A DNA stretch of 64,000 nt from Vicinamibacterales bacterium (GCA_965197375.1 CBDAMZ010000008.1:229398-293397), one strand, 5' to 3'; counted from the first letter of the stretch, positions 1-64,000 are shown. Numbers and translations are program-made. Notes: generated by a model not told the origin, from the sequence alone.

Positions 1-2
1 TG

Positions 3-299
3 GCGAGCGCCAAATTTCAACTCGCGCGGCTACGGTACCGCGCTATCGCCGAAGACAGCTCAGACGCTGAGGCGCAGAAGGTCGCGATCATCCAAGAGGT
101 AATTGAGGACGTTAATGCTGACTACGAGCGGGCCCTCAGGAGCGACCTGACCGACCGCTTCGACCATAAGTGGAACTACGATCTCACGAGCGACGCCGAA
201 GCGGTCCGTCGGGCCTTGGAGACGCCCCGTGTGGCCGAATCCCCTGAACTGGAGCAAATGCGCGGCGAGGGCACCCCGGTCCGTCGCCGGCGCGGCTAG
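3..299 (+). CDS. 3' end of a helical/TPR-like protein, MxaK/BatC-like (partial, runs off window start)
   Basis: Hand-translated open frame ASAKFQLARLRY...ADYERALRSDLTDRFDHKWNYDL...RRRRG*, stop TAG 297-299. YxRALxxD...KxNxxL resembles the MxaK/BatC C-terminal motif, and the gene lies directly upstream of a vWA gene. Confidence 0.5.
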   Translation, partial: ASAKFQLARLRYRAIAEDSSDAEAQKVAIIQEVIEDVNADYERALRSDLTDRFDHKWNYDLTSDAEAVRRALETPRVAESPELEQMRGEGTPVRRRRG

Positions 300-341
300 T
301 GTGATGTAGGGCAGGGCGTTAGCCTTGTCATCCGCAGGCTG

Positions 342-1430
342 ATGGGAAACATCTGGGCCGCCCTGATTAACAGCGTCGAATTTCAGAACCCTGAGTTTCT
401 GGCAGTGGTGCCGATTGCGGCACTGCTGCTGATTTTCGGTCTCGCTGCCTCCCTGGTTAGTCTCAAGCTCAGGGCTGCGAAGACGCACGGTTCGTCCTAC
501 CCCGTATTAGGCCACGTCAAGTTTTGGTTCTTTGTGATCGGTGCGCTTGCCGTCTTGGCGGTGGCTGCGGCGCGGCCGTTTTTAGCCTACGGGGGGGCGA
601 ATTTTAAACGGGGCGACGTTGACGTGGTAGTTGTCGTCGACGGTTCCGCATCGATGTGGGTCAAGGATCTAGGTTCCTCCCGCCTAGAGATTGCCGTTCG
701 CGAAGCACTCAACCTCTATACGCAAGAGATTCTGACGCCTGGCGATCGCGTCGCGCTGTTTGTCTTCGGGGCGACCACTGTACGAAGGGTGCATCTTTCG
801 CCGATCGCCGAACACTTTGTTAAGCAGGTCGGAGAGGTTGGCCCACCGGAGGCGCTGTCTGGGGACGCATTCCCGTGGGACAGTGCCATCTCAACCGCCT
901 TCGAGCATGTCTACCAATCTCTGGACAGTCAGGATCGGTTCGAAGCTGGCGATGATGATTGGCGGCCAGAGGCACGATCGGACCGGCTGGTTCTACTGTT
1001 CACGGATGGTGACTTTATCGAAGATGCCGAACAGACCGCGAGACTGGACCGGGCATTGATCGAGTTTCAGCGCCGTGGCGTGAAGGTCTACCCGATTGGT
1101 ATCGCGTCGAGGAGAAAGGTAGACCTCAACGTCATCCTTCAGGACTACGTTAGAGGCGACGACTATGACGCCTCACTCGAGGCCGATCTCGAAGGCTTAA
1201 GCACCCGTCTCAACACTGAAGACTTCGGCATGCTCGAGCAACGCACCGGCGGCCGCTCGTTCATCATCGACAGCGCTGGTGTATCGTCGAGCGCCTTCCT
1301 CCGCAATGTCATCGACTCCCACCGAAGCATTGCCTTCCAGTTGATTCCTGCTGAAGACAAGCAAGAAGTGTGGCAGTGGGTCCTCACCATCGCTGTCGTC
1401 ATCTTTGTCGTGGCGACGTTGTTCTACTAG
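342..1430 (+). CDS. Membrane-anchored vWA domain protein (BatA/BatB/MxaL-like)
   Basis: N-terminal F.NP..L plus two TM helices and AAARP, MIDAS DGSAS, later LFTDG, C-terminal TM helix. Confidence 0.85.
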   Translation: MGNIWAALINSVEFQNPEFLAVVPIAALLLIFGLAASLVSLKLRAAKTHGSSYPVLGHVKFWFFVIGALAVLAVAAARPFLAYGGANFKRGDVDVVVVVDGSASMWVKDLGSSRLEIAVREALNLYTQEILTPGDRVALFVFGATTVRRVHLSPIAEHFVKQVGEVGPPEALSGDAFPWDSAISTAFEHVYQSLDSQDRFEAGDDDWRPEARSDRLVLLFTDGDFIEDAEQTARLDRALIEFQRRGVKVYPIGIASRRKVDLNVILQDYVRGDDYDASLEADLEGLSTRLNTEDFGMLEQRTGGRSFIIDSAGVSSSAFLRNVIDSHRSIAFQLIPAEDKQEVWQWVLTIAVVIFVVATLFY

Positions 1431-1483
1431 TTGAGGGCTGCTTTTAAACTGGGATAGTCCTTGTAACGCATGGTCTGGGGGGC

Positions 1484-2380
1484 TTACGCTTGCATCGGCC
1501 CATCTGGGACGCCGGCGCCTTTTCTGACAAAGCGCGCCAGATTCGACATGTCCTCGTCACCGAAACCTTGGGCAATGAGGGAATCCTCGATGGTGGCCAC
1601 GAGGCTTGCCACCGGAACCGGGACCCTAAACTCGCGAGCCGTCTCGAGCGCGATACCCAAATCCTTACGGTGTAGCCGCAGCCGGAACCCGAGCGGATAG
1701 TCGTCCTTCAACATCCTCTGCGACCGGTTCTTCAAGATCCATGATCCGGCCAGGCCTTCGCCAATCGCCTCGACGACCCGTTCGGGGTCGGCTCCGGCTC
1801 TGTAGGCTAACGTGAGCGCCTCGGCCAGTGCCATGTATGTGCCGGTGATGGCGACCTGGTTCGCCACCTTGGCGATCTGTCCACAGCCAACCGGTCCGAT
1901 CCACGTAACCTTCGAGCCGACGATCTTAAGTACCGGTTCCGCCCGCGCGAAATCTTCTTTGGCCCCGCCGCACATAATGGTCAGCGTTCCTTTGATGGCC
2001 CCTTCCGAGCCACCAGAGACTGGTGCGTCGACGAAGCCGATGTTCTTTTTATGGAACTGTTTCGCAATCTGCCGTGTTGCCTCCGGAGCGATAGACGAGC
2101 AGTCAATGACGAGCCCGCTTTCCTTGAGTCCGTTGATCGCCCCGGTCTTCGGATCGAGCAGGATGCTTTTCACATCTTGGGTGTCGGACACGCAAGTTAA
2201 CAGGATGTCTACCTCTCGTGCCGCGGCTACTGGACTCTCCGCACGTTTTGCGCCGAGCTCGGCAAGCGCTTCTTCTTTGCTCCGCGTCCGGTTGTGGACG
2301 ATTACCTCGCAGCTAGCCTTGATCAGGTTGGCCGCCATTGGTTCGCCCATTGTTCCCAACCCAAGTACCGCAATTTTCAT
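1484..2380 (-). CDS. NAD(P)-dependent beta-hydroxyacid dehydrogenase (3-hydroxyisobutyrate dehydrogenase / tartronate semialdehyde reductase family)
   Basis: GLGTMG Rossmann motif, DAPVSGG, catalytic K in AKVANQ, F.L.L.RKDL. Confidence 0.92.
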   Translation of the reverse strand: MKIAVLGLGTMGEPMAANLIKASCEVIVHNRTRSKEEALAELGAKRAESPVAAAREVDILLTCVSDTQDVKSILLDPKTGAINGLKESGLVIDCSSIAPEATRQIAKQFHKKNIGFVDAPVSGGSEGAIKGTLTIMCGGAKEDFARAEPVLKIVGSKVTWIGPVGCGQIAKVANQVAITGTYMALAEALTLAYRAGADPERVVEAIGEGLAGSWILKNRSQRMLKDDYPLGFRLRLHRKDLGIALETAREFRVPVPVASLVATIEDSLIAQGFGDEDMSNLARFVRKGAGVPDGPMQA

Positions 2381-2943
2381 AAGGCTCCGCCTCCTTCCGA
2401 TCGTGACCTATCCGGGTTAAACGCACGTGTGCACGATCCCGCGCCCAGACTGTGGGTGGTTCGTGACGCGCGCGAGGAGCTTCTTCCGGTAACGCGGCAC
2501 GTTGTACGGACTGCCTCGACCTCGCCGAGCACGGCGGATTGCAGCAGCTGCCTCCAAGCCTCCAGCGTGGGTATCGCAAACATCTCGTAAAATTTCTGCT
2601 CGATGCCTTCGTGCCTATGTGGTGTGAAGAACCGGAGGATATCATGAGCTGCGATACATGCATCGCCTTCGGTTGCTACGGCGTTAACTCGAACTCGCCC
2701 GTACCCAACGGAGTTCGGCTCAGCCAGACCGATTCGCTCCCGAGACAGCTCGTCTGGATCGAGCGCGGCGATAGCCCGCCAGCGACTTACATCGCGGGGG
2801 TGCATGAGTTGCCGTTCATTGAGAGTCCGAACGTCAACCTGGCTAACGTGGTAGTTTGTTCGGCTTTTTCTTGGAGCGTGAGCTCGTCCGGCCTCTTTGT
2901 ATCCATGGTCTCTCGACAAGGTGAACGCCTTGCCATCCGACAC
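2377..2943 (-). CDS. Hypothetical ORF or decayed gene remnant
   Basis: Stop overlaps the next start (ATGA at 2377-2380). The segment IAAHDILRFF...PTLEAWRQLLQSA weakly resembles a methyltransferase C-terminus; the rest is not protein-like. Confidence 0.25.
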   Translation of the reverse strand: MSDGKAFTLSRDHGYKEAGRAHAPRKSRTNYHVSQVDVRTLNERQLMHPRDVSRWRAIAALDPDELSRERIGLAEPNSVGYGRVRVNAVATEGDACIAAHDILRFFTPHRHEGIEQKFYEMFAIPTLEAWRQLLQSAVLGEVEAVRTTCRVTGRSSSRASRTTHSLGAGSCTRAFNPDRSRSEGGGAL

Positions 2944-3339
2944 CCACAGACTCTCCCCATGGACGTGTTATCCTTCGGCTCCACACGGGATGCATAGCGG
3001 TTGCAGCGATGGTCGCACTGCGTTAGTGTCATCTCCAGAGATGGTCGAAGTCCCTTCCGGCGAAGTCACATTCGTCGATGTCCCAGAGAGAACGAAATTC
3101 TCGCGTCTGAAGTCCGGGGGGAGGGTGAGTATGAAATGCGCGGGGTCAGTCAAATTTGATTCGACGCGCCGGTGAAACCCTGTCTGGCACTCAGCCCCCT
3201 CTCGTTGTTCGGTAGCCACAAGTGGTCTGGCCTCTGGCGAGAGAACGGTCAGGGGGTTCTGTAAGACTATTTCTAGATGAGGAGCGTCTGGAGCGCGACT
3301 ATGCGGGAAGTCTCGAATCCTTTCGTGATGCGATAGCCA

Positions 3340-4059
3340 GTGGAGGTCTACCTGGTTCCTATCGGGGCCACCCGGTACGAGCTGTACTGCGAACCGGCCG
3401 ACGCGGATGATCTCGCCAGCGACGATCATGCGGGCTTGGGCGTCGTGTACGCGCGATTTCGTGAGATGGTCGCCGAGACGCAAGAGGATCGCCGCGCACG
3501 CCGGTTGGCAGCCGTTCCGGCCGACCCGAGCGCCCGACAGCCGTTGATTGCTCGTCTTCGAAACCTCATCGTTTCCTGGGTGGCCGAAGCAATCGCCGAG
3601 CAGCGTCTCTTGTGGCATCTCAGAACGCAGCGTGACGCGGAACTGGTCTACCCGGACGACGTTGACAGTTCATGCGCGCTCGCGATCGCTCGCGGCGGGC
3701 TGCAGCGGGATGCCGACCGACATGGCCGGTGGTTAATCATCGACGGTGTGCTGGCGGCCATGCTCGGACCACTTCTGTTCTTTGTGCCAGGCCCAAATCT
3801 CGTTGCCTACTACTTCACCTTCCGCGCGGTTGGGCACCTACTCTCGTGGCGGGGTGCCCGCCGCGGTCTGGGGGGAGTCAGCTGGAACACTCGGAGTAGT
3901 AGGTCCCTGTCGGAATTACGCGGGCTTCTGTCTCTCAAGCCAAGGGCTCGCGCGCGCCACGTGCGAGACATCGAAGCACAACTTCAGCTCGAGCACTTCG
4001 CGGCGTTCGTCGAGCGTATGGTTGTCGGCGTCAGGGTGCGGCCGAAACGGAAGGTCTAA
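3340..4059 (+). CDS. Membrane protein resembling the mitochondrial K+/H+ exchange-related (Mit_KHE1) family
   Basis: Hydrophobic hairpin followed by VPGPNLVAYYFTFRAVGHLLSWRGA, similar to the P.PN....Y...R...H..A..G signature. Confidence 0.55.
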   Translation: MEVYLVPIGATRYELYCEPADADDLASDDHAGLGVVYARFREMVAETQEDRRARRLAAVPADPSARQPLIARLRNLIVSWVAEAIAEQRLLWHLRTQRDAELVYPDDVDSSCALAIARGGLQRDADRHGRWLIIDGVLAAMLGPLLFFVPGPNLVAYYFTFRAVGHLLSWRGARRGLGGVSWNTRSSRSLSELRGLLSLKPRARARHVRDIEAQLQLEHFAAFVERMVVGVRVRPKRKV

Positions 4060-4077
4060 CGAGCACAGGGTGCTAGC

Positions 4078-4898
4078 ATGAACCAGCTATTGAGACCTTC
4101 TCGCTACTTTGTCTGGCTGTTCCTCGTTGTCTGGTGGTCGCATCCGGCCCTTGCCCAGACCAATATGGGGGCCTTCGTCCGGCCAGCACCTCCTCTCGCA
4201 AGCTGGGGTTCCTCACAAGCTATCGATTCCACATGAACGCAGTCCATATCGTCGCCAATGGCGATGACCGCTTCGTCTGGGACACTGATATTGGTGACGA
4301 CATCGATGTCTTTGACATCGATGTCCTGCGCGGAAACATCTTCGTCAACCTTGAAGCGGTCGTGGGTGGCGAGTTTCGTTCGGTCGATCCCAACCAGAAC
4401 AACTACATCATCGACCTTTCGGTCTTCGTCCGTCTCCCCAGGGGTGAGCTTGGCACGACATTTCACCATGTCTCACGTCATCTCAGTGACCGAGTCAATC
4501 TGAAGGCCGTTTCATGGAACATGCTCGGCGTGGCCTACGGGGATGTAATCTCTGTTAGCGGATTCGACATTGATGTCGGCGGGCGTGCATTGGCAAAGCT
4601 CTAGCGGTCCCAGGTTGACTACCTCGGTGAGTTTGCCGCTCACGTGAGGCTGCACCGTCCAGTCAACGATCTGGTGTCGATCATTGGCCTCATCGATGGC
4701 ACGGCGGTTCGCGTTGACCCAGAGGTATTCGGTCGGGGTGCGCAGTACGGAGGTCGCGTCGAAGGTGGCGTTCGGATCAGGGGTGGCGTTGGCGCTGTGG
4801 AGCTCTTCATTGGACGGGAGCATCGCATCGACGCGGATCCCTTTGGTCGGCGGCTCATCCCGTTGACCCAGCTGGGGTTTCGTTTTGTCGTTGACTGA
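4078..4898 (+). pseudogene. Disrupted exported beta-barrel-like protein
   Basis: Signal peptide MNQLLRPSRYFVWLFLVVWWSHPALA-Q from ATG 4078, frameshift near 4160-4200, in-frame TAG at 4602-4604. The frame then continues to ...QLGFRFVVD* with alternating amphipathic strands. Confidence 0.65.
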
Positions 4899-4942
4899 CG
4901 GGAACAGGGCACCTGCGACCACGGCCTGTGACGGGACTGTGA

Positions 4943-4948
4943 CATAAT
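4943..4948 (+). promoter_or_regulatory. Extended -10 element (TGaCATAAT) 6 nt before ATG; probable leaderless transcript
   Basis: CATAAT at 4943-4948, ATG at 4955, no SD in between. Confidence 0.4.
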
Positions 4949-4954
4949 CGATCC

Positions 4955-6352
4955 ATGTCTTCTGAGCGACCTCGGTCGCTGCCTCGCTTGGCCGTGACGG
5001 TTGCCCTTGGGCTCGCGGTGCTCAGTTCTGTGGCGGTCAACACCGCGGTCCGCCAGCCAAAGCTTGACTATCACATTACGAAACTCGACAACGGACTGAC
5101 TGTGATCCTATCTGCAGATCACTCCACGCCGATCGTCCACCTGCAACTCTGGTATCGCGTTGGATCGAAAAACGAGCCGCCCGGTCGTACCGGATTTGCG
5201 CATCTGTTCGAGCACTTGATGTTTAAGGGGTCGCACAATGTGCGATCAGAGCATCTAACGATGGTGTCCCGCGTTGGCGGCGATGGCAACGCCTACACGA
5301 CGGAAGACGCGACCGTCTTCTTCGAGACGGTGCCAGCCCAATATTTACCGCTCATTCTGTGGCTCGAGGCCGACCGCATGGCGACACTCCGCATCGACCA
5401 GTCGACCCTCGATTCCGAGCGAGAGGTGGTCAAGGAGGAACGGCGCTGGCGCTATGAGAACGAACCGTTCGGACTGCTCTCGGAGATCATTTACGACAAT
5501 GCCTTTACCACTCACCCGTACAAGCACACGGCGATCGGTTCGATGGAGGACCTCGAGGAGGCGTCAATCGAAGACGTGCGGGAGTTTTTCGACACCTACT
5601 ATGTGCCGGATAATGCGACCTTGGTAATCGTCGGCGATTTTGACATGCCGAATGCGCTGCAGATGATCGAGCACTACCTCGGCCGTGTTCCTAAGGCGAA
5701 ACGTCCGGTGCCTCGCGATATTCCGCGGGAGCCGCCGCCAAGTGGCGAGCGTCGCCTGACCATCGAGGCGGCTAATTGGCCACTGCCGGCGGTTGTGGTC
5801 GCCCACCACATCACCTACGATGGCCACCCAGACGCCTACCCGTTGCACATCCTGGCGAAGATCCTCTCTGATGGCCAGAGCTCCAGGATTTATCGCCGGC
5901 TGGTTTACGAAGACCAGCTCGCGGTTTCGGCATTCGGTCAGGGCAATATCATCGAGGATCCGAACCTGTTTTACGCCGTGGCCATCGTACAGCCGGGTCA
6001 CACGCCGGCGGAGGTTGGCGCCGCGTTGATCGAAGAACTTGAGCGGGTCAAAGCGGAACCACCCGGCGATGACGAGCTGCAGCGCGCCAAGAACCAGTTC
6101 ACGCGTGACTACATCATCGGTCGTATGTCGAACAACCAAAAGGCTTCCCACCTGGCACACGCAGCTGTCATTCATGACGACATCACGACGGTCGACGGCG
6201 AATTCGATATCTTCATGAACGTTACAAAGAATGATGTGCAGCAGGTGGCGCGTACATACTTCCGTGACGACAACCGGCTCGTGCTCACCATCCTGCCACG
6301 TGGGTCTGATGGGGTCACGTCTGGTGGCGCCTCACGCAGAGGATCACGATGA
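4955..6352 (+). CDS. M16 (pitrilysin-family) zinc peptidase, catalytic subunit, exported
   Basis: TGFAHLFEHLMFKGS (HxxEH), NAYT, EREVVKEE, YYVPDNA. Confidence 0.95.
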   Translation: MSSERPRSLPRLAVTVALGLAVLSSVAVNTAVRQPKLDYHITKLDNGLTVILSADHSTPIVHLQLWYRVGSKNEPPGRTGFAHLFEHLMFKGSHNVRSEHLTMVSRVGGDGNAYTTEDATVFFETVPAQYLPLILWLEADRMATLRIDQSTLDSEREVVKEERRWRYENEPFGLLSEIIYDNAFTTHPYKHTAIGSMEDLEEASIEDVREFFDTYYVPDNATLVIVGDFDMPNALQMIEHYLGRVPKAKRPVPRDIPREPPPSGERRLTIEAANWPLPAVVVAHHITYDGHPDAYPLHILAKILSDGQSSRIYRRLVYEDQLAVSAFGQGNIIEDPNLFYAVAIVQPGHTPAEVGAALIEELERVKAEPPGDDELQRAKNQFTRDYIIGRMSNNQKASHLAHAAVIHDDITTVDGEFDIFMNVTKNDVQQVARTYFRDDNRLVLTILPRGSDGVTSGGASRRGSR

Positions 6353-7833
6353 CCGCGCGCGCATCTCGTGGGCTGCTCAGCATCGTTACCCTGTGGCTGG
6401 TGGCCGCGCCGGTCACGGCGCAACGCGTCGACTGGCCAACCGAGGACCCGCCACCGCCGCTCCTGGCACGCGATGTCCGATTTCCCGAGTACGAGCTGCG
6501 CACCCTCGACAATGGCCTGCAGGTCGTCTTCGTCGGTCATCACGAACAGCCGGCAGTTAACGTCCGGCTGCTGGTCCGAGCGGGAGCATCGAGCGATCCC
6601 CCAGGCCAGCCCGGCGTCGCGGCGCTTACCGGACAGCTACTCGATCAGGGTACGGCAAGCCAAAGCGCGCAAGAGATCGCCCAGGCGATTGACAACGTCG
6701 GGGGGTTAGCGGTCGGGGCTGGCAGCGACCTCAGCTTTATCAATGTCCTTGTCATGAAGGACAGCTTCGCTCTCGCGCTCGAGATGCTGTCAGAGATCGC
6801 GCGTCGCCCGGCGTTCGCCCCTGTTGAGATCGAGCGCCAGCGCCAGCAGGTGCTCTCGGGATTACAGGTTAGCTATGACGATCCGGCGTATGTCGCCGGG
6901 GTCGTTTTTAATCGCCTCGTCTACGGGTTTCAACCGTACGGGATGCCGCACAGCGGCACGCCGGAGTCGGTGCAGACAATCACGCGCGACGACCTCATCA
7001 CGTTCCACAGGGCGCAATATGCACCGAACAACGCCATCCTCGCCGTCGTGGGCGACGTGAGTGCTGACGAGGCCTTCGCTGGTGTAGAGCGAGTATTGGG
7101 CAACTGGGAACCCCGCCAGCTCGAGCCGCTCACCGCCATTGGGCTACCGCCGCCGACACGGCGACTGGTCGTGATCGACAAGCCCGGTGCAGTCCAGACC
7201 GCCATACGCGTCGGACATCTCGCTTTGAGCCGGGCAGATCCCGACTACTTGGCGTTCGACGTTGCCATCAAGATCCTCGGGGGAGAGGGTGGGAACCGGC
7301 TTGGTAGTGTTCTCCGCAGCGCGCGGTCGCTTACCTACGCGGCGTCGGCTGACGTATCCAGCCGGCAGCGTGCAGGCGACTTCATGGCGAAGACAGATAC
7401 CCGGTCGATCGCGACGGCTGAGGTCCTCCGTCTGACTGTCGATGAGATCACCCGCCTGCAACGAGAGCGGGTGGATCGGCGCGAGCTCGAGCGCGCGCAG
7501 GCCTACTTAGCCGGCAATTTCCCGTTGACAATCGAGACGCCAAACGCGATCGCCTCGCAGGTGCTCGAGGCGATTCTCTACGGTCTCGACTTGGGCGACC
7601 TGGAGACCTACCGGGAACGGATCAACGCGGTCACTGTTGACGACATTCAGCGAGTAGCACGCACCTATTTGAAGCCGGACAACCTTGCGATCGTACTAGT
7701 GGGCGACGCCTCGACCTTCGTCGACGACCTCGCAGGGATCGGGTTTAATCGGTACGAACGCACGCCCATCTCAGAGCTCGATCTGTCGACGGCTGATTTC
7801 CGAACGCCTGCTGCCGCTGGCGTCGCGCCGTAG
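6349..7833 (+). CDS. M16 peptidase-like subunit lacking the zinc motif
   Basis: LDNGL, PGVAALTGQLLDQGT in place of HxxEH, YAPNNA; ATGA overlap with the upstream M16 gene. Confidence 0.92.
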   Translation: MTARASRGLLSIVTLWLVAAPVTAQRVDWPTEDPPPPLLARDVRFPEYELRTLDNGLQVVFVGHHEQPAVNVRLLVRAGASSDPPGQPGVAALTGQLLDQGTASQSAQEIAQAIDNVGGLAVGAGSDLSFINVLVMKDSFALALEMLSEIARRPAFAPVEIERQRQQVLSGLQVSYDDPAYVAGVVFNRLVYGFQPYGMPHSGTPESVQTITRDDLITFHRAQYAPNNAILAVVGDVSADEAFAGVERVLGNWEPRQLEPLTAIGLPPPTRRLVVIDKPGAVQTAIRVGHLALSRADPDYLAFDVAIKILGGEGGNRLGSVLRSARSLTYAASADVSSRQRAGDFMAKTDTRSIATAEVLRLTVDEITRLQRERVDRRELERAQAYLAGNFPLTIETPNAIASQVLEAILYGLDLGDLETYRERINAVTVDDIQRVARTYLKPDNLAIVLVGDASTFVDDLAGIGFNRYERTPISELDLSTADFRTPAAAGVAP

Positions 7834-7851
7834 CGACCACTAGACGCCTCC

Positions 7852-9060
7852 TTGTCCAAGGTCCTGATCTCGTGTGGCGAGCCGTCCGGCGACCTCTACG
7901 CCGGCGCACTTACCGATAAGATCCGCGAACTTGACCCGGACGCACGTGTGTTCGGTTTGGGCGGTGACTGCCTGCGCGCAAGCGGGGCCGGCCTCGTTTC
8001 GGAATACAGCGGGCTGACCGTCACCGGTTTATCCGAAGCGCTTGCCGTGTTACCCCACGCGTACGTTACCTACCGTCGGCTCGTCAGGTGGGCCAAAGTC
8101 GAGCGTCCGGACGTGTTCGTCGCTGTCGATTTCCCGGACTTCAACTTCAGACTCGCCTGGGCAATCAGGCGGCTCGGGATTCCAGTCGTGTACTACATCG
8201 GGCCGCAGGTGTGGGCGTGGCGTCGCGGCCGGCTCCGTGCGCTCAGGCGACTTATAGACTGTGTACTGGTCATCTTTCCCTTTGAGGAGAGTCTCTATCG
8301 TGACGCAGGGATCCCAGTGGAGTTCGTGGGGCACCCGCTTGTCGAGCTCGCGTCGCCGTCGGAAAGTCGCTGTGACTTCTTGCGCGCGCGTGGACTCGAT
8401 CCTGACGTTCAGACGGTCGCCCTGTTGCCAGGGAGTCGCCCGAACGAGCTTCGTGCGATCTTGCCAAAACTGGTACGAGCGGCCAGTGAGGTTGTCCGCC
8501 ACGTTCCAGACACGCAATTTCTCGTCGCCCGTGCGCCCAATCTTGATGATGCGCTGCTGGCGCCGCTGGGCGAGCTATCGGACGCCACTTTGCCGCCTGT
8601 GGTCGTGGAGGGTCAGACCGACGACGTCCTAGCGGCCTCAGATGTTGTGGTGACTGCGTCTGGGACCGCAACCGTGCAGGCAGCGATTCACCAGCGGCCG
8701 ATGGTGATCGTGTACCGCTTGTCGCCGCTGACCTACCGGTTCGTGAAGGCATTTGCTCAGGTGGACACTGTGGGCATGGTGAATCTGATCGCGGGTACCT
8801 CGGTCGTGCCAGAGCTAATCCAGGAGGCCTTCACGCCTAAGGCGGTCGCGGCCGAGGTAGTGAGCTTTCTCACCAACCCTGAACGCGCCGAGCGCACACG
8901 GGTGGCACTCGGCCAGGTGCGCGATCAGCTCGGGGGGGCAGGCGCGAGTCAACGAGCGGCCGAACTGGTGCTGGCCGTGGCGGGACAGCGCGGCCGCCCG
9001 ATCCCTGAACGTTCTGGAGACGGTGTGCCAAGAGGCGCTCGTCACGCCGCTGGAGGATGA
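7852..9060 (+). CDS. lpxB: Lipid-A-disaccharide synthase
   Basis: GEPSGD, DFPDFN, PQVWAWR, VGHPL, LLPGSR, SGTAT. Confidence 0.97.
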   Translation: MSKVLISCGEPSGDLYAGALTDKIRELDPDARVFGLGGDCLRASGAGLVSEYSGLTVTGLSEALAVLPHAYVTYRRLVRWAKVERPDVFVAVDFPDFNFRLAWAIRRLGIPVVYYIGPQVWAWRRGRLRALRRLIDCVLVIFPFEESLYRDAGIPVEFVGHPLVELASPSESRCDFLRARGLDPDVQTVALLPGSRPNELRAILPKLVRAASEVVRHVPDTQFLVARAPNLDDALLAPLGELSDATLPPVVVEGQTDDVLAASDVVVTASGTATVQAAIHQRPMVIVYRLSPLTYRFVKAFAQVDTVGMVNLIAGTSVVPELIQEAFTPKAVAAEVVSFLTNPERAERTRVALGQVRDQLGGAGASQRAAELVLAVAGQRGRPIPERSGDGVPRGARHAAGG

Positions 9061-9063
9061 CGC

Positions 9064-10143
9064 ATGCGGTGGGCCTGGCGTATCGCGATTGTTTCCGGTA
9101 TTCCCATCTATCTACACGGCACGTTTACGATCCTGATCGGGTTTCTCTTATTCAGCGGGTTGTTCAAGGGATGGGGGCTCACTGCCGCGCTGTCGAACGT
9201 CTTTTTCGTCCTGGCCATCTTTGCGGCCATCGTGTTGCACGAACTCGGTCACGCGCTGACCGCGCGTCGCTTCGGTATTCGAACACGCGACATTACGCTG
9301 CTTCCAATCGGCGGGGTGGCACGACTCGAGCGGATGCCGGACATCCCCCGCCAAGAATTGTGGGTCGCGCTGGCTGGTCCAGCTGTCAACATCTTGCTGG
9401 CGGCCGTGTGCTATATGACGTTCACGGTGGTAACTGGCGGTTCGCCTAGCCTGACCCTAGATCCCTCGGCCACCGGTTTCGTCGGCCGGTTCTCGGCGGT
9501 CAATGTGGCCCTTGCCGTCTTTAACCTCCTGCCAGCGTTTCCAATGGACGGCGGCCGGGCGTTGCGAGCGTTGCTCGCCGAACGGATCGACTACGTTCGA
9601 GCGACCGAGATCGCCGCGAACATCGGGCAGGGCCTAGCGCTGGCCTTCGGGTTAATCGGCCTGTTTTTGAACCCATGGCTGGTGTTCATCGCGTTGTTTG
9701 TCTGGATTGGCGCCAGCAACGAAGCCTCCCTAGTTGGCATGCGCGGCGCCCTGGCCGGGGTCCAGGTTAGCCGCGCCATGATAACCAACTTCCGGAGCGT
9801 TTCCGTCGACAGTCCGCTATCGGACCCGGTTGCACGTGTTCTGGATGGAGCGCAACGTGACTTTCCGGTGACCGATGGTGGCCGGTTGGTCGGCATCCTC
9901 ACGCGCGACAAGCTCGTGTCCGCGTTGACAGAACGTGGGCCGGCTAGCCCGGTACGAAAGGCGATGACCACGGAGTTCGAGACTGCAGACGCGCTCGAGA
10001 TGTTGGACGGCGCCTTCATCCGGCTGCAGAGTACGTCGTGCAATGTACTCCCGGTGCTGTACAGAGGACGCCTCGTCGGGCTCCTGACGTTGGACAATAT
10101 CGGTGAGTACGTGACGATCCAGGGCGCCATTGGGAAAGGGTAG
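9064..10143 (+). CDS. Site-2 protease (M50) with C-terminal CBS pair
   Basis: LHELGH, AGPAVN, FNLLPAFPMDGGR, two CBS repeats. Confidence 0.95.
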   Translation: MRWAWRIAIVSGIPIYLHGTFTILIGFLLFSGLFKGWGLTAALSNVFFVLAIFAAIVLHELGHALTARRFGIRTRDITLLPIGGVARLERMPDIPRQELWVALAGPAVNILLAAVCYMTFTVVTGGSPSLTLDPSATGFVGRFSAVNVALAVFNLLPAFPMDGGRALRALLAERIDYVRATEIAANIGQGLALAFGLIGLFLNPWLVFIALFVWIGASNEASLVGMRGALAGVQVSRAMITNFRSVSVDSPLSDPVARVLDGAQRDFPVTDGGRLVGILTRDKLVSALTERGPASPVRKAMTTEFETADALEMLDGAFIRLQSTSCNVLPVLYRGRLVGLLTLDNIGEYVTIQGAIGKG

Positions 10144-10372
10144 TGGACCGGCACCGGTCTCTACCCCAGCCTTTCTATCCCACGACGCCGTCAAATTTCT
10201 TCAGGTGCTGTCTCGCGTTGACCCGGGTGGCTGGCCGAGGCTGTCGATGCGCCGAGATGTCACTAGCTCACGGCGAACGAGGCCCTCGTCTAGTCGTCGT
10301 GCAACGCTCGAGCGGTGTACAGTGGGCCCAGAAAGCGTTAACCGTGTTTTCGGCAGCCGGTGAGGAGGACGC

Positions 10373-10912
10373 TTGGACGCGCGCAGAATCTCTACGCGGC
10401 CTTGGCGGTTTGCGTCGGTTTTCGTGGCTGTTGAGATCGCTGTACAGATCCCAATCTACTCAGGCGCGCAGGCTCAAGCGCCGAGCATGGATACCGTCGC
10501 TGCCGGTATGAGGATTTACCGCCAGAAAGGAGACTGCCAGGCGTGCCACGGCTGGGCGGGTGACGGCCGAAAAATGGACAGCCAAATGCCAGACGGGGCA
10601 AACCTTCGGGCAAGCCAGCTCGATCGCGACCAGCTAACCTTCGTCATCAAGTGCGGTCTTCCTGGCCGGAGCATGCCGGCCTTCGACCGGTTCGCCTACA
10701 GCGATGGGCGCCGTCTTGGTAGGACACGCGCTGATTTACAGCGAATGGGCCTGGAGTTGCCAGATCCTGCTGCCACCCTTCAGCCACGAGAGATCGAGCG
10801 GCTGGTCGACTTCCTGTTCGCGAAGGTTATCGGGCGAGGGCTGATGAATTATGCAAAATGCGTTGACTATTGGGGCTCTGATGTAGAGGTCTGTAGCGAG
10901 TTCCCAAAGTGA
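10373..10912 (+). CDS. Exported monoheme c-type cytochrome
   Basis: CQACH heme motif, MPAF distal Met, extra Cys residues; convergent with the PQQ dehydrogenase. Confidence 0.85.
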   Translation: MDARRISTRPWRFASVFVAVEIAVQIPIYSGAQAQAPSMDTVAAGMRIYRQKGDCQACHGWAGDGRKMDSQMPDGANLRASQLDRDQLTFVIKCGLPGRSMPAFDRFAYSDGRRLGRTRADLQRMGLELPDPAATLQPREIERLVDFLFAKVIGRGLMNYAKCVDYWGSDVEVCSEFPK

Positions 10913-10937
10913 GTCACTGTAGGAGCTCCGCTGGCCA

Positions 10938-12716
10938 CTAGCCCAATGCGAACACGAACAGGTAGCTCGAGGTTTCGAGGTTGTCGTATTTCACCGGATG
11001 CAGGTGACGGCCACCGGCCTGCACGGCAAGATACTGTGTTGGGCCAATCGCGTAGGTGACGGGTGCACCCTTGAGAGGCGTGCCCACGTTGAAGCGCCAG
11101 AGCTCCTGAAGCGTCTCGTCATTGTAGGCGACGATCCAACCGTCCTGGAGGGCTGTGAATACCAAACCGCCAGCTGTGCTGATGATACCTGACCGAATTT
11201 CGATATCGGTGACCGCCTTCGAGATGACCTTGTGGTTGATGACGTCGATCGCCGTGACCGCGCCGTAGTATAGGTCGCTGCTGTAATCACGACGCTTACT
11301 TGCCTCCCGATCTACACCGCCGTCAGGGGAAGGTGACGCTATAGCAGCGCCACTTTGCGAGAAGCAGCCCTCGGTGCCGACGCCGTAGGCAATGTTCTTG
11401 ATTGGGTTAAAGGCCAGGGGCTGGTGCGAGACACCCCCGTGCCAGGTCGGACAAGCACGCTTTATCTCATTCCGATCAGCGCGCAGTGCGCGCGCATCAG
11501 GATTGTAAATCTGCACGTCAAGATTCGGATCGTACTCAACCGGAAAGCCGGTGGTTGGATTGATGCCATTGGTCCAGTTCAGATCGTTGACGTACTGCAC
11601 AGCCTTAACAAAAGCACCGTTGGTCCGATCGATAGAGTAAAAGAATCCGTTTCGCGCGTAATGTGCCACTGCTTTTAGCGGCTGACCGTCGATTGTGGTG
11701 TCGTAGAGCATATGGACACCCACTTCGTCATAGTCCCACGAATCGTTTGGCGTGTACTGGAAATGCCAGGCGCGCTCGCCTGTTTCGACGTTGAGCGCGA
11801 CGACTGAGTTGGTATAGAGGTTGTCTCTAGGACGAAACTCCGCATCATAACTAGGATACAGGTTACCCGTGCCGAAAATATACAGGTTTGATTCTGGATC
11901 GTAGGACCCTGTCTGCCAGACACCGCCGCCTCCCGTCTTCCAGGCGTTGTGGTTGTCCTTCCAAGTTTCGCTTCCTGGCTGTCCGGGCTCAGGCACTGTG
12001 TACCAGCGCCACAGTTCGTCGCCGGTTGTCACATCAAGTGCAGCTACCCAACCACGCGTTCCGCCATCGCCCGCGCCATTCTGAACAAGGACCTTGCCGT
12101 CGGCGACCAATGGTGCCGTGAGGAATCGCTCTCGACCACCGAATTCGTTCGTGGTCGCGATCTCCGTGTCCCACACGATCTCACCGGTGTCGCGGTTGAT
12201 AGCGATGACGCGGCCGTCTGGAAGATTTGCCAGCACGAGGTCTTCCCAGAGCGCGATGCCGCGAGTGCGTGGGCGGTTGTCTTCGTGGTCCACTCCTGGG
12301 TCGGTGATCCACACGAACGTGCCCTTGTCTGGATGCCGTGCGTCGATCTTGTAGACTGTGCCCCACCCGTCGCTCGTGTACATAAAGCCGTTATCGATGA
12401 GCGGGTTGACCTCGTTTTCTGGACCGTTCTGTCCGACGTCCTGCATGCCGCCGAGCGCGAGTGCCCACACGAGTCTCAGATTCTTAACGTTACCGCGATT
12501 AATTTGTGTAAGCCTAGAATACCGAAGCGAGCCGTAGTCGCCGTTCATCAGGAGCCAGTTGTTCGGTTCGTTTTGCGCGTTGATCAACCGGTCTCTATTG
12601 ACGGTGAGAGTGTACTGTCCACCGATCGTGATCGCAGAAGTCACCACGACGAATGCACACGAAAGAAAAATCCGTGCCAGTGAGTGACGGTGCATGGTGT
12701 GTTCCCCGTAGGACAC
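10938..12716 (-). CDS. PQQ-dependent dehydrogenase (quinoprotein alcohol dehydrogenase-like beta-propeller)
   Basis: Signal peptide, RYSRLTQIN, repeated A.D..TG...W docking motifs, GGGVWQTGSYDP, QYTPNDSWDYD, RNGFFY. Start may be ATG 12695. Confidence 0.93.
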   Translation of the reverse strand: MSYGEHTMHRHSLARIFLSCAFVVVTSAITIGGQYTLTVNRDRLINAQNEPNNWLLMNGDYGSLRYSRLTQINRGNVKNLRLVWALALGGMQDVGQNGPENEVNPLIDNGFMYTSDGWGTVYKIDARHPDKGTFVWITDPGVDHEDNRPRTRGIALWEDLVLANLPDGRVIAINRDTGEIVWDTEIATTNEFGGRERFLTAPLVADGKVLVQNGAGDGGTRGWVAALDVTTGDELWRWYTVPEPGQPGSETWKDNHNAWKTGGGGVWQTGSYDPESNLYIFGTGNLYPSYDAEFRPRDNLYTNSVVALNVETGERAWHFQYTPNDSWDYDEVGVHMLYDTTIDGQPLKAVAHYARNGFFYSIDRTNGAFVKAVQYVNDLNWTNGINPTTGFPVEYDPNLDVQIYNPDARALRADRNEIKRACPTWHGGVSHQPLAFNPIKNIAYGVGTEGCFSQSGAAIASPSPDGGVDREASKRRDYSSDLYYGAVTAIDVINHKVISKAVTDIEIRSGIISTAGGLVFTALQDGWIVAYNDETLQELWRFNVGTPLKGAPVTYAIGPTQYLAVQAGGRHLHPVKYDNLETSSYLFVFALG

Positions 12717-12980
12717 GGTCTGTATAGCTTACAACGTTTGGTTAGATTGGCGGTTGAGGTGCCAAAGCTGTTGCCAGTGTATCCCTTCCACTCTAGCACT
12801 ACCGGAATCGCCTACATGAGAATGCGAAGCTCGAGTGGTTCGACTTCTGACGTCTTGCTTGGAAAGTTAGCGGTTGGCTAGAATAGGCAGCTGCAGCGCT
12901 TTTTAGTTTCTCTAACTTTTTGGCGCAGGGGTCTCTGGATCGATCAGGTAACGATCGCCGACTAGGGCGAAGGAGGGATA

Positions 12981-13736
12981 GTGTCAAGCCGCTGGTTCCG
13001 GATCGGGCAGATTGTTCCAAGTTCGAACACCACCATGGAGACCGAGCTTCCGGCGATGTTGCGCGCCAGGGAAGCGGTGGCGCCCGAACGTTTCACTTTT
13101 CACTCGAGCCGGATGCGAATGAAGCAGGTCACGACGGAAGAACTTGCGGCGATGGATACGGAAGCCGATCGCTGTGCGGCCGAACTGGCTGATGCAGACG
13201 TAGACGTTCTCGGATACGCGTGCCTGGTGGCCATCATGAGTGCGGGCAAGGGCTATCACTGCCAGTCTGAGCGGCGCCTGCACGAGGTGACCGTGCGGGA
13301 AGGGCACCCGGCGCCGGTGGTGACCAGCGCAGGCGCGCTTGTGGAGGGACTCAAGGCTCTTCGGGCCAAGAAGGTGGCCATGGTGGCGCCCTACATGAAG
13401 CCGCTAGCACGGCTGGTTGCAGACTACATCGAAGCTGAGGGAATTGGGGTCGTCGACCTGATGGCTCTCGAGATTCCAGACAATCTTGAGGTTGGACGCC
13501 GCGACCCGATGGCTCTTGCCGGTATATACCGCGATCTGTCGCTGGCTGGTGCCGATGTGCTCGTCCTGTCTTCGTGCGTGCAAATGCCGTCGCTGGCGGC
13601 GATCTCGGTGGTCGAGCGCGAATGCGGGCTGCCGGTGGTGTCGGCGGCTGTCTGCACGGTCCACCAGATGCTTCACACCCTCGGCCTCGGCACCCACGTA
13701 CCAGGGGCCGGGGCGTTGCTATCCGGCCGGTACTAA
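12981..13736 (+). CDS. maiA: Maleate cis-trans isomerase (Asp/Glu racemase superfamily)
   Basis: IGQIVPSSNTTMETE, YACLVAIM, SCVQMPS (two catalytic Cys). Confidence 0.9.
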   Translation: MSSRWFRIGQIVPSSNTTMETELPAMLRAREAVAPERFTFHSSRMRMKQVTTEELAAMDTEADRCAAELADADVDVLGYACLVAIMSAGKGYHCQSERRLHEVTVREGHPAPVVTSAGALVEGLKALRAKKVAMVAPYMKPLARLVADYIEAEGIGVVDLMALEIPDNLEVGRRDPMALAGIYRDLSLAGADVLVLSSCVQMPSLAAISVVERECGLPVVSAAVCTVHQMLHTLGLGTHVPGAGALLSGRY

Positions 13737-13858
13737 CACACCGATCCTCTGTTGCGCTTCGGGATGATCAGGAGTCGGGTCGTTCGATAATCAGCAAGCC
13801 GACGAAGCATCGTTGGAGCGCTTGCCACGCAAGCCTTGACCGAACACGGCACGTCGAC

Positions 13859-14902
13859 TTACCTCGAGCTCTGCTGGGTGGCTTCTTCGACGGCCTTTTC
13901 TTCGAGGCGGGCTCCAACGAGGATGCCTTCCATGCCGATGTTCCCTTCGTGGCACGCGTACTCGTAGATAGCGTCGTTGGTGCTCATCAGCGGGATCAAG
14001 ACGGTCCAGGGTTTAGTCCAGGTCGTCGGGTCGTTGATGGCAACCGAGTAGTTGAGCGTGTTCGGGCTAACGCGGGTCAGGCGCTCTGTCAGATGCAGGC
14101 CCTCAGACGATATGCGTCTAAAGGTGCTTTTCGGAGAATAGTTTGTTGTTTCGATCACCAACGTGTCGTCTTCCCAGTGGCCGCGCGAGTCCCCGTGCCA
14201 CTGCCGGAGGCTGGCGTCGAGATGCGGCGACCCGTTGAGGGGAATAACCCGCGCGTCGTGGTTCATTTCCATGAGTATGACTACGTGATCGGCACTCTGA
14301 AAGATTTGGTAATAGCTGTTGTAACCGGCGCTAAGCCTCGGCACGCCGTAGGTGACACACCGCTCGCTCAGTGGTCGGTCTGTGTATGTGTCAGCGGGGT
14401 GCTCGCGGCGACGGTCTGCCAGCACTTGCCGGCGATTCTGCGCGGCCGCCGTCAGGGCCGGAATCCGCCCATCCAGTGGGTCGATTACCAGTGACGTTCG
14501 GTCACTGAAGTTTCTAGCGGCGATCCAGAACTGGTTGTAGTTACCGGTTGTCGGATCGTAGGATTCTGCTTTCGTGTTCGCGATCGCTGCTAGTACCAAC
14601 TGGTCGCCGAAGAGCGCATCTCCGTCGCCAACAACTTGCACAGCTGCCACCTGCAGTTCGGCTAGCTCTTCATCAGTCAGGCGTGCTTTCCCGGTCCATT
14701 CTTCTGGCCGCTCCAACGGCGTGGCATTGTTATTTGCCCAGACGCCCTGCAGGTTTGGTTGGCCGTCTGGTGTGCGTGGCAGCGTCCACTCACCACCGGG
14801 GGCCTGTCCAGCGGTTCGAACTGGCGCAGGCGACACGATCGCGATCGTGGCCAATGACGCAGCAAGAGCTCGGAGGCTCATCCGTGTTTTCACTGTCCTC
14901 AC
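13859..14902 (-). CDS. Uncharacterised exported protein, paralog 1 (PRTPDG...ERC...YEYACHEGN family)
   Basis: Signal peptide; PRTPDGQPNLQGVW, RPLSERC, GDSRGHWEDDTLVIETTNY, YEYACHEGN; intact ORF. Confidence 0.85.
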   Translation of the reverse strand: MRTVKTRMSLRALAASLATIAIVSPAPVRTAGQAPGGEWTLPRTPDGQPNLQGVWANNNATPLERPEEWTGKARLTDEELAELQVAAVQVVGDGDALFGDQLVLAAIANTKAESYDPTTGNYNQFWIAARNFSDRTSLVIDPLDGRIPALTAAAQNRRQVLADRRREHPADTYTDRPLSERCVTYGVPRLSAGYNSYYQIFQSADHVVILMEMNHDARVIPLNGSPHLDASLRQWHGDSRGHWEDDTLVIETTNYSPKSTFRRISSEGLHLTERLTRVSPNTLNYSVAINDPTTWTKPWTVLIPLMSTNDAIYEYACHEGNIGMEGILVGARLEEKAVEEATQQSSR

Positions 14903-14952
14903 TCCCGTTACAACGGCTGGCGCTCAGGCCGGAAGGGCAGAGTAGCGAGGTG

Positions 14953-15436
14953 TTACCGCGACGGTTCCGTCGGATCGCTACCGTCACGCGGAGCACCGGT
15001 TCCGGACGAACCCATGAAAAACTTTCGGCCGTCTTCGAACGTCACATCTCGCCCATTGGCTCGAGCCGTACGGTCCTTGCTCTGGTAGCCGGAGACGACG
15101 ATGACCATGCCAGATAGGACGTCATCACGCCGTAGGCCTCGCCGCAACAGCGTGTTCGGGGTGCCGCCTTCGACCATCCCACACCTGCTTGGTGCCGTCC
15201 TCATTGGTTACTTCCAAGTGAATCCAGGCATGCGGATTTACCCATTCAACCTTGACCACCGGTCCCCGCAGGAGGATGGGCCGGTTCGGGTCGAATTCCG
15301 CGCCAAACGCGTGGTGAGCGGCCACTGGCACCGCCGCTACGAGGAAAAGGCCGACAGTGGCGACGAGCGACACGGTGGCTTCGAGTGACAGACGGGAACT
15401 TCGTCTCATGCGCATGAATTGCACTCCTTGTGACAT
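14953..15436 (-). pseudogene. DUF6152-like exported protein, frameshifted
   Basis: Signal ...VPVAA-HHAFGAEFD, KVEWVNPHAWI, then an extra G in TGGGATG (~15178-15180) separates it from MVEGGTPNTLLRRG...GYQSKD. Confidence 0.8.
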
Positions 15437-15467
15437 TTGACAGCGGTGACGAGAGCTACACCACCGG

Positions 15468-16570
15468 CTACTTAAACTCGTTCAGCACGTCGGCTTCGAG
15501 AATCCGTGCCCCCCGGAGAATCCCCCCGAGTGAATAGTTCGCTTCGTGGCAGGCGTACTCGTAGATGCGATTGTCAGTCACCGGCCATACATACTCACCG
15601 CTCCACGGCTCAGTCCAGACCGTCGGATCCTCGACCGTGAACTGGTACAGGAGTGTATTGGCATCGATCCACGAAAAGCGCTCCACGACGTGCAAATTCA
15701 GAGACGCCAGAGCAAATCCTGGGGTGTCGGTGAAATTCGTTGTGTCGACCACCAGTCTGTCACCTTCCAGTGGCCAACCGAATCACCGAGCCAATTCCTG
15801 ATTTTTGGCGGGGCGTGCTCCTTGTTCATACGGACGATACGGGCGTCGTGGACCATCTCCACGAAAATCATTACATGGTCTTCGGTTTGCACGATCTTCT
15901 TCAGGTTGTTGTACAAGACCGGCAGCATCGGTGGACCGGAGGTCGAACCAAATCCTATGAGACACCGCTCTGCGAGCGGGCGGAGTTCCGGATCGTCATA
16001 GGGCCCAGGCGCGTCGAGGTTGTCAGAGAACCACCAGGCGGTGCCGGTGTTTGGGCGTCTCAACCTAGCTCTCGTATCCGCCTGCTGCTGCCCTTCTGAC
16101 GTCAGGAGCGGCTGTCGCCCATTAGCAGGGGAGGTGATGATCGACGTGCGCCACTGCCCGTTGATCTGGAAGGCTCCCGCTCCCTTATCCATCCCAAACG
16201 TGCTGTAGGCGCCGACGGCTCCAGCCGCACCGGTTGACCCGTCACCGCCGACTGGCGGAGCCTCTTGTGGCACATGGCCAATGTCGTTTCTGTCAGCAGG
16301 AATACTGAATCTGGCCGCGAGCGCAATAGGTGCGTCTCTCGCGACAGCCGATGCCTCCTCTTCGGTCAGAGACAACCTGTCTCCAAATTCTTCTGGCCGC
16401 TGCAACGGCGTAAGGGTTGCCGTGTCGTAGGTGCCAGACAGATCCGGACGACCGTCAGGCGTTCTGGGGATGTTATCGTTTTGTGCGACAGCAACTATTG
16501 CTGGAACCACGCACGCGATCGCAAACACGCCAAGAAAAACTAAGAATCGACGGCGCATAATATCCTCCAT
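15468..16570 (-). pseudogene. Uncharacterised exported protein, paralog 2, frameshifted
   Basis: PRTPDGRPDLSG, RPLAERC, GDSVGHW; one base missing at ~15767-15769; restoring it gives GHWEGDRLVVDTTNF...YEYACHEANY. Confidence 0.8.
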
Positions 16571-16573
16571 TAA

Positions 16574-17422
16574 TTATTGCTCAAGCGGGGTGCGGCGATA
16601 TTCGCCGAAGATCAACTCTTCGACGAACTCGACGCATTTAAAATCCATCAACCGCACGTTCTCTTCGATTCGGCGGTAGAGCGGCATGCTGATCGTCCAG
16701 GGGCGTGTAAACACCTGTGGGTCTTCAATGGTGGCTTCGTACTGGATGTGGTTCTGGCTGATCAGCGTGTAGCGTTCCACGACGCGCATCTGATTACTGT
16801 GATGGTTTCCGGCCCGGTCAAACCAGGTTTGGTCGTTGAGCCCGGTGACTTCGACGACGAGTGTATCGTCCTCCCAGCGGCCGGCGGACTGGCCCATCCA
16901 AGAATCGGTCTGCGCCGGCTCAAGCTCCTCTAGGAAAATATCTCGGACCGCACTTGCATACTCGTGTGCGATGAAAATTGACTTCTCGTTCTGAAAGATC
17001 TGAAACGGAAATGGCATGTACGTTGCCCTCGGCACACCAGGCATGTAGCACTTGATCTCCGGGTCGCGTTCGAGCCAGTTGGCCCGGTTTTCCTCCTGCG
17101 TCGCGCGCGCCTCCGGCGTGTAGGGGATCACACCGCCCTCGACCACTCCCATGCTGCCGGGGACCGCGCCGACGGCGCCGAGCGCCAGAACCGGTACCGC
17201 GGGTAGGGGTCCCTGCGGTCCCTCGCGGAGCGCCATAGCAGAACGTGCAACGTGCGGCTCGATATCGTAGTTGGCTGAGTTCAGGGCTTGCCAGATGCCA
17301 TTTAGATCGGGGCTGCCATTCGACAATCGGGGCGGTTCGAAATCAGGAGATTGTCCTTGAACAGGCACCGCTGCCAGCACGAGTGCGATCACCACGGCGG
17401 TTGCGGCCAAAGATGAATTCAT
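16574..17422 (-). CDS. Uncharacterised exported protein, paralog 3
   Basis: Signal peptide; PDLNGIWQAL, DPEIKCYMPGVPR, GQSAGRWEDDTLVVE, IEDPQVFTRPW, MDFKCVE. Confidence 0.85.
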   Translation of the reverse strand: MNSSLAATAVVIALVLAAVPVQGQSPDFEPPRLSNGSPDLNGIWQALNSANYDIEPHVARSAMALREGPQGPLPAVPVLALGAVGAVPGSMGVVEGGVIPYTPEARATQEENRANWLERDPEIKCYMPGVPRATYMPFPFQIFQNEKSIFIAHEYASAVRDIFLEELEPAQTDSWMGQSAGRWEDDTLVVEVTGLNDQTWFDRAGNHHSNQMRVVERYTLISQNHIQYEATIEDPQVFTRPWTISMPLYRRIEENVRLMDFKCVEFVEELIFGEYRRTPLEQ

Positions 17423-17673
17423 TACTCAAACTCCCCTGAGTCTTCTACGCGAGACAGCACGTCGGCCTGATTTAGCCGATCCAAACAGCTACTACTGTCG
17501 GCGACATGGGCGACAAACATCAAGCTATTGGGATCGTTAGCCGCCACACTTCATCAGCGGCGATTTTCAAGCAACTGACGCACACTGTGTAAGTTAGGGC
17601 TTGTCAGACAGCGTAGCTTAAATCGACATGAAGAAAAGCCCCATACGGCGCCGCACCATGTATACTGCCATGT

Positions 17674-18390
17674 CTACTGCCCGCGGGCTGACGCGGCACG
17701 TTCATTCAACATACCTATCACCTCATCCACGGACGCGTCAGGCTTTGTTTCGATCACCGTGGCCAGCAAGCCAGTCATATTGGCCACGGCGAAGCTGAGG
17801 CCTTTAAGATTTTCGGCTGGCGGCACTCCTGGAATCGATCGAGGAAAACCAGACGCGAAAAACACGGTCCGGCCATCAGCGGTTGTCTCGGCGCGGAACT
17901 GGTCCCGTGGGCACGCCCAGTCCAACTGAACCGGGATGACCGAGGGCAGACAACCCGGCAGCCAGTGTACACCGTCGTGGTTACCAGCCGAAACGATCAG
18001 CGTGCCGCTGGTGCTCGCGCGGTTCACTGCCGCACTCAGCGGTTCCTCGTGCTCGGCTTTGGTTGTTCCGAGGCTTAGGTTGATCAGTCGCATCTGATGG
18101 GTTGCGGCCCAATCGATGGCGGCCACCAGCGCCTCGATAGGTGCTGAGAGTGAACGGTCGAAGACCTTGACCGCGAAAAGTTCGGCCGCTGGTGCTCGTT
18201 CGCGAATGGCCGCGGTGACGGCCGTTCCGTGGCCGAGGCGATCGACGTAGTCGTCGTGCTCACGGCCCCTCGGATCGATGCCTACGCCCCCAGAAACTCC
18301 ACCGACATGCGGGTGAGCAGCGTTCACACCGCTGTCGATCACAGCAATATGGATCCCTCGGCCTGTCTGCCTGTTGAACGCTGCATGCAT
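17674..18390 (-). CDS. qhpE: Subtilisin-like leader peptidase for the QHNDH gamma subunit
   Basis: Compact cytoplasmic S8 fold: IAVIDSG, GHGT, INLSLG, SAGN, GLSFA; last gene of the qhp cluster. Confidence 0.82.
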   Translation of the reverse strand: MHAAFNRQTGRGIHIAVIDSGVNAAHPHVGGVSGGVGIDPRGREHDDYVDRLGHGTAVTAAIRERAPAAELFAVKVFDRSLSAPIEALVAAIDWAATHQMRLINLSLGTTKAEHEEPLSAAVNRASTSGTLIVSAGNHDGVHWLPGCLPSVIPVQLDWACPRDQFRAETTADGRTVFFASGFPRSIPGVPPAENLKGLSFAVANMTGLLATVIETKPDASVDEVIGMLNERAASARGQ

Positions 18391-18535
18391 GGTTTGATTT
18401 GGTTCGGCGAGCTCGTGGAAACATTCTGATCGGCAAGCGGCCAGTTCTCGACCTTTCAGTAGGGCCGTTTGGTGCTCCCTCGTTGATGGCTGAACGCTGA
18501 CGGCCGCAAGCTAGTGTTTCATATTTTCTCGGTTA

Positions 18536-20320
18536 CTAGTCCTGTGCTTTTACTCCAGCAAACAGGCCGGCGAACACTCCTCGTTGCAGCTCAAGCTCTT
18601 GTGGCGATCCCTCCTCGACGAGGCGCGACCCATCCAAAACGATCACCCGGTCGGCTTTACTGACCAGCTCGAATCGATGCGAAATCAGGATCGTCGTCCG
18701 ATCCTGCATGACCGCTTCGTAGCCCGCGATGACTCGCCGTTCCGAGATGGGATCCAGTGATGATGTCGGTTCGTCCAACACGAGCACGGCTGGGTTTGCG
18801 AGATACGCACGGGCGATGGCAATTCGTTGCCGCTCTCCAGCTGACAACGCTGTTCCGCGTTCCCCAACCACGGTTTCGTATTTTTCTGGCAGGCCTTCGA
18901 CGAAAGCATCGATACCTGCTCTGCGAGCCGCCGCGACGATCTCGGCATTAGAAGCTTGCGGCCGGCCATAGCGGATGTTTTCGGCAATGGATGTGTGAAA
19001 GACGAATGGTTCCTGGTCGACCGAGACAACGTGCTCGCGTAGATCGCCAAGTTGTACGTTGCGTAGGTCATGGCCGTTGAGCCGAACACAGCCGGTGTCT
19101 GGATCGAGCAGTCGCAAGAGTAAGTCGGCAATCATGGACTTTCCGCTCCCACTTGGCCCGACGACTGCGAGGATTTCACCTGCCTTGACTGAGAAGCTGA
19201 CCCGGTCCAGTACTGGCCCCCCGCGATCAAACGACAACGTAACGTTCTCGAATACCACGTCGCCGCGGACCTTCGGGAGAGGGGTCGCATTCGTGCGCTC
19301 GATAACATCTACCTTAGTATCGAGGAGTTGATGGACACGCCCCAGCGATACTCGTGCGGTCGCCAGATTTGCGTACAATCCCATCAGCGCCTGAATCGGG
19401 GAAAGCAACCGCATTTGGTAGGCCATGAAGGCGACGAACGTGCCCATGGTGATCGTGTCACTGATGACTCGTGAGCCACCGTAGAGGAACACGATCGCGG
19501 TGCTGCCGGACAAGATGAGTCCTGGAAGACCACCAGATAGGTACGTGACCCACTGCATGGATATCAGCGCTAGGACGAACGCGTTGTTTCTGGCTCTGAA
19601 CCGCTCGACTTCCCTGGCCTGTGCGTTAGACGTTACGATCAGTTTCACGCCTTGCAGCGTTTCGATCAGGAAGCTGCCGATGTCGGCGCTTCGCTCTCGC
19701 AGTGTTGCAACCCGGCCCTCGAGTTGAAGGCGGTAACGCTTCAGTGTCCACAGGCTTAGTGGTAGCAACACCACGCTGACGAAAAACAGGCGGGTGTCCA
19801 GCCAGATCAGCATGAAGACACTTCCGATCAAGAACAACACGTTTCCCACCCAAGCGAGGGCAGCTTCCGCAGCTACACGCTGGATTTCGCCAATATCATT
19901 GTTGATACGCGAAACGATGTCACCGAGGCGTGTGCGGGCGTAGAACGTCGGGGAAAGCCGCTGGAGATGCTGGTACAACGCGAGACGCATGTCAAATAGG
20001 ATCCCGGCCGAGACGCGTGTGTAGCGGAGCCCACTGATTACATTCAGTACGAAGCTGGACAGCGTGATGAGTGCAAATAGCAGCACGATCCGCTGAAGCG
20101 CGGCGGCATCGCGCCCGATCATCGCCTGATCGACCAGGTTTTTTGACAGGTACGGGAGGTAGAGGGACAGTACCGTGCTGAGCAGGCTCAGTCCGAGCAC
20201 CAGCAGCAACCGCCGCCAGTACGGCACGATGTAAGTGAAGGCCCAGCGGAAGTTTGGATCAACCACAGGAATGGGAAGCTTGGGACTGGAGACGAAAGAG
20301 AGAGGCCGGAAACCGATCAC
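18536..20320 (-). CDS. qhpF: ABC exporter (fused permease/ATPase) for the modified gamma subunit
   Basis: 6-TM domain, GPSGSGKS, LSAGERQR, LVLDEPT; lies between qhpB and qhpE. Confidence 0.85.
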   Translation of the reverse strand: MIGFRPLSFVSSPKLPIPVVDPNFRWAFTYIVPYWRRLLLVLGLSLLSTVLSLYLPYLSKNLVDQAMIGRDAAALQRIVLLFALITLSSFVLNVISGLRYTRVSAGILFDMRLALYQHLQRLSPTFYARTRLGDIVSRINNDIGEIQRVAAEAALAWVGNVLFLIGSVFMLIWLDTRLFFVSVVLLPLSLWTLKRYRLQLEGRVATLRERSADIGSFLIETLQGVKLIVTSNAQAREVERFRARNNAFVLALISMQWVTYLSGGLPGLILSGSTAIVFLYGGSRVISDTITMGTFVAFMAYQMRLLSPIQALMGLYANLATARVSLGRVHQLLDTKVDVIERTNATPLPKVRGDVVFENVTLSFDRGGPVLDRVSFSVKAGEILAVVGPSGSGKSMIADLLLRLLDPDTGCVRLNGHDLRNVQLGDLREHVVSVDQEPFVFHTSIAENIRYGRPQASNAEIVAAARRAGIDAFVEGLPEKYETVVGERGTALSAGERQRIAIARAYLANPAVLVLDEPTSSLDPISERRVIAGYEAVMQDRTTILISHRFELVSKADRVIVLDGSRLVEEGSPQELELQRGVFAGLFAGVKAQD

Positions 20321-20368
20321 CTTATGCTTCGAGCGAGAAAAACTGCGGCCAGAGTCGGGAACTATCGG

Positions 20369-21511
20369 TCAGGGTGGTGCCACGATTAGGTTCGTCGTCA
20401 TGTCGCCATCGAGCTCGATTCTACGCAGATGGCTGTGGGTTGAAATGTCGTAGAGGTCGATGGTATTACCGGCCTGATAGATGTACAGAAACTTGCCGTT
20501 AGTGCTGGTCTTCAAGCCCATGCGCGGCCGACCTTGAATCTCTACCCGTTCGTGCAGTCGCCGATTTTCGAGGTCAAACGTCCAGAGTTCGTAACGGCCA
20601 ATCAGGTCGGTCCGGGAGACCGGCGCGATGTTCTGTGAGGCGGCTTTCAGGAACCCGTAGGCCCTCCGGCGTCCGGGCGCTAGCGTGAAGCTGACTGATG
20701 CCTCTGGTGAAGGCCCGATGGTGTAGAAGTCGACGCTTTTCTCAGGCAGGTTGATGCGCGCCACTCCCATCATCTGGCGATTCTGAATCGGATCTCGCGC
20801 CTGGAACAACCCGGTAAAAAATCCTGGTTCTTCGTTGAACATATCGGGCGCAAAGCCGAAGCTGCCGAGGGAGCCGAAGCCTTCCTCGTGTGGCCGCGAG
20901 AGCTCCCACTTGTCAACTTGCGTGAAATTTTCTGTTTCGAAGATCAGCACGTCGTTGGAAAAGAAGTAGAGCAGGTCGCCGTCGGGTGAAAACAGCAGCT
21001 TCGTGGCCCCTAGTTCTTGGACCGAACCAGCCGGCCACGGGATCGTGCGGACCACCCGGTGTTCCGTAAGGTCATACTGCAGAAGCTCCAGCGGCCCGAT
21101 CTCGAACCGGTCGATATGCTTAGTGGTGGCACGCGCAATCAGGATCATGAGGCGGTGCAGTGGGTCGACCTGGTACCCGCTGATTCGAACCTTCCTGTTG
21201 CCTTCACTTAATGTGAACGTGTCGATGGTTTCTCTGGTCTCGACGTCGATAATTTCTATGTCCTCGAATGCGGCCTCGCCCATGTAGAGACGCTTACGGT
21301 CTTGGGAGAGAGTGAGGCTGCGCGGTATGCCGATCGTGACCGGGATTTCCGCGGTCACCTCCATGGTGGCCTCGTCTATTACGAGTATCCGGTTCGAAAT
21401 TGTGCCAACGTACAGCGTGCCATTGCCCCCGGTCACGCTCGAGCTTGACTGGGCGTCGGCCGTGGCAGTCAAGGCAACAAACACGACGGCCACCAAGAAC
21501 ACATATCGCAT
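20369..21511 (-). CDS. qhpB: Quinohemoprotein amine dehydrogenase beta subunit (beta-propeller)
   Basis: Signal peptide, YVTN-like repeats, C-terminal IELDGDM; immediately after qhpC. Confidence 0.85.
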   Translation of the reverse strand: MRYVFLVAVVFVALTATADAQSSSSVTGGNGTLYVGTISNRILVIDEATMEVTAEIPVTIGIPRSLTLSQDRKRLYMGEAAFEDIEIIDVETRETIDTFTLSEGNRKVRISGYQVDPLHRLMILIARATTKHIDRFEIGPLELLQYDLTEHRVVRTIPWPAGSVQELGATKLLFSPDGDLLYFFSNDVLIFETENFTQVDKWELSRPHEEGFGSLGSFGFAPDMFNEEPGFFTGLFQARDPIQNRQMMGVARINLPEKSVDFYTIGPSPEASVSFTLAPGRRRAYGFLKAASQNIAPVSRTDLIGRYELWTFDLENRRLHERVEIQGRPRMGLKTSTNGKFLYIYQAGNTIDLYDISTHSHLRRIELDGDMTTNLIVAPP

Positions 21512-21603
21512 GGGAAGCTCAGCCCTGAAGAAAGTTTAAGGTCAACAAGAAAAATCGAATAACGTCCAGCACGGCGTTCGGCGTCGAACCTTTCGACTAT
21601 GGA

Positions 21604-21957
21604 CTACGGAAAGACCAGATCGATCTTCCGCCAGTCCTTTGCGGCTGCAGCACAGGTGCTCGTCCAGTCGGGCGAGTAGTTGAGATGGTCTGGCACCTGC
21701 GCTGGCCAGAAGCAGCCCGTGTAGCAGTCAAACAGATCCCGCTCGACCGGCGAGCACAAGCCAGCCGTGCCGCCATTGCGATCGGTCTCCCACCCTGGTG
21801 AGAAGATCAGTGTGCAGCCCATCGGCACGTGCGCTGAGGGCTGCTGTGGTGGCCCTTGGCCTTGCAACGCCACCACACCGTTACGCGCCTTCATCGACTT
21901 CTGTACGTGTCGATCCACGCGTCCAGCCTTTTGGTTAATCGACCTTAAGTGCTTCAT
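21604..21957 (-). CDS. qhpC: Quinohemoprotein amine dehydrogenase gamma subunit (CTQ precursor), 117 aa
   Basis: MKHLRSINQKA leader; GCTLIFSPGWE, LCSPVERDLFDCYTGCFWPAQVPD, DWRKIDLVFP. True start is ATG 21957, not the longer ORF call. Confidence 0.95.
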   Translation of the reverse strand: MKHLRSINQKAGRVDRHVQKSMKARNGVVALQGQGPPQQPSAHVPMGCTLIFSPGWETDRNGGTAGLCSPVERDLFDCYTGCFWPAQVPDHLNYSPDWTSTCAAAAKDWRKIDLVFP

Positions 21958-23392
21958 TGTCTGCCTCTGTGTCGAACCGTGTGAGGAACCCCGGGTTCCG
22001 TTCGGAGAGCTCGCCGTAAACCTGCAGGCACGTGTCAGTCCAGCCGCGAATCCATTCGCAGTAATGAAGGTTCGGCCGCTCGGTTGTGCCGTATCGCGTA
22101 TGTGCTTCGTGATAGCAACCACCCGAGCACAGCGGCCGGGCCCAACAGGTGTGACAGTCGGTCTTGCTCGCGATGTGATGCTTGTCGAGGAAGTCACGCT
22201 GCGTCTCGTGATCGATGCCGTCGCGGACGGTTCCGAGCTTGTGGTCATCCGATCCCGCAAACCGGTGGCAGAGTGCCACATCGCCGTCCGTCGCGACGCC
22301 CATCAACCCTAGTCCGGCACCACAGGGGTACGCCTTACTCACGCCCTTGTGGATCTCGGAGAGGGTCTCCTTGATGTTTGAAAATGCATGAGGTCGGCCG
22401 GCTACCGCATGGTCGAGGAACTCGTAAGCGAGCTCACGGAATTGCCCGAGCATGTGGCTAAAACCATCTTCTCCGATCGCGTAATCGCGGTTGGGTGCCG
22501 TTGTAACCGGCGCGAAGCCGACTTCCGTGAACCCGATTTCCTCGGTGAGGTGGCGAAAGATCTTCTTGATGTCGATAACCTGGGAGGTCAGGGTGACACG
22601 CGCCCCGATCGGACGGCTGCGATGCCGACGCAGGAGCTCGCGGACCTTCGGCTTCACGACGTCGTAGCTACCAGCCCCGTTGTGAAAGACGCGGAACTTG
22701 TCCTGCATGTCTTTGGGCCCGTCAATCGAAACCGTGACCAACACGTCGTTATCCGCCAGGAACTCGATAATCTCGGGTTCTAGTAGCGTGGCGTTGGTGG
22801 TCAGACTGAACTCTACCCGCTTTCCCAACTCCGCAGCTCGTTGCTTCGCGTAGGGAATCGTCTTTTTGAGGACCGGAAAATTGAGTAGGGTCTCACCGCC
22901 GAAGAACGTCACGTTCGCGACCTTGTTGGATCCTGACTCTCTGAGCATGAAATCCACGCTTTCGCGCGCGGTTTCTTCGGTCATGAACTTGGGCTTCTTT
23001 CCGTTCGCCGTGTCGACAATCTTGTCCTCCCCGTACTCATAGCAGTAGGTACAGGCCAGGTTGCACTGGTTGGTCACGTTTAGCACCAGTGTCGACAGTG
23101 GGAACGGAGCCAGGGGAATGATTTTCGGCATCGGCGCCGCGGGCGCCTCGTGCTCGCCAACAGCCTGGACCTGCTCGAGTTCCTCGATGCTAGCTTCGAC
23201 GTCGGCGGGGGAAAACCGGTCAGACAGGGCGCCGGTCAAATCGGCACGCGTCAACCGGTGCTCACGTAACTCTTCGAGGATGGCGTGTGACGTCTCGTCG
23301 AGCGCGAACACGGCGGCGCTCGGGACGAGGTACACGAAAGGGCGTCCGGAGGCTTCGAAGGAGTGAAACTCGCGTAGGGCCAGTGTTTTCAT
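21935..23392 (-). CDS. qhpD: Radical SAM/SPASM thioether-forming maturase
   Basis: CNLACTYC, FFGGE, SIDG, PCGAG, LCHRF, CHTCWARPLCSGGCYH, CEWIRGW; N-terminal RRE-like region. Confidence 0.95.
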   Translation of the reverse strand: MKTLALREFHSFEASGRPFVYLVPSAAVFALDETSHAILEELREHRLTRADLTGALSDRFSPADVEASIEELEQVQAVGEHEAPAAPMPKIIPLAPFPLSTLVLNVTNQCNLACTYCYEYGEDKIVDTANGKKPKFMTEETARESVDFMLRESGSNKVANVTFFGGETLLNFPVLKKTIPYAKQRAAELGKRVEFSLTTNATLLEPEIIEFLADNDVLVTVSIDGPKDMQDKFRVFHNGAGSYDVVKPKVRELLRRHRSRPIGARVTLTSQVIDIKKIFRHLTEEIGFTEVGFAPVTTAPNRDYAIGEDGFSHMLGQFRELAYEFLDHAVAGRPHAFSNIKETLSEIHKGVSKAYPCGAGLGLMGVATDGDVALCHRFAGSDDHKLGTVRDGIDHETQRDFLDKHHIASKTDCHTCWARPLCSGGCYHEAHTRYGTTERPNLHYCEWIRGWTDTCLQVYGELSERNPGFLTRFDTEADNEALKVD

Positions 23393-25179
23393 TGTCCGGT
23401 CTCCTCAGGGTACCACCGCCGGTACAGTGGTGGCATAACGACCAGGTGCGCCCGGCCCCGCAGAACCCGGGCCTGTGAGCCGCCCTCGGGTGTGAACGTG
23501 GCGATCACCCAGACATCGCCGATGTTGTTGCGGCCGACCGCGGGACGACTGAAGTCCAGCCCCATGGCGGGGCTCCGCGCCCGCTCCGGGTTCGGCCCAT
23601 CAGCTGCTGGTGTGAACAGGCCGTCCGAGTCGATCGTGCCCACGAACTGCACGTCGTCGTCGATGTACGTGGCGGAGTACTCTTCGAGGCTCCAGGTTGC
23701 TTTGATCGGGCCGAGCTGTAGGTCGTCGTCGGTATCGAGTTGCCCATCCTGGCCCTTGTGATAGGCGACCGCCTCGAATTGTTGATACCCCTTCGGGAAC
23801 GCGACGCCGCCGATCCGAGCTGATCCCCACTGAGGTATCACCTTGATCGCATCAATCTGATCGTAGACAACGAACCCACGTTCGGCGAAGGCCTGTGCTA
23901 TGAACACGTCACGTGCGCTGCTGCCCGCGTCGATTGCAACATCCAACTCGACGGTCACCATGTCTGATGCCACGCCGACTACTCGGGTGACCGTGACGCC
24001 TTGGCCGAAGTCAAAATCAGCGGGCGATAGCGTGGCCGGGAAGTTTGATCCGTAGATCTGTACTTCCTGTCCCCGGGTTGAGGCCTTGACGGCCCTCGGG
24101 GAGACGCCAAGCACGATCGGATCGTTGCCAGCGCGCCGCAACGTGATATCCAGGCCTTTTTCATCGTAGGCGCCCGTGAACCATCGGCCCCACATCTGCT
24201 GCCAGTCGCGCTCTACGAACATGACCTCGTTCAATCTCTCGGCGCCTTGATCTCCTTCAACGGATCGCCCTCTCCACTGGAACCCGGTGTACACAATAGC
24301 GTTGCCACTTCTGGTGGTCGACCTGCCATTTTGTGGGTACGTGTAGGCTGCCTGCGTCATGAACTCGCCAGGTACGTCCGGGCTCGCCGTGATCACAACA
24401 CGGCCGTAGATGGGGCCCTTGCCGGGTTGATGGCCTGATAGTAACCAAGTGCCTGCGAGCTTCGGCTCGCGCATGTTGGCCGACCATTCTCCCCACTCGG
24501 GCGTGTGCAGCGGAAAAGCCTTCGCGAGATGGTCGATGGCCTTATCCATCGGATGCCGGTTGTCGCGCAGCTCCCCCTCTGGCCCGGTGCCTGGCTGTAG
24601 TGGTTCCAAGCGCCGAAAGCCTACGCGATCGACCAGCGGGTAATAGCCGCGGTGCATAGCAACCAGCAGCGCCCATTCCTCCCCAGTCCGGCGCTGCAAC
24701 ATCGCCCTTCCTATTGAGTGACACTGCACGCAGGTTTTCTCAGTGTCGCGGTCCGAGTAGGTGAAGTCGATCATGCGGCGCTCAGCTTCGAACGCCGCTG
24801 GGCGAAGTTCTTCGGGGGCGATACCCAGGTGGTTTGATAAGTATTTGACGATTTCTCGCGCCATTTGTGGCTCGATCTCCAAGCCGTTCAGCCCTATCAT
24901 CCGCCGCATTTTATGCTGCCAACCTTCTGGTGTCGCTCGCATGTAGGAGATGCGCGACATGCGGTTCTGATCGTCGAGCTGATGGCAGGAGCTGCAAGCC
25001 TCCCACACGAGCTCACTCGTAATCGGGATACCTTCCGGTTCGGACACGCTCTCCGAGGCCTGTTCCGTCGCAGGCGTCCCTTCTGGGGGTGCCGAGGCCG
25101 TGCCCGGCAGCCCTAGAAAAACCAGCAAGATCGCGACGCAAAAAACCGGTAGCGGTCTGAGTTGTGACACATTCACCAT
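23389..25179 (-). CDS. qhpA: Quinohemoprotein amine dehydrogenase alpha subunit (diheme c)
   Basis: CSSCH and CVQCH, SRISYMRATPEGW, GLFTPAADGPNPER, NNIGD. Confidence 0.95.
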   Translation of the reverse strand: MVNVSQLRPLPVFCVAILLVFLGLPGTASAPPEGTPATEQASESVSEPEGIPITSELVWEACSSCHQLDDQNRMSRISYMRATPEGWQHKMRRMIGLNGLEIEPQMAREIVKYLSNHLGIAPEELRPAAFEAERRMIDFTYSDRDTEKTCVQCHSIGRAMLQRRTGEEWALLVAMHRGYYPLVDRVGFRRLEPLQPGTGPEGELRDNRHPMDKAIDHLAKAFPLHTPEWGEWSANMREPKLAGTWLLSGHQPGKGPIYGRVVITASPDVPGEFMTQAAYTYPQNGRSTTRSGNAIVYTGFQWRGRSVEGDQGAERLNEVMFVERDWQQMWGRWFTGAYDEKGLDITLRRAGNDPIVLGVSPRAVKASTRGQEVQIYGSNFPATLSPADFDFGQGVTVTRVVGVASDMVTVELDVAIDAGSSARDVFIAQAFAERGFVVYDQIDAIKVIPQWGSARIGGVAFPKGYQQFEAVAYHKGQDGQLDTDDDLQLGPIKATWSLEEYSATYIDDDVQFVGTIDSDGLFTPAADGPNPERARSPAMGLDFSRPAVGRNNIGDVWVIATFTPEGGSQARVLRGRAHLVVMPPLYRRWYPEETGQ

Positions 25180-25204
25180 CGTGGGTCACCCCCACCCGTG
25201 GTGA

Positions 25205-25233
25205 CTTTTAGCATACCTCTTGAGTGGAAGCAA
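25205..25233 (-). promoter_or_regulatory. Possible sigma70-type promoter for qhpA
   Basis: Minus strand TTGCTT-N17-TAAAAG with a TG extension; the -10 is imperfect. Confidence 0.3.
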
Positions 25234-25387
25234 TCGGATTCACGCGGTCGGCTGTGGCCGCCTAGCCCTGGTGCAATCTGTAGCCTGAGCGCTGAGCCTT
25301 TTCTACCCCGGCCAGTGCCCAGCTCTCTGGTGCCAAGCCGTTCCGCCTAGCTCGCTCCTCGTGTTTCTTTGGCACGTCATAACTTTG

Positions 25388-26968
25388 CTACAGGATGTCA
25401 TTTCTTAGAATGCCCTTCGCGAGCAGGACCGACAGCGCGCCGAGAAAGTCTGGCAGAATGACGGGTTGGTTGGCTCGGTTGTACGCGTCGAAGAGGTCTG
25501 GAACCTGTCTGTGGTTACCAGCGATATTCACCAGAGCTGGGAGATCGACACCGCGGAGGAAACGGATACCCGCTGGTCCAGTGGTCAACGAATTTGCAAC
25601 GAGCCTGTCTTCCAGAATGACTTTTCGACCGAGGACAGCCGGTCTCTTGTCGGTACAGGCCTGGTTGGTCGGCTGCAGCTCGATCGACGGGCCGCGCTTG
25701 AGTGCCTCGAACGCCGCAAGCACTGTAGGATCGCGCCGCAGCCCATCGACATTAACCTCTTCTCCTGCCACCCCCGTATCGACCGTTGTGGCGCGGCCGG
25801 TCCAGAAGGGGTGCGGGTGACCGCTTGCCGCTTCGTGGAAGAACCGCGTCGATTGCTTCAGGTAGCTTGTATACATGTGATGTTCACGCATCGAAAAAAA
25901 TTCGAGCGCCGATGTTTGTATGTCCGGCGTCGTCAGGCACGTGTGGACGACGACCGCTGCTAGCCAGGCAGAAGCGAGCGCTTTCTTGACGCCGAAGGAG
26001 GAGAGCGGATCTATGAAGGATGCGGCGTCACCGACGAGCAGCACTCCCGGGCCGCCGTACTGGCGCGCGTAGTACAGCGAGGCATCGCGCCCCCAGGGCG
26101 AGCCTTGCAAGGCCGCCTTTGCTACGAGCTGTCTAAATTGCCGCGTCTTGCTCAGCTCTGCTCGGTAAAGGTGCTCCAGGCGTTCTCCGCGCTCAAGCTC
26201 GGTCACACGCGGATCGACCATGACCGTGACGTAGCGGACGGATGACGAAACTGGCACCGACCACGCCCAGCCGTCTGCGTAGGTTTCAACTAACGTGTGG
26301 CTTTCGTCGTCTAATTCCCAGCCGCCCGCGCGCTGCCACATGCCAACCAATGCAACCGTGGCGTGAGTTCGTTCGTGCCTTCGAAATCCTTGGCGCGCGA
26401 TGACCCCGGCGCGACCGGAGCAATCGAGCATGAACCTCGCGCTTACAACGGCACGTCCACCTTCTGCGTCCTCGTACTCCACCTGTCCGACCATGGCTTC
26501 GGGCGAGCTGGGCGGCGTTGCCTGCCGAACCCTGCTATTCCGCTGTACGCGTGCTCCCCCGCTCTCCGCGAGACTCAGGAGAAGCCGATCAAAGTCACGC
26601 CGTACGACCTGATATCCGGTGCTGCCGTCTGCGAAATTTTCGGATCGCTTGTCTGTCTCACCCCACCAAACTGTGTTCCCGCGCGTTCGGTAGAGTCCCG
26701 CCTGGTCGACGGCATCGAGCGTGCCGAGAACATCGAAGAGTTTTCGGCAACTTGGCGGTAGCGACTCGGCAAGTGTGGGGCCGTCTGGCTCCGCCTTCGT
26801 GATCAGGAGAACGGAATGTCCCCACCGTGCGAGGAGACGCGCGACCGACGAGCCAGCAGGCCCTGCGCCGATGATCACCGCGTCGAAGCAGGTGTTGTTA
26901 ACTGAGGACTGCATTCCCGAACGCCACGTCCAGCCTGAAACGATGATAGGCCCTGACACAGCGTACAT
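25388..26968 (-). CDS. qhpG: FAD-dependent monooxygenase (tryptophan-halogenase-like) for CTQ Trp dihydroxylation
   Basis: IIGAGPAG, ESLPP, DCSGR, GWAWSVP, GDAASFIDPLSSFG, C-terminal winged-helix-like tail; upstream of qhpA. Start may be ATG ~26914. Confidence 0.85.
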   Translation of the reverse strand: MYAVSGPIIVSGWTWRSGMQSSVNNTCFDAVIIGAGPAGSSVARLLARWGHSVLLITKAEPDGPTLAESLPPSCRKLFDVLGTLDAVDQAGLYRTRGNTVWWGETDKRSENFADGSTGYQVVRRDFDRLLLSLAESGGARVQRNSRVRQATPPSSPEAMVGQVEYEDAEGGRAVVSARFMLDCSGRAGVIARQGFRRHERTHATVALVGMWQRAGGWELDDESHTLVETYADGWAWSVPVSSSVRYVTVMVDPRVTELERGERLEHLYRAELSKTRQFRQLVAKAALQGSPWGRDASLYYARQYGGPGVLLVGDAASFIDPLSSFGVKKALASAWLAAVVVHTCLTTPDIQTSALEFFSMREHHMYTSYLKQSTRFFHEAASGHPHPFWTGRATTVDTGVAGEEVNVDGLRRDPTVLAAFEALKRGPSIELQPTNQACTDKRPAVLGRKVILEDRLVANSLTTGPAGIRFLRGVDLPALVNIAGNHRQVPDLFDAYNRANQPVILPDFLGALSVLLAKGILRNDIL

Positions 26969-27160
26969 CAGGCTTCGCGCCGATTGTCACTGCTTGGGAG
27001 AGGCTCTCAAGCCGAGGGAGTACGACCGCGTGCGGGAAGTGCGGACCGCGAGTGAGCTTACCTCGCGCGACGACTGAGCTGCTGGGTGGCGAGGAAGACA
27101 GAGAACACGCGCTTGCGTACTCGACAAGGCGAGCCAGTCACACCCGTACGCGGGAGCCGA

Positions 27161-27574
27161 TTACTGGTTGGTCCGCTTATACAGATCACGCAGGTAGTTT
27201 ACGGTGTTCCAGATATCCTCGTCCGTGATCCGCCCTTCCCACGGCTCCATGGAATAGTCCGGCGGGACGCCTTCTCTGATCAACCTGAAGACCTCGGCGT
27301 CGCTGCCGCCATGGTCCCACTCGTCGTCGACCAGGTTCGCCGGCATCGCATCTGCGGGAGCGCCGAGGCCATCCCCTTTTCCCTCAGGCCCGTGACATGA
27401 CCGGCAGAATCGCGCGTAGATCACACGCCCCCCCGCTACCGATTCCTCGGACATCGCAATCGGGTTGTCCTGGGCTTTGAGGACCACGATCGCGGCTGAG
27501 TTGCCAGGCGACGCGACCATCAGACCGCCGCCGACCAGTGTGAGCACTGCAAAGCCTACCGACACGTAACGCAT
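27161..27574 (-). CDS. Exported monoheme cytochrome c, probable QHNDH electron acceptor
   Basis: Signal peptide, CRSCH, MEPW distal Met, SD GGAGGT upstream. Confidence 0.9.
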   Translation of the reverse strand: MRYVSVGFAVLTLVGGGLMVASPGNSAAIVVLKAQDNPIAMSEESVAGGRVIYARFCRSCHGPEGKGDGLGAPADAMPANLVDDEWDHGGSDAEVFRLIREGVPPDYSMEPWEGRITDEDIWNTVNYLRDLYKRTNQ

Positions 27575-27611
27575 GCTGACCTCCTGCTGCTATTCCACAC
27601 GAGTGGTGGTC

Positions 27612-27640
27612 ATTCTAGGGTCAGCCGATGGACAGGTCAA
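27612..27640 (-). promoter_or_regulatory. Sigma70-type promoter for the cytochrome c / qhp cluster
   Basis: Minus strand TTGACC-N17-TAGAAT, 37 nt upstream of the start codon. Confidence 0.7.
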
Positions 27641-27734
27641 CGGGTCGCGTGGCAGGGCCAACAAAAGGGATCGGATAGAATGGAGAATTGTACCGCCCCA
27701 GGGTTCTTGGACAGTGGTTTGACGGTATTCGCAT

Positions 27735-28628
27735 CTACGCGGCCGCGTCCAGCCCGACGAGGTCGCGTCGCACCTGCGCGGGGCTTCGGTAAGCGTATTT
27801 CTCAAGCATCCATTGTTCGTTGTATGTCCGCTTGAACGCGAGCAAGGCCAGGCGGAGGTCTTCGATGGTCTCGAAGCTCCGCACCCACAAGAGATTTTCC
27901 TTCAGCGTGCGGATGAAGCGCTCCGCCACGCCGTTACCTTCGGGCGCTCGCACAAAGCTCGGGGAACTCTCAATCCCGAAGAACGCGATCTCCTGTTGGA
28001 AATCGGCGGCCAGGTAGTTCGACCCGTGGTCGTGACGCAGCCGCAGCCCGCGGGCGGCGCCGTCGCTGATCCCGCCGAAGCGTTCGCGGACACCCTGGCG
28101 GATGGGCTCCAGGGCCTCGAAGCGGTTGCCGCTCTTGGCCGCATGCAGACCGATGCACTCGGTCGTGCAGTGATCGACGGCCACGAACACGCAGGCCGCC
28201 CCCTCGCCCACGGTCACCGTGGCCGTCATGTCGGTGCCCCACATCACGTCAGGCGTCTCGGTGGTGATCGTGCCGTTGTGCACCGTCGGGCCATGCGCCT
28301 GGCCCACGCGGTGCGGGGCCTGGAGGTCGTGCGCACGCATTAATCGGCGCACCCGCTCCGGCGAGGTCCGAATCCCCTCGACCCGCAGCTTCGCCCAAAC
28401 TTTCCGGTAGCCCTCACCATGAAACGGCGACGCTTCGAGCACCCGGCGGATGTGGCCCACCAGGACATCGTCCGGGGCCGCGCCGACGGGCCCGCGGCGA
28501 TGCCCGCGCGCGCAGTCCCGCGGTACCTGCCGCCGCGCATAGACACTCGACCGCGGCCGTGCCCACACGCGGCAGACGCGCTGCACACCATACGCCCGAC
28601 GGGTGGAGATCGACTGGGCGCCACTCAT
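27735..28628 (-). CDS. IS3-family transposase OrfB (rve/DDE)
   Basis: GYRKVW, RVRRLMR, WGTDMT, RHDHGSNY, NGVAERFIRTLKE. Confidence 0.95.
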   Translation of the reverse strand: MSGAQSISTRRAYGVQRVCRVWARPRSSVYARRQVPRDCARGHRRGPVGAAPDDVLVGHIRRVLEASPFHGEGYRKVWAKLRVEGIRTSPERVRRLMRAHDLQAPHRVGQAHGPTVHNGTITTETPDVMWGTDMTATVTVGEGAACVFVAVDHCTTECIGLHAAKSGNRFEALEPIRQGVRERFGGISDGAARGLRLRHDHGSNYLAADFQQEIAFFGIESSPSFVRAPEGNGVAERFIRTLKENLLWVRSFETIEDLRLALLAFKRTYNEQWMLEKYAYRSPAQVRRDLVGLDAAA

Positions 28629-29038
28629 TGCGTCGACCTCCGGCCGGCCAAAGGGCGGCCGGCCTCCAGCTGGTCTACCTTCGCATACAGCAACTCGGTC
28701 TCCATCAGGAGTTCGCCGATCTTGGCCTGCAGCCGACGGTGGTCGTCGTCCACCGCCTCGGTCGCTCGGCTCTTCAAGCCGGCCTGGCCAGCCGCCAAAA
28801 ACCTATCGCGCCACTGCGAGGCCCGCGCCGCCGTGATGCCCAACTCCCGCGACACCGACTCGAGATCCTCACCCCGCAGGAGGCGGAGCACCGTCGCGCG
28901 TTTACACCTGGCCGAAAACCGCCCCTTCCGGTCACGCGCGGCGGCCGCTCCAGTCGCCCTCCGGGCTCCCTCCGCCGCCACCGAACTCTGATCGTGCTTC
29001 CTCATCTCGACACTCCTCCTGCGAGCACTCTCTCGCAA
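28625..29038 (-). CDS. IS3-family OrfA (HTH plus coiled coil)
   Basis: VLRLLRGEDLESVSRELG...WRDRF, LQAKIGELLMETELL; ATGA overlap with orfB. Confidence 0.9.
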   Translation of the reverse strand: MRESARRRSVEMRKHDQSSVAAEGARRATGAAAARDRKGRFSARCKRATVLRLLRGEDLESVSRELGITAARASQWRDRFLAAGQAGLKSRATEAVDDDHRRLQAKIGELLMETELLYAKVDQLEAGRPLAGRRSTQ

Positions 29039-29107
29039 TCAAGTGTCCAAGAAAACCCTAGGGCGATGTAGAATCTCCTAGTGAGTGGCATGACGGAGCT
29101 GTAGAGC

Positions 29108-29348
29108 ATGCAGCACGCGAAAGCTGTCATCCTTGGCGTCGAGCTGGCGCTATTGATGACGCTGTCCAGATTTGGCCCAGATCAAAACCGGGTAGACCAG
29201 CGGTGTCGTTCGAGATGGATCTAGTGGTGTGTTGCCCAGCGCGCCGGTGGTCGTGACGTATCCCGAGAGTAGATTCATGATCGAACGGGTGACGGATGGC
29301 CCGGGAGAGCTCTCCTGTCGGCACTTCCGGTTGATGAGCACGCCATGA
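29108..29348 (+). pseudogene. Remnant 5' end of a TonB-dependent receptor-type gene (carboxypeptidase-regulatory-like domain)
   Basis: Signal-like MQHAKAVILGVELALLMTLS, frameshift, then LAQIKTG*TSGVVRDGSSGVLPSAPVVVT...ERVTDGPGE. Confidence 0.55.
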
Positions 29349-29379
29349 CCACTCGACGGGCGCCTGTTCGAGCGAGCGC

Positions 29380-30432
29380 ATGCTGACTGTATCCGACCTC
29401 AAAACGCACGCCCGCGAACTTGGGTTCGATCTCTGCGGGATCGCACCGGCCGCCGACTTCCGGGAGCTGCGGTTTCTCGATGCGTGGCTCGGGCGTGGCT
29501 ATGCGGGCGAGATGCGCTACATGGCACGATCGGCGCGTCGACGTGCCGATGTGCGAAACGTCCTACCATCAGCGAAGTCAGTTGTCTCGCTAGGCACGGT
29601 CTACAACGTTGGTCGGCCGTATTCGATGGAGATCGACGACCCGGACGAGGCGCTCGTCTCTCGGTACGCCTGGGGAGAGGACTATCACACGGTGCTAGGC
29701 GAGCGGACCGAGGCGCTGCTCACCTGGATGCGGAATGCCAGCGACGAGCCGTTCGAGGCAAGGACGCACGTCGACACCGGGCCGGTGCAGGAACGCGTCT
29801 ACGCCCAGCACGCTGGGCTTGGCTGGATCGGAAAGAACACCTGTCTGATCAACCCTGAGCTCGGATCGTGGCTGTTCCTGGCGGAGATTATCTGCAGTCT
29901 CGCGCTCGAGTCTGATCCACCGGCACTCGATCAGTGCGGTTCGTGCACCCTTTGCTTGGAAGCGTGCCCGACCGGCGCCATCGTCGAACCGTGGGTGCTC
30001 GACTCCACGCAGTGCATCTCGTATCTCACGATCGAAATCAAAGGTGCGATTCCCGAAGGGCGCCGCGAAGCGGTTGGCACGCACGTCTACGGGTGCGACA
30101 TTTGCCAAGATGTCTGCCCGTACAACACGGCGCCCGCGCGCTCGGGCGACCCAGCATGGCAGCCTCGCCCCGAGCTCGACCGCCCGCGGCTAGCCGATCT
30201 CTGGCGGCGGCCGGACGCCGCCATCGGACACGTCCTCGAGCGGAGCGCGATGTCACGCGCCGGTCTGCTCGGCTTTCGGCGTAACCTCGCCGTGTCGCTC
30301 GGCAACAGTGGGACACCGGAGTCGGCAGCGGCGCTAAACGATGACGAATCAGCCGAACATGATTCGCGTGCCGACGCGCTGGTGACCGAGTGCGTGACGT
30401 GGGCGCGCCAACGTATAACAAGCCATTCTTAG
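29380..30432 (+). CDS. queG: Epoxyqueuosine reductase
   Basis: SRYAWGEDYH, VDTGPVQER, GWIGKN, CGSCTLCLEACPT, CISYLTIE, GCDICQDVCP. Confidence 0.96.
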   Translation: MLTVSDLKTHARELGFDLCGIAPAADFRELRFLDAWLGRGYAGEMRYMARSARRRADVRNVLPSAKSVVSLGTVYNVGRPYSMEIDDPDEALVSRYAWGEDYHTVLGERTEALLTWMRNASDEPFEARTHVDTGPVQERVYAQHAGLGWIGKNTCLINPELGSWLFLAEIICSLALESDPPALDQCGSCTLCLEACPTGAIVEPWVLDSTQCISYLTIEIKGAIPEGRREAVGTHVYGCDICQDVCPYNTAPARSGDPAWQPRPELDRPRLADLWRRPDAAIGHVLERSAMSRAGLLGFRRNLAVSLGNSGTPESAAALNDDESAEHDSRADALVTECVTWARQRITSHS

Positions 30433-30618
30433 CTTGGTGGTCCGTGAGAGAATGCACGCCCCACTGTCGACACGAGGAGAACCGGGCATATGGGAGGCGT
30501 TTGATGCGGCGAGATTCGTTAATCAACGTGACGACTGGAGCTGGTGCCGAGTGGCTTGGGGCCGGACACTCAAGTTTCGGTCGTTGCTTGATTCGACCTC
30601 GCCGGAGGACGTAGGCCC

Positions 30619-31188
30619 ATGAGTAATGCCGGGCGCCCCCATTCCTTGTTAGCCCCGTCGCTGCTTGTGTCGATGCCGCAGATCCATGACCCAAATTTTC
30701 ACCAGACCGTGATCTTGCTTTGTGAGCACGGGGAAAAAGGCGCGTTCGGGTTGGTGTTAAACCGACGCACTGACACCCCGGCGGCGGCGATGATTCATCT
30801 CACGCCACCTGTATTCAATGCGAGTGGGCTCGAGCTCTGGATTGGTGGTCCGAGCGAGCCAGAACGTGGCTGGATTCTGCTGGGTGAGGAGCCGTGCGAC
30901 GTCGAGTCAATTCGCGTGTGCGACGGGATTTTTCTGTCGACGTCGCTGGGCCTACTGCGACGCCTTCTGGAACGGCGGCCGCCGCCACGGACGCGGCTGT
31001 TGACAGGGTATGCTGGATGGGGTGCGGGTCAGCTAGACACGGAAATGGCCGCCTCGGCCTGGCTCAATGCTGAAGTTGACATCGGCCTCGTGTTCAACAC
31101 GCGTCCAGGCGACATGTGGGAGGCGACCATCCGCCGGTTGGGCGCCGACCCGTCACTCCTCCAGATGGGTGGCAGCGGCGTACATTGA
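30619..31188 (+). CDS. YqgE/AlgH family protein
   Basis: DPNFHQTVILLCEH, GLVLNR, GGP, GYAGWGAGQLDTE. Confidence 0.93.
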   Translation: MSNAGRPHSLLAPSLLVSMPQIHDPNFHQTVILLCEHGEKGAFGLVLNRRTDTPAAAMIHLTPPVFNASGLELWIGGPSEPERGWILLGEEPCDVESIRVCDGIFLSTSLGLLRRLLERRPPPRTRLLTGYAGWGAGQLDTEMAASAWLNAEVDIGLVFNTRPGDMWEATIRRLGADPSLLQMGGSGVH

Positions 31189-31478
31189 CACAGACAATCG
31201 CCGGTCGGCTGTTAACCGGCTCTGCTGTCTTGCATCCGGCTTGTGCGCCGATTCTGGTGGCGGCACCCCGCGCTCGTAGAGACCACACGAAAGGAGCTCT
31301 CGAACTGCTACTAAGTGGCCGTCTGGGGTGCCAGTGACGCGGCGAGTGTCAAGATGGTGAGTACCAACATCGGACAAGCGACTGAGAAACGTCCCTCGCA
31401 CACGATGGTCCCTTCTTGCGTGCGGATCTAGACGTAATAGTCTCGGACTCTGCTATCATCTCCTTATAAGGGGGGCGC

Positions 31479-31910
31479 ATGGTGAAGAAGAAGGAGGCAC
31501 TTGGACAGAAATTGATCAACGGCCTGAATAACGATCTTAACCTCGAGTTAGAAGCGGTCCTGCGGTATCTCTATCACTCGTCGTCGGCAACCGGCCTGTT
31601 GGGACACGAGCTCCGCGAGGAGCTAACAGGCGACATTCAGGGCGAGCTAAACCACGCCGTGTTTCTGGCGGACAAGATCACGGCGCTCGGCGGCGTGCTG
31701 AGAATCAATCCGGCGATGCCGAAGAAGGTCCGCACGGCCAAGCAGATGATGCAGGTCGACATTGAGGCCGAGCGACAGGTCATCAAGAACTACACGAAGC
31801 GGATCGAGCAGGCGGAGGCGTTCGGCGACAAAGGGTTGGTTATTCGGCTTGAGGACATCCTAGCCGAGGAGACCGATCACGCCGAGGAACTGGAGCGCTT
31901 GGGCCGGTAG
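31479..31910 (+). CDS. Ferritin-like (bacterioferritin-related) di-iron protein
   Basis: ELEAVLRY, ELNHA, EAERQVIKNY, EETDHAE. Confidence 0.88.
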   Translation: MVKKKEALGQKLINGLNNDLNLELEAVLRYLYHSSSATGLLGHELREELTGDIQGELNHAVFLADKITALGGVLRINPAMPKKVRTAKQMMQVDIEAERQVIKNYTKRIEQAEAFGDKGLVIRLEDILAEETDHAEELERLGR

Positions 31911-32057
31911 CGGGTGATTCTGCTCTCCACGGTTGAGAGTCGGGTGAGGCTTCTGCTTTAGCTTGGAACGAGGCGAAGGGGTTACCTCGGGGGCGGTGCG
32001 GTAACTGCCAGCGCGACACGTGTCCGTGGGCGTCTCCCCCCCCCCTCGCTGAAAGCT

Positions 32058-33143
32058 TCACCGAGGGCCTGCTTTAGATTTCTTCCTCAGCGCTCGGCGG
32101 GGCACCTTCGTCCGACGTTCTTCCTCGATCTGCGCCAGCTCGTCGCGGCGACGATCCAAATACGCGCGCTCGTCTTGGAGGCGATAGTAGTGCTCGAGAC
32201 GGCCCGCCGTCAGTCGTCCTGCGTCGACCGCCTGCTGCACTGCGCACCGCGGCTCGCTACGATGCCGGCAGTTGCGGAAGCGGCAGTCAGCTGCCAGCGT
32301 CTTGATATCCTTGAACGCTTCCTCGAGCGCGCGATTGCTATCCCAGATCTGGAGCTCGCGCATTCCAGGCGTGTCAATGATCACGCCGCCACCGGGTACC
32401 AAGATGAGCTCTCGGTGGATGGTCGTGTGTCGGCCCCGGCTGTCGCGCGAGCGGACCTCATGCGTGCGCTGGCGCTCGTGGCCCAGTAGCCGGTTGATGA
32501 TGGTCGATTTCCCGACGCCCGATGAACCAAGAAGCGCGACCGTCCGTCCCATCTCGAGATACTGAGCGATGGCATCGAGGCCCTCGCCGGTTGCGCAGCT
32601 CATGACGTGGAGGGGCGTCTCAGGTGCCAGAGACCGCACGCGGTCGACGCAAGCGGCGACATCGTCACGGAGGTCAGCTTTGTTCAGCACGAGGACCGGT
32701 TGGGCGCCGCTCTCGGCGGCCGCAACCAGATATCGCTCGATGCGGCGAGGGTTAAAGTCGTCGTCAAGCCCGCTGACGAGCAACACGGCATCGATGTTGG
32801 CGGCCACTACCTGCTTTCTGGTGTGATTACCCGCCACCTTACGCGAAAAACAGCTTCGGCGCGGGAGTACAGCCCGGATGGTCGCCTCGCGCTCGTCCGC
32901 GCTGACCCGGACGCCCACCCAGTCGCCAACCGCCGGGAGCTGTTCGGGACCGATGGCCTTGTGACGAAGCTTGCCAGCCGTCTTCGCCAAAAGCTCTCCG
33001 TGGGCCGAACGGACCCGGTAGAGGTGGTTGTACTCGACCCCGACCCGGGCCGGCACCAGATCGCGCTCGGGAAGCATGTCGAATGCCGTTGCAAAGAACG
33101 CGTCCCAGCCGAGCTGGTGAAGCTCGGTGTCCAGGGGGGTCAT
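32058..33143 (-). CDS. rsgA: Ribosome small subunit-dependent GTPase
   Basis: PAVGDWV, NKAD, GSSGVGKS, GRHTT, DTPG, CRFRNCRHRSEPRC. Confidence 0.96.
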   Translation of the reverse strand: MTPLDTELHQLGWDAFFATAFDMLPERDLVPARVGVEYNHLYRVRSAHGELLAKTAGKLRHKAIGPEQLPAVGDWVGVRVSADEREATIRAVLPRRSCFSRKVAGNHTRKQVVAANIDAVLLVSGLDDDFNPRRIERYLVAAAESGAQPVLVLNKADLRDDVAACVDRVRSLAPETPLHVMSCATGEGLDAIAQYLEMGRTVALLGSSGVGKSTIINRLLGHERQRTHEVRSRDSRGRHTTIHRELILVPGGGVIIDTPGMRELQIWDSNRALEEAFKDIKTLAADCRFRNCRHRSEPRCAVQQAVDAGRLTAGRLEHYYRLQDERAYLDRRRDELAQIEEERRTKVPRRALRKKSKAGPR

Positions 33144-33144
33144 G

Positions 33145-34272
33145 TCAACACTGGTTGGTCATGCTTGTGTCGCGACGGATCACGTAGTCCCAGAGCAGCG
33201 GTTCGTCGCGTTTGTTCCCGACGTGACCGGGGGTCGGCGTCAGTGTATGTACGCCGACTCCCAGCAAGCGGACAGGCCGGGTTCCAACTTCGGTTCGTTT
33301 GAGGAGCGCGCCGGCACGTGCGGCAAGAGTGCTCGGGTCTCGGGTTGCGGGGACACGGGTCTGGCTGCGCGTGATCGTCGTGAAGTCGGAGTAGCGTACC
33401 TTGACGGTTACCGTGCGGGCGAAGAGCGACATGCGCTCGAGCCACGCTGCCACTCGCCCAGCCATCCGGTCGATCTCGGCTTGGATGGTGTTCAGGCCGT
33501 CGAGATCCGTGGCATAGGTATTCTCCGAGCTGCGCGACTTCGCCGCCCGATTCGTCACGACTGGCCGGTCATCAACGCCGGTGGCGAGGCGCTTGAGCCA
33601 GTTTGCGTTACTGCCGACGATCTGTGTCAGCACGTTCGCATCGACCGTTCGCACGTCGACTAGCTTCGCGATGCCCTGCGCGCGAAGCCTGCGTGCCGTG
33701 ACCGGTCCAACGCCCCACAGGGCGTCAACCGGAAGCTGCTGGAGAAAGGCCTCCACTCGTCTGTGTGGAATCACGGTCAGCCCGTCAGGCTTCTCCCAGC
33801 CAGAAGCGATTTTAGCCAGGAACTTGTTTGGTGCCACGCCGGCAGATGCGGTCAGGCCAGTTTCCTGGTGGATTTGCTCCTTGAGTCGCCGGGCGACCGT
33901 CGTCGCGTACGGCTCGCCCCAGGCGTTCTCGGTTACGTCCAGGTAGGCCTCGTCGAGAGACAGCGGTTCGACGGCGGTCGCGACCGACCGGAAGAGTTCG
34001 AAGATCTGGCGCGAGGCGTTGCGGTACTTCGGCAAGTCTGGTCGCACGATGACGAGCGCTGGGCAAAGGGCGGTCGCTCTAGCCATTGACATCGCCGAGT
34101 GGACACCGAACCTGCGCGCTTCGTAACTGGCGGCCGCGACGACGCCGCGACTCTCTGGACGGCCGCCGACAGTGACCGGCTGGCCGCGCAGGGCTGGATT
34201 ATCGCGCTGTTCGACTGATGCGTAGAAGGCATCCATGTCGATGTGAATGATTCGGCGCGAAGGTGAAACCAT
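33145..34272 (-). CDS. dinB: DNA polymerase IV
   Basis: HIDMDAFYASVE, ASYEAR, SLDEAYLD, KFLAKIAS. Confidence 0.97.
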   Translation of the reverse strand: MVSPSRRIIHIDMDAFYASVEQRDNPALRGQPVTVGGRPESRGVVAAASYEARRFGVHSAMSMARATALCPALVIVRPDLPKYRNASRQIFELFRSVATAVEPLSLDEAYLDVTENAWGEPYATTVARRLKEQIHQETGLTASAGVAPNKFLAKIASGWEKPDGLTVIPHRRVEAFLQQLPVDALWGVGPVTARRLRAQGIAKLVDVRTVDANVLTQIVGSNANWLKRLATGVDDRPVVTNRAAKSRSSENTYATDLDGLNTIQAEIDRMAGRVAAWLERMSLFARTVTVKVRYSDFTTITRSQTRVPATRDPSTLAARAGALLKRTEVGTRPVRLLGVGVHTLTPTPGHVGNKRDEPLLWDYVIRRDTSMTNQC

Positions 34273-34480
34273 GGCGAAAGTCTACTACACTGGTGATCAT
34301 TTGGAGTGAGTGCTCGCGACGCTAATGGGCAGTTTCATCGCTGGAGGGTGGGGATTCAGTTCTGCTTGGTAAGAGCTGGTTGCCTCCGTTCACGTTCTTT
34401 AACACGTGATCGGCAAATTCTGGCGGACCCCGCCGTAGCTTTGACGAAGGCAGGAAGTCGTATCCTACGACAGGAGCTCA

Positions 34481-36325
34481 GTGACGAGCGAGAAGAAGCG
34501 TGTGACAGCCGGCGCGTGGCAGGAAGCCCGCGATCTCGTCTGGCGGTATCGCCATCGTCTCGTGCTTGGCCTGGTGATGATGCTGACGGGCCGGCTGGCG
34601 GGTCTCGTTTTGCCCGCTATGTCGCGCCACGTAATCGATGAGGTTATCCCCGACGGGCGTGGCGATCAGCTATGGCTGCTCGCCGGACTCGGACTTGGTG
34701 CCACCGTTGTCCAAGCGGTGATGTCATTCGGGGTCTCGCAGGTGCTCGGAGTGGCTGCCCAGCGTGCCATCACCGAGATGCGCAAGCAGGTCATGGCGCA
34801 CGTCACCCGGCTCCCGATCAGCTACTTCGATTCCACGCAGACCGGCATTCTCATCTCACGCGTCATGACCGACGCCGAAGGGATTCGTAACCTTGTTGGC
34901 ACCGGGTTGGTGCAGCTCACGGGTGGTCTCGTGACGGGAACCCTCGCGCTGGGCGTACTCTTTTACCTGAAATGGCAGTTGACGAGCCTGACGCTCGTTA
35001 TCCTCGTTCTCTTCGGCGTCTCGATGTCGGTGGCCTTTTCCCGTCTGCGGCCGTTGTTTCGCGAGCGAGGCAAGATCAACGCCGAGGTGACCGGACGTCT
35101 GGCAGAGACGCTCGGTGGGATTCGTGTCGTCAAGGCGTACGCAGTCGAGAAGCGTGAACAGCTGGTCTTCGCGAAGGGAGCGCACCGGTTATTCCGAAAC
35201 GTCGCGAAGTCGGTCACCGGCGTGTCTGCAGTGTCCTCGGGGGCCACTCTGATTATGGGCGCCATCGGCGCGCTGATGATTGTGCTCGGCGGACGCGAGC
35301 TTATGGCCGGTACCTGGACGACCGGTGCGCTGGTGCAATACATCATCTTTACCGGCCTAGTCATCATGCCGGTGGTACAGATTTCATCTGTCGGCACACA
35401 GATTGCGGAGGCGTTCGCCGGCCTTGACCGGATCCGTTCGATTCGACAGATGGCGACCGAAGACGAAGAGGACGAGGCGCGGAAACCGCTCGGCGCCATC
35501 GCTGGCGAGATCCGCCTCGAGGGGGTCTGGTTCGAATATGAAGTGGCGGTGCCAGTGTTGCGAGGTGTCTCGCTTGTGGCCCCGCCCGGAACAACCACGG
35601 CGTTGGTAGGGTCGAGCGGATCCGGCAAGAGCACGCTGATCAGCCTGGTGATGGCCTTCAATCGCCCGAAGTTAGGTCGAGTGCTCGTCGACGGTTGCGA
35701 CCTCACGACGATTCGGCTCAAGGACTACCGCGTGCATCTCGGCGTGGTGTTGCAAGAAAATTTCCTCTTCGATGGCACCATTGCTGACAATCTCAGTTTC
35801 GCCAAGCCGCATGCCCTAGCGAAGGAGATTCGCGAGGTGAGCCGGATCGCCCATTGCGACGAATTCATCGAAGAATTTCCGAATGGCTACGACACCATCG
35901 TCGGCGAACGTGGGGTGAGGCTGTCGGGGGGACAGCGTCAGCGGGTTGCCATCGCGCGCGCCATCCTCGCCGATCCGAAGCTGCTAATCCTCGACGAGGC
36001 AACCTCGAGTCTTGACAGCGAGAGTGAGGGGTTAATCCAAGACGGCTTGCGCGCCCTGCGCCGCGGGCGAACGACGTTCGTCATCGCCCACCGCCTCTCC
36101 ACCATCCGGAGCGCGGATCAGATCCTGGTCCTTGAGGGTGGGGAGATCATTGAACGAGGGACCCACGACGCGCTGCTGGCCGCCGGCGGGCGTTACAAGC
36201 AACTCTACGACAAGCAATATCGCTTCGAGCGCGATCGCTTCATCAATCCGGGTGAGGACTTTACCCCAGAGCCACTGAGGGTGGAGTTACCCACCGCCAG
36301 ACCGCGGGGCACGGAGGCGCTCTAA
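34481..36325 (+). CDS. ABC exporter, fused permease/ATPase
   Basis: GSSGSGKS, LSGGQRQR, ILDEAT, AHRLST. Confidence 0.95.
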   Translation: MTSEKKRVTAGAWQEARDLVWRYRHRLVLGLVMMLTGRLAGLVLPAMSRHVIDEVIPDGRGDQLWLLAGLGLGATVVQAVMSFGVSQVLGVAAQRAITEMRKQVMAHVTRLPISYFDSTQTGILISRVMTDAEGIRNLVGTGLVQLTGGLVTGTLALGVLFYLKWQLTSLTLVILVLFGVSMSVAFSRLRPLFRERGKINAEVTGRLAETLGGIRVVKAYAVEKREQLVFAKGAHRLFRNVAKSVTGVSAVSSGATLIMGAIGALMIVLGGRELMAGTWTTGALVQYIIFTGLVIMPVVQISSVGTQIAEAFAGLDRIRSIRQMATEDEEDEARKPLGAIAGEIRLEGVWFEYEVAVPVLRGVSLVAPPGTTTALVGSSGSGKSTLISLVMAFNRPKLGRVLVDGCDLTTIRLKDYRVHLGVVLQENFLFDGTIADNLSFAKPHALAKEIREVSRIAHCDEFIEEFPNGYDTIVGERGVRLSGGQRQRVAIARAILADPKLLILDEATSSLDSESEGLIQDGLRALRRGRTTFVIAHRLSTIRSADQILVLEGGEIIERGTHDALLAAGGRYKQLYDKQYRFERDRFINPGEDFTPEPLRVELPTARPRGTEAL

Positions 36326-36547
36326 AGCGGGTGTGAGCCTGTGGGCGGTTCAAACGTTGCTCGTTAAGGACGGAGTCGCAGGCTGCATACGATAGAATCC
36401 TTAGCAGCCTGGAGGTGCCCGCCCCGTAAGGCGGGAAGGGGGAGAACGCCGGGCGACTTTGGCCGATGAGTACCACCGCGGGGCGTGGTGCATCGGCGGC
36501 CGAATACGGTCGTGGTTGTGAGCTGGACCACTTAGGCGAGAGGGCAC

Positions 36548-37261
36548 ATGCGCATACTTGTCAAGGAAACAAGGTTAAAGCGGAGTGCGGCGGGTGTCGT
36601 CGTTGCAACGATGGTGTTCATGGGGTTCGACGCGCTGGCGGCAGGCGTGCAGGCAACGGGGACGATTCGGGGGATTGTCACGGTTGACGCGGTCCCCAAG
36701 AAGAGAATGCTCAAGGTGACGACTGATCAGGCCGTCTGTGGGACCGAAGTCGAAGATCAGGCGACTCTCGTTGCCTCGATGGGCGGAGTGGCCAATGCCG
36801 TCGTTCTCGTACGCGGTGTGCCGTGGGGTGACAACGTGCCGGAGCCGGTCATTCAAAATGCCGGATGTTACTTTGTGCCCCGGGTTCAGGCCGCGAAGAC
36901 ACGTAGCCAGGTTGAGGTTCGGAGTGAGGATCAAACGCTGCACACGACCCATGCCTACGACGACCGGCAGCGCAGCCTCTTCAATATTGCCATTCCCGTG
37001 CCGGGTCTCAGCATCAAGCGGCCGCTCCGGCGTCCGGGTGTGGTCCGGGTCGAGTGCGACTCGCACAGCTGGATGCGCGGCTGGATCTATGTGACCGACG
37101 ATACGGCGACGGTGACCAGGACCGATGGGCGGTTCGAGCTGACTGGTATCCCGGTTGGCACCCACGAGCTCGCCATCTGGCACGAGCGCTACGAGGGCTC
37201 GCCGCAACAGGTCACCGTTATGGCTGGGGGGACGGTCGACGCTAGCTTCACGGTGAAGTGA
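36548..37261 (+). CDS. Exported cupredoxin-like protein with carboxypeptidase-regulatory-like domain
   Basis: Signal peptide, GCYFVPRV, LHTTH, CDSHSWM, T..DGRF...IP.G...WHE. Confidence 0.75.
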   Translation: MRILVKETRLKRSAAGVVVATMVFMGFDALAAGVQATGTIRGIVTVDAVPKKRMLKVTTDQAVCGTEVEDQATLVASMGGVANAVVLVRGVPWGDNVPEPVIQNAGCYFVPRVQAAKTRSQVEVRSEDQTLHTTHAYDDRQRSLFNIAIPVPGLSIKRPLRRPGVVRVECDSHSWMRGWIYVTDDTATVTRTDGRFELTGIPVGTHELAIWHERYEGSPQQVTVMAGGTVDASFTVK

Positions 37262-38284
37262 TCATCCGGCTCGTTCCGGCTGCCAGCGGAGACCGATATT
37301 AAGAATCCGCTGGAGCAACTCCTCATAGTCCATGCCGGTGTACTTGGCCGATTCCGCGAAGTCCTCGCCAAAGGCCAGTTGTGGGTTGGCGTTTGCCTCC
37401 AGGACGTAGAAGTTGTCGTTTACGTCGAGACGAAAGTCCATCCGAGCGTAGCCACTCATCTCCAAGGCGCGGTACACTCGCTTCGACGCTTTCTGAATTT
37501 CCTCGGCGAGCCCATTTGATAGAGTTTTTGCCTGGCTCGTCCTGATGCCGTGTTTCTTCTGATACTTGGCGCTCCACTTCACCCGGTCGGTGGCGATTCG
37601 GTGGATGCCTTCAGGCATCTTACCGAAATGAATTTCCCAAATAGGAAACACTTGAAGACGTTCGTGTCCCAGGATGCCGACATACAGCTCACGCCCCTCG
37701 ATGAAATGCTCAGCGATGGCATCGGTCCCGACCGACTCGTGTACAAACTGTACCCGCTCACGAAGTTTGGTATCGTTGTCGACAACTGAGGCCTGCGCGA
37801 TACCAATCGACGCTTCCTGGGTTGCCGACTTCACGATGATCGGGAACTCGAGACGGCGAGGGCGCTTGATGGCGAGTCCCCGTCGAAAGACAGCAAACTC
37901 CGGTACCGGAATCCGGTGATAAGCCATTAGCTTCTTCGACAACGCTTTATCGTGGGAAAGCAACATCCCGCGCGGATTACAGCCGGTATAGGGAAGCCGG
38001 AGTAGCTCAAGGTAGCTCACGACGTTCATATCGAAAACGCCAACCTCGTGAAACGCTTCCATCAGATTGAACGCGATGTGTGGTTTGAACTCGTCGACTG
38101 TCTGTCGGATGACGTGAAGGTCGTCCTTGACGCCGAGCATCTGCACGTTGTGCCCCATTTCCACGAGTGTGCTGGCAACGTCGTATTCGGTCTTCCACTC
38201 CACCGTGGCGAGGTTGTGCCCCGATGTGTCCTCGGGCGGGACCATGTAGTCATGCATTAACGCCAGCACGCGCAATTTCTTCAT
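37262..38284 (-). CDS. ATP-grasp ligase, D-Ala-D-Ala-ligase-like
   Basis: FNLME, PYTG, DKALSK, EASIGI, EHFIEGRE, YARMDFR, LEANANP. Confidence 0.9.
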   Translation of the reverse strand: MKKLRVLALMHDYMVPPEDTSGHNLATVEWKTEYDVASTLVEMGHNVQMLGVKDDLHVIRQTVDEFKPHIAFNLMEAFHEVGVFDMNVVSYLELLRLPYTGCNPRGMLLSHDKALSKKLMAYHRIPVPEFAVFRRGLAIKRPRRLEFPIIVKSATQEASIGIAQASVVDNDTKLRERVQFVHESVGTDAIAEHFIEGRELYVGILGHERLQVFPIWEIHFGKMPEGIHRIATDRVKWSAKYQKKHGIRTSQAKTLSNGLAEEIQKASKRVYRALEMSGYARMDFRLDVNDNFYVLEANANPQLAFGEDFAESAKYTGMDYEELLQRILNIGLRWQPERAG

Positions 38285-39362
38285 AGCGCCAGCCGGTGTC
38301 CGCCACCATGTAGGTAGTTCATCGTCTGCACGGTCAACAGGACCGTGAATTCGAGTTTAGTCCGCTCTTCCGTCGTCGTCAGGCGCAGGTCAAGTGTGTG
38401 ACACCGCTCGATGATGTCCTCGAGTACCTGGTCAATCGTGTATTGATATGCTGACGTCCAGCTGGCTACGTGGCGGCGCACGTCGCGTCGGACGTGACTG
38501 AGGAATCTCGCGGCCGGTGGGTTCGCCGCGTACTCCGCCGCGTCTGAAAAGAGACGCCGGAAATCTCGGTCATAGAAGTTGGGATAGTCTAGGCCGTAGC
38601 GTTTACGTTTCAGCCGGTAGTGTTGCCGGAGCGTGCGTCGCATGCGCGAGATGGGCCCGACGACGCGCTCGGTCGTCTCCACCGGGTCCTTGCCAGCTAT
38701 CTCACGCATGAGATTGTCAAGGTAGTCGAGCTTCTTAAGGGCCGGCCAATCCGCGTAGCGTTTCCGCCACATCGAGGGGGGGGAGGGGGTAACCAGACGG
38801 TAAATGTTTCGGCGAAGTCTTCGTCTGGATGGCTCTGTGCGTACCAGAGGTCGAGGTGTAGCACGAAGCTCTTGCTGTAGGGACGCGGTGAGTAGGTGTC
38901 TGGGTACGGCGTCGAGGATTTGCCAAATAGCTTCTGCCGCCGACGCCGGCGCTGCAGCTTGTAGGCATGGTCGATGGCATGGCCGACCTCGTGGCGTAGG
39001 ATACGCATGCACCACGCCTTGGTGCCGCCTTCGACTTCGAGCATCTGGTTCAGTTCGAGCCGAGCCAGGGGGGGATGGGCGAGATAGAACGGAACAGCCA
39101 CGCCGGACGCTCCGTCCGGCGTGAACCAGTCGTCAGACAGCCAAGAATGAGGGCGAAAGAGAATACCGCGCGCCTCGAGCTCCCGATGTATTTCGACGAT
39201 GCGTCGTTCGATCGGCGTACCGTTGATGGTAACGCCGAGGGCGCAGATCCGCACGTCGAGCAGGTTCTGGTCAGTCCAACGGGCCCAGACCGGTTGCTTG
39301 CGGTGGCAGCTGGTCTCTTTGTGGGTCGGCGTCACAGCGGTTTCGGGCATGGTGCGCGCCAA
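38281..39362 (-). pseudogene. Putative zinc-binding metallopeptidase (Peptidase_Mx-like), frameshifted in a homopolymer tract
   Basis: HEVGH and YAQSHPDEDFAETF in frame 38697-39362; the C-terminus WRKRYADWPALKKL... is in the other frame; junction at G8AG5 (38776-38789). Confidence 0.8.
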
Positions 39363-39390
39363 TTATAGAGGTAGGAGATAATCAGGAGTC

Positions 39391-41070
39391 ATGGGACCGC
39401 AGTTCGTGTACACGATGAAGGGGCTCGGTAAGGTTTATCCGCCGGATCACACCGTCCTTGAGGATATCTGGCTGTCGTTTCTCCCCGGCGCCAAGATTGG
39501 TGTGCTGGGGCTGAACGGTGCTGGCAAGAGCACTCTGCTCCGCATCATGGCGGGCGAGATTACGGACGTTCGGGGCGAAGCATCTCCGGCGGATGGGATC
39601 CGCGTGGGCTACCTGCCGCAGGAGCCACAGCTCGATTCTACCAAGGACGTCTTGGGGAACGTTGAAGGGGGAGTGTCTGAGCTACGGGGGTTACTGAAGC
39701 GTTTCGACGAGATTACGGCGTCGCTTTCCGGCGGGATGTCCGCGCTCGACATGTACGACGTACTCGACGAGCAAGCCCAGCTACAGGATCGCATCGACGC
39801 GACCGGCTCGTGGGATCTGGACGCGCGGCTCGAGATGGCGATGGATGCGCTCAGATTGCCGTCCGCCAAAGCCGACGTGACGTCGCTGTCTGGTGGTGAG
39901 CGTCGCCGGGTCGCGCTGTGCCGGCTGCTCTTGCAGTCACCCGAATTGCTGTTGCTCGACGAGCCCACCAACCATCTGGATGCCGAGTCGATTGCTTGGC
40001 TCGAACGGTTTCTGGCCGACTATCCCGGTACGGTGGTCGCCGTTACCCACGACCGGTACTTTCTTGACAACGTGGCTGGCTGGATACTCGAGCTCGATCG
40101 AGGAGCGGGTATCCCCTGGGAGGGGAACTACTCATCTTGGTTGGAACAGAAGCAGCGGCGGCTCAACATCGAGGCGAAGCACGAGGCGAAGCGCCAGCGC
40201 ACGTTACAGCGCGAGCTGGAATGGATCCGGATGTCGCCCCGCGCGCGGCAAGCCAAAGGGAAGGCGCGGCTTAACGCGTACGAGCGGCTGCTTAACGAAG
40301 ACCTGGCACAAAAGATTGCATCGGTTGAGATCTACATTCCGCCGGGCCCGAGACTTGGTGACGTAGTCGTCGAAGCGCGTAACCTGTCCAAGAGCTACGG
40401 GGATCGGCTGTTGATCAACAACCTCTCGTTCACGTTACCGCCGGCCGGGATCGTGGGTGTCATCGGTCCCAATGGGACCGGCAAGACGACCCTGCTCAAG
40501 CTGATCGCCGGCGAGGAGCAATTTGATGCGGGCACGCTGCGGCTTGGCGAGACCGTGCGGCTCGGCTATGTCGAGCAGAGCCGTGACGCACTGGATCCAG
40601 CAAAGACCGTCTGGGAGGAGATCTCCGCCGGACAGGACGAGCTAACGCTCGGTAAGCGGACCATGGCTTCTCGCGCGTACGTGTCCTGGTTCAACTTTAG
40701 GGGACGAAACCAGCAGCGGAAGATTAGCAGCCTCTCCGGCGGCGAGCGTAATAGGGTGCACCTGGCGAAGCTGCTCCGAGGCGGGGCCAATCTCCTACTG
40801 CTCGACGAGCCAGCAAACGATCTCGATGTCGATACGCTACGCGCCCTTGAAGATGCCTTGTTTGATTTCGCTGGCTGTGCGGTCGTTGTCAGCCACGACC
40901 GCTGGTTTCTCGATCGCATCGCAACACACCTCATTGCCTTCGAGGGTGACAGCCGGGTCGTCTGGTTCACCGGTAACTACGCGGACTACGAGACGGACCG
41001 TCGCCGTCGGCTAGGTTCGGCCGCCGATCGCCCCCATCGCGTCAAGTTCAGGAAGCTAACCAGGCGCTAG
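39391..41070 (+). CDS. ettA: Energy-dependent translational throttle protein (ABC-F)
   Basis: LSFLPGAKIGVLGLNGAGKS, GYLPQEP, ELEWIRMSPRARQAK, two ABC domains. Confidence 0.96.
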   Translation: MGPQFVYTMKGLGKVYPPDHTVLEDIWLSFLPGAKIGVLGLNGAGKSTLLRIMAGEITDVRGEASPADGIRVGYLPQEPQLDSTKDVLGNVEGGVSELRGLLKRFDEITASLSGGMSALDMYDVLDEQAQLQDRIDATGSWDLDARLEMAMDALRLPSAKADVTSLSGGERRRVALCRLLLQSPELLLLDEPTNHLDAESIAWLERFLADYPGTVVAVTHDRYFLDNVAGWILELDRGAGIPWEGNYSSWLEQKQRRLNIEAKHEAKRQRTLQRELEWIRMSPRARQAKGKARLNAYERLLNEDLAQKIASVEIYIPPGPRLGDVVVEARNLSKSYGDRLLINNLSFTLPPAGIVGVIGPNGTGKTTLLKLIAGEEQFDAGTLRLGETVRLGYVEQSRDALDPAKTVWEEISAGQDELTLGKRTMASRAYVSWFNFRGRNQQRKISSLSGGERNRVHLAKLLRGGANLLLLDEPANDLDVDTLRALEDALFDFAGCAVVVSHDRWFLDRIATHLIAFEGDSRVVWFTGNYADYETDRRRRLGSAADRPHRVKFRKLTRR

Positions 41071-41287
41071 TATCTCAGGTCTGGGATGTGGTGAAAAATT
41101 TTCCAGTGTGCGGCGTCAGGCCGGCAAGATGCGGAGAGCGCGCATGCCGGAAATATGCAGCTTATTGATAGAAACCCACCGCGATCTCTTGCGGGACACC
41201 CTGCTCAGATCATCCGGCCGCCGCCGACCGGCTATCACCGAGCGTCTAGCGCTGCCCGTCCCTGGCACGATGGTTCGTGGGGCGCGT

Positions 41288-43258
41288 TCAGCTCGTCCGC
41301 GTCACATGTAGAGCGATCGCTACGCCGAACAGTGCGAAGCCGACGATGTCGGTGAGGGTCGTCGCGTAAAACAGCAACAACCCGCCGGTGACAGCAAGTA
41401 CACGCTCGACGATGGTAGTCGCTCGCCTTAGCCACCCGCCGAGCCCCATGGCTAGTGCGCTTACCCCGACGGCCGCTGTGCCGGTCGTCCGTACCACGTC
41501 GGCGAATGGGGCTTGAAGTAGCACGCCGAGGCCTTCTGGGCTCAGCGTGAAAGTGAATGGCACGAGGAAGGCGGGGAGTGTGTACTTCCAGGTAAGCATC
41601 ATCGTCTTGAACGGGTTCGCCCCGGTAATGGCGGCCGCCGCAAAGGGTGAGAGCGCCGTGGGTGGACTGACCTCGGAGAGCACGGCGTAATAAAAAATGA
41701 ACATGTGGGCCGCCGCGCCAGGTACACCGACGAGTGTGAGCGCCGGTGCAATCATGACCGCGGCGATGATGTATGACGCCGTCACCGGTACGGCCAGCCC
41801 CAACATCCAAACCGCGATGGCGGCGTACACGACGGTCAGGAAGACGCTGCCACCCGCGAGCGCAACAATGATACCCGCGATCTTGAGACCGAGTCCTGTT
41901 AGCGTCACAACCCCAACGATAATGCCGGCGGTGGCCGTCGTCGCGGCGACCGCAAGCACACTCTTGCCGCCTGATTCGATCGCTGCGATGAGCCGCTTCG
42001 GCTTGAGCGCTGTCTCCGATCGAATAAAACTTAACGCGACGGCGAGCAACGTCGCGATGAAGACCGCTCGGAACGGGGTGACCCCGCTCACTAGTAGGAC
42101 GACGATGGCGAGGAGGGGGAGAAACTGGTATCCGGAGTGTCTGGTGAGCGCGCCAACAGACGGCACATCAACAGCAACTGCCTTTGTGCCTAACCGTCGC
42201 GCGTCCGCTTCGATCATCAGGATGACCGACAGATAGTAGAGCACGGCGGGGATGATGGCCATCGCGATCACTTGCAAATAAGTGATCTGTAGGAACTCGG
42301 CGATCAAAAACGCGGCCGCGCCCATCGTCGGCGGAGCTAATAGCGCACCGATGCCGCTGGCTGACAGGATGCCGCCCCCGGTCTCTGGAGAGAACCCAGC
42401 CCGCCGGAGGAGGGGCCACGCAATCGCTCCAAGCGTCACGGTCGTCGCGACGCCGCTGCCTGACACCGTACCAAGCAGAAAGCCTGACACCGCGACAGTT
42501 CGCCCAGGACCCGCGCCGCTCCCCGATCGGCCGAAGGCGGCCAGTGCCCAGTTAATGAAAAACACGCCGGCACCCGAATGTGTCAACACGGCTCCGAAAA
42601 TAGTGAATAGCACGATGAACGTCGCAGCCACATTGAGGGGAACACCGAAGATTCCCTCAAGCGTCATGTACAGCGTTCCGACCAGGCGAGTGACGTCATA
42701 GCCGCGGTGGGCAAACAGGTCAAGACCGACGAGTTCCAGCAACGGCCCGTAGTAGCCGTACAGGAGGAACACGACCGCCGTGATCGGGAGAATTGGTCCA
42801 ACCGTACGACGCGTTGCCTCAAGCACCAGTAGGATTGTGACCGTGCCCAACGTCAGGTCCAGCGGGCTCGGTGTCGCGGCGCGATACACAAACTGGTCGA
42901 AGTCGACAATCGGCCAGGCCAGCGCGAGCAGGGCAATGATGGCAAACGCCCAATCCAGCATTGTCACTTTGAGACGCCAGCGCGGGTACGCCGGGTAGAT
43001 GAGAAACGTCAGCACTAGCACGACAAGCAAAAAGCTGACCCGATAAATTTGTGGTTGGACGATGCCGACGACCCAATACAGCGCGTATAGGGACAGACCG
43101 GCCGCCAGCATGGTAGCCAGACGCGCTGTTGTCCCGGTGAGCGTGCGTGTGGGGACTTCCGACTTCAAGTCCTGGAACGTGTCGAGCGGTGTCTGAGGTG
43201 TAGTCTGCAGGGGTCGATTCTCGTTCGGAGGCGGCGGCCGACTGTGGCGAGGGCTCAT
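41288..43258 (-). CDS. TRAP transporter fused permease (4TM/12TM, TAXI type)
   Basis: EATRR, EGIFGVP, GTVSGSG, PPTMGAAAFLIAE, HMFIFYYA, SPP. Confidence 0.95.
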   Translation of the reverse strand: MSPRHSRPPPPNENRPLQTTPQTPLDTFQDLKSEVPTRTLTGTTARLATMLAAGLSLYALYWVVGIVQPQIYRVSFLLVVLVLTFLIYPAYPRWRLKVTMLDWAFAIIALLALAWPIVDFDQFVYRAATPSPLDLTLGTVTILLVLEATRRTVGPILPITAVVFLLYGYYGPLLELVGLDLFAHRGYDVTRLVGTLYMTLEGIFGVPLNVAATFIVLFTIFGAVLTHSGAGVFFINWALAAFGRSGSGAGPGRTVAVSGFLLGTVSGSGVATTVTLGAIAWPLLRRAGFSPETGGGILSASGIGALLAPPTMGAAAFLIAEFLQITYLQVIAMAIIPAVLYYLSVILMIEADARRLGTKAVAVDVPSVGALTRHSGYQFLPLLAIVVLLVSGVTPFRAVFIATLLAVALSFIRSETALKPKRLIAAIESGGKSVLAVAATTATAGIIVGVVTLTGLGLKIAGIIVALAGGSVFLTVVYAAIAVWMLGLAVPVTASYIIAAVMIAPALTLVGVPGAAAHMFIFYYAVLSEVSPPTALSPFAAAAITGANPFKTMMLTWKYTLPAFLVPFTFTLSPEGLGVLLQAPFADVVRTTGTAAVGVSALAMGLGGWLRRATTIVERVLAVTGGLLLFYATTLTDIVGFALFGVAIALHVTRTS

Positions 43259-43270
43259 TCTACATGTGCT

Positions 43271-44293
43271 TTATGGCGAGTTTTGCCACGTGCCCTCTTC
43301 ACGGTAGTACCGAACGGCGCCATCGTGAAATGAAATTGGGGAACCTTGGACCGCAGCCTCGAGCGTCAGCGCGGTGGCCATCGGATGAATGGCAGCCAAC
43401 TCGTCGTGGGCCTCGAACAGGACCCTGGTGATCCAGTACGCCAACTCTGCGTCCATTGATTCGTGCACCACGAGTACGTTCGACACGGCGACGGTCGCGA
43501 CATTTTCTTCCATTCCCGGGTAGATGGACTTCGGGATTGTCGAGGCGTGATAAACGAACGCACCGTAGCGTTCTTGTAGTGTGGCCAGCACCTCGGTGTT
43601 CGGTACGAGCACGATCGTGCGACCAGGTGTCGCGGCAAGGTCGAGCACCGAGCCGGTCGGAATACCGCCGCTCCAGAAGAACGCGTCGATCTTGCCGTCC
43701 TTGAGCGCGGCGACCGACTGTGCCGCGCCCAAGCGCTGCTTGCGGATGTCGCGCTCGGGGTCAATGCCGGCTGCTTCGAGAATCCGGAACGCGCTGATTT
43801 CGGTCCCGCTGCCTGGTGCACCCGTGGAGATGACCTTATCTTTCAGATCGGCGATGGTGGCGATTTCCTTGCGTGCCAGAGTCACCACGTGGTTGTGGTT
43901 ATCGTAGAGCACAGCCAGAGCACGCAGCGGGATCCGCGCGAACTCCGCGAAGGCGCCTCGACCGTTGACCGCGTCGTCTATCGAGTCTGCTAGCCCAAAC
44001 GCTAGGTCGGCCGACCTGTTAGCGATGAACTTCAAGTTATCGACGGTGCCGGCAGTAACCTCGGCGGTCGCCTCAACACCTTCGACGTGGTCACTGATGA
44101 CTTTGGCGATGCCCCCGCCATATGGGTAGTAAACGCCGCCGGTGCCGCCTGTGGCAATCGACAAGCGCTTAGTGAGGCTGCCCATATGGTTCGGATTGCA
44201 CGCGAGCATTAGGCCAGCCATAACCAACACTGCACCGGTCATTGCTGATTGACCCGGCCATCCGCCGTGCCTGATGTCGCGTGAACTAGGCAT
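43271..44293 (-). CDS. TAXI-family TRAP solute receptor (lipoprotein)
   Basis: LMLAC lipobox, IATGGTGGVYYPYG, GAPGSGTE, HDGAVRYY. Confidence 0.95.
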   Translation of the reverse strand: MPSSRDIRHGGWPGQSAMTGAVLVMAGLMLACNPNHMGSLTKRLSIATGGTGGVYYPYGGGIAKVISDHVEGVEATAEVTAGTVDNLKFIANRSADLAFGLADSIDDAVNGRGAFAEFARIPLRALAVLYDNHNHVVTLARKEIATIADLKDKVISTGAPGSGTEISAFRILEAAGIDPERDIRKQRLGAAQSVAALKDGKIDAFFWSGGIPTGSVLDLAATPGRTIVLVPNTEVLATLQERYGAFVYHASTIPKSIYPGMEENVATVAVSNVLVVHESMDAELAYWITRVLFEAHDELAAIHPMATALTLEAAVQGSPISFHDGAVRYYREEGTWQNSP

Positions 44294-44415
44294 CGATCTT
44301 CTCTGAAGCGGCGCGTCGCCGGCCCCGACCCCCTATCTGGCTCCTAATCTTACCTTGCGCGCCTCGGTGTCTCTGGACGCTTTGCAAGGCTCAAGAACGA
44401 CGAGTAAAAATAGCA

Positions 44416-46539
44416 CTAGTTTCGCGACGCAGACGCGTTTACCGGCTGGTCGATCAGCCAGTGAGTGAACCAGCTCTTGAGTCGCTCCAACCGATCTACC
44501 AACAGCCACGGTTCGCCGGTGCGTGACAGCCTGTGCGACACTCGCGGATAGCGTACCAGTTCGACGGGCACACGCCGTTTCTTCAAGGCCATGAACCACT
44601 GCTCGGCGTCCCCGATCGGCGTCCGGTAGTCGTTTTCACTGTGGATAACGAGCGTCGGGGCGGTCACGTTTTCGACGAAGGCGATTGGCGACAGGTGGCG
44701 ATAAAGATCGCGTTGTTCCCACGGAGTGCCCTGGAATTCGTACTCCGTCAGGTCCTGCGCGTCTGAAGTTCCGTACCAGCTTTCCCAATTGGCGATCGAC
44801 CGGCTAGTAACGGCCGCCGCAAAACGGTCGGTCGTGGCAGTTAGCCAGTTGGTCATGAATCCTCCGTAGCTTCCGCCGGAGACGCCGATCCGGTTCGGGT
44901 CGATGCCCTGGTACTGCTCGATGGCTGCATCGACGCCGGCGAGGAGATCTTCGGTGTCCATTTCACCCCACGCGGCTCGCGTCGCATAAGTGTACGTGTG
45001 GCCGTAGCCGATTGAGCCACGAGGATTCGTGTAAAGAACAAAAAATCCCGATCCGGAGAGTACGTGGAAGGTTCGGAAGAAGGTGTTGCCGTAGGCGCTG
45101 TGCGGACCGCCATGGATCTTCAAGATCATCGGGTAGGAGTGGTCCGGTTTGTAGCTGACGGGCTTAATGAGCCATCCCTCGATCTCGCTGCCGTCCTCGA
45201 CGGTCCAGGTGAGCCGCTCGGCCGACTGTAGCGTGATTTCGGCCAGCCAGTTGCTATTGAACGACGTGACGCGCTGCTGTAGGCTGCCGTCACCGCGATT
45301 TGTATAAACCTCGGCTGGCGTGACCGCGTCCGTCACGGTGTACGCTACCACTTGTCCGTCGCTCGATGTGGACACTGAGCCGATCTGCCGGTTGCCCGTC
45401 GTCACCTGTCGAATCAGCTCGCCACGCAACGTCACTTCGAAGAGATGTCGGTTGCCGCCCACGACGGCCTCGAAGCGGATGGCCGAGCCGTCAGCCGTCC
45501 ACGACGGCGGGCCCGGTGTGAGGTCCCATTCGTTTGTTAATGTCCGTGGCGGGCCCAAGAAGGTACCGGTCGGACGGAGGTCGACCACTTTAAGATCTGT
45601 CTCGGCGCCACGCGCCCGTCGATACAGAAACGTCAGCTGTTCGCCGCTGGGGGAAACGGCCGGAGCGAACTCCGAGCCGGGGTTTGACGTCAACCTGCGT
45701 GGGTCACCGCCATCACGGGCAATCACGTAAATGTCCTGGGTCTGCTCGCGGTTGTATTCATCGTCCTCGTTCTCGTTGCCCACGAAGAAGAGCAGTCTAC
45801 TGTCGGCCGACCAAACCGGGCCTTCGGTACTGAAGGGCAGTGTGGTGAGCTGGGTCGGCTCGCCGCCGTCAGCTGGGACGACAAAGAGCTGTTGTTTCTC
45901 ATCGGTTGACGGGTGGGGCAACAGGATCAGCGTTCCGTCACGCTTGTAGCGCATCGTGGTGATTACGCGTCCGTCGAAGCGATCCGCGTCCAGCGTACTC
46001 GTGATAGCGTCTGGTGCAATCCAGCCCTTCCGGTTGCTACCCTCGTTGCCTGTGTCATCGGTGCCGCCAGGTGCCCGTGTGAGCGCTATCCACTCGCCGT
46101 TTGGAGACCAGACAGGCACTCGATCCACGCCTTCGATGTGATAGGCTTCTCCGCCAGGCGCCGTCACCGGCGCAAACCAGATCTCATTCTCGTCGTCCCC
46201 ACGGCGCGATTTGAAGTTCAGCACCCGCCCGTCGCGTGCCCATTGCGGTGTAGCAGAATCGGTGGTCGGGTTCGTGAACCGATACGGCTTACCCTCAGGA
46301 CGCCCGCCACGTAGTCGTTGCAGCCAGATTTCGCAGTGGCGGCGGTTATGCTCTTCGTCGATCGTCGTGACTGTGAAGGCAACAAGGTTACCCAGTGGCG
46401 AGATCGCCACGTCGCCGACCCCCACTTCCTTGTAGTAGTCGGTTGGCTGCAGGCCGCGCAACTGTGCGGATGTAATGGCCGGCTGCGCGAATACGGCGGC
46501 GCTAGCCAATATGAGAATGACACTCTTCTCGCAACGCAT
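44416..46539 (-). CDS. S9 prolyl-oligopeptidase-family peptidase with beta-propeller
   Basis: IHGGPH, NPRGS, GGSYGG, HSENDYR, C-terminal His. Confidence 0.95.
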   Translation of the reverse strand: MRCEKSVILILASAAVFAQPAITSAQLRGLQPTDYYKEVGVGDVAISPLGNLVAFTVTTIDEEHNRRHCEIWLQRLRGGRPEGKPYRFTNPTTDSATPQWARDGRVLNFKSRRGDDENEIWFAPVTAPGGEAYHIEGVDRVPVWSPNGEWIALTRAPGGTDDTGNEGSNRKGWIAPDAITSTLDADRFDGRVITTMRYKRDGTLILLPHPSTDEKQQLFVVPADGGEPTQLTTLPFSTEGPVWSADSRLLFFVGNENEDDEYNREQTQDIYVIARDGGDPRRLTSNPGSEFAPAVSPSGEQLTFLYRRARGAETDLKVVDLRPTGTFLGPPRTLTNEWDLTPGPPSWTADGSAIRFEAVVGGNRHLFEVTLRGELIRQVTTGNRQIGSVSTSSDGQVVAYTVTDAVTPAEVYTNRGDGSLQQRVTSFNSNWLAEITLQSAERLTWTVEDGSEIEGWLIKPVSYKPDHSYPMILKIHGGPHSAYGNTFFRTFHVLSGSGFFVLYTNPRGSIGYGHTYTYATRAAWGEMDTEDLLAGVDAAIEQYQGIDPNRIGVSGGSYGGFMTNWLTATTDRFAAAVTSRSIANWESWYGTSDAQDLTEYEFQGTPWEQRDLYRHLSPIAFVENVTAPTLVIHSENDYRTPIGDAEQWFMALKKRRVPVELVRYPRVSHRLSRTGEPWLLVDRLERLKSWFTHWLIDQPVNASASRN

Positions 46540-46620
46540 GGCGCTCCTCCAACGTGGGTGGTTTGGACATTGTTGATGCGGCAGTTTACTGCGAATGCGG
46601 CGGCACGAAATCCCAAGGCT

Positions 46621-46789
46621 GATGCCGAGCCCGTCGTCAACCCGGTTGATGTGGTTGAAGCACGCGATAATTTTGACGGCGTCGCTGAGTTGCTCGTCGT
46701 TGGATCCGTGGAGGTGCAGTGCTCCGTCGTATTCTTGGTGTAGGGGGCCGGTTGCGTTCTCGAGCTCGAGGGGCCTTGATCCTGGCCAC
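46621..46789 (-). pseudogene. Internally deleted AhpD/CMD-like peroxidase-related gene
   Basis: Hand translation: VARIK / PLELENATGPLHQEYDGA joined directly to LHLHGSNDEQLSDAVKIIACFNHINRVDDGLGI; the CxxC core is missing. Confidence 0.55.
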
Positions 46790-46963
46790 GAGGAGGCACT
46801 CTCGTTTCAGTGAGTTAGTCACGCTATTCTAGGGCAATGATGCCGACTCGCCTTCGACAGGTAGTGTCCGGCGCGGCCGACCGCCGCTCGGCGGGAAGCA
46901 CGGCGACCGGCTACTAGCGAGACTTCGCCTCAAACTGCCCAGACGACAGCCGATACCGTATTG

Positions 46964-49297
46964 CTACGGATCCTCGTAAGTGCGTTGGTAGGCCATGTAG
47001 TTTGCTAGCACTTCGCGAACGAACCGTCGGGTTTCGGAGTAGGGGATGGTGTCGATGAAGAAATCCTCTGGCAGGTGGCGTGCTGCGGCCCACCAGATCG
47101 CCGCGCGTTTCTCGCCGGCGTTGTAGGATGCGATGACAGGAGCGATTGCGGAGTCGAACATCTCGAGCAGGTTGGCGTTCAGTCTGGCTGCGATCGCCGA
47201 GTTGACGGCCGGGTTGGTCAGTGCGGTCTCATCGACACCGTCGGCGCCGATAATTTCACCAACGCCCGCGCTGTCGGCAAGCGCCTCAGCCGTGTAGGGC
47301 ATGATCTGGTACAGCCCAATTGCTCCAACAGGTGACCGGGCAGCGGGATCGAACCGTGACTCCTGGCGCATCAGAGCCAACAGTAGGACAGGGTCCACGC
47401 CGTGTGACCTAGCGGATCTGTAGGTGGTCTCCCAGAATGGGCGCGGGTAGACGAGCGTCCAGAAGTCGGCAGGAAGTCCGCGCGCGGGGCGCTGCAGAAA
47501 TGCCCCGAAGTGATTAGCGAGGATACGGGACACACTGGTGTAGTTGCCTGCTTTGGCCGACGCGCGCGCGGCTAGGAGTGCCAGGCCACGGTCGTGCCGG
47601 CGGCGGTTGAGGAGTCGCCGGACATACCAAGCGCCATCTTCTGTTAGGCCGGCCCGCGCCAACACCATCGCGGCTTTGAACTCTGGGCGCGCGCGCGTGG
47701 CGGTGCTGACTGATAGCATCGGGAAACGCAAAACAAAGTCGCTGTTCGGTTGAGCGTCTTCGACGCCGTTAGTTAGCTTGACGAGGCGCTCGCGGGCGCG
47801 CAGACCGTAGTAGTGGTACGGGAAGCCCTCGGCCACCGCACGAAACGATCGGGTCGCGGCACCCGTTTCACCAGCCCGTGCTTCGGCCACGGCGAGCCAG
47901 TAGAGTCCCGCCGGTCTGAGGTCACCACTGGGGCGCCGGTTGTTCAACCCGCGTAGGTTCGTCAGCGCCCGTGTGTTCTGCCCGGCGCGGAGCGCCGCGA
48001 CGCCGGCACGCCAGAGAATCGCGCGCTGGTTATCTGCTGACCGTGCCGTGCGAAACAACTCGTGGTACAGATCCAACCCGCCATCGACGTCACCGACAGC
48101 TACGAGATAGGACGCGAGCAGCTCGGCTGCATTTCGCCGGTTCCGGTTGGGCGTATCACCAACCCGATCTGCCCAGAGATCGAGGCCCAGCCGGCGCGCA
48201 CGGTCGGTATCGGCCATGCGTACCGCGAGCCGGAAGTCGATCTGACGGATGTTCGCCAGTAGACCGCTCGAACCAAACTGTTCGTAGAAGTGCGCACATG
48301 CGGCGACCGCCTCTTTGTTCGCCCTCTGAGCGTAGAGCGTTGAGATCCGCTCGGCCTCGATACGGTCTGCTCGGACGGGCGAGGAGTAGGCGTCGCGCCA
48401 CTCGTCGATGAGGCCGAGGGCCGCTTGGTAACGCGACGCGTTGCGGAGGCGGCGGACGAGCGTTCGATATTGGCCTTCGCCAAAGGGCCGGGGGACTCGA
48501 CTGGCCGCCTGTCCGAGGCGGTGCTCCTCGGCGCGTGCGGTCGTGAAAGTGTCCGCCGTCCAATGCTCAAGCTGGGCATCGCGCAACATGGCGAGGGCAG
48601 CGGTCCGATTGCCGGCGGTCTCGAGCGCCTGAGCGAGCCCTAGACGTGCGCGGTCAGCCGAAGTCCCGCGACGCTGGCGACTGAGGACCCGCCGATAGTG
48701 ATTAGCCGCCTGTTTGTGGTCGCCCTTCCGGCGGTAGGCGTCGGCGGTCCGTAGCATCATGTCGATATGGCGGGTTGCGTCTGAACGGGTCAGTTCCGCG
48801 AGGATTGCTCCGGCCGCTTCCGGCGCGCCGCGGCGGGTGAGGCTGTCGACGAGCGCTCGTCGCGAGAAGGTCCGCATCCAGATCTCACGATCGATCACTG
48901 CGTGCCAGAGGGCTTCCGCCTCCTCGGCCCGCCCGGCCTCGCCCAGCAGCACGGCGCGTAAGACGAGCGCCTCGAGCGGCTGGTTCGTGATTTGATCCGT
49001 CACCTCGCGGTTGAGTGCGATGAGCGCGTCAGGAACGCGGCCGTCCTTCCAGAGGGCGACCGCGGCAGGATACGTCGGATCAGGGAGTCGGAGATCCTCG
49101 TTGGCGGATTGTATGGTCGCCGTGGCGGCAAGGATGGCGAGGGTGAGCAGGAGGAGACGCTCGGGGACCACGGTCCTGATGAGACAGATGAGGAGGTCGC
49201 CTTCACTCAGGCTATCACGATGCATCACTAAGGACTCAACCTTAATGTTTATACTCCCTGCCACCCAAGATTCCATAGTCAACCGCGACAGGCCCAC
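46964..49297 (-). CDS. Soluble lytic transglycosylase with TPR repeats
   Basis: MRQESRF, GAIGLYQIMP, ASYNAG, IPYSETRRFV; start uncertain. Confidence 0.92.
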   Translation of the reverse strand: MGLSRLTMESWVAGSINIKVESLVMHRDSLSEGDLLICLIRTVVPERLLLLTLAILAATATIQSANEDLRLPDPTYPAAVALWKDGRVPDALIALNREVTDQITNQPLEALVLRAVLLGEAGRAEEAEALWHAVIDREIWMRTFSRRALVDSLTRRGAPEAAGAILAELTRSDATRHIDMMLRTADAYRRKGDHKQAANHYRRVLSRQRRGTSADRARLGLAQALETAGNRTAALAMLRDAQLEHWTADTFTTARAEEHRLGQAASRVPRPFGEGQYRTLVRRLRNASRYQAALGLIDEWRDAYSSPVRADRIEAERISTLYAQRANKEAVAACAHFYEQFGSSGLLANIRQIDFRLAVRMADTDRARRLGLDLWADRVGDTPNRNRRNAAELLASYLVAVGDVDGGLDLYHELFRTARSADNQRAILWRAGVAALRAGQNTRALTNLRGLNNRRPSGDLRPAGLYWLAVAEARAGETGAATRSFRAVAEGFPYHYYGLRARERLVKLTNGVEDAQPNSDFVLRFPMLSVSTATRARPEFKAAMVLARAGLTEDGAWYVRRLLNRRRHDRGLALLAARASAKAGNYTSVSRILANHFGAFLQRPARGLPADFWTLVYPRPFWETTYRSARSHGVDPVLLLALMRQESRFDPAARSPVGAIGLYQIMPYTAEALADSAGVGEIIGADGVDETALTNPAVNSAIAARLNANLLEMFDSAIAPVIASYNAGEKRAAIWWAAARHLPEDFFIDTIPYSETRRFVREVLANYMAYQRTYEDP

Positions 49298-49439
49298 TTG
49301 TCGCGCCCTTCCCGAGCGGCGTATGCCGCGTGGCTCGAGCGAGTCGGTTGTACGCGAGGGTCTTTCGGCTTGGCTGCACTACGCGTTAAAATATGGGCTG
49401 CAGTGTTTGTCGACAGCTCATACTGGGGGGTAAACCACA

Positions 49440-50456
49440 GTGAAAATTACACCAGGAAAGCTTGCTGGGATGCGGGCGGTCTCGACCGACCGGGGGACGA
49501 TCGCCGCCGCAGCCATGGATCAGCGTGGTTCATTAAAGAAAGCGCTCGCGAAAGGGAAGAACGGCAACGTAACTGACGCGATGATAGAGGAATTCAAGAC
49601 TGCGGTCACCGAGGTGCTTACCCCACACGCCTCCGCCATCCTGCTTGATCCTGAGTGGGGCCTGGAGGCCTCGAAGAAGCGAAGTCCAAACGCGGGTCTC
49701 TTACTGGCTTACGAACGGAGCGGATACGACAACACACGTCCAGGTCGCGTACCAGATCTCCTGGCCAACTGGTCGGTTCGCCGGCTTAAAGAGGCCGGCG
49801 CGGACTGTGTCAAAGTGCTCATTTATTACACGCCGTACGAAGCGAAGACCATTAACGAGGAAAAGCACGTATTCGTCGAGCGGATCGGGGATGAGTGCCG
49901 CACCAACGACATTCCGTTCTTCCTTGAGTTCGTCGGCTACGACCACGCCGGGGGTGACGAGAAGGGGCTCGAGTTCGCGAAGAAGAAGCCGCAGGTCGTA
50001 GCCAAGAGCATGGCGGAGTTTTCGAAACCTCGCTACGGCGTCGACGTTATGAAGGTCGAGATCCCCGTAAACATGAAGTTCGTCGAAGGTGCCACGAGCT
50101 TCACGGGCCAAAAGGTGTACACCAAAGCGGAGGCGATCGCGAACTTTCAGAGGGCGGCCGCTGCGGCGAAAAAGCCGTTCATCTATCTTTCGGCCGGTGT
50201 CGGCAACGCTGAATTTGCCGAGTCACTCGAGTTGGCGGGCGAGTCTGGGGTTCAGTTTTCTGGGGTGCTGTGTGGCCGAGCAACCTGGAAGGACGGCATT
50301 TCGCTCTATGCCACCCAGGGGGTCGACGCGTTTCGAGCGTGGCTAAAGACCGAGGGCATCAAGAACATCGATAACGTTAACGAGAGGCTCGCGGCTGCAC
50401 GCTCCTGGTTCGAAATCTACGGCGTCAGTTCCGCCGACGAGCTCGTGACGGCATAA
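49440..50456 (+). CDS. lacD: Tagatose-1,6-bisphosphate aldolase family (class I)
   Basis: AMDQRGSL, SAILLDPE, AYERSGYD, VDVMKVEIPVN, PFIYLSAGV, GVLCGRATW. Confidence 0.9.
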   Translation: MKITPGKLAGMRAVSTDRGTIAAAAMDQRGSLKKALAKGKNGNVTDAMIEEFKTAVTEVLTPHASAILLDPEWGLEASKKRSPNAGLLLAYERSGYDNTRPGRVPDLLANWSVRRLKEAGADCVKVLIYYTPYEAKTINEEKHVFVERIGDECRTNDIPFFLEFVGYDHAGGDEKGLEFAKKKPQVVAKSMAEFSKPRYGVDVMKVEIPVNMKFVEGATSFTGQKVYTKAEAIANFQRAAAAAKKPFIYLSAGVGNAEFAESLELAGESGVQFSGVLCGRATWKDGISLYATQGVDAFRAWLKTEGIKNIDNVNERLAAARSWFEIYGVSSADELVTA

Positions 50457-50474
50457 ATCCGTCAACGGTCTCCC

Positions 50475-50735
50475 TTGATTTACCGCTACCACCAGCTGGT
50501 GCTCGAAGAGCTCGAGCGTCACGGCGTCCGCCCGACACCGACAACCCGACCTGAGTTCGTGCACGAGTACGTCAGTGACCTCTATCGCTTCGAGCTGCGA
50601 CGCCTCCGAGGCCGGCACGTCCGGGGTGATATTCCGAAGGCTGGCTATTCGAAGCAGGTCATCGAGCTTCGCAAGAAGTACGTCCTCGTTTCGATTCCGG
50701 TGGGGCTGTGGACGGCGGACGAGTCGACTTGTTGA
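50475..50735 (+). CDS. Small hypothetical protein
   Basis: 86-aa helical, protein-like ORF following lacD (HGVRP...DLYRFELRRLR). Confidence 0.65.
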   Translation: MIYRYHQLVLEELERHGVRPTPTTRPEFVHEYVSDLYRFELRRLRGRHVRGDIPKAGYSKQVIELRKKYVLVSIPVGLWTADESTC

Positions 50736-50856
50736 GCGGTGCTGCCTGGGCGCGTTCCCATCGTATGGCCCGCATTCAGGAGCTGCCAACTTGGCTAACA
50801 CGGCATTCGACACACAATGGTGAAGTTTGCCGCTGTTGGACTGCTAGGATTGAAGC

Positions 50857-51891
50857 ATGGTGCTGCTGGTTCTGCTGGTGCTTGGCCTTGCGGTCGCGTT
50901 TTTAATCGTGACCTGGCGGCTGCGGAATGCCAGTGATCACGAGGGAACTGCACAAACGCGGCTTTCGGCCGTTCTTGAGAGTCTGTCCGTAGGGTTTTCC
51001 GTCTGGAACGAGGACGGCCGGCTCGTCACCTGCAACGGTCGGTTCCGAGGGTTCTACGCGGGAGTCGACCTTAAACCGGGACTTGCCTTCGAGGACTTGA
51101 CGCGCTTCACTGCGACGCGTGGCCTGGTTTACGTTCCTGAGGATCAGATCGAACGCTGGGTCACCGACCGCGTGGGCCGGTTCGGTCATGCTTCCCACGA
51201 AGAGGTGCGCGTGGCGGATGACCGCTGGCTTGAAATAAGAACCATTCCCACCGGTCTCGGTGAGACGGTGGTGCTGTATGCCGACGTCACCGGTCAACAC
51301 GAGACGGCATCAGCGCTCGACGCGTGTCGTCAGCGGCTGGAGTATTGGTCGACCCGACTTGCTCTCCTACATCGCGCGGTGGAGGTTGGTGCCAGCGGGT
51401 CGTCGTTTGATGAGGCTGTGCAGGTGGTGCTGGCGCTGGTGGGTGAGTGGGCCGGATGGCCGGCCGGCTCTGCTTATCTCGTGGCGGCGGATAAGAACTG
51501 CGCGCCCGATCCGACCGGTATTTGGTACCTCGCCGAAGCCGGTACGTTCGCCTCGCTGCGGTCACTGACAAATCGGAAAGGCCTTCCCTCTTGTAGCGAT
51601 GCCGTGCTTGGGCAAGCGGTGCAGTCTGGCAAGGTGACCTGGGTGACCAACCTTGAAGTCGATCCCCGCATTTCTGATGTGAGTCGGGCCGCGTTGTCAG
51701 GGATCCGGGGCATTTGCGCCGTGCCGATCAAGTCGGGGGGACAGGTGGTGGCTCTGTTGGAATTTTTCTCGCGCGAACAGCTGACGTCTGATGATTCGAT
51801 GGCGCGATTGGTCAGCAGTGTCGCCAACCAGCTCGGACGCGTCTACGAACGCACGCGGGCCATTGAAGCCGTCAGACGTCCCCAACCCTAA
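50857..51891 (+). CDS. Membrane-anchored PAS (PAS_7-like) plus GAF protein with no output domain
   Basis: N-terminal TM, DGRLVTCN..F, RWLEI, DVT, coiled coil, GAF with AVPIKSGGQVVALLEFF. Confidence 0.8.
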   Translation: MVLLVLLVLGLAVAFLIVTWRLRNASDHEGTAQTRLSAVLESLSVGFSVWNEDGRLVTCNGRFRGFYAGVDLKPGLAFEDLTRFTATRGLVYVPEDQIERWVTDRVGRFGHASHEEVRVADDRWLEIRTIPTGLGETVVLYADVTGQHETASALDACRQRLEYWSTRLALLHRAVEVGASGSSFDEAVQVVLALVGEWAGWPAGSAYLVAADKNCAPDPTGIWYLAEAGTFASLRSLTNRKGLPSCSDAVLGQAVQSGKVTWVTNLEVDPRISDVSRAALSGIRGICAVPIKSGGQVVALLEFFSREQLTSDDSMARLVSSVANQLGRVYERTRAIEAVRRPQP

Positions 51892-52508
51892 ATGCGCGCT
51901 ATCCGTTGGACGTGCTCCAGAATTCGCGTCACGTTTTTCTCCGGTGCATCCGCCCCGTTGACGACGACGTCGGCAAGTTGTCGTGTTGGTGCCGCGTAAC
52001 GCGCGTACATCGGCTGCACAGTTGTAGCCCACTGCGCTCGTACCGACGCCTCTGTACGCCAGCGCTCGCTCATGTCACGCGCGAGCCGCCTCGCCAGGCA
52101 GGTCGACTCGTTGGCCACGATGAACGCCAGAGTGTGGAGCAGCTCCCGGAGTTCCGGCCAGTGCAGCGCCAAGACGCCTTCGACGATGACGAATCGCCCC
52201 GGCTCGACCCGCTCGGTGCCGTCGGCCCGCGTGTGGCCCTGGAAGTCGTAGACTGGCCGTTTGATGGCTTGGCCGACGGCGAGGCAGCGGAGGTGCTTCA
52301 AAAGCAGCTCGACATCGATCGCCTTGGGCTCGTCGTAGTTCAGCGCCACCCTCATTTCGTCTGACAGGGCTGCCCGGTCGCGATAGTACGCATCGATGGG
52401 GATGACCGGCGTCGGGCGGTCGGCGAGGCGGCCGGCCAGGCGATGGGCGAGTGCCGTCTTGCCGGCGCCAGACGCCCCGGCGATGCCGATGAGGTATGGG
52501 TGCGTCAC
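51888..52508 (-). CDS. udk: Uridine kinase
   Basis: IGIAGASGAGKT, DAYY, NYDEP, PVYDF, IVEG, RRLARD. Confidence 0.92.
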   Translation of the reverse strand: MTHPYLIGIAGASGAGKTALAHRLAGRLADRPTPVIPIDAYYRDRAALSDEMRVALNYDEPKAIDVELLLKHLRCLAVGQAIKRPVYDFQGHTRADGTERVEPGRFVIVEGVLALHWPELRELLHTLAFIVANESTCLARRLARDMSERWRTEASVRAQWATTVQPMYARYAAPTRQLADVVVNGADAPEKNVTRILEHVQRIARI

Positions 52509-52529
52509 CGCTCGTTATAGAATCCTGCT
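52509..52529. promoter_or_regulatory. Overlapping divergent -10 elements
   Basis: TAGAAT (+, 52518-52523) 6 nt before ATG 52530; TATAAC (-, 52514-52519) 5 nt before GTG 52508. Confidence 0.5.
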
Positions 52530-53324
52530 ATGGATGCACTGCCGGCCGCCACTCGATCGGCCCCAGCAACGACCCATGATACTAACCAGGCGCCGGAGAC
52601 GCCCGATCTGCGGGAGCACGGCGCCCCAGCTCGCGGGCAGCCGCAAAGCCTGAACCGACGGTTGTTTGTCCAGCTCCACGTTTTCACAGGGTGCCTGGAT
52701 TCCACCGCCGTCGTCGATGCGGCACGCCTGAATGGGCTCGATACTGCTGTTTACGCCAACCTCAACGATCCTAGCGGCGTGGGCGTGCTTGTCATGAGCG
52801 AGGACCCGTCGGTCTTTGCCGAGGCGGCACGCCGTCTGCTCGTGCAGCCCCCGTTCAGCGAGTTGACACTGCTCCCGGACTTCACAATGCTCGGCCGCAC
52901 CTATTCGTCCGGTCGCGAGCAGGACTTAGTGGATTTCCTTCTCCATAAGGTTCCGCGCAACGTGCTGAACCCCGCATACCCCTGGGCGGTGTGGTATCCG
53001 CTCCGGCGGATCGGTGCCTTCAACCGGCTCCCCAAGGCCGAGCAAGGCAAAATCCTGATGGAGCATGGCATGCTGGGGCGCCGCTATGGCGCGGCGGGGT
53101 ACGCGGTTGATGTGCGCTTGGAGTGCCACGGAGTGGATCGCGACGACAACGAGTTTGTGATCGGTCTGATCGGGCCTGAGCTTTATCCGCTCTCCAGATT
53201 GGTCAAGGACATGCGGTCGACGCGCCAGACTTCAGAGTTTATTCAGACAATGGGCCCCTTCTTCGTCGGCAAGGCGCTGTTTCAGTCACCGGTGCCCGCA
53301 GCCGCGGGGCGGGAAAGGGGCTGA
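52530..53324 (+). CDS. Chlorite dismutase / coproheme decarboxylase superfamily heme protein
   Basis: WYPLRR, LP..EQ..ILMEHG, G.D..D.EFVIGL, LVKDMR, GPFFVG. Confidence 0.88.
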   Translation: MDALPAATRSAPATTHDTNQAPETPDLREHGAPARGQPQSLNRRLFVQLHVFTGCLDSTAVVDAARLNGLDTAVYANLNDPSGVGVLVMSEDPSVFAEAARRLLVQPPFSELTLLPDFTMLGRTYSSGREQDLVDFLLHKVPRNVLNPAYPWAVWYPLRRIGAFNRLPKAEQGKILMEHGMLGRRYGAAGYAVDVRLECHGVDRDDNEFVIGLIGPELYPLSRLVKDMRSTRQTSEFIQTMGPFFVGKALFQSPVPAAAGRERG

Positions 53325-53560
53325 GTACTAGGCAGCGGCTCGTGGGGTAACAAGGCACGCTCGGGTTTTAACGCGCTGTTATTTGTTGTCTCGATGAAGC
53401 AGGCCAACCCGATCTGGTGTACAGCGATGCCGACGATGCACCTGGTGATCCTCACACGGCCCAGACACCGCCGGCAGGAGGCCGATGAAGAACGGTCTCG
53501 CGCGCTGGAGACTTGCCAAACTAAGAACGAAACCGACCGCGGTCGATCGAGCAAGCTACA

Positions 53561-54451
53561 ATGAGCCGCCGGAGCATTGCTCTCGCGCTCGTCGGTCTCT
53601 GGGTTCCAGCCGCGGCGAGCCAATCGCAAGAGGGCGACGTCACGCTCTTGGTTACCCACCGCGCGCGTGCCGTGGAGCCGGGTGAGGTGGTCGTGCTTGA
53701 GGTGCAGGTGTCGGAGCCGCCGGCTTCACTGCGGGCAACTGCCTTTGGCAGCCTGATACGCTTCTACCCGTCTGGAATGGATGACCTTTGGCGCGGGCTG
53801 ATTGGCATCGATCTGACGACCGACGCTGGGGACTACCCGGTGGCAGTGCGTGCCACGACGGCCGGGGGCGCGACGATGCGGCGCACATACACCCTCACGG
53901 TGCACCCGAAGGACTTTCCCACACGCCATCTCGACGTTGATCCCAGGTTTGTGAGCCCACCTCCAGAGGAGCTCGAACGCATTCGGCGCGAGGCGCGTGA
54001 GGTGGCTGAGGTCTTCCGGGTCTCGAGTGGTGAGCGGCTCTGGAGCGGTCGGTTTCTCGCGCCGGTACCGGGGCAGGCCACCAGCAGTTTTGGTCGGCGC
54101 AGCATCTTTAACGGGCAACCCAGACGCCCTCACAGCGGGGCTGATTTTCGAGCCGGGGAGGGAATGGCTGTGAGGGCCCCGAACGGCGGGCGCGTGGTGC
54201 TGGCTGCCAATCACTATTTCTCAGGCAATGTCGTGGTTCTTGACCACGGGTGGGGGCTGTATTCCTACTTCGCCCACCTGTCGGTTATTGACGTCTCGGA
54301 AGGTGAGCTGGTCGCGCGTGGAACGGTGGTGGGAAGGGTTGGCGCCACGGGGCGGGTAACCGGGCCACACCTGCACTGGACCGTTCGCCTCAACGACGCC
54401 AGGGTCGACCCCGTTTCGCTGATGGCGCTGTTGCCTGACTCGCCTCCCTAA
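53561..54451 (+). CDS. M23 metallopeptidase, exported
   Basis: HSGAD, LDHG, FAHL, GPHLH. Confidence 0.93.
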   Translation: MSRRSIALALVGLWVPAAASQSQEGDVTLLVTHRARAVEPGEVVVLEVQVSEPPASLRATAFGSLIRFYPSGMDDLWRGLIGIDLTTDAGDYPVAVRATTAGGATMRRTYTLTVHPKDFPTRHLDVDPRFVSPPPEELERIRREAREVAEVFRVSSGERLWSGRFLAPVPGQATSSFGRRSIFNGQPRRPHSGADFRAGEGMAVRAPNGGRVVLAANHYFSGNVVVLDHGWGLYSYFAHLSVIDVSEGELVARGTVVGRVGATGRVTGPHLHWTVRLNDARVDPVSLMALLPDSPP

Positions 54452-54673
54452 ACCCGAGCTTCAGAAGTCCGCAGAAGAATTGAGTGGTGAATCTCGACGT
54501 TGATTTCGGCCGTGGTGAGTTCGTAGAGGTGCGGCGCCTGGATGCCGCTACTGCTGCTGAGTACGACCCGTCGCTCGGTCAGCGATTGGACCTGAGTAGT
54601 CGCGCGCGGTGCCGGCCAGGTTCAGAAGGACGATCCCGACAACGATGGCTATATGTTCTGATCCCGGCGTTAC

Positions 54674-56363
54674 TCATTCGGTCCCGACGGCCGTCCACGC
54701 AGCCGCCACGGCCTGCTCGGTGGCGCTTCCGGCACCGAACAGATCACGAGCGGACTGAATGGTGGCTGAGCGAGCAATCGCGAACGTGGCGTCGGCTGGC
54801 AGCATCATCGTGAAGGCGCGAAAAAACACCCGTTCGATCTTGGCCCGGTTATTCGCGCCTACGCCTGTCACCGTGATGCCGGATGTGTGGTACTCCCCCC
54901 CTTCGATCGTTAGATAAAAGGCGTGGGCGGCGATTAGCGAATTGGTGTGCACACCGCCATTGTCGGCATTACCGAGGAAGCGGACGGAGTAGTGGTCAGG
55001 ATCCCCAAGGGATCTCGGATCGACCAGTGACCTCATCCCGCCTGGCTTGAGGACGTCCTCACCAATAAGATAGTCGGGCTGCTCTGGTTGGTGCCGTCCA
55101 CTTTCCGCGATGAAGAACTCTACGCCGGTGCCGACGATGTCCGAAAATGCCTCATTTAAAGCCCCAGACTCGTTTTGGTAGATCAACTTCGATGTGAAGC
55201 TGGTCACTGCATGTGCGAGCTCATGCGCCACGACATCGAGAGCGGCTGCGAAGAAGTCGACTGACTGGCGTGTGCTGCTCAGCACGAAGCCTGGTGGCAA
55301 TCCTTCACCGTAGACCACCATTCCGTGTGGACCGCACGCGCCCCCGACGGAAGGTGGGCAGAAAAACGCATTCAGGTGAAAGAGGGAGACGATTTCCGAG
55401 GGGACGTCGAGGAGGTCCGAGCGCTTGATGGGATGCACCAAGTAACTATTGGACTGTCGTTTCCGTCCAAGCCGCGTCGGCCGAAACGGTCAAACAGGTA
55501 ATCGTACGTCCAGCCGGCTCCGACGTGGCCATCGACGTTCGCGCCATCCAACCAGTCGTTATCTTCGTCACTTGCGAGATCGGCGTCGACAAGCGGCACC
55601 AGTCCCTCCAGGATATCGAGCGTCCGTTGCCAGTCCCCTCGCATGTCGTACGTCGTGATCAGCGGAGGCCTAAGCGCATCATCTGCTCGAAACACGCCGG
55701 CTGTCGCGCGGACGCTGATCTTCTTGTGTCGCCCTTGACGCCTCGTCCAAGGCCAACGGCGCAGTCGTTACACGGCAGGCGGGCAATCTGTGTCTTCAGG
55801 TCGTTGTACTCCCGGATGATCGAGCCCGTGTGGGCGTCGACGAAGTGCACTGTGGGGCCACTCGACGAAAAAGCGCGTGCGCGGTAGGAGAGTCGATAGC
55901 GGCCCGTGTCGGCGTGAACGATGACGAGCTCGGGTTGAGCAGACGGCGCGACATTGACACCGGGGCGCATTCCGACGACGGCGCGTGCGTCATCTGCCGA
56001 CAAGGTGGGGGTTGTATCGAGCTCGACGTTGGTGTGGAGCCGGCCGAAGATCGATGTCGTCAAACCGTGTTCGGTCTGCCTGGTCACGTCAGCTCCAAAC
56101 ACTCGAACGCCGTGGTGATACTGTGCCAACCGCTCGTGCGAGCGGCCTGGGATCAGGGTGTCCTCGACGCGCTGGACGTTCTGTAGATCGCCGATCCTAA
56201 GCATCCGGTCGATGATTTCATCGACTTCGCGTAGCTCGGGCAGCTCGGTCGTGGCGATCGTCAGCCCCCCCCTCGGTCCTTGAAGCACGGGTCTGGCCGG
56301 GGTCGCGATCGTCAGGCATGTTGCGGTCCCGATCGCCACGATAAAACGTCTCACTGGTTGCAT
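54674..56363 (-). pseudogene. M4 (thermolysin-family) metalloprotease, broken by two frameshifts
   Basis: Signal plus FTP/PepSY propeptide (QYHHGVRVFG), NAF, DVVAHELAH, ESGALNEAFSD, DNGGVHTNS; single-base deletions near 55727 and 55443. Confidence 0.88.
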
Positions 56364-56507
56364 GTCTCTCCCGGTGGTGGCATCACTCGGCGGCTCTGAT
56401 TCATTACGATAGCGGTGCCATGCAGGCACAGTGCAGCCCCGGTGGGAGCGAGAAGCGGCGTTTTTGTGAGGCAAGCAACGTGAGTTGTTCACTCGCAGAC
56501 AGGTCAA

Positions 56508-57116
56508 TTACGACAGCCACGGCTGGATGATACCGGCCAGTCGCAGCAGCTCAGTCTCATTTGCAGGGAGCACCTCGAGATTATTGCGGACCTTTGCAAG
56601 CATGAGGAGGCCATGGAGGCACGCGACCAGCGCCTCGGCTGCCCGCTCGGGCTCGCCAACTGAGACCTCGCCGGCGTCCGATGCGGCGGCCAACAGTTTC
56701 GCCAGCACCGCTGTTTCGCGCGTGAAGAGCTCGTTTACACGCTTGGCCACTTCGGGGTCTCGCGCGCCCAGCTCGACTGCTAGATTACCGATCAGCGAGC
56801 CGTGTACCCGGCCGTTCTTTTCCCGATCGGCGTAGTGATATGCGAACAGGTCTTGAAGGTATCGACGCAGCTGAATGAGCGGCCGCGACGGGATCTGACT
56901 CTCCCAGTCGGTCAGCAGACCGGTCTCGTCCCAGGCGCTGGCGAGCACTTCCAGGAGCAGCTCCCGCTTCGAGGAAAAGAAGTGGTAGAAACTTCCCTTG
57001 TTTATCTCGGCGGCTGAGCACAGCTCGGCGACCCCTACGGCTTCGAAGCCGCGGCCTCGGAACAGCGCGTGGGCGCTGGCAAGCAGCCGTTCCCGCGAGT
57101 CACTGCTTCGACTCAT
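56508..57116 (-). CDS. TetR/AcrR (NemR-like) transcriptional regulator
   Basis: LLASAHALFRGRGFEAVGV...KGSFYHFFSSK; likely start MSRSSD at 57116. Confidence 0.92.
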   Translation of the reverse strand: MSRSSDSRERLLASAHALFRGRGFEAVGVAELCSAAEINKGSFYHFFSSKRELLLEVLASAWDETGLLTDWESQIPSRPLIQLRRYLQDLFAYHYADREKNGRVHGSLIGNLAVELGARDPEVAKRVNELFTRETAVLAKLLAAASDAGEVSVGEPERAAEALVACLHGLLMLAKVRNNLEVLPANETELLRLAGIIQPWLS

Positions 57117-57127
57117 ATGGGGCACAC

Positions 57128-57159
57128 AGCCTAGTCCAGGGGAAGTAGACTGGTCAACT
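57128..57159 (-). promoter_or_regulatory. TetR gene promoter with overlapping imperfect palindrome (candidate operator)
   Basis: Minus strand TTGACC-N18-TAGGCT; AGTAGACTGGTCAACT (57144-57159) covers the -35. Confidence 0.55.
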
Positions 57160-57243
57160 GCCTGGCAACTTGCGTTCAGCGCATGGTACCTGTCACGCTG
57201 GGCGGCCACTGGGGTTGTTGAGGGTTGTTTCGAGGAGGTTGAA

Positions 57244-58509
57244 ATGCGTCTGACCGTGACGGCCACGCTACTGCTCACCGTGACTGGTTTCGCCTGCGGG
57301 GGGGCCAATTCCGCAACGCCGGAAGAACGGCGCGAGGCGGAGTCCGTCGAACGGGCCCGTGCCATTCATGAGCGCGTGTTGACGATTGATACGCACGACG
57401 ACATCCCCTTCAATTTTGCAACGCCAGAGGTCGACCCCGGGATACGGGGCGATCGCCAAGTTGATTTACCTAAGATGCGCGAGGGTGGGCTCGACGCGGC
57501 GTTCTTCGTCGTCTACGTCGGTCAAACCGAGCGGACGCCGGAGAACTACGAGAAGGCCAAAACCGACGCCATGAGGAAGTTCGAGGCAATCCATCGTATG
57601 GCCGAGCAGATGTATCCGGACCAGATAGAGATTGCTTATACGGTAGACGACTTCGAGCGGATTGCGACAAGCGGCAAGCTCGTGGCGGCGATCGGCATCG
57701 AGAACGGTTACATCATCGGCAAAGATCTGTCACTGCTGCAGAAATACCACGAGTTGGGGGCGCGCTACATCACCCTGGCGCACGGTGGTCACAATGACAT
57801 AGCCGATTCTTCGACCCCACGCGAAAATCTTGGCGATGCCGAGACCGAGCACGGTGGTCTAAGTGCATTCGGCAAAGCGGTCATCGATGAAATGAACCGC
57901 CTCGGCATGATGGTTGACGTTTCGCACATCTCGAAGCAGGCCATGCTGGACGCCGCCCGCGTCTCGCAAGCTCCAGTTATTGCATCGCACTCCAGCACGA
58001 GAGCATTGTGTGACCATCCGAGGAACATGGACGACGAGCAACTCATGGCGCTCGAGGAAAACGGTGGTGTCATACAGACGGTGGCGCTCGGCGCCTTCGT
58101 TTCTGAGCGAGCTGGCCGTCGACGTCAGGCGTTCACCCGACTCCTCGATGAGTTTGGACTGGTTGCTGGCGAAGCCCCAGAGGTACTGGGGGAGGAAATG
58201 CACTTGGACTACCAGGGTCGATTCGCGGCGCTGGACAAACAGTACCCGGCGGCGACGGTCGCCGATTTCGCTGATCACATCGAACACGCGGTCCATCTGA
58301 TCGGTATCGACCATGTTGGTATTAGCTCCGACTTCGACGGTGGCGGCGGTGTTGAGGGGTGGAACGACGCGAGCGAAACGTTCAACGTCACACTTGAGCT
58401 CGTCCGCCGGAGCTACACCGAAGAGGCAATTGCCAAGCTATGGGGTGGTAACTTACTACGGGTCCTGCGCGAAGCCGAGCGAGTGGCTCGGGAGCTGCAG
58501 GGGAACTAG
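57244..58509 (+). CDS. M19 membrane dipeptidase (lipoprotein)
   Basis: SD GAGGAGG then ATG 57244, lipobox GFAC, DTHDD, IENG, DVSH, ASHS, RNMDD, SDFDGGG. Confidence 0.94.
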   Translation: MRLTVTATLLLTVTGFACGGANSATPEERREAESVERARAIHERVLTIDTHDDIPFNFATPEVDPGIRGDRQVDLPKMREGGLDAAFFVVYVGQTERTPENYEKAKTDAMRKFEAIHRMAEQMYPDQIEIAYTVDDFERIATSGKLVAAIGIENGYIIGKDLSLLQKYHELGARYITLAHGGHNDIADSSTPRENLGDAETEHGGLSAFGKAVIDEMNRLGMMVDVSHISKQAMLDAARVSQAPVIASHSSTRALCDHPRNMDDEQLMALEENGGVIQTVALGAFVSERAGRRRQAFTRLLDEFGLVAGEAPEVLGEEMHLDYQGRFAALDKQYPAATVADFADHIEHAVHLIGIDHVGISSDFDGGGGVEGWNDASETFNVTLELVRRSYTEEAIAKLWGGNLLRVLREAERVARELQGN

Positions 58510-58602
58510 CTTTCTAGGGGGGGGATAACACCAAGATCCGGCGCATCAGTAACGTGACGATCTGTGGCCACGCAGCCTGCCCAGTAGTATTGATGCGCTT
58601 CT

Positions 58603-61591
<2,989 letters not shown>

Positions 61592-61601
61592 GCGCCGAGG
61601 A

Positions 61602-62222
61602 TTGAGTCGGCGATGTCCCTGCTGGATCTGGCGATCGCGCCAGATACGACCGAAGCAGGTCATCAGCTGGAGGTTGCGGCGTTACAGTAAAGTAGTCAGC
61701 ATGCCGAAGAGCACGTTTCAGCGTTGCCGTGTCCTCGGAACGAAGTATCACCGAAGCGCGACTGTGCTTGTCACGACACTTCTATTCAGCGCCACACTTT
61801 CGACCAACATGGCGACACATGAGCGCCAAGACACATATGCCCCCATTATTACGACACTTGGGACGCGTGCATTCGACATCGAGTATGAACTCTGGTACTA
61901 CATCGGCGTCGTCTTCGAATCGGAAGTCAAGAAGAAAGCGGACGGCTATGAGTATAGATACCGGCTGACAAACAAAGGTGACACGCAGGTACGCGTTGAG
62001 TGGCGTGCTCTCGAAGACAGTGCCTTCGGCGACTCGGCAGACAACATCGAAGAACTGCGAATGGGCTTGTTAGACCCAGACGCCGTCTCCGAATGGCTCG
62101 TACTTACGAGCCAGGCCGCTCCTCGGATAAGTAAGCTATCAGCGAATATATTCGGAAATAAACCCGCCGGCAGTGAATCGGCCCAACATAGTGGGCCAGC
62201 TCAAGCCTACGTGCCAGAATAG
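61602..62222 (+). CDS. Hypothetical protein, possibly exported beta-rich
   Basis: Hydrophobic stretch VLVTTLLFSATLS followed by beta-strand-like sequence; true start probably downstream of 61602. Confidence 0.5.
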   Translation: MSRRCPCWIWRSRQIRPKQVISWRLRRYSKVVSMPKSTFQRCRVLGTKYHRSATVLVTTLLFSATLSTNMATHERQDTYAPIITTLGTRAFDIEYELWYYIGVVFESEVKKKADGYEYRYRLTNKGDTQVRVEWRALEDSAFGDSADNIEELRMGLLDPDAVSEWLVLTSQAAPRISKLSANIFGNKPAGSESAQHSGPAQAYVPE

Positions 62223-62291
62223 AGGCTCAACAGCCTTAAACCTTATCGAATCGAAGCAGTTCCTCGGGGGCGGTCCGATTGTAAGGTTTGG

Positions 62292-62897
62292 TCAGGTGGC
62301 CTCTGGGGTCTTCCTGAGGTGTTCGTTCAGAAAGGTCCGCAACGCGCGAAACGCCTTACCCCGGTGACTGACGGCGGCCTTAGCCTCGGCGGAGACCTCG
62401 GCCAGCGTGCGGTCGTACGGTGGATAGAAAAAGATCGGATCGTAGCCGAAACCGCCGGTCCCTCGTGGTGCTCGGGAAATGTATCCTTCGATCATGCCAG
62501 AGGTCTCGAAAATTACCCGCGCACCGTCGGCGACGGCGAGCGCGCACACGAACCGAGCCGCGCTCGTAGGAGAACCGCGCGCTCGGAGCTTGGCATAGAT
62601 CGTAGCGAACTTCTCTGCGTACGATTCGCCGTTGAACCGCGACGACAGCAGGCCCGGCGCGCCGTTGAGCGCGCCGATTTCGAGGCCAGAATCCTCGGCC
62701 ACCGTCAAATCAGAAAAGTGCCTAGCGTAATGCAGTACCTTGAGGCGGGCGTTGTCTGCGAACGTCTGGCCAGTCTCCTCTGGCGTACTAATGCCCAATC
62801 GGCGATCCAGTATGTCGATCTGGATCGGCAAACCGGTCAGGATGGCCTGGATTTCAGTGATCTTGTGCGGATTGGTAGTTGCGAGGACAAGCTTCAT
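62292..62897 (-). CDS. rdgB: Non-canonical purine NTP pyrophosphatase
   Basis: ATTNPHK, EDSGL, GFGYDPIF, SHRG; downstream of rph. Confidence 0.96.
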   Translation of the reverse strand: MKLVLATTNPHKITEIQAILTGLPIQIDILDRRLGISTPEETGQTFADNARLKVLHYARHFSDLTVAEDSGLEIGALNGAPGLLSSRFNGESYAEKFATIYAKLRARGSPTSAARFVCALAVADGARVIFETSGMIEGYISRAPRGTGGFGYDPIFFYPPYDRTLAEVSAEAKAAVSHRGKAFRALRTFLNEHLRKTPEAT

Positions 62898-62933
62898 ACT
62901 TCGACAGGTTCAGGACTAACGGAGTCGAAGCGC

Positions 62934-63677
62934 TCAGACCGGACCTAGGTACTGTCCCACGATTGCACGCTGTAGTTCGACGAGCTGCTTAATTGCGGTA
63001 TCTGCAAGTGCCAGGAGTTCTTGCAGGGCATCGAGGCCGAACGGCGCGCCCTCGGCCGTGCCTTGCACCTCGATGAAACGCCCATCCCCTGTTTTTACGA
63101 CATTCATGTCGACTGCTGCTTTGGAGTCCTCTTCGTAAGCAAGATCGGTCACGGCGCGGCCGTCGACGATGCCAACGCTGATCGCCGCGACGTAATCATC
63201 GATCGGCAACCGCTTGATGACCCCATTCTCGCGTAGCTTGTTGAGCGCCAGCACCAGTGCCACGAAGCCGCCGGTGATCGACGCCGTTCGGGTGCCACCG
63301 TCCGCCTGGATGACATCGCAGTCGATCCAGATACTGCGCTCTCCTAGCTCGTCGAGACGCGTGACCGCCCGCAGCGAGCGACCGATCAATCGCTGGATTT
63401 CCTGGGTGCGCCCACCCACCCGGCCAGACGAGGCCTCCCTGGCCGAGCGCGTCGACGTCGAGCGTGGCAACATCCCGTACTCGGATGTCACCCACCCTTT
63501 TCCCGTCCCGCGACGGAAGGGCGGTACCCGATCCTCAACGCTCGCCGCACAGATAACCCGCGTCTGGCCTGCTTCGACTAAGACCGATCCTTCCGCGTGC
63601 ATCAGATAGTTAGGGGTGAGCGTTGTGGGGCGTAGGTCAGCCTGGCGGCGCTGGTCGAATCGAACCGTGTCGGTCAT
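62934..63677 (-). CDS. rph: Ribonuclease PH
   Basis: [44 protein letters not shown]. Confidence 0.97.
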
Positions 63678-63692
63678 GGGTTGTGAGGGGCG

Positions 63693-64000
63693 CTACCCGT
63701 TGGCCGAGGCCTGGTCCTCGATCGCGGGTTCCACGACCCACTTCAGGTTTGGTCCCAGTGGCTGACGTAGATCGATGTGGCCCGCCAGGGTATCGACCTC
63801 CTGTCCCTCGACGAGGATTTGTACGGCTTTGATTTCTGGCACGTTGATCGTTAACGCGTTTACAAGGGCGTAGATAGTGAATAGCTCTTCAAGTGATCCG
63901 CCCGAGTGGGCCGTTGTAACCTCACGACTCAGGTCGACGAACGCATTGCCGTCCTCGGCGAGGTAAATTGCACGCAACTTGGAGCCTTCGGGGAACGGAG
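63693..64000 (-). CDS. GerMN domain protein (partial, runs off window end)
   Basis: AFVDLS, GGSLEELFTIYALVNAL, VQILVEG, TLAGHIDL; upstream of rph. Confidence 0.85.
   Translation of the reverse strand, partial: PFPEGSKLRAIYLAEDGNAFVDLSREVTTAHSGGSLEELFTIYALVNALTINVPEIKAVQILVEGQEVDTLAGHIDLRQPLGPNLKWVVEPAIEDQASANG

Follow-up and report, generated by a model that had tools for sequence, protein, structure and literature searches.

Gene content of the locus

The region considered here occupies positions 13859 to 17422 on the minus strand of a window of 64,000 nucleotides (the whole stretch of Vicinamibacterales DNA that was analysed), and ORF calling places in it three paralogues of an exported protein family together with one gene for a DUF6152 protein. 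The exported barrel family, which carries no name, is here denominated X, with a short clade (Xs) and a long clade (Xl), and the DUF6152 protein is denominated D; the three X genes of the region are called A, B and C. All signal peptides, with their cleavage sites, were assigned by visual inspection. The features are the following, in the direction of transcription:

16574..17422, minus strand: gene C, an Xs member of 282 aa, intact, with a signal peptide (read by eye)
15698..16570, minus strand: N-terminal (5') part of gene B, an Xl member, 290 aa; frame lost at 15766/15767
15468..15752, minus strand: C-terminal (3') part of gene B in another frame, 94 aa, VDTTNFT ... YEYACHEANY
15125..15436, minus strand: 5' part of D (DUF6152), PF19649 at 64.1 bits; signal peptide, predicted cleavage between VAA and HHAFGAEFD, and WVNPHAW
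14953..15204, minus strand: 3' part of D (DUF6152) in another frame, PF19649 at 27.6 bits; MVEGGTPNTLLRRG ... GSSGTGAPRDGSDPTE
13859..14902, minus strand: gene A, an Xl member of 347 aa, intact, for which an AlphaFold2 fold model was obtained

The genes are closely packed, with intergenic gaps of 3 nt (C to B), 31 nt (B to D) and 50 nt (D to A). Gene A matches C with 35% identity in an alignment of 147 aa (E 2e-22), and its identity to the N-terminal part of B is 32% across 258 aa (E 2e-32). On the family profile A1, which was built from the same sequences, A scores 568 bits, the two parts of B 426 and 126 bits (the latter over family-model positions 253–333) and C 394 bits; gene A also reaches 433 bits on A2, an independent profile of 120 members. 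Besides the profile, the family is recognized by an N-terminal PDLxGxW strand, the Cys pair and the GxWEGDTLVV and ER motifs, which the alignment of the three genes displays. Gene C is a short form, with 429 bits on the Xs model vs 149 on the Xl model, and groups in the tree with the short forms of loci L008 (genome G009) and L028 (G021); it lacks the helical insert, carries its Cys pair in IKC ... FKCVE, and has ‘CVE’ where Xl has ‘CHE’. Both pieces of D lie above the PF19649 gathering cut-off of 27 bits and cover profile positions 4–57 and 57–93, so that together they span the domain across the frameshift.

Much of this had been anticipated in a preliminary description. The three paralogues reported there are borne out by the pairwise identities and by alignment A1, in which all the motifs listed (PRxPDGxPDLxGxW, ERC/IKC, GxWExDTLV, ER[YFL], DPxxxTxPW and YEYACHE/MDFKCVE) are found; the small interleaved gene, described as DUF6152-like and spaced at 3–50 nt, is identified as such by PF19649 and by the measured gaps; and the single orientation claimed from 27574 to 13859 holds for every real gene from that of a cytochrome c (27161–27574) to A.

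Two of the four genes of the module, B and D, are frameshifted. In B, one G is missing at 15766/15767, in the run ...CACTGG^GAAGG... (minus strand), and contigs of the runs X11 and X12 have an additional letter following 15766, which restores GHWEGDRLVVDTTNFT; the orthologues of B in L008 and L028 are intact and lie directly upstream of D. In D, the G run at 15178–15180 holds one G too many vs the ...VWMVEGG... of the L008 orthologue (L008:6899-7345). The X11 and X12 contigs show one further one-letter difference somewhere inside 15139–15564. The preliminary description mentioned the repair of D and made no mention of the frameshift of B. Since both genes are broken, the copy of the module in this strain is decaying and probably inactive, judging from the reading frames, while an intact trio sits elsewhere in the same genome.

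The exported family X

Family X comprises 23,404 representatives (50% identity) with a cut-off of E<=1e-3; the stricter E<=1e-10 leaves 10,650. Genes A, B and C have no Pfam or NCBIfam match, none of 120 diverse X members has a credible Pfam match, and neither single-sequence nor profile searches find a relative in the PDB. The 30 nearest clusters of the ESM Atlas belong to no Pfam family; the nearest named clusters there, Glyoxalase (0.82) and DUF3471 (0.79), fall below a trustworthy level and were discarded. Literature searches found no paper on DUF6152, PF19649 or DUF6644, and a broad one on Vicinamibacter with paralogue expansion brought nothing relevant. The earlier statement that these families have no assigned function is thus upheld by Pfam, NCBIfam, the PDB and the literature.

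Across 120 representatives of 27–53% identity, residues G53, G145, P148, C182, G237, E273 and C317 (gene A numbering) are invariant, and R181, E212, R218, H318, E319 and N321 are nearly so. The AlphaFold2 model of gene A (pLDDT 88.5, pTM 0.84) describes a calycin-like barrel, made of an N-terminal strand and strands 197–308, with a helical insert at about 60–195 and a C-terminal helix (318–346) that carries C317-H318-E319-x-N321. Its best fold matches are barrels of the FABP/CRBP/nitrobindin type, with VIA-align Z of 10.1 (5b0u; rmsd 3.2, 116 aligned) and 9.8 (6at8), and Foldseek finds 5xn9 at E 2.7e-4. The predicted fold of X is therefore that of a calycin/FABP-like barrel, although Z values of 8–10 are middling, may reflect only a common arrangement, and are mute on function.

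Relatives of the organism hold X in large numbers, from at least 78 to at least 133 matches per genome in four of them. Because X outnumbers D by about 3:1 to 9:1 (16:5 in the own genome, at least 133:16 in G009 and at least 109:34 in G024), the majority of X genes have no adjoining D and may work alone. The occurrence of ‘1 TAG’ inside many six-frame X matches in relatives raised the suspicion of unusual stop-codon use, which was dropped: long ORFs of the own genome end in TGA 338, TAG 316 and TAA 181 times, and the internal TAGs are most likely gene ends overrun by the profile.

The X domain is also found at the C-terminus of secreted enzymes, including GDSL esterases (P0307, P0309, P0314, P0317, P0322 and P0323), a carboxylesterase (P0288), amidohydrolases (P0293, P0295 and P0296), tannases (P0298 and P0299) and metallo-beta-lactamases (P0304 and P0306), as well as NHL/SGL proteins and DUF3089. 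In these fusions, X begins at model position ~28–36 and so lacks a separate signal peptide. Among 13 longer relatives of D, P0283 is the one that has both parts, D being joined to half of an X barrel; none of 49 long relatives of A contains a D part. D is in addition fused to the heavy-metal-resistance domain PF13801 in P0274–P0279.

The DUF6152 protein

The model of D (pLDDT 87.6) is an OB fold, matching SSB and PriB with Z of 9.4 to 8.0, and the best 50 VIA-align matches comprise SSB, PriB, RPA, MCM and tRNA-synthetase OB domains; the match of the predicted fold is again middling in Z and mute on function. In alignment A3, which contains 42 sequences, H26, H27, E32, D34, W50, N52, P53 and H54 each reach a conservation of 90% or more. 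In nearly all 42, the two histidines follow a hydrophobic leader and an AxA-type site, the cleavage being read by eye, so that His-His is the near-invariant predicted mature N-terminus of D. H54, of the NPH motif, is a candidate second metal ligand, to judge from the same degree of conservation. Binding of Ni, Cu or Zn is reported for secreted proteins whose N-terminal residue is His (PMC12537917), and in several such systems the metal site faces a protein partner (PMC12537917, PMC10952591, PMC12362106).

Linkage of X and D and their predicted complex

Forty D sites were located in 10 relatives, and 36 of them have an X gene within 500 nt, the exceptions being L017, L018, L020 and L034. Xs and Xl are both found within 1.5 kb at 24 of the 40 sites; widening the range to 3 kb raises this number to 27. 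In the own genome, four of five D loci adjoin X, and orthologues in L008 and L028 repeat the C-B-D order of the region. Among 61 genomes of one class, 11 hold both X and D, one D only (weak), one X only (weak), and 48 neither, although the compared genomes are kin and such counts overstate independence. The neighbours of X–D pairs are mostly secreted hydrolases. The adjacency to DUF6152, whose quantification had been proposed as a means of judging the module, speaks for it.

It had also been proposed to predict the complex of each paralogue with a repaired D; a model was obtained for an intact trio of the same genome (L041, at C10: Xs 8390–9310, Xl 9329–10456, D 10549–10971), which is paralogous to the broken genes of the window. 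The trio scored 0.69 (runs of 0.69, 0.74 and 0.63), vs 0.00 for the best of three controls. This score is the model's own confidence; of 157 solved complexes 116 attain the mark applied to it, as do two of 215 mismatched pairs, counts that hold just roughly here because own alignments and three chains were used. At least 70% of the contacts agree between runs, the partner pLDDT is at least 79, and since neither X nor D has a solved relative the pass is unlikely to be memory.

In the model, D residues 27, 30–33, 49–54 and 56 contact Xl residues 344–367, the EYACHEGN helix (with E347, H351, E352 and N354), so that the face of D bearing His-His and NPH is placed on this conserved helix. The most conserved residues of X (in A: E314, A316, C317, H318, E319 and N321) lie on the surface at which D is placed in the model. 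Xs makes few contacts with D in the trio, though it neighbours D as regularly as Xl does; replacing Xl in a control brought the score to 0.00, which is no evidence against binding by Xs.

Interpretation

On balance, we favour the reading that these genes represent one copy of an undescribed, widespread exported module of three parts, namely Xs, Xl and an OB-fold D with His-His, which together would form a metal-holding complex independent of the qhp genes. Such a module would probably be periplasmic, heteromeric and metal-dependent, as sequence features and models suggest. The preliminary description had argued for a periplasmic metallo-enzyme or binding system of a large and a small subunit, and that proposal fits the adjacency, the co-occurrence, the P0283 fusion, the complex score of 0.69 and the His-His end, the metal site itself being a prediction.

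The mode of action that we envisage starts with Sec export and signal-peptide cleavage, by which D would expose its N-terminal amine, His1, His2 and the NPH His as a metal site. This metal face would dock on the Cys-pair/EYACHEGN surface of the Xl barrel, the metal centre would then lie at or beside the barrel mouth, and the barrel would hold a small, probably hydrophobic, organic ligand, with Xs attached more loosely as a third component. Because X is multiplied in relatives and fused C-terminally to varied secreted hydrolases, it is read here as a common module for docking or for holding substrates, with D as a shared small metal subunit.

The same abundance and fusions could be accommodated without any complex. 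X could be a self-sufficient module, comparable to a binding module, that binds ligands or presents substrates for periplasmic or secreted hydrolases. D would then act apart from it as a metal chaperone or stress protein, sharing operons with it and forming neither a stable complex nor a common active site. The several-fold excess of X over D, its place behind many catalytic domains with no signal peptide of its own, and the secreted hydrolases next to most X–D pairs are all in keeping with this. We nevertheless hold it to be rather unlikely, since 36 of 40 D genes adjoin an X, 11 of the 12 genomes (among 61) with X also have D and vice versa, one D–X fusion exists, and the most conserved residues of X lie on the surface facing D in the model and not on a variable pocket.

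A bolder version of the favoured reading, in which D and Xl would constitute a new kind of two-chain periplasmic metalloenzyme with a composite active site, is in our judgement unlikely as it stands. A histidine-brace-like centre on the OB small subunit (N-terminal amine, His1, His2 and His54) would be completed by the Glu and His of the EYACHEGN helix, over a substrate-selecting calycin barrel, and the dozens to hundreds of X paralogues per genome, along with the X–hydrolase fusions, would be interchangeable substrate adaptors sharing a few metal subunits. If true, soil and marine Acidobacteriota, and other phyla, would harbour a large unrecognized system for the oxidation or capture of small organics.

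Catalysis could instead reside in Xl itself, by means of the invariant Cys, His, Glu and Arg inside the barrel, with D only loading or tuning the metal. Invariant and near-invariant polar residues across 120 representatives would be unusual for pure binding proteins, and the calycin-fold matches do include enzymes (the OlmO spirocyclase and the Oplophorus luciferase). However, the Xs clade has CVE for CHE, the two Cys may simply form a disulfide, and no catalytic family matches by sequence, so that we regard this possibility as quite improbable.

The qhp and PQQ neighbourhood

The qhp cluster upstream of the module is complete, with QhpG (248.9 bits), QhpA (428.3), QhpD (585.2), QhpC (115.2) and QhpE (171.3) all above their cut-offs. 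Gene C follows qhpE on the same strand after a gap of 251 nt, in which no promoter-like or terminator-like site turned up; the scan, which covered 13600–17800, was uninformative, yielding one promoter-like site (1.2 expected) and one terminator-like site (3.6 expected), the latter on the wrong strand. A PQQ dehydrogenase gene lies 1.1 kb beyond A.

In 11 relatives, the order qhpG-A-D-B-F-E is kept at the qhpE loci, and none of 12 qhpE-anchored loci has X or D within the ~8 kb inspected on each side where the contig allowed; linkage of the module to qhp was rejected on these grounds. Genomes G009 and G012, with at least 133 and at least 78 X matches, have no QhpE match at E<=1e-20. As for PQQ, four PQQ-type ORFs were found at three of the 40 D sites, vs about four of 40 expected by chance from 57–78 PQQ genes per genome of 3.9–6.5 Mb (background matches of at least 73 in G009, 57 in G012 and 78 in G021, with 70 candidates scored in each), so that there is no enrichment near D, and this linkage was likewise rejected. 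In one long protein, P0287, X occurs together with a PQQ and cytochrome c domain; however, the X part there retains a signal-peptide region (model position 4), and P0287 may therefore be a gene-calling run-on.

The idea that the module is an accessory of the flanking qhp or PQQ alcohol dehydrogenase genes, for which the closeness of C to qhpE, the lack of such sites in the gap, the PQQ gene beyond A and P0287 could be cited, is thus largely refuted by the relatives and has very little probability left. The earlier proposal that the module acts alongside quinoprotein amine or alcohol oxidation finds no support here.

Comparison with known systems

X ranks with the larger unnamed protein families, its profile being matched by 23,404 clusters at 50% identity. 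X and D are tightly linked in a module whose most conserved features are a predicted N-terminal His-His site and a predicted docking helix. Should both the complex and the metal site be real, an OB fold combined with a calycin barrel would be a new scaffold among the few N-terminal-histidine metal centres, and a role would be assigned to an appreciable fraction of what abundant bacteria of soil and sea export as protein.

The nearest system in position is the qhp cluster, which in the window shares strand and immediate vicinity with the module, whereas none of the 12 loci in relatives includes X or D, which occur in dozens of unrelated contexts. The nearest by sequence is PF19649 (DUF6152), whose HHAFxAEFD and WxNPHxW are common to D of the window and 40 relatives; its entry gives no function, structure or partner, and the copy in the window is frameshifted.

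In predicted fold, X resembles the calycins (FABP, CRBP, nitrobindin and lipocalins), with which it would share an antiparallel barrel that an N-terminal G-x-W strand closes; G-x-W is a lipocalin signature. The likeness extends over 102–128 residues with VIA-align Z of 10.1 to 8.0 and Foldseek E of 2.7e-4 to 1e-3, but sequence identity is just 5–13%, with no profile match. Calycins, whose closed antiparallel barrels have 8–10 strands, hold small hydrophobic ligands or haem within the barrel. Unlike them, X is exported and multiplied up to more than 100 copies per genome, and has a helical insert of ~135 residues (absent in Xs), a long C-terminal helix, an invariant Cys pair and EYACHEGN.

D may be compared with the histidine-brace Cu proteins (LPMO, CopC and YcnI) and with the Ni/Zn binders DUF4198, DUF6702 and ‘anglerases’, in which the first mature residue is His (PMC12537917), as is predicted also for D. 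In such proteins the bound Cu, Ni or Zn has the N-terminal amine, the His1 side chain and a second His as ligands. D likewise has a further conserved His ~28 residues on (H54), but differs in having two adjacent N-terminal His. The histidine-brace scaffold of LPMO and CopC is an Ig-like or cupredoxin-like sandwich, whereas D is modelled as an OB-fold barrel. Finally, the partner in the known systems is a membrane protein (CopD, YcnJ or HupE), whereas the predicted partner of D is a soluble barrel.

Gene organization of the locus

The segment at 13859-17422 of the window holds four co-oriented genes, three of which (A, B and C) encode members of an unnamed exported barrel family, here family X, with a short clade (Xs) and a long clade (Xl), while the fourth (D) encodes a DUF6152 protein.

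16574-17422, minus strand: gene C, Xs, intact ORF of 282 aa
15698-16570 and 15468-15752, minus strand: gene B, Xl, two pieces, frameshifted ORFs
15125-15436 and 14953-15204, minus strand: gene D, DUF6152 (PF19649), two pieces, frameshifted
13859-14902, minus strand: gene A, Xl, ORF of 347 aa

The spacers are short (C-B 3 nt, B-D 31 nt and D-A 50 nt). Gene A is 35% identical to C over 147 aa (E 2e-22) and 32% identical to the N-terminal part of B over 258 aa (E 2e-32), so that sequence comparison identifies the three X genes as genuine paralogues, and the two pieces of D score 64.1 and 27.6 bits against PF19649 (cut-off 27). The preliminary description of three paralogues with a co-oriented DUF6152-like partner is thereby borne out, and all of its motifs are present in an alignment of the three; to this it should be added that B, and not D alone, is frameshifted.

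A large family of exported barrels

The paralogues were earlier said to have no assigned function, and the searches agree: A, B and C have no match in Pfam or NCBIfam, a Pfam scan of 120 diverse family members yielded no credible match (best E 0.0042, to unrelated families), and neither sequence nor profile search related family X to a solved structure. The family is nevertheless large. A word-indexed search gave at least 7,985 matches at E<=1e-3 among the 8,000 candidates scored, labelled mostly Acidobacteria or Vicinamibacterales and, where named, all 'hypothetical protein'; a profile compared with 1.84 billion representatives (50% identity) gave 23,404 matches at E<=1e-3, 10,650 at E<=1e-10 and 1,768 at E<=1e-30. 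In the alignment of the 120 representatives, G53, G145, P148, C182, G237, E273 and C317 are invariant, and R181, E212, R218, W243, H318, E319 and N321 nearly so.

The AlphaFold2 model of A built from this alignment is confident (pLDDT 88.5, pTM 0.84): an N-terminal strand carrying the PDLxGxW motif and strands at 197-308 form a barrel, with a helical insert at about 60-195 and a long helix (318-346) after the barrel. In a tree, 78 full-length X sequences taken from loci containing D fall into two deeply separated groups, the short and the long forms. Xs proteins (about 250-305 aa) are without the helical insert and have 'CVE' in place of 'CHE', and Xl proteins have about 310-400 aa; by profile score C belongs to Xs, and A and B to Xl.

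The DUF6152 protein

Forty relatives of D align well with the two window pieces; their hydrophobic leader ends in an AxA-type site, and HHAF(S/A)AEFD begins immediately after it. H26, H27, E32, D34, E49, W50, N52, P53, H54 and W56 are each kept in at least 90% of this alignment. The model of D (pLDDT 87.6, pTM 0.74) is an OB fold resembling SSB and PriB (Z 9.4 to 8.0), although an exported protein would not be expected to bind DNA. In six longer relatives (P0274-P0279) D is joined to a heavy-metal-resistance (CpxP-like) domain, PF13801.

Genomic association of X with D

In the window's own genome, X loci are found on contigs C8 (the window locus), C6, C7 and C1 and at four places on C10, and four of the five D loci adjoin X. 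Forty D sites from 10 relatives were scanned with profiles built in this analysis, and X lies within 500 nt at 36 of them (the exceptions being L017, L018, L020 and L034). By our own arithmetic about 2-4 of the 40 would be expected by chance, given at least 78-133 X matches of about 1 kb per genome of 3.9-6.5 Mb. In the class, 61 genomes were compared: D is present in 12 and X in 12, with both in 11 and neither in 48, counts that overstate independence because these genomes are kin, mainly of two families. Both single-family genomes are weak cases (D only in G030, 38 bits; X only in G032, E 3e-25). In one natural protein, P0283, D and half an X barrel form a single chain.

Both X types lie near D at 24 of the 40 sites within 1.5 kb and at 27 within 3 kb, and the order C-B-D has orthologous counterparts in two relatives, G009 (locus L008) and G021 (locus L028). 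Xs, Xl and D thus make up a three-gene unit, to which the window adds an extra Xl, gene A. The module is real, widespread, exported and undescribed, and not an artefact.

A predicted Xs-Xl-D complex

Because B and D are broken in the window, an intact trio of the same genome (locus L041) was modelled from the chains Xs 32-288, Xl 26-376 and D 26-141. A separate alignment was supplied for every chain, and D was the partner that was scored. The complex scored 0.69 (runs 0.69, 0.74 and 0.63) and the best of three controls 0.00; among solved complexes 116 of 157 reach the score mark, and among mismatched pairs 2 of 215, a calibration that is only rough here because the job had three chains and alignments made for this analysis. 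Between runs at least 70% of contacts agree, with partner pLDDT of at least 79. Confident contacts join D residues 27, 30-33, 49-54 (WINPH) and 56 to Xl 344-367 (the EYACHEGN helix) and also reach Xl 189-203, beside the first Cys, so that in the model the most conserved motifs of families X and D meet at the predicted interface. Xs makes few contacts, and the control in which Xl was replaced scored 0.00. A memorised structure is an unlikely source of the score, since neither family has a relative with a solved structure. The model lends support to a putative binding of D to Xl.

Two frameshifts and an apparently shrinking genome

On the minus strand, B lacks one G at 15766/15767 (...CACTGG^GAAGG...), and D has one surplus G in the run 15178-15180 relative to its L008 orthologue (...VWMVEGG...). 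Contigs of four public sequencing runs from four studies were compared over 14800-16000. Those of runs X8 and X9 (run labels, distinct from family X) match the window letter for letter across 14800-15860, both frameshift sites included; they are not two independent confirmations, because one of the two runs could be the sample from which the window came. Those of X11 and X12 have an extra letter after 15766, which restores the frame of B exactly, and are one letter shorter somewhere within 15139-15564, a stretch that covers the site in D plus the 31-nt B-D spacer. Sister strains thus retain an intact gene B, which is broken in the window's strain, and the same is probably true of D. The frameshifts in these adjacent genes look like strain-specific decay rather than sequencing artefacts.

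Ongoing decay is also consistent with the state of the genome, which at 2.36 Mb (91% complete) compares with 3.9-6.5 Mb in relatives and has 4 of its 16 X members split. It holds 16 X and 8 PQQ genes versus at least 78-133 and at least 57-78 matches, respectively, in relatives. A second transposase family has several copies adjoining X and D loci, and a 1304-nt insertion sequence is present in at least five identical (100%) copies:

27735-29038, in the window
285161-286464, contig C10 of the same genome
60157-61460, contig C8
271983-273286, contig C7
61473-62776, contig C4

The lineage appears to be rich in insertion sequences and shrinking, and the window's copy of the module is decaying. As to habitat, the runs containing most of the stretch (73-88% of sampled words) come from four studies and are filed under organism names, not as metagenomes, and seawater and marine metagenomes contain 6-28% of the words; these labels may point to a host-associated lifestyle.

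Quinoprotein neighbours

Upstream of gene C lies a complete and intact qhp cluster (17674-27574), in the order cytochrome c, qhpG, qhpA, qhpD, qhpC (about 21604-21924), qhpB, ABC exporter and qhpE; QhpG, QhpA, QhpD, QhpC and QhpE exceed NCBIfam cut-offs and QhpB is weak (54.9 bits). On the other side of the module are two further genes.

12981-13736, plus strand: arylmalonate-decarboxylase/EutA-like gene, between A and the PQQ dehydrogenase
10938-12716, minus strand: PQQ methanol/ethanol-family dehydrogenase, 403 bits, below the 480-bit subfamily cut-off

The dehydrogenase also resembles the 'acido-empty-quinoprotein' group.

The preliminary description placed the module alongside quinoprotein amine/alcohol oxidation, a proposal that comparison with relatives does not support. 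The qhp order is kept at 12 qhpE-anchored loci from 11 relatives, and X or D is found within about 8 kb of qhpE at none of them, which makes a qhp accessory very unlikely; X is abundant in G009 and G012, where QhpE gave no match at E<=1e-20. A linkage of D to PQQ dehydrogenases is likewise not supported, as these lie near 3 of the 40 D sites and about 4 are expected by chance, relatives carrying at least 57-78 per genome. Such dehydrogenases are strongly multiplied in G009, G012 and G021 (at least 73, 57 and 78 matches), which also have the largest X expansions, but G024, with at least 109 X matches and only 16 PQQ matches, shows that the coupling between them is not tight.

Possible role and likeness to known systems

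In longer relatives of A, X is C-terminal to many catalytic domains and starts at about model position 28-36, and hence is without its own leader. Its partners include hydrolases (GDSL esterases, a carboxylesterase, amidohydrolases, tannases and metallo-beta-lactamases) and also NHL/SGL propellers, ankyrin repeats, EVE domains, a multihaem cytochrome, DUF3089 and a prenyltransferase-like repeat. Proteins that begin with X and its own leader (P0287, which has a PQQ domain, is an example) may owe their length to gene-calling run-on. The neighbours of X-D pairs are mixed, mostly exported hydrolases (Peptidase_S15, Abhydrolase_10, tannase-like DUF6351, M13, amidohydrolase, DUF885 and PD40), and include TonB-type outer-membrane barrels and DUF1552. 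Partners and neighbours this varied are more in keeping with a general module for holding substrates or docking than with a dedicated pathway.

Pairs of DUF6644 membrane proteins, once together with a cytochrome c'-like protein, occur next to a lone D or close to X, both in the own genome and at locus L023, and are a possible membrane or redox partner for the module; DUF6644 was not found by that name in the literature searched. Two paralogous small lipoprotein-like ORFs with the motif PF(K/Q)PMAD, neither with a Pfam match, adjoin two different X clusters.

207378-209062, own genome contig C7 (locus L045): DUF6644 pair
304557-305590, contig C10 (locus L047): DUF6644 pair
5376-5852, locus L023: further site of this kind
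86325-86783, contig C10 (2326-2784 of locus L041): PF(K/Q)PMAD ORF
134180-134752, contig C6 (7181-7753 of locus L043): PF(K/Q)PMAD ORF

The large-plus-small subunit metallo-system proposed earlier stands in part: linkage, co-occurrence and the complex model favour a predicted X-D heteromer, and its dependence on a metal is probable. The best reading is a periplasmic heteromer in which D, an OB-fold subunit with a His-His start, would dock on the calycin-like barrel of X. The barrel of A aligns with 5b0u (VIA-align Z 10.1, rmsd 3.2, 116 aligned), 6at8 (Z 9.8) and 3ia8 (Z 8.0), and with 5xn9 by Foldseek (E 2.7e-4), and resembles FABP/CRBP/nitrobindin-type calycins, a likeness of predicted fold class and not of function. 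According to passages of one article, an N-terminal His on an exported protein is the hallmark of histidine-brace copper proteins and also marks Ni/Zn binders found by 'signal-strapping'; DUF6152 does not occur in the term-matched passages of that source (PMC12537917). D, whose mature chain is predicted to begin with His-His, may resemble these groups of metal-binding proteins in this respect.
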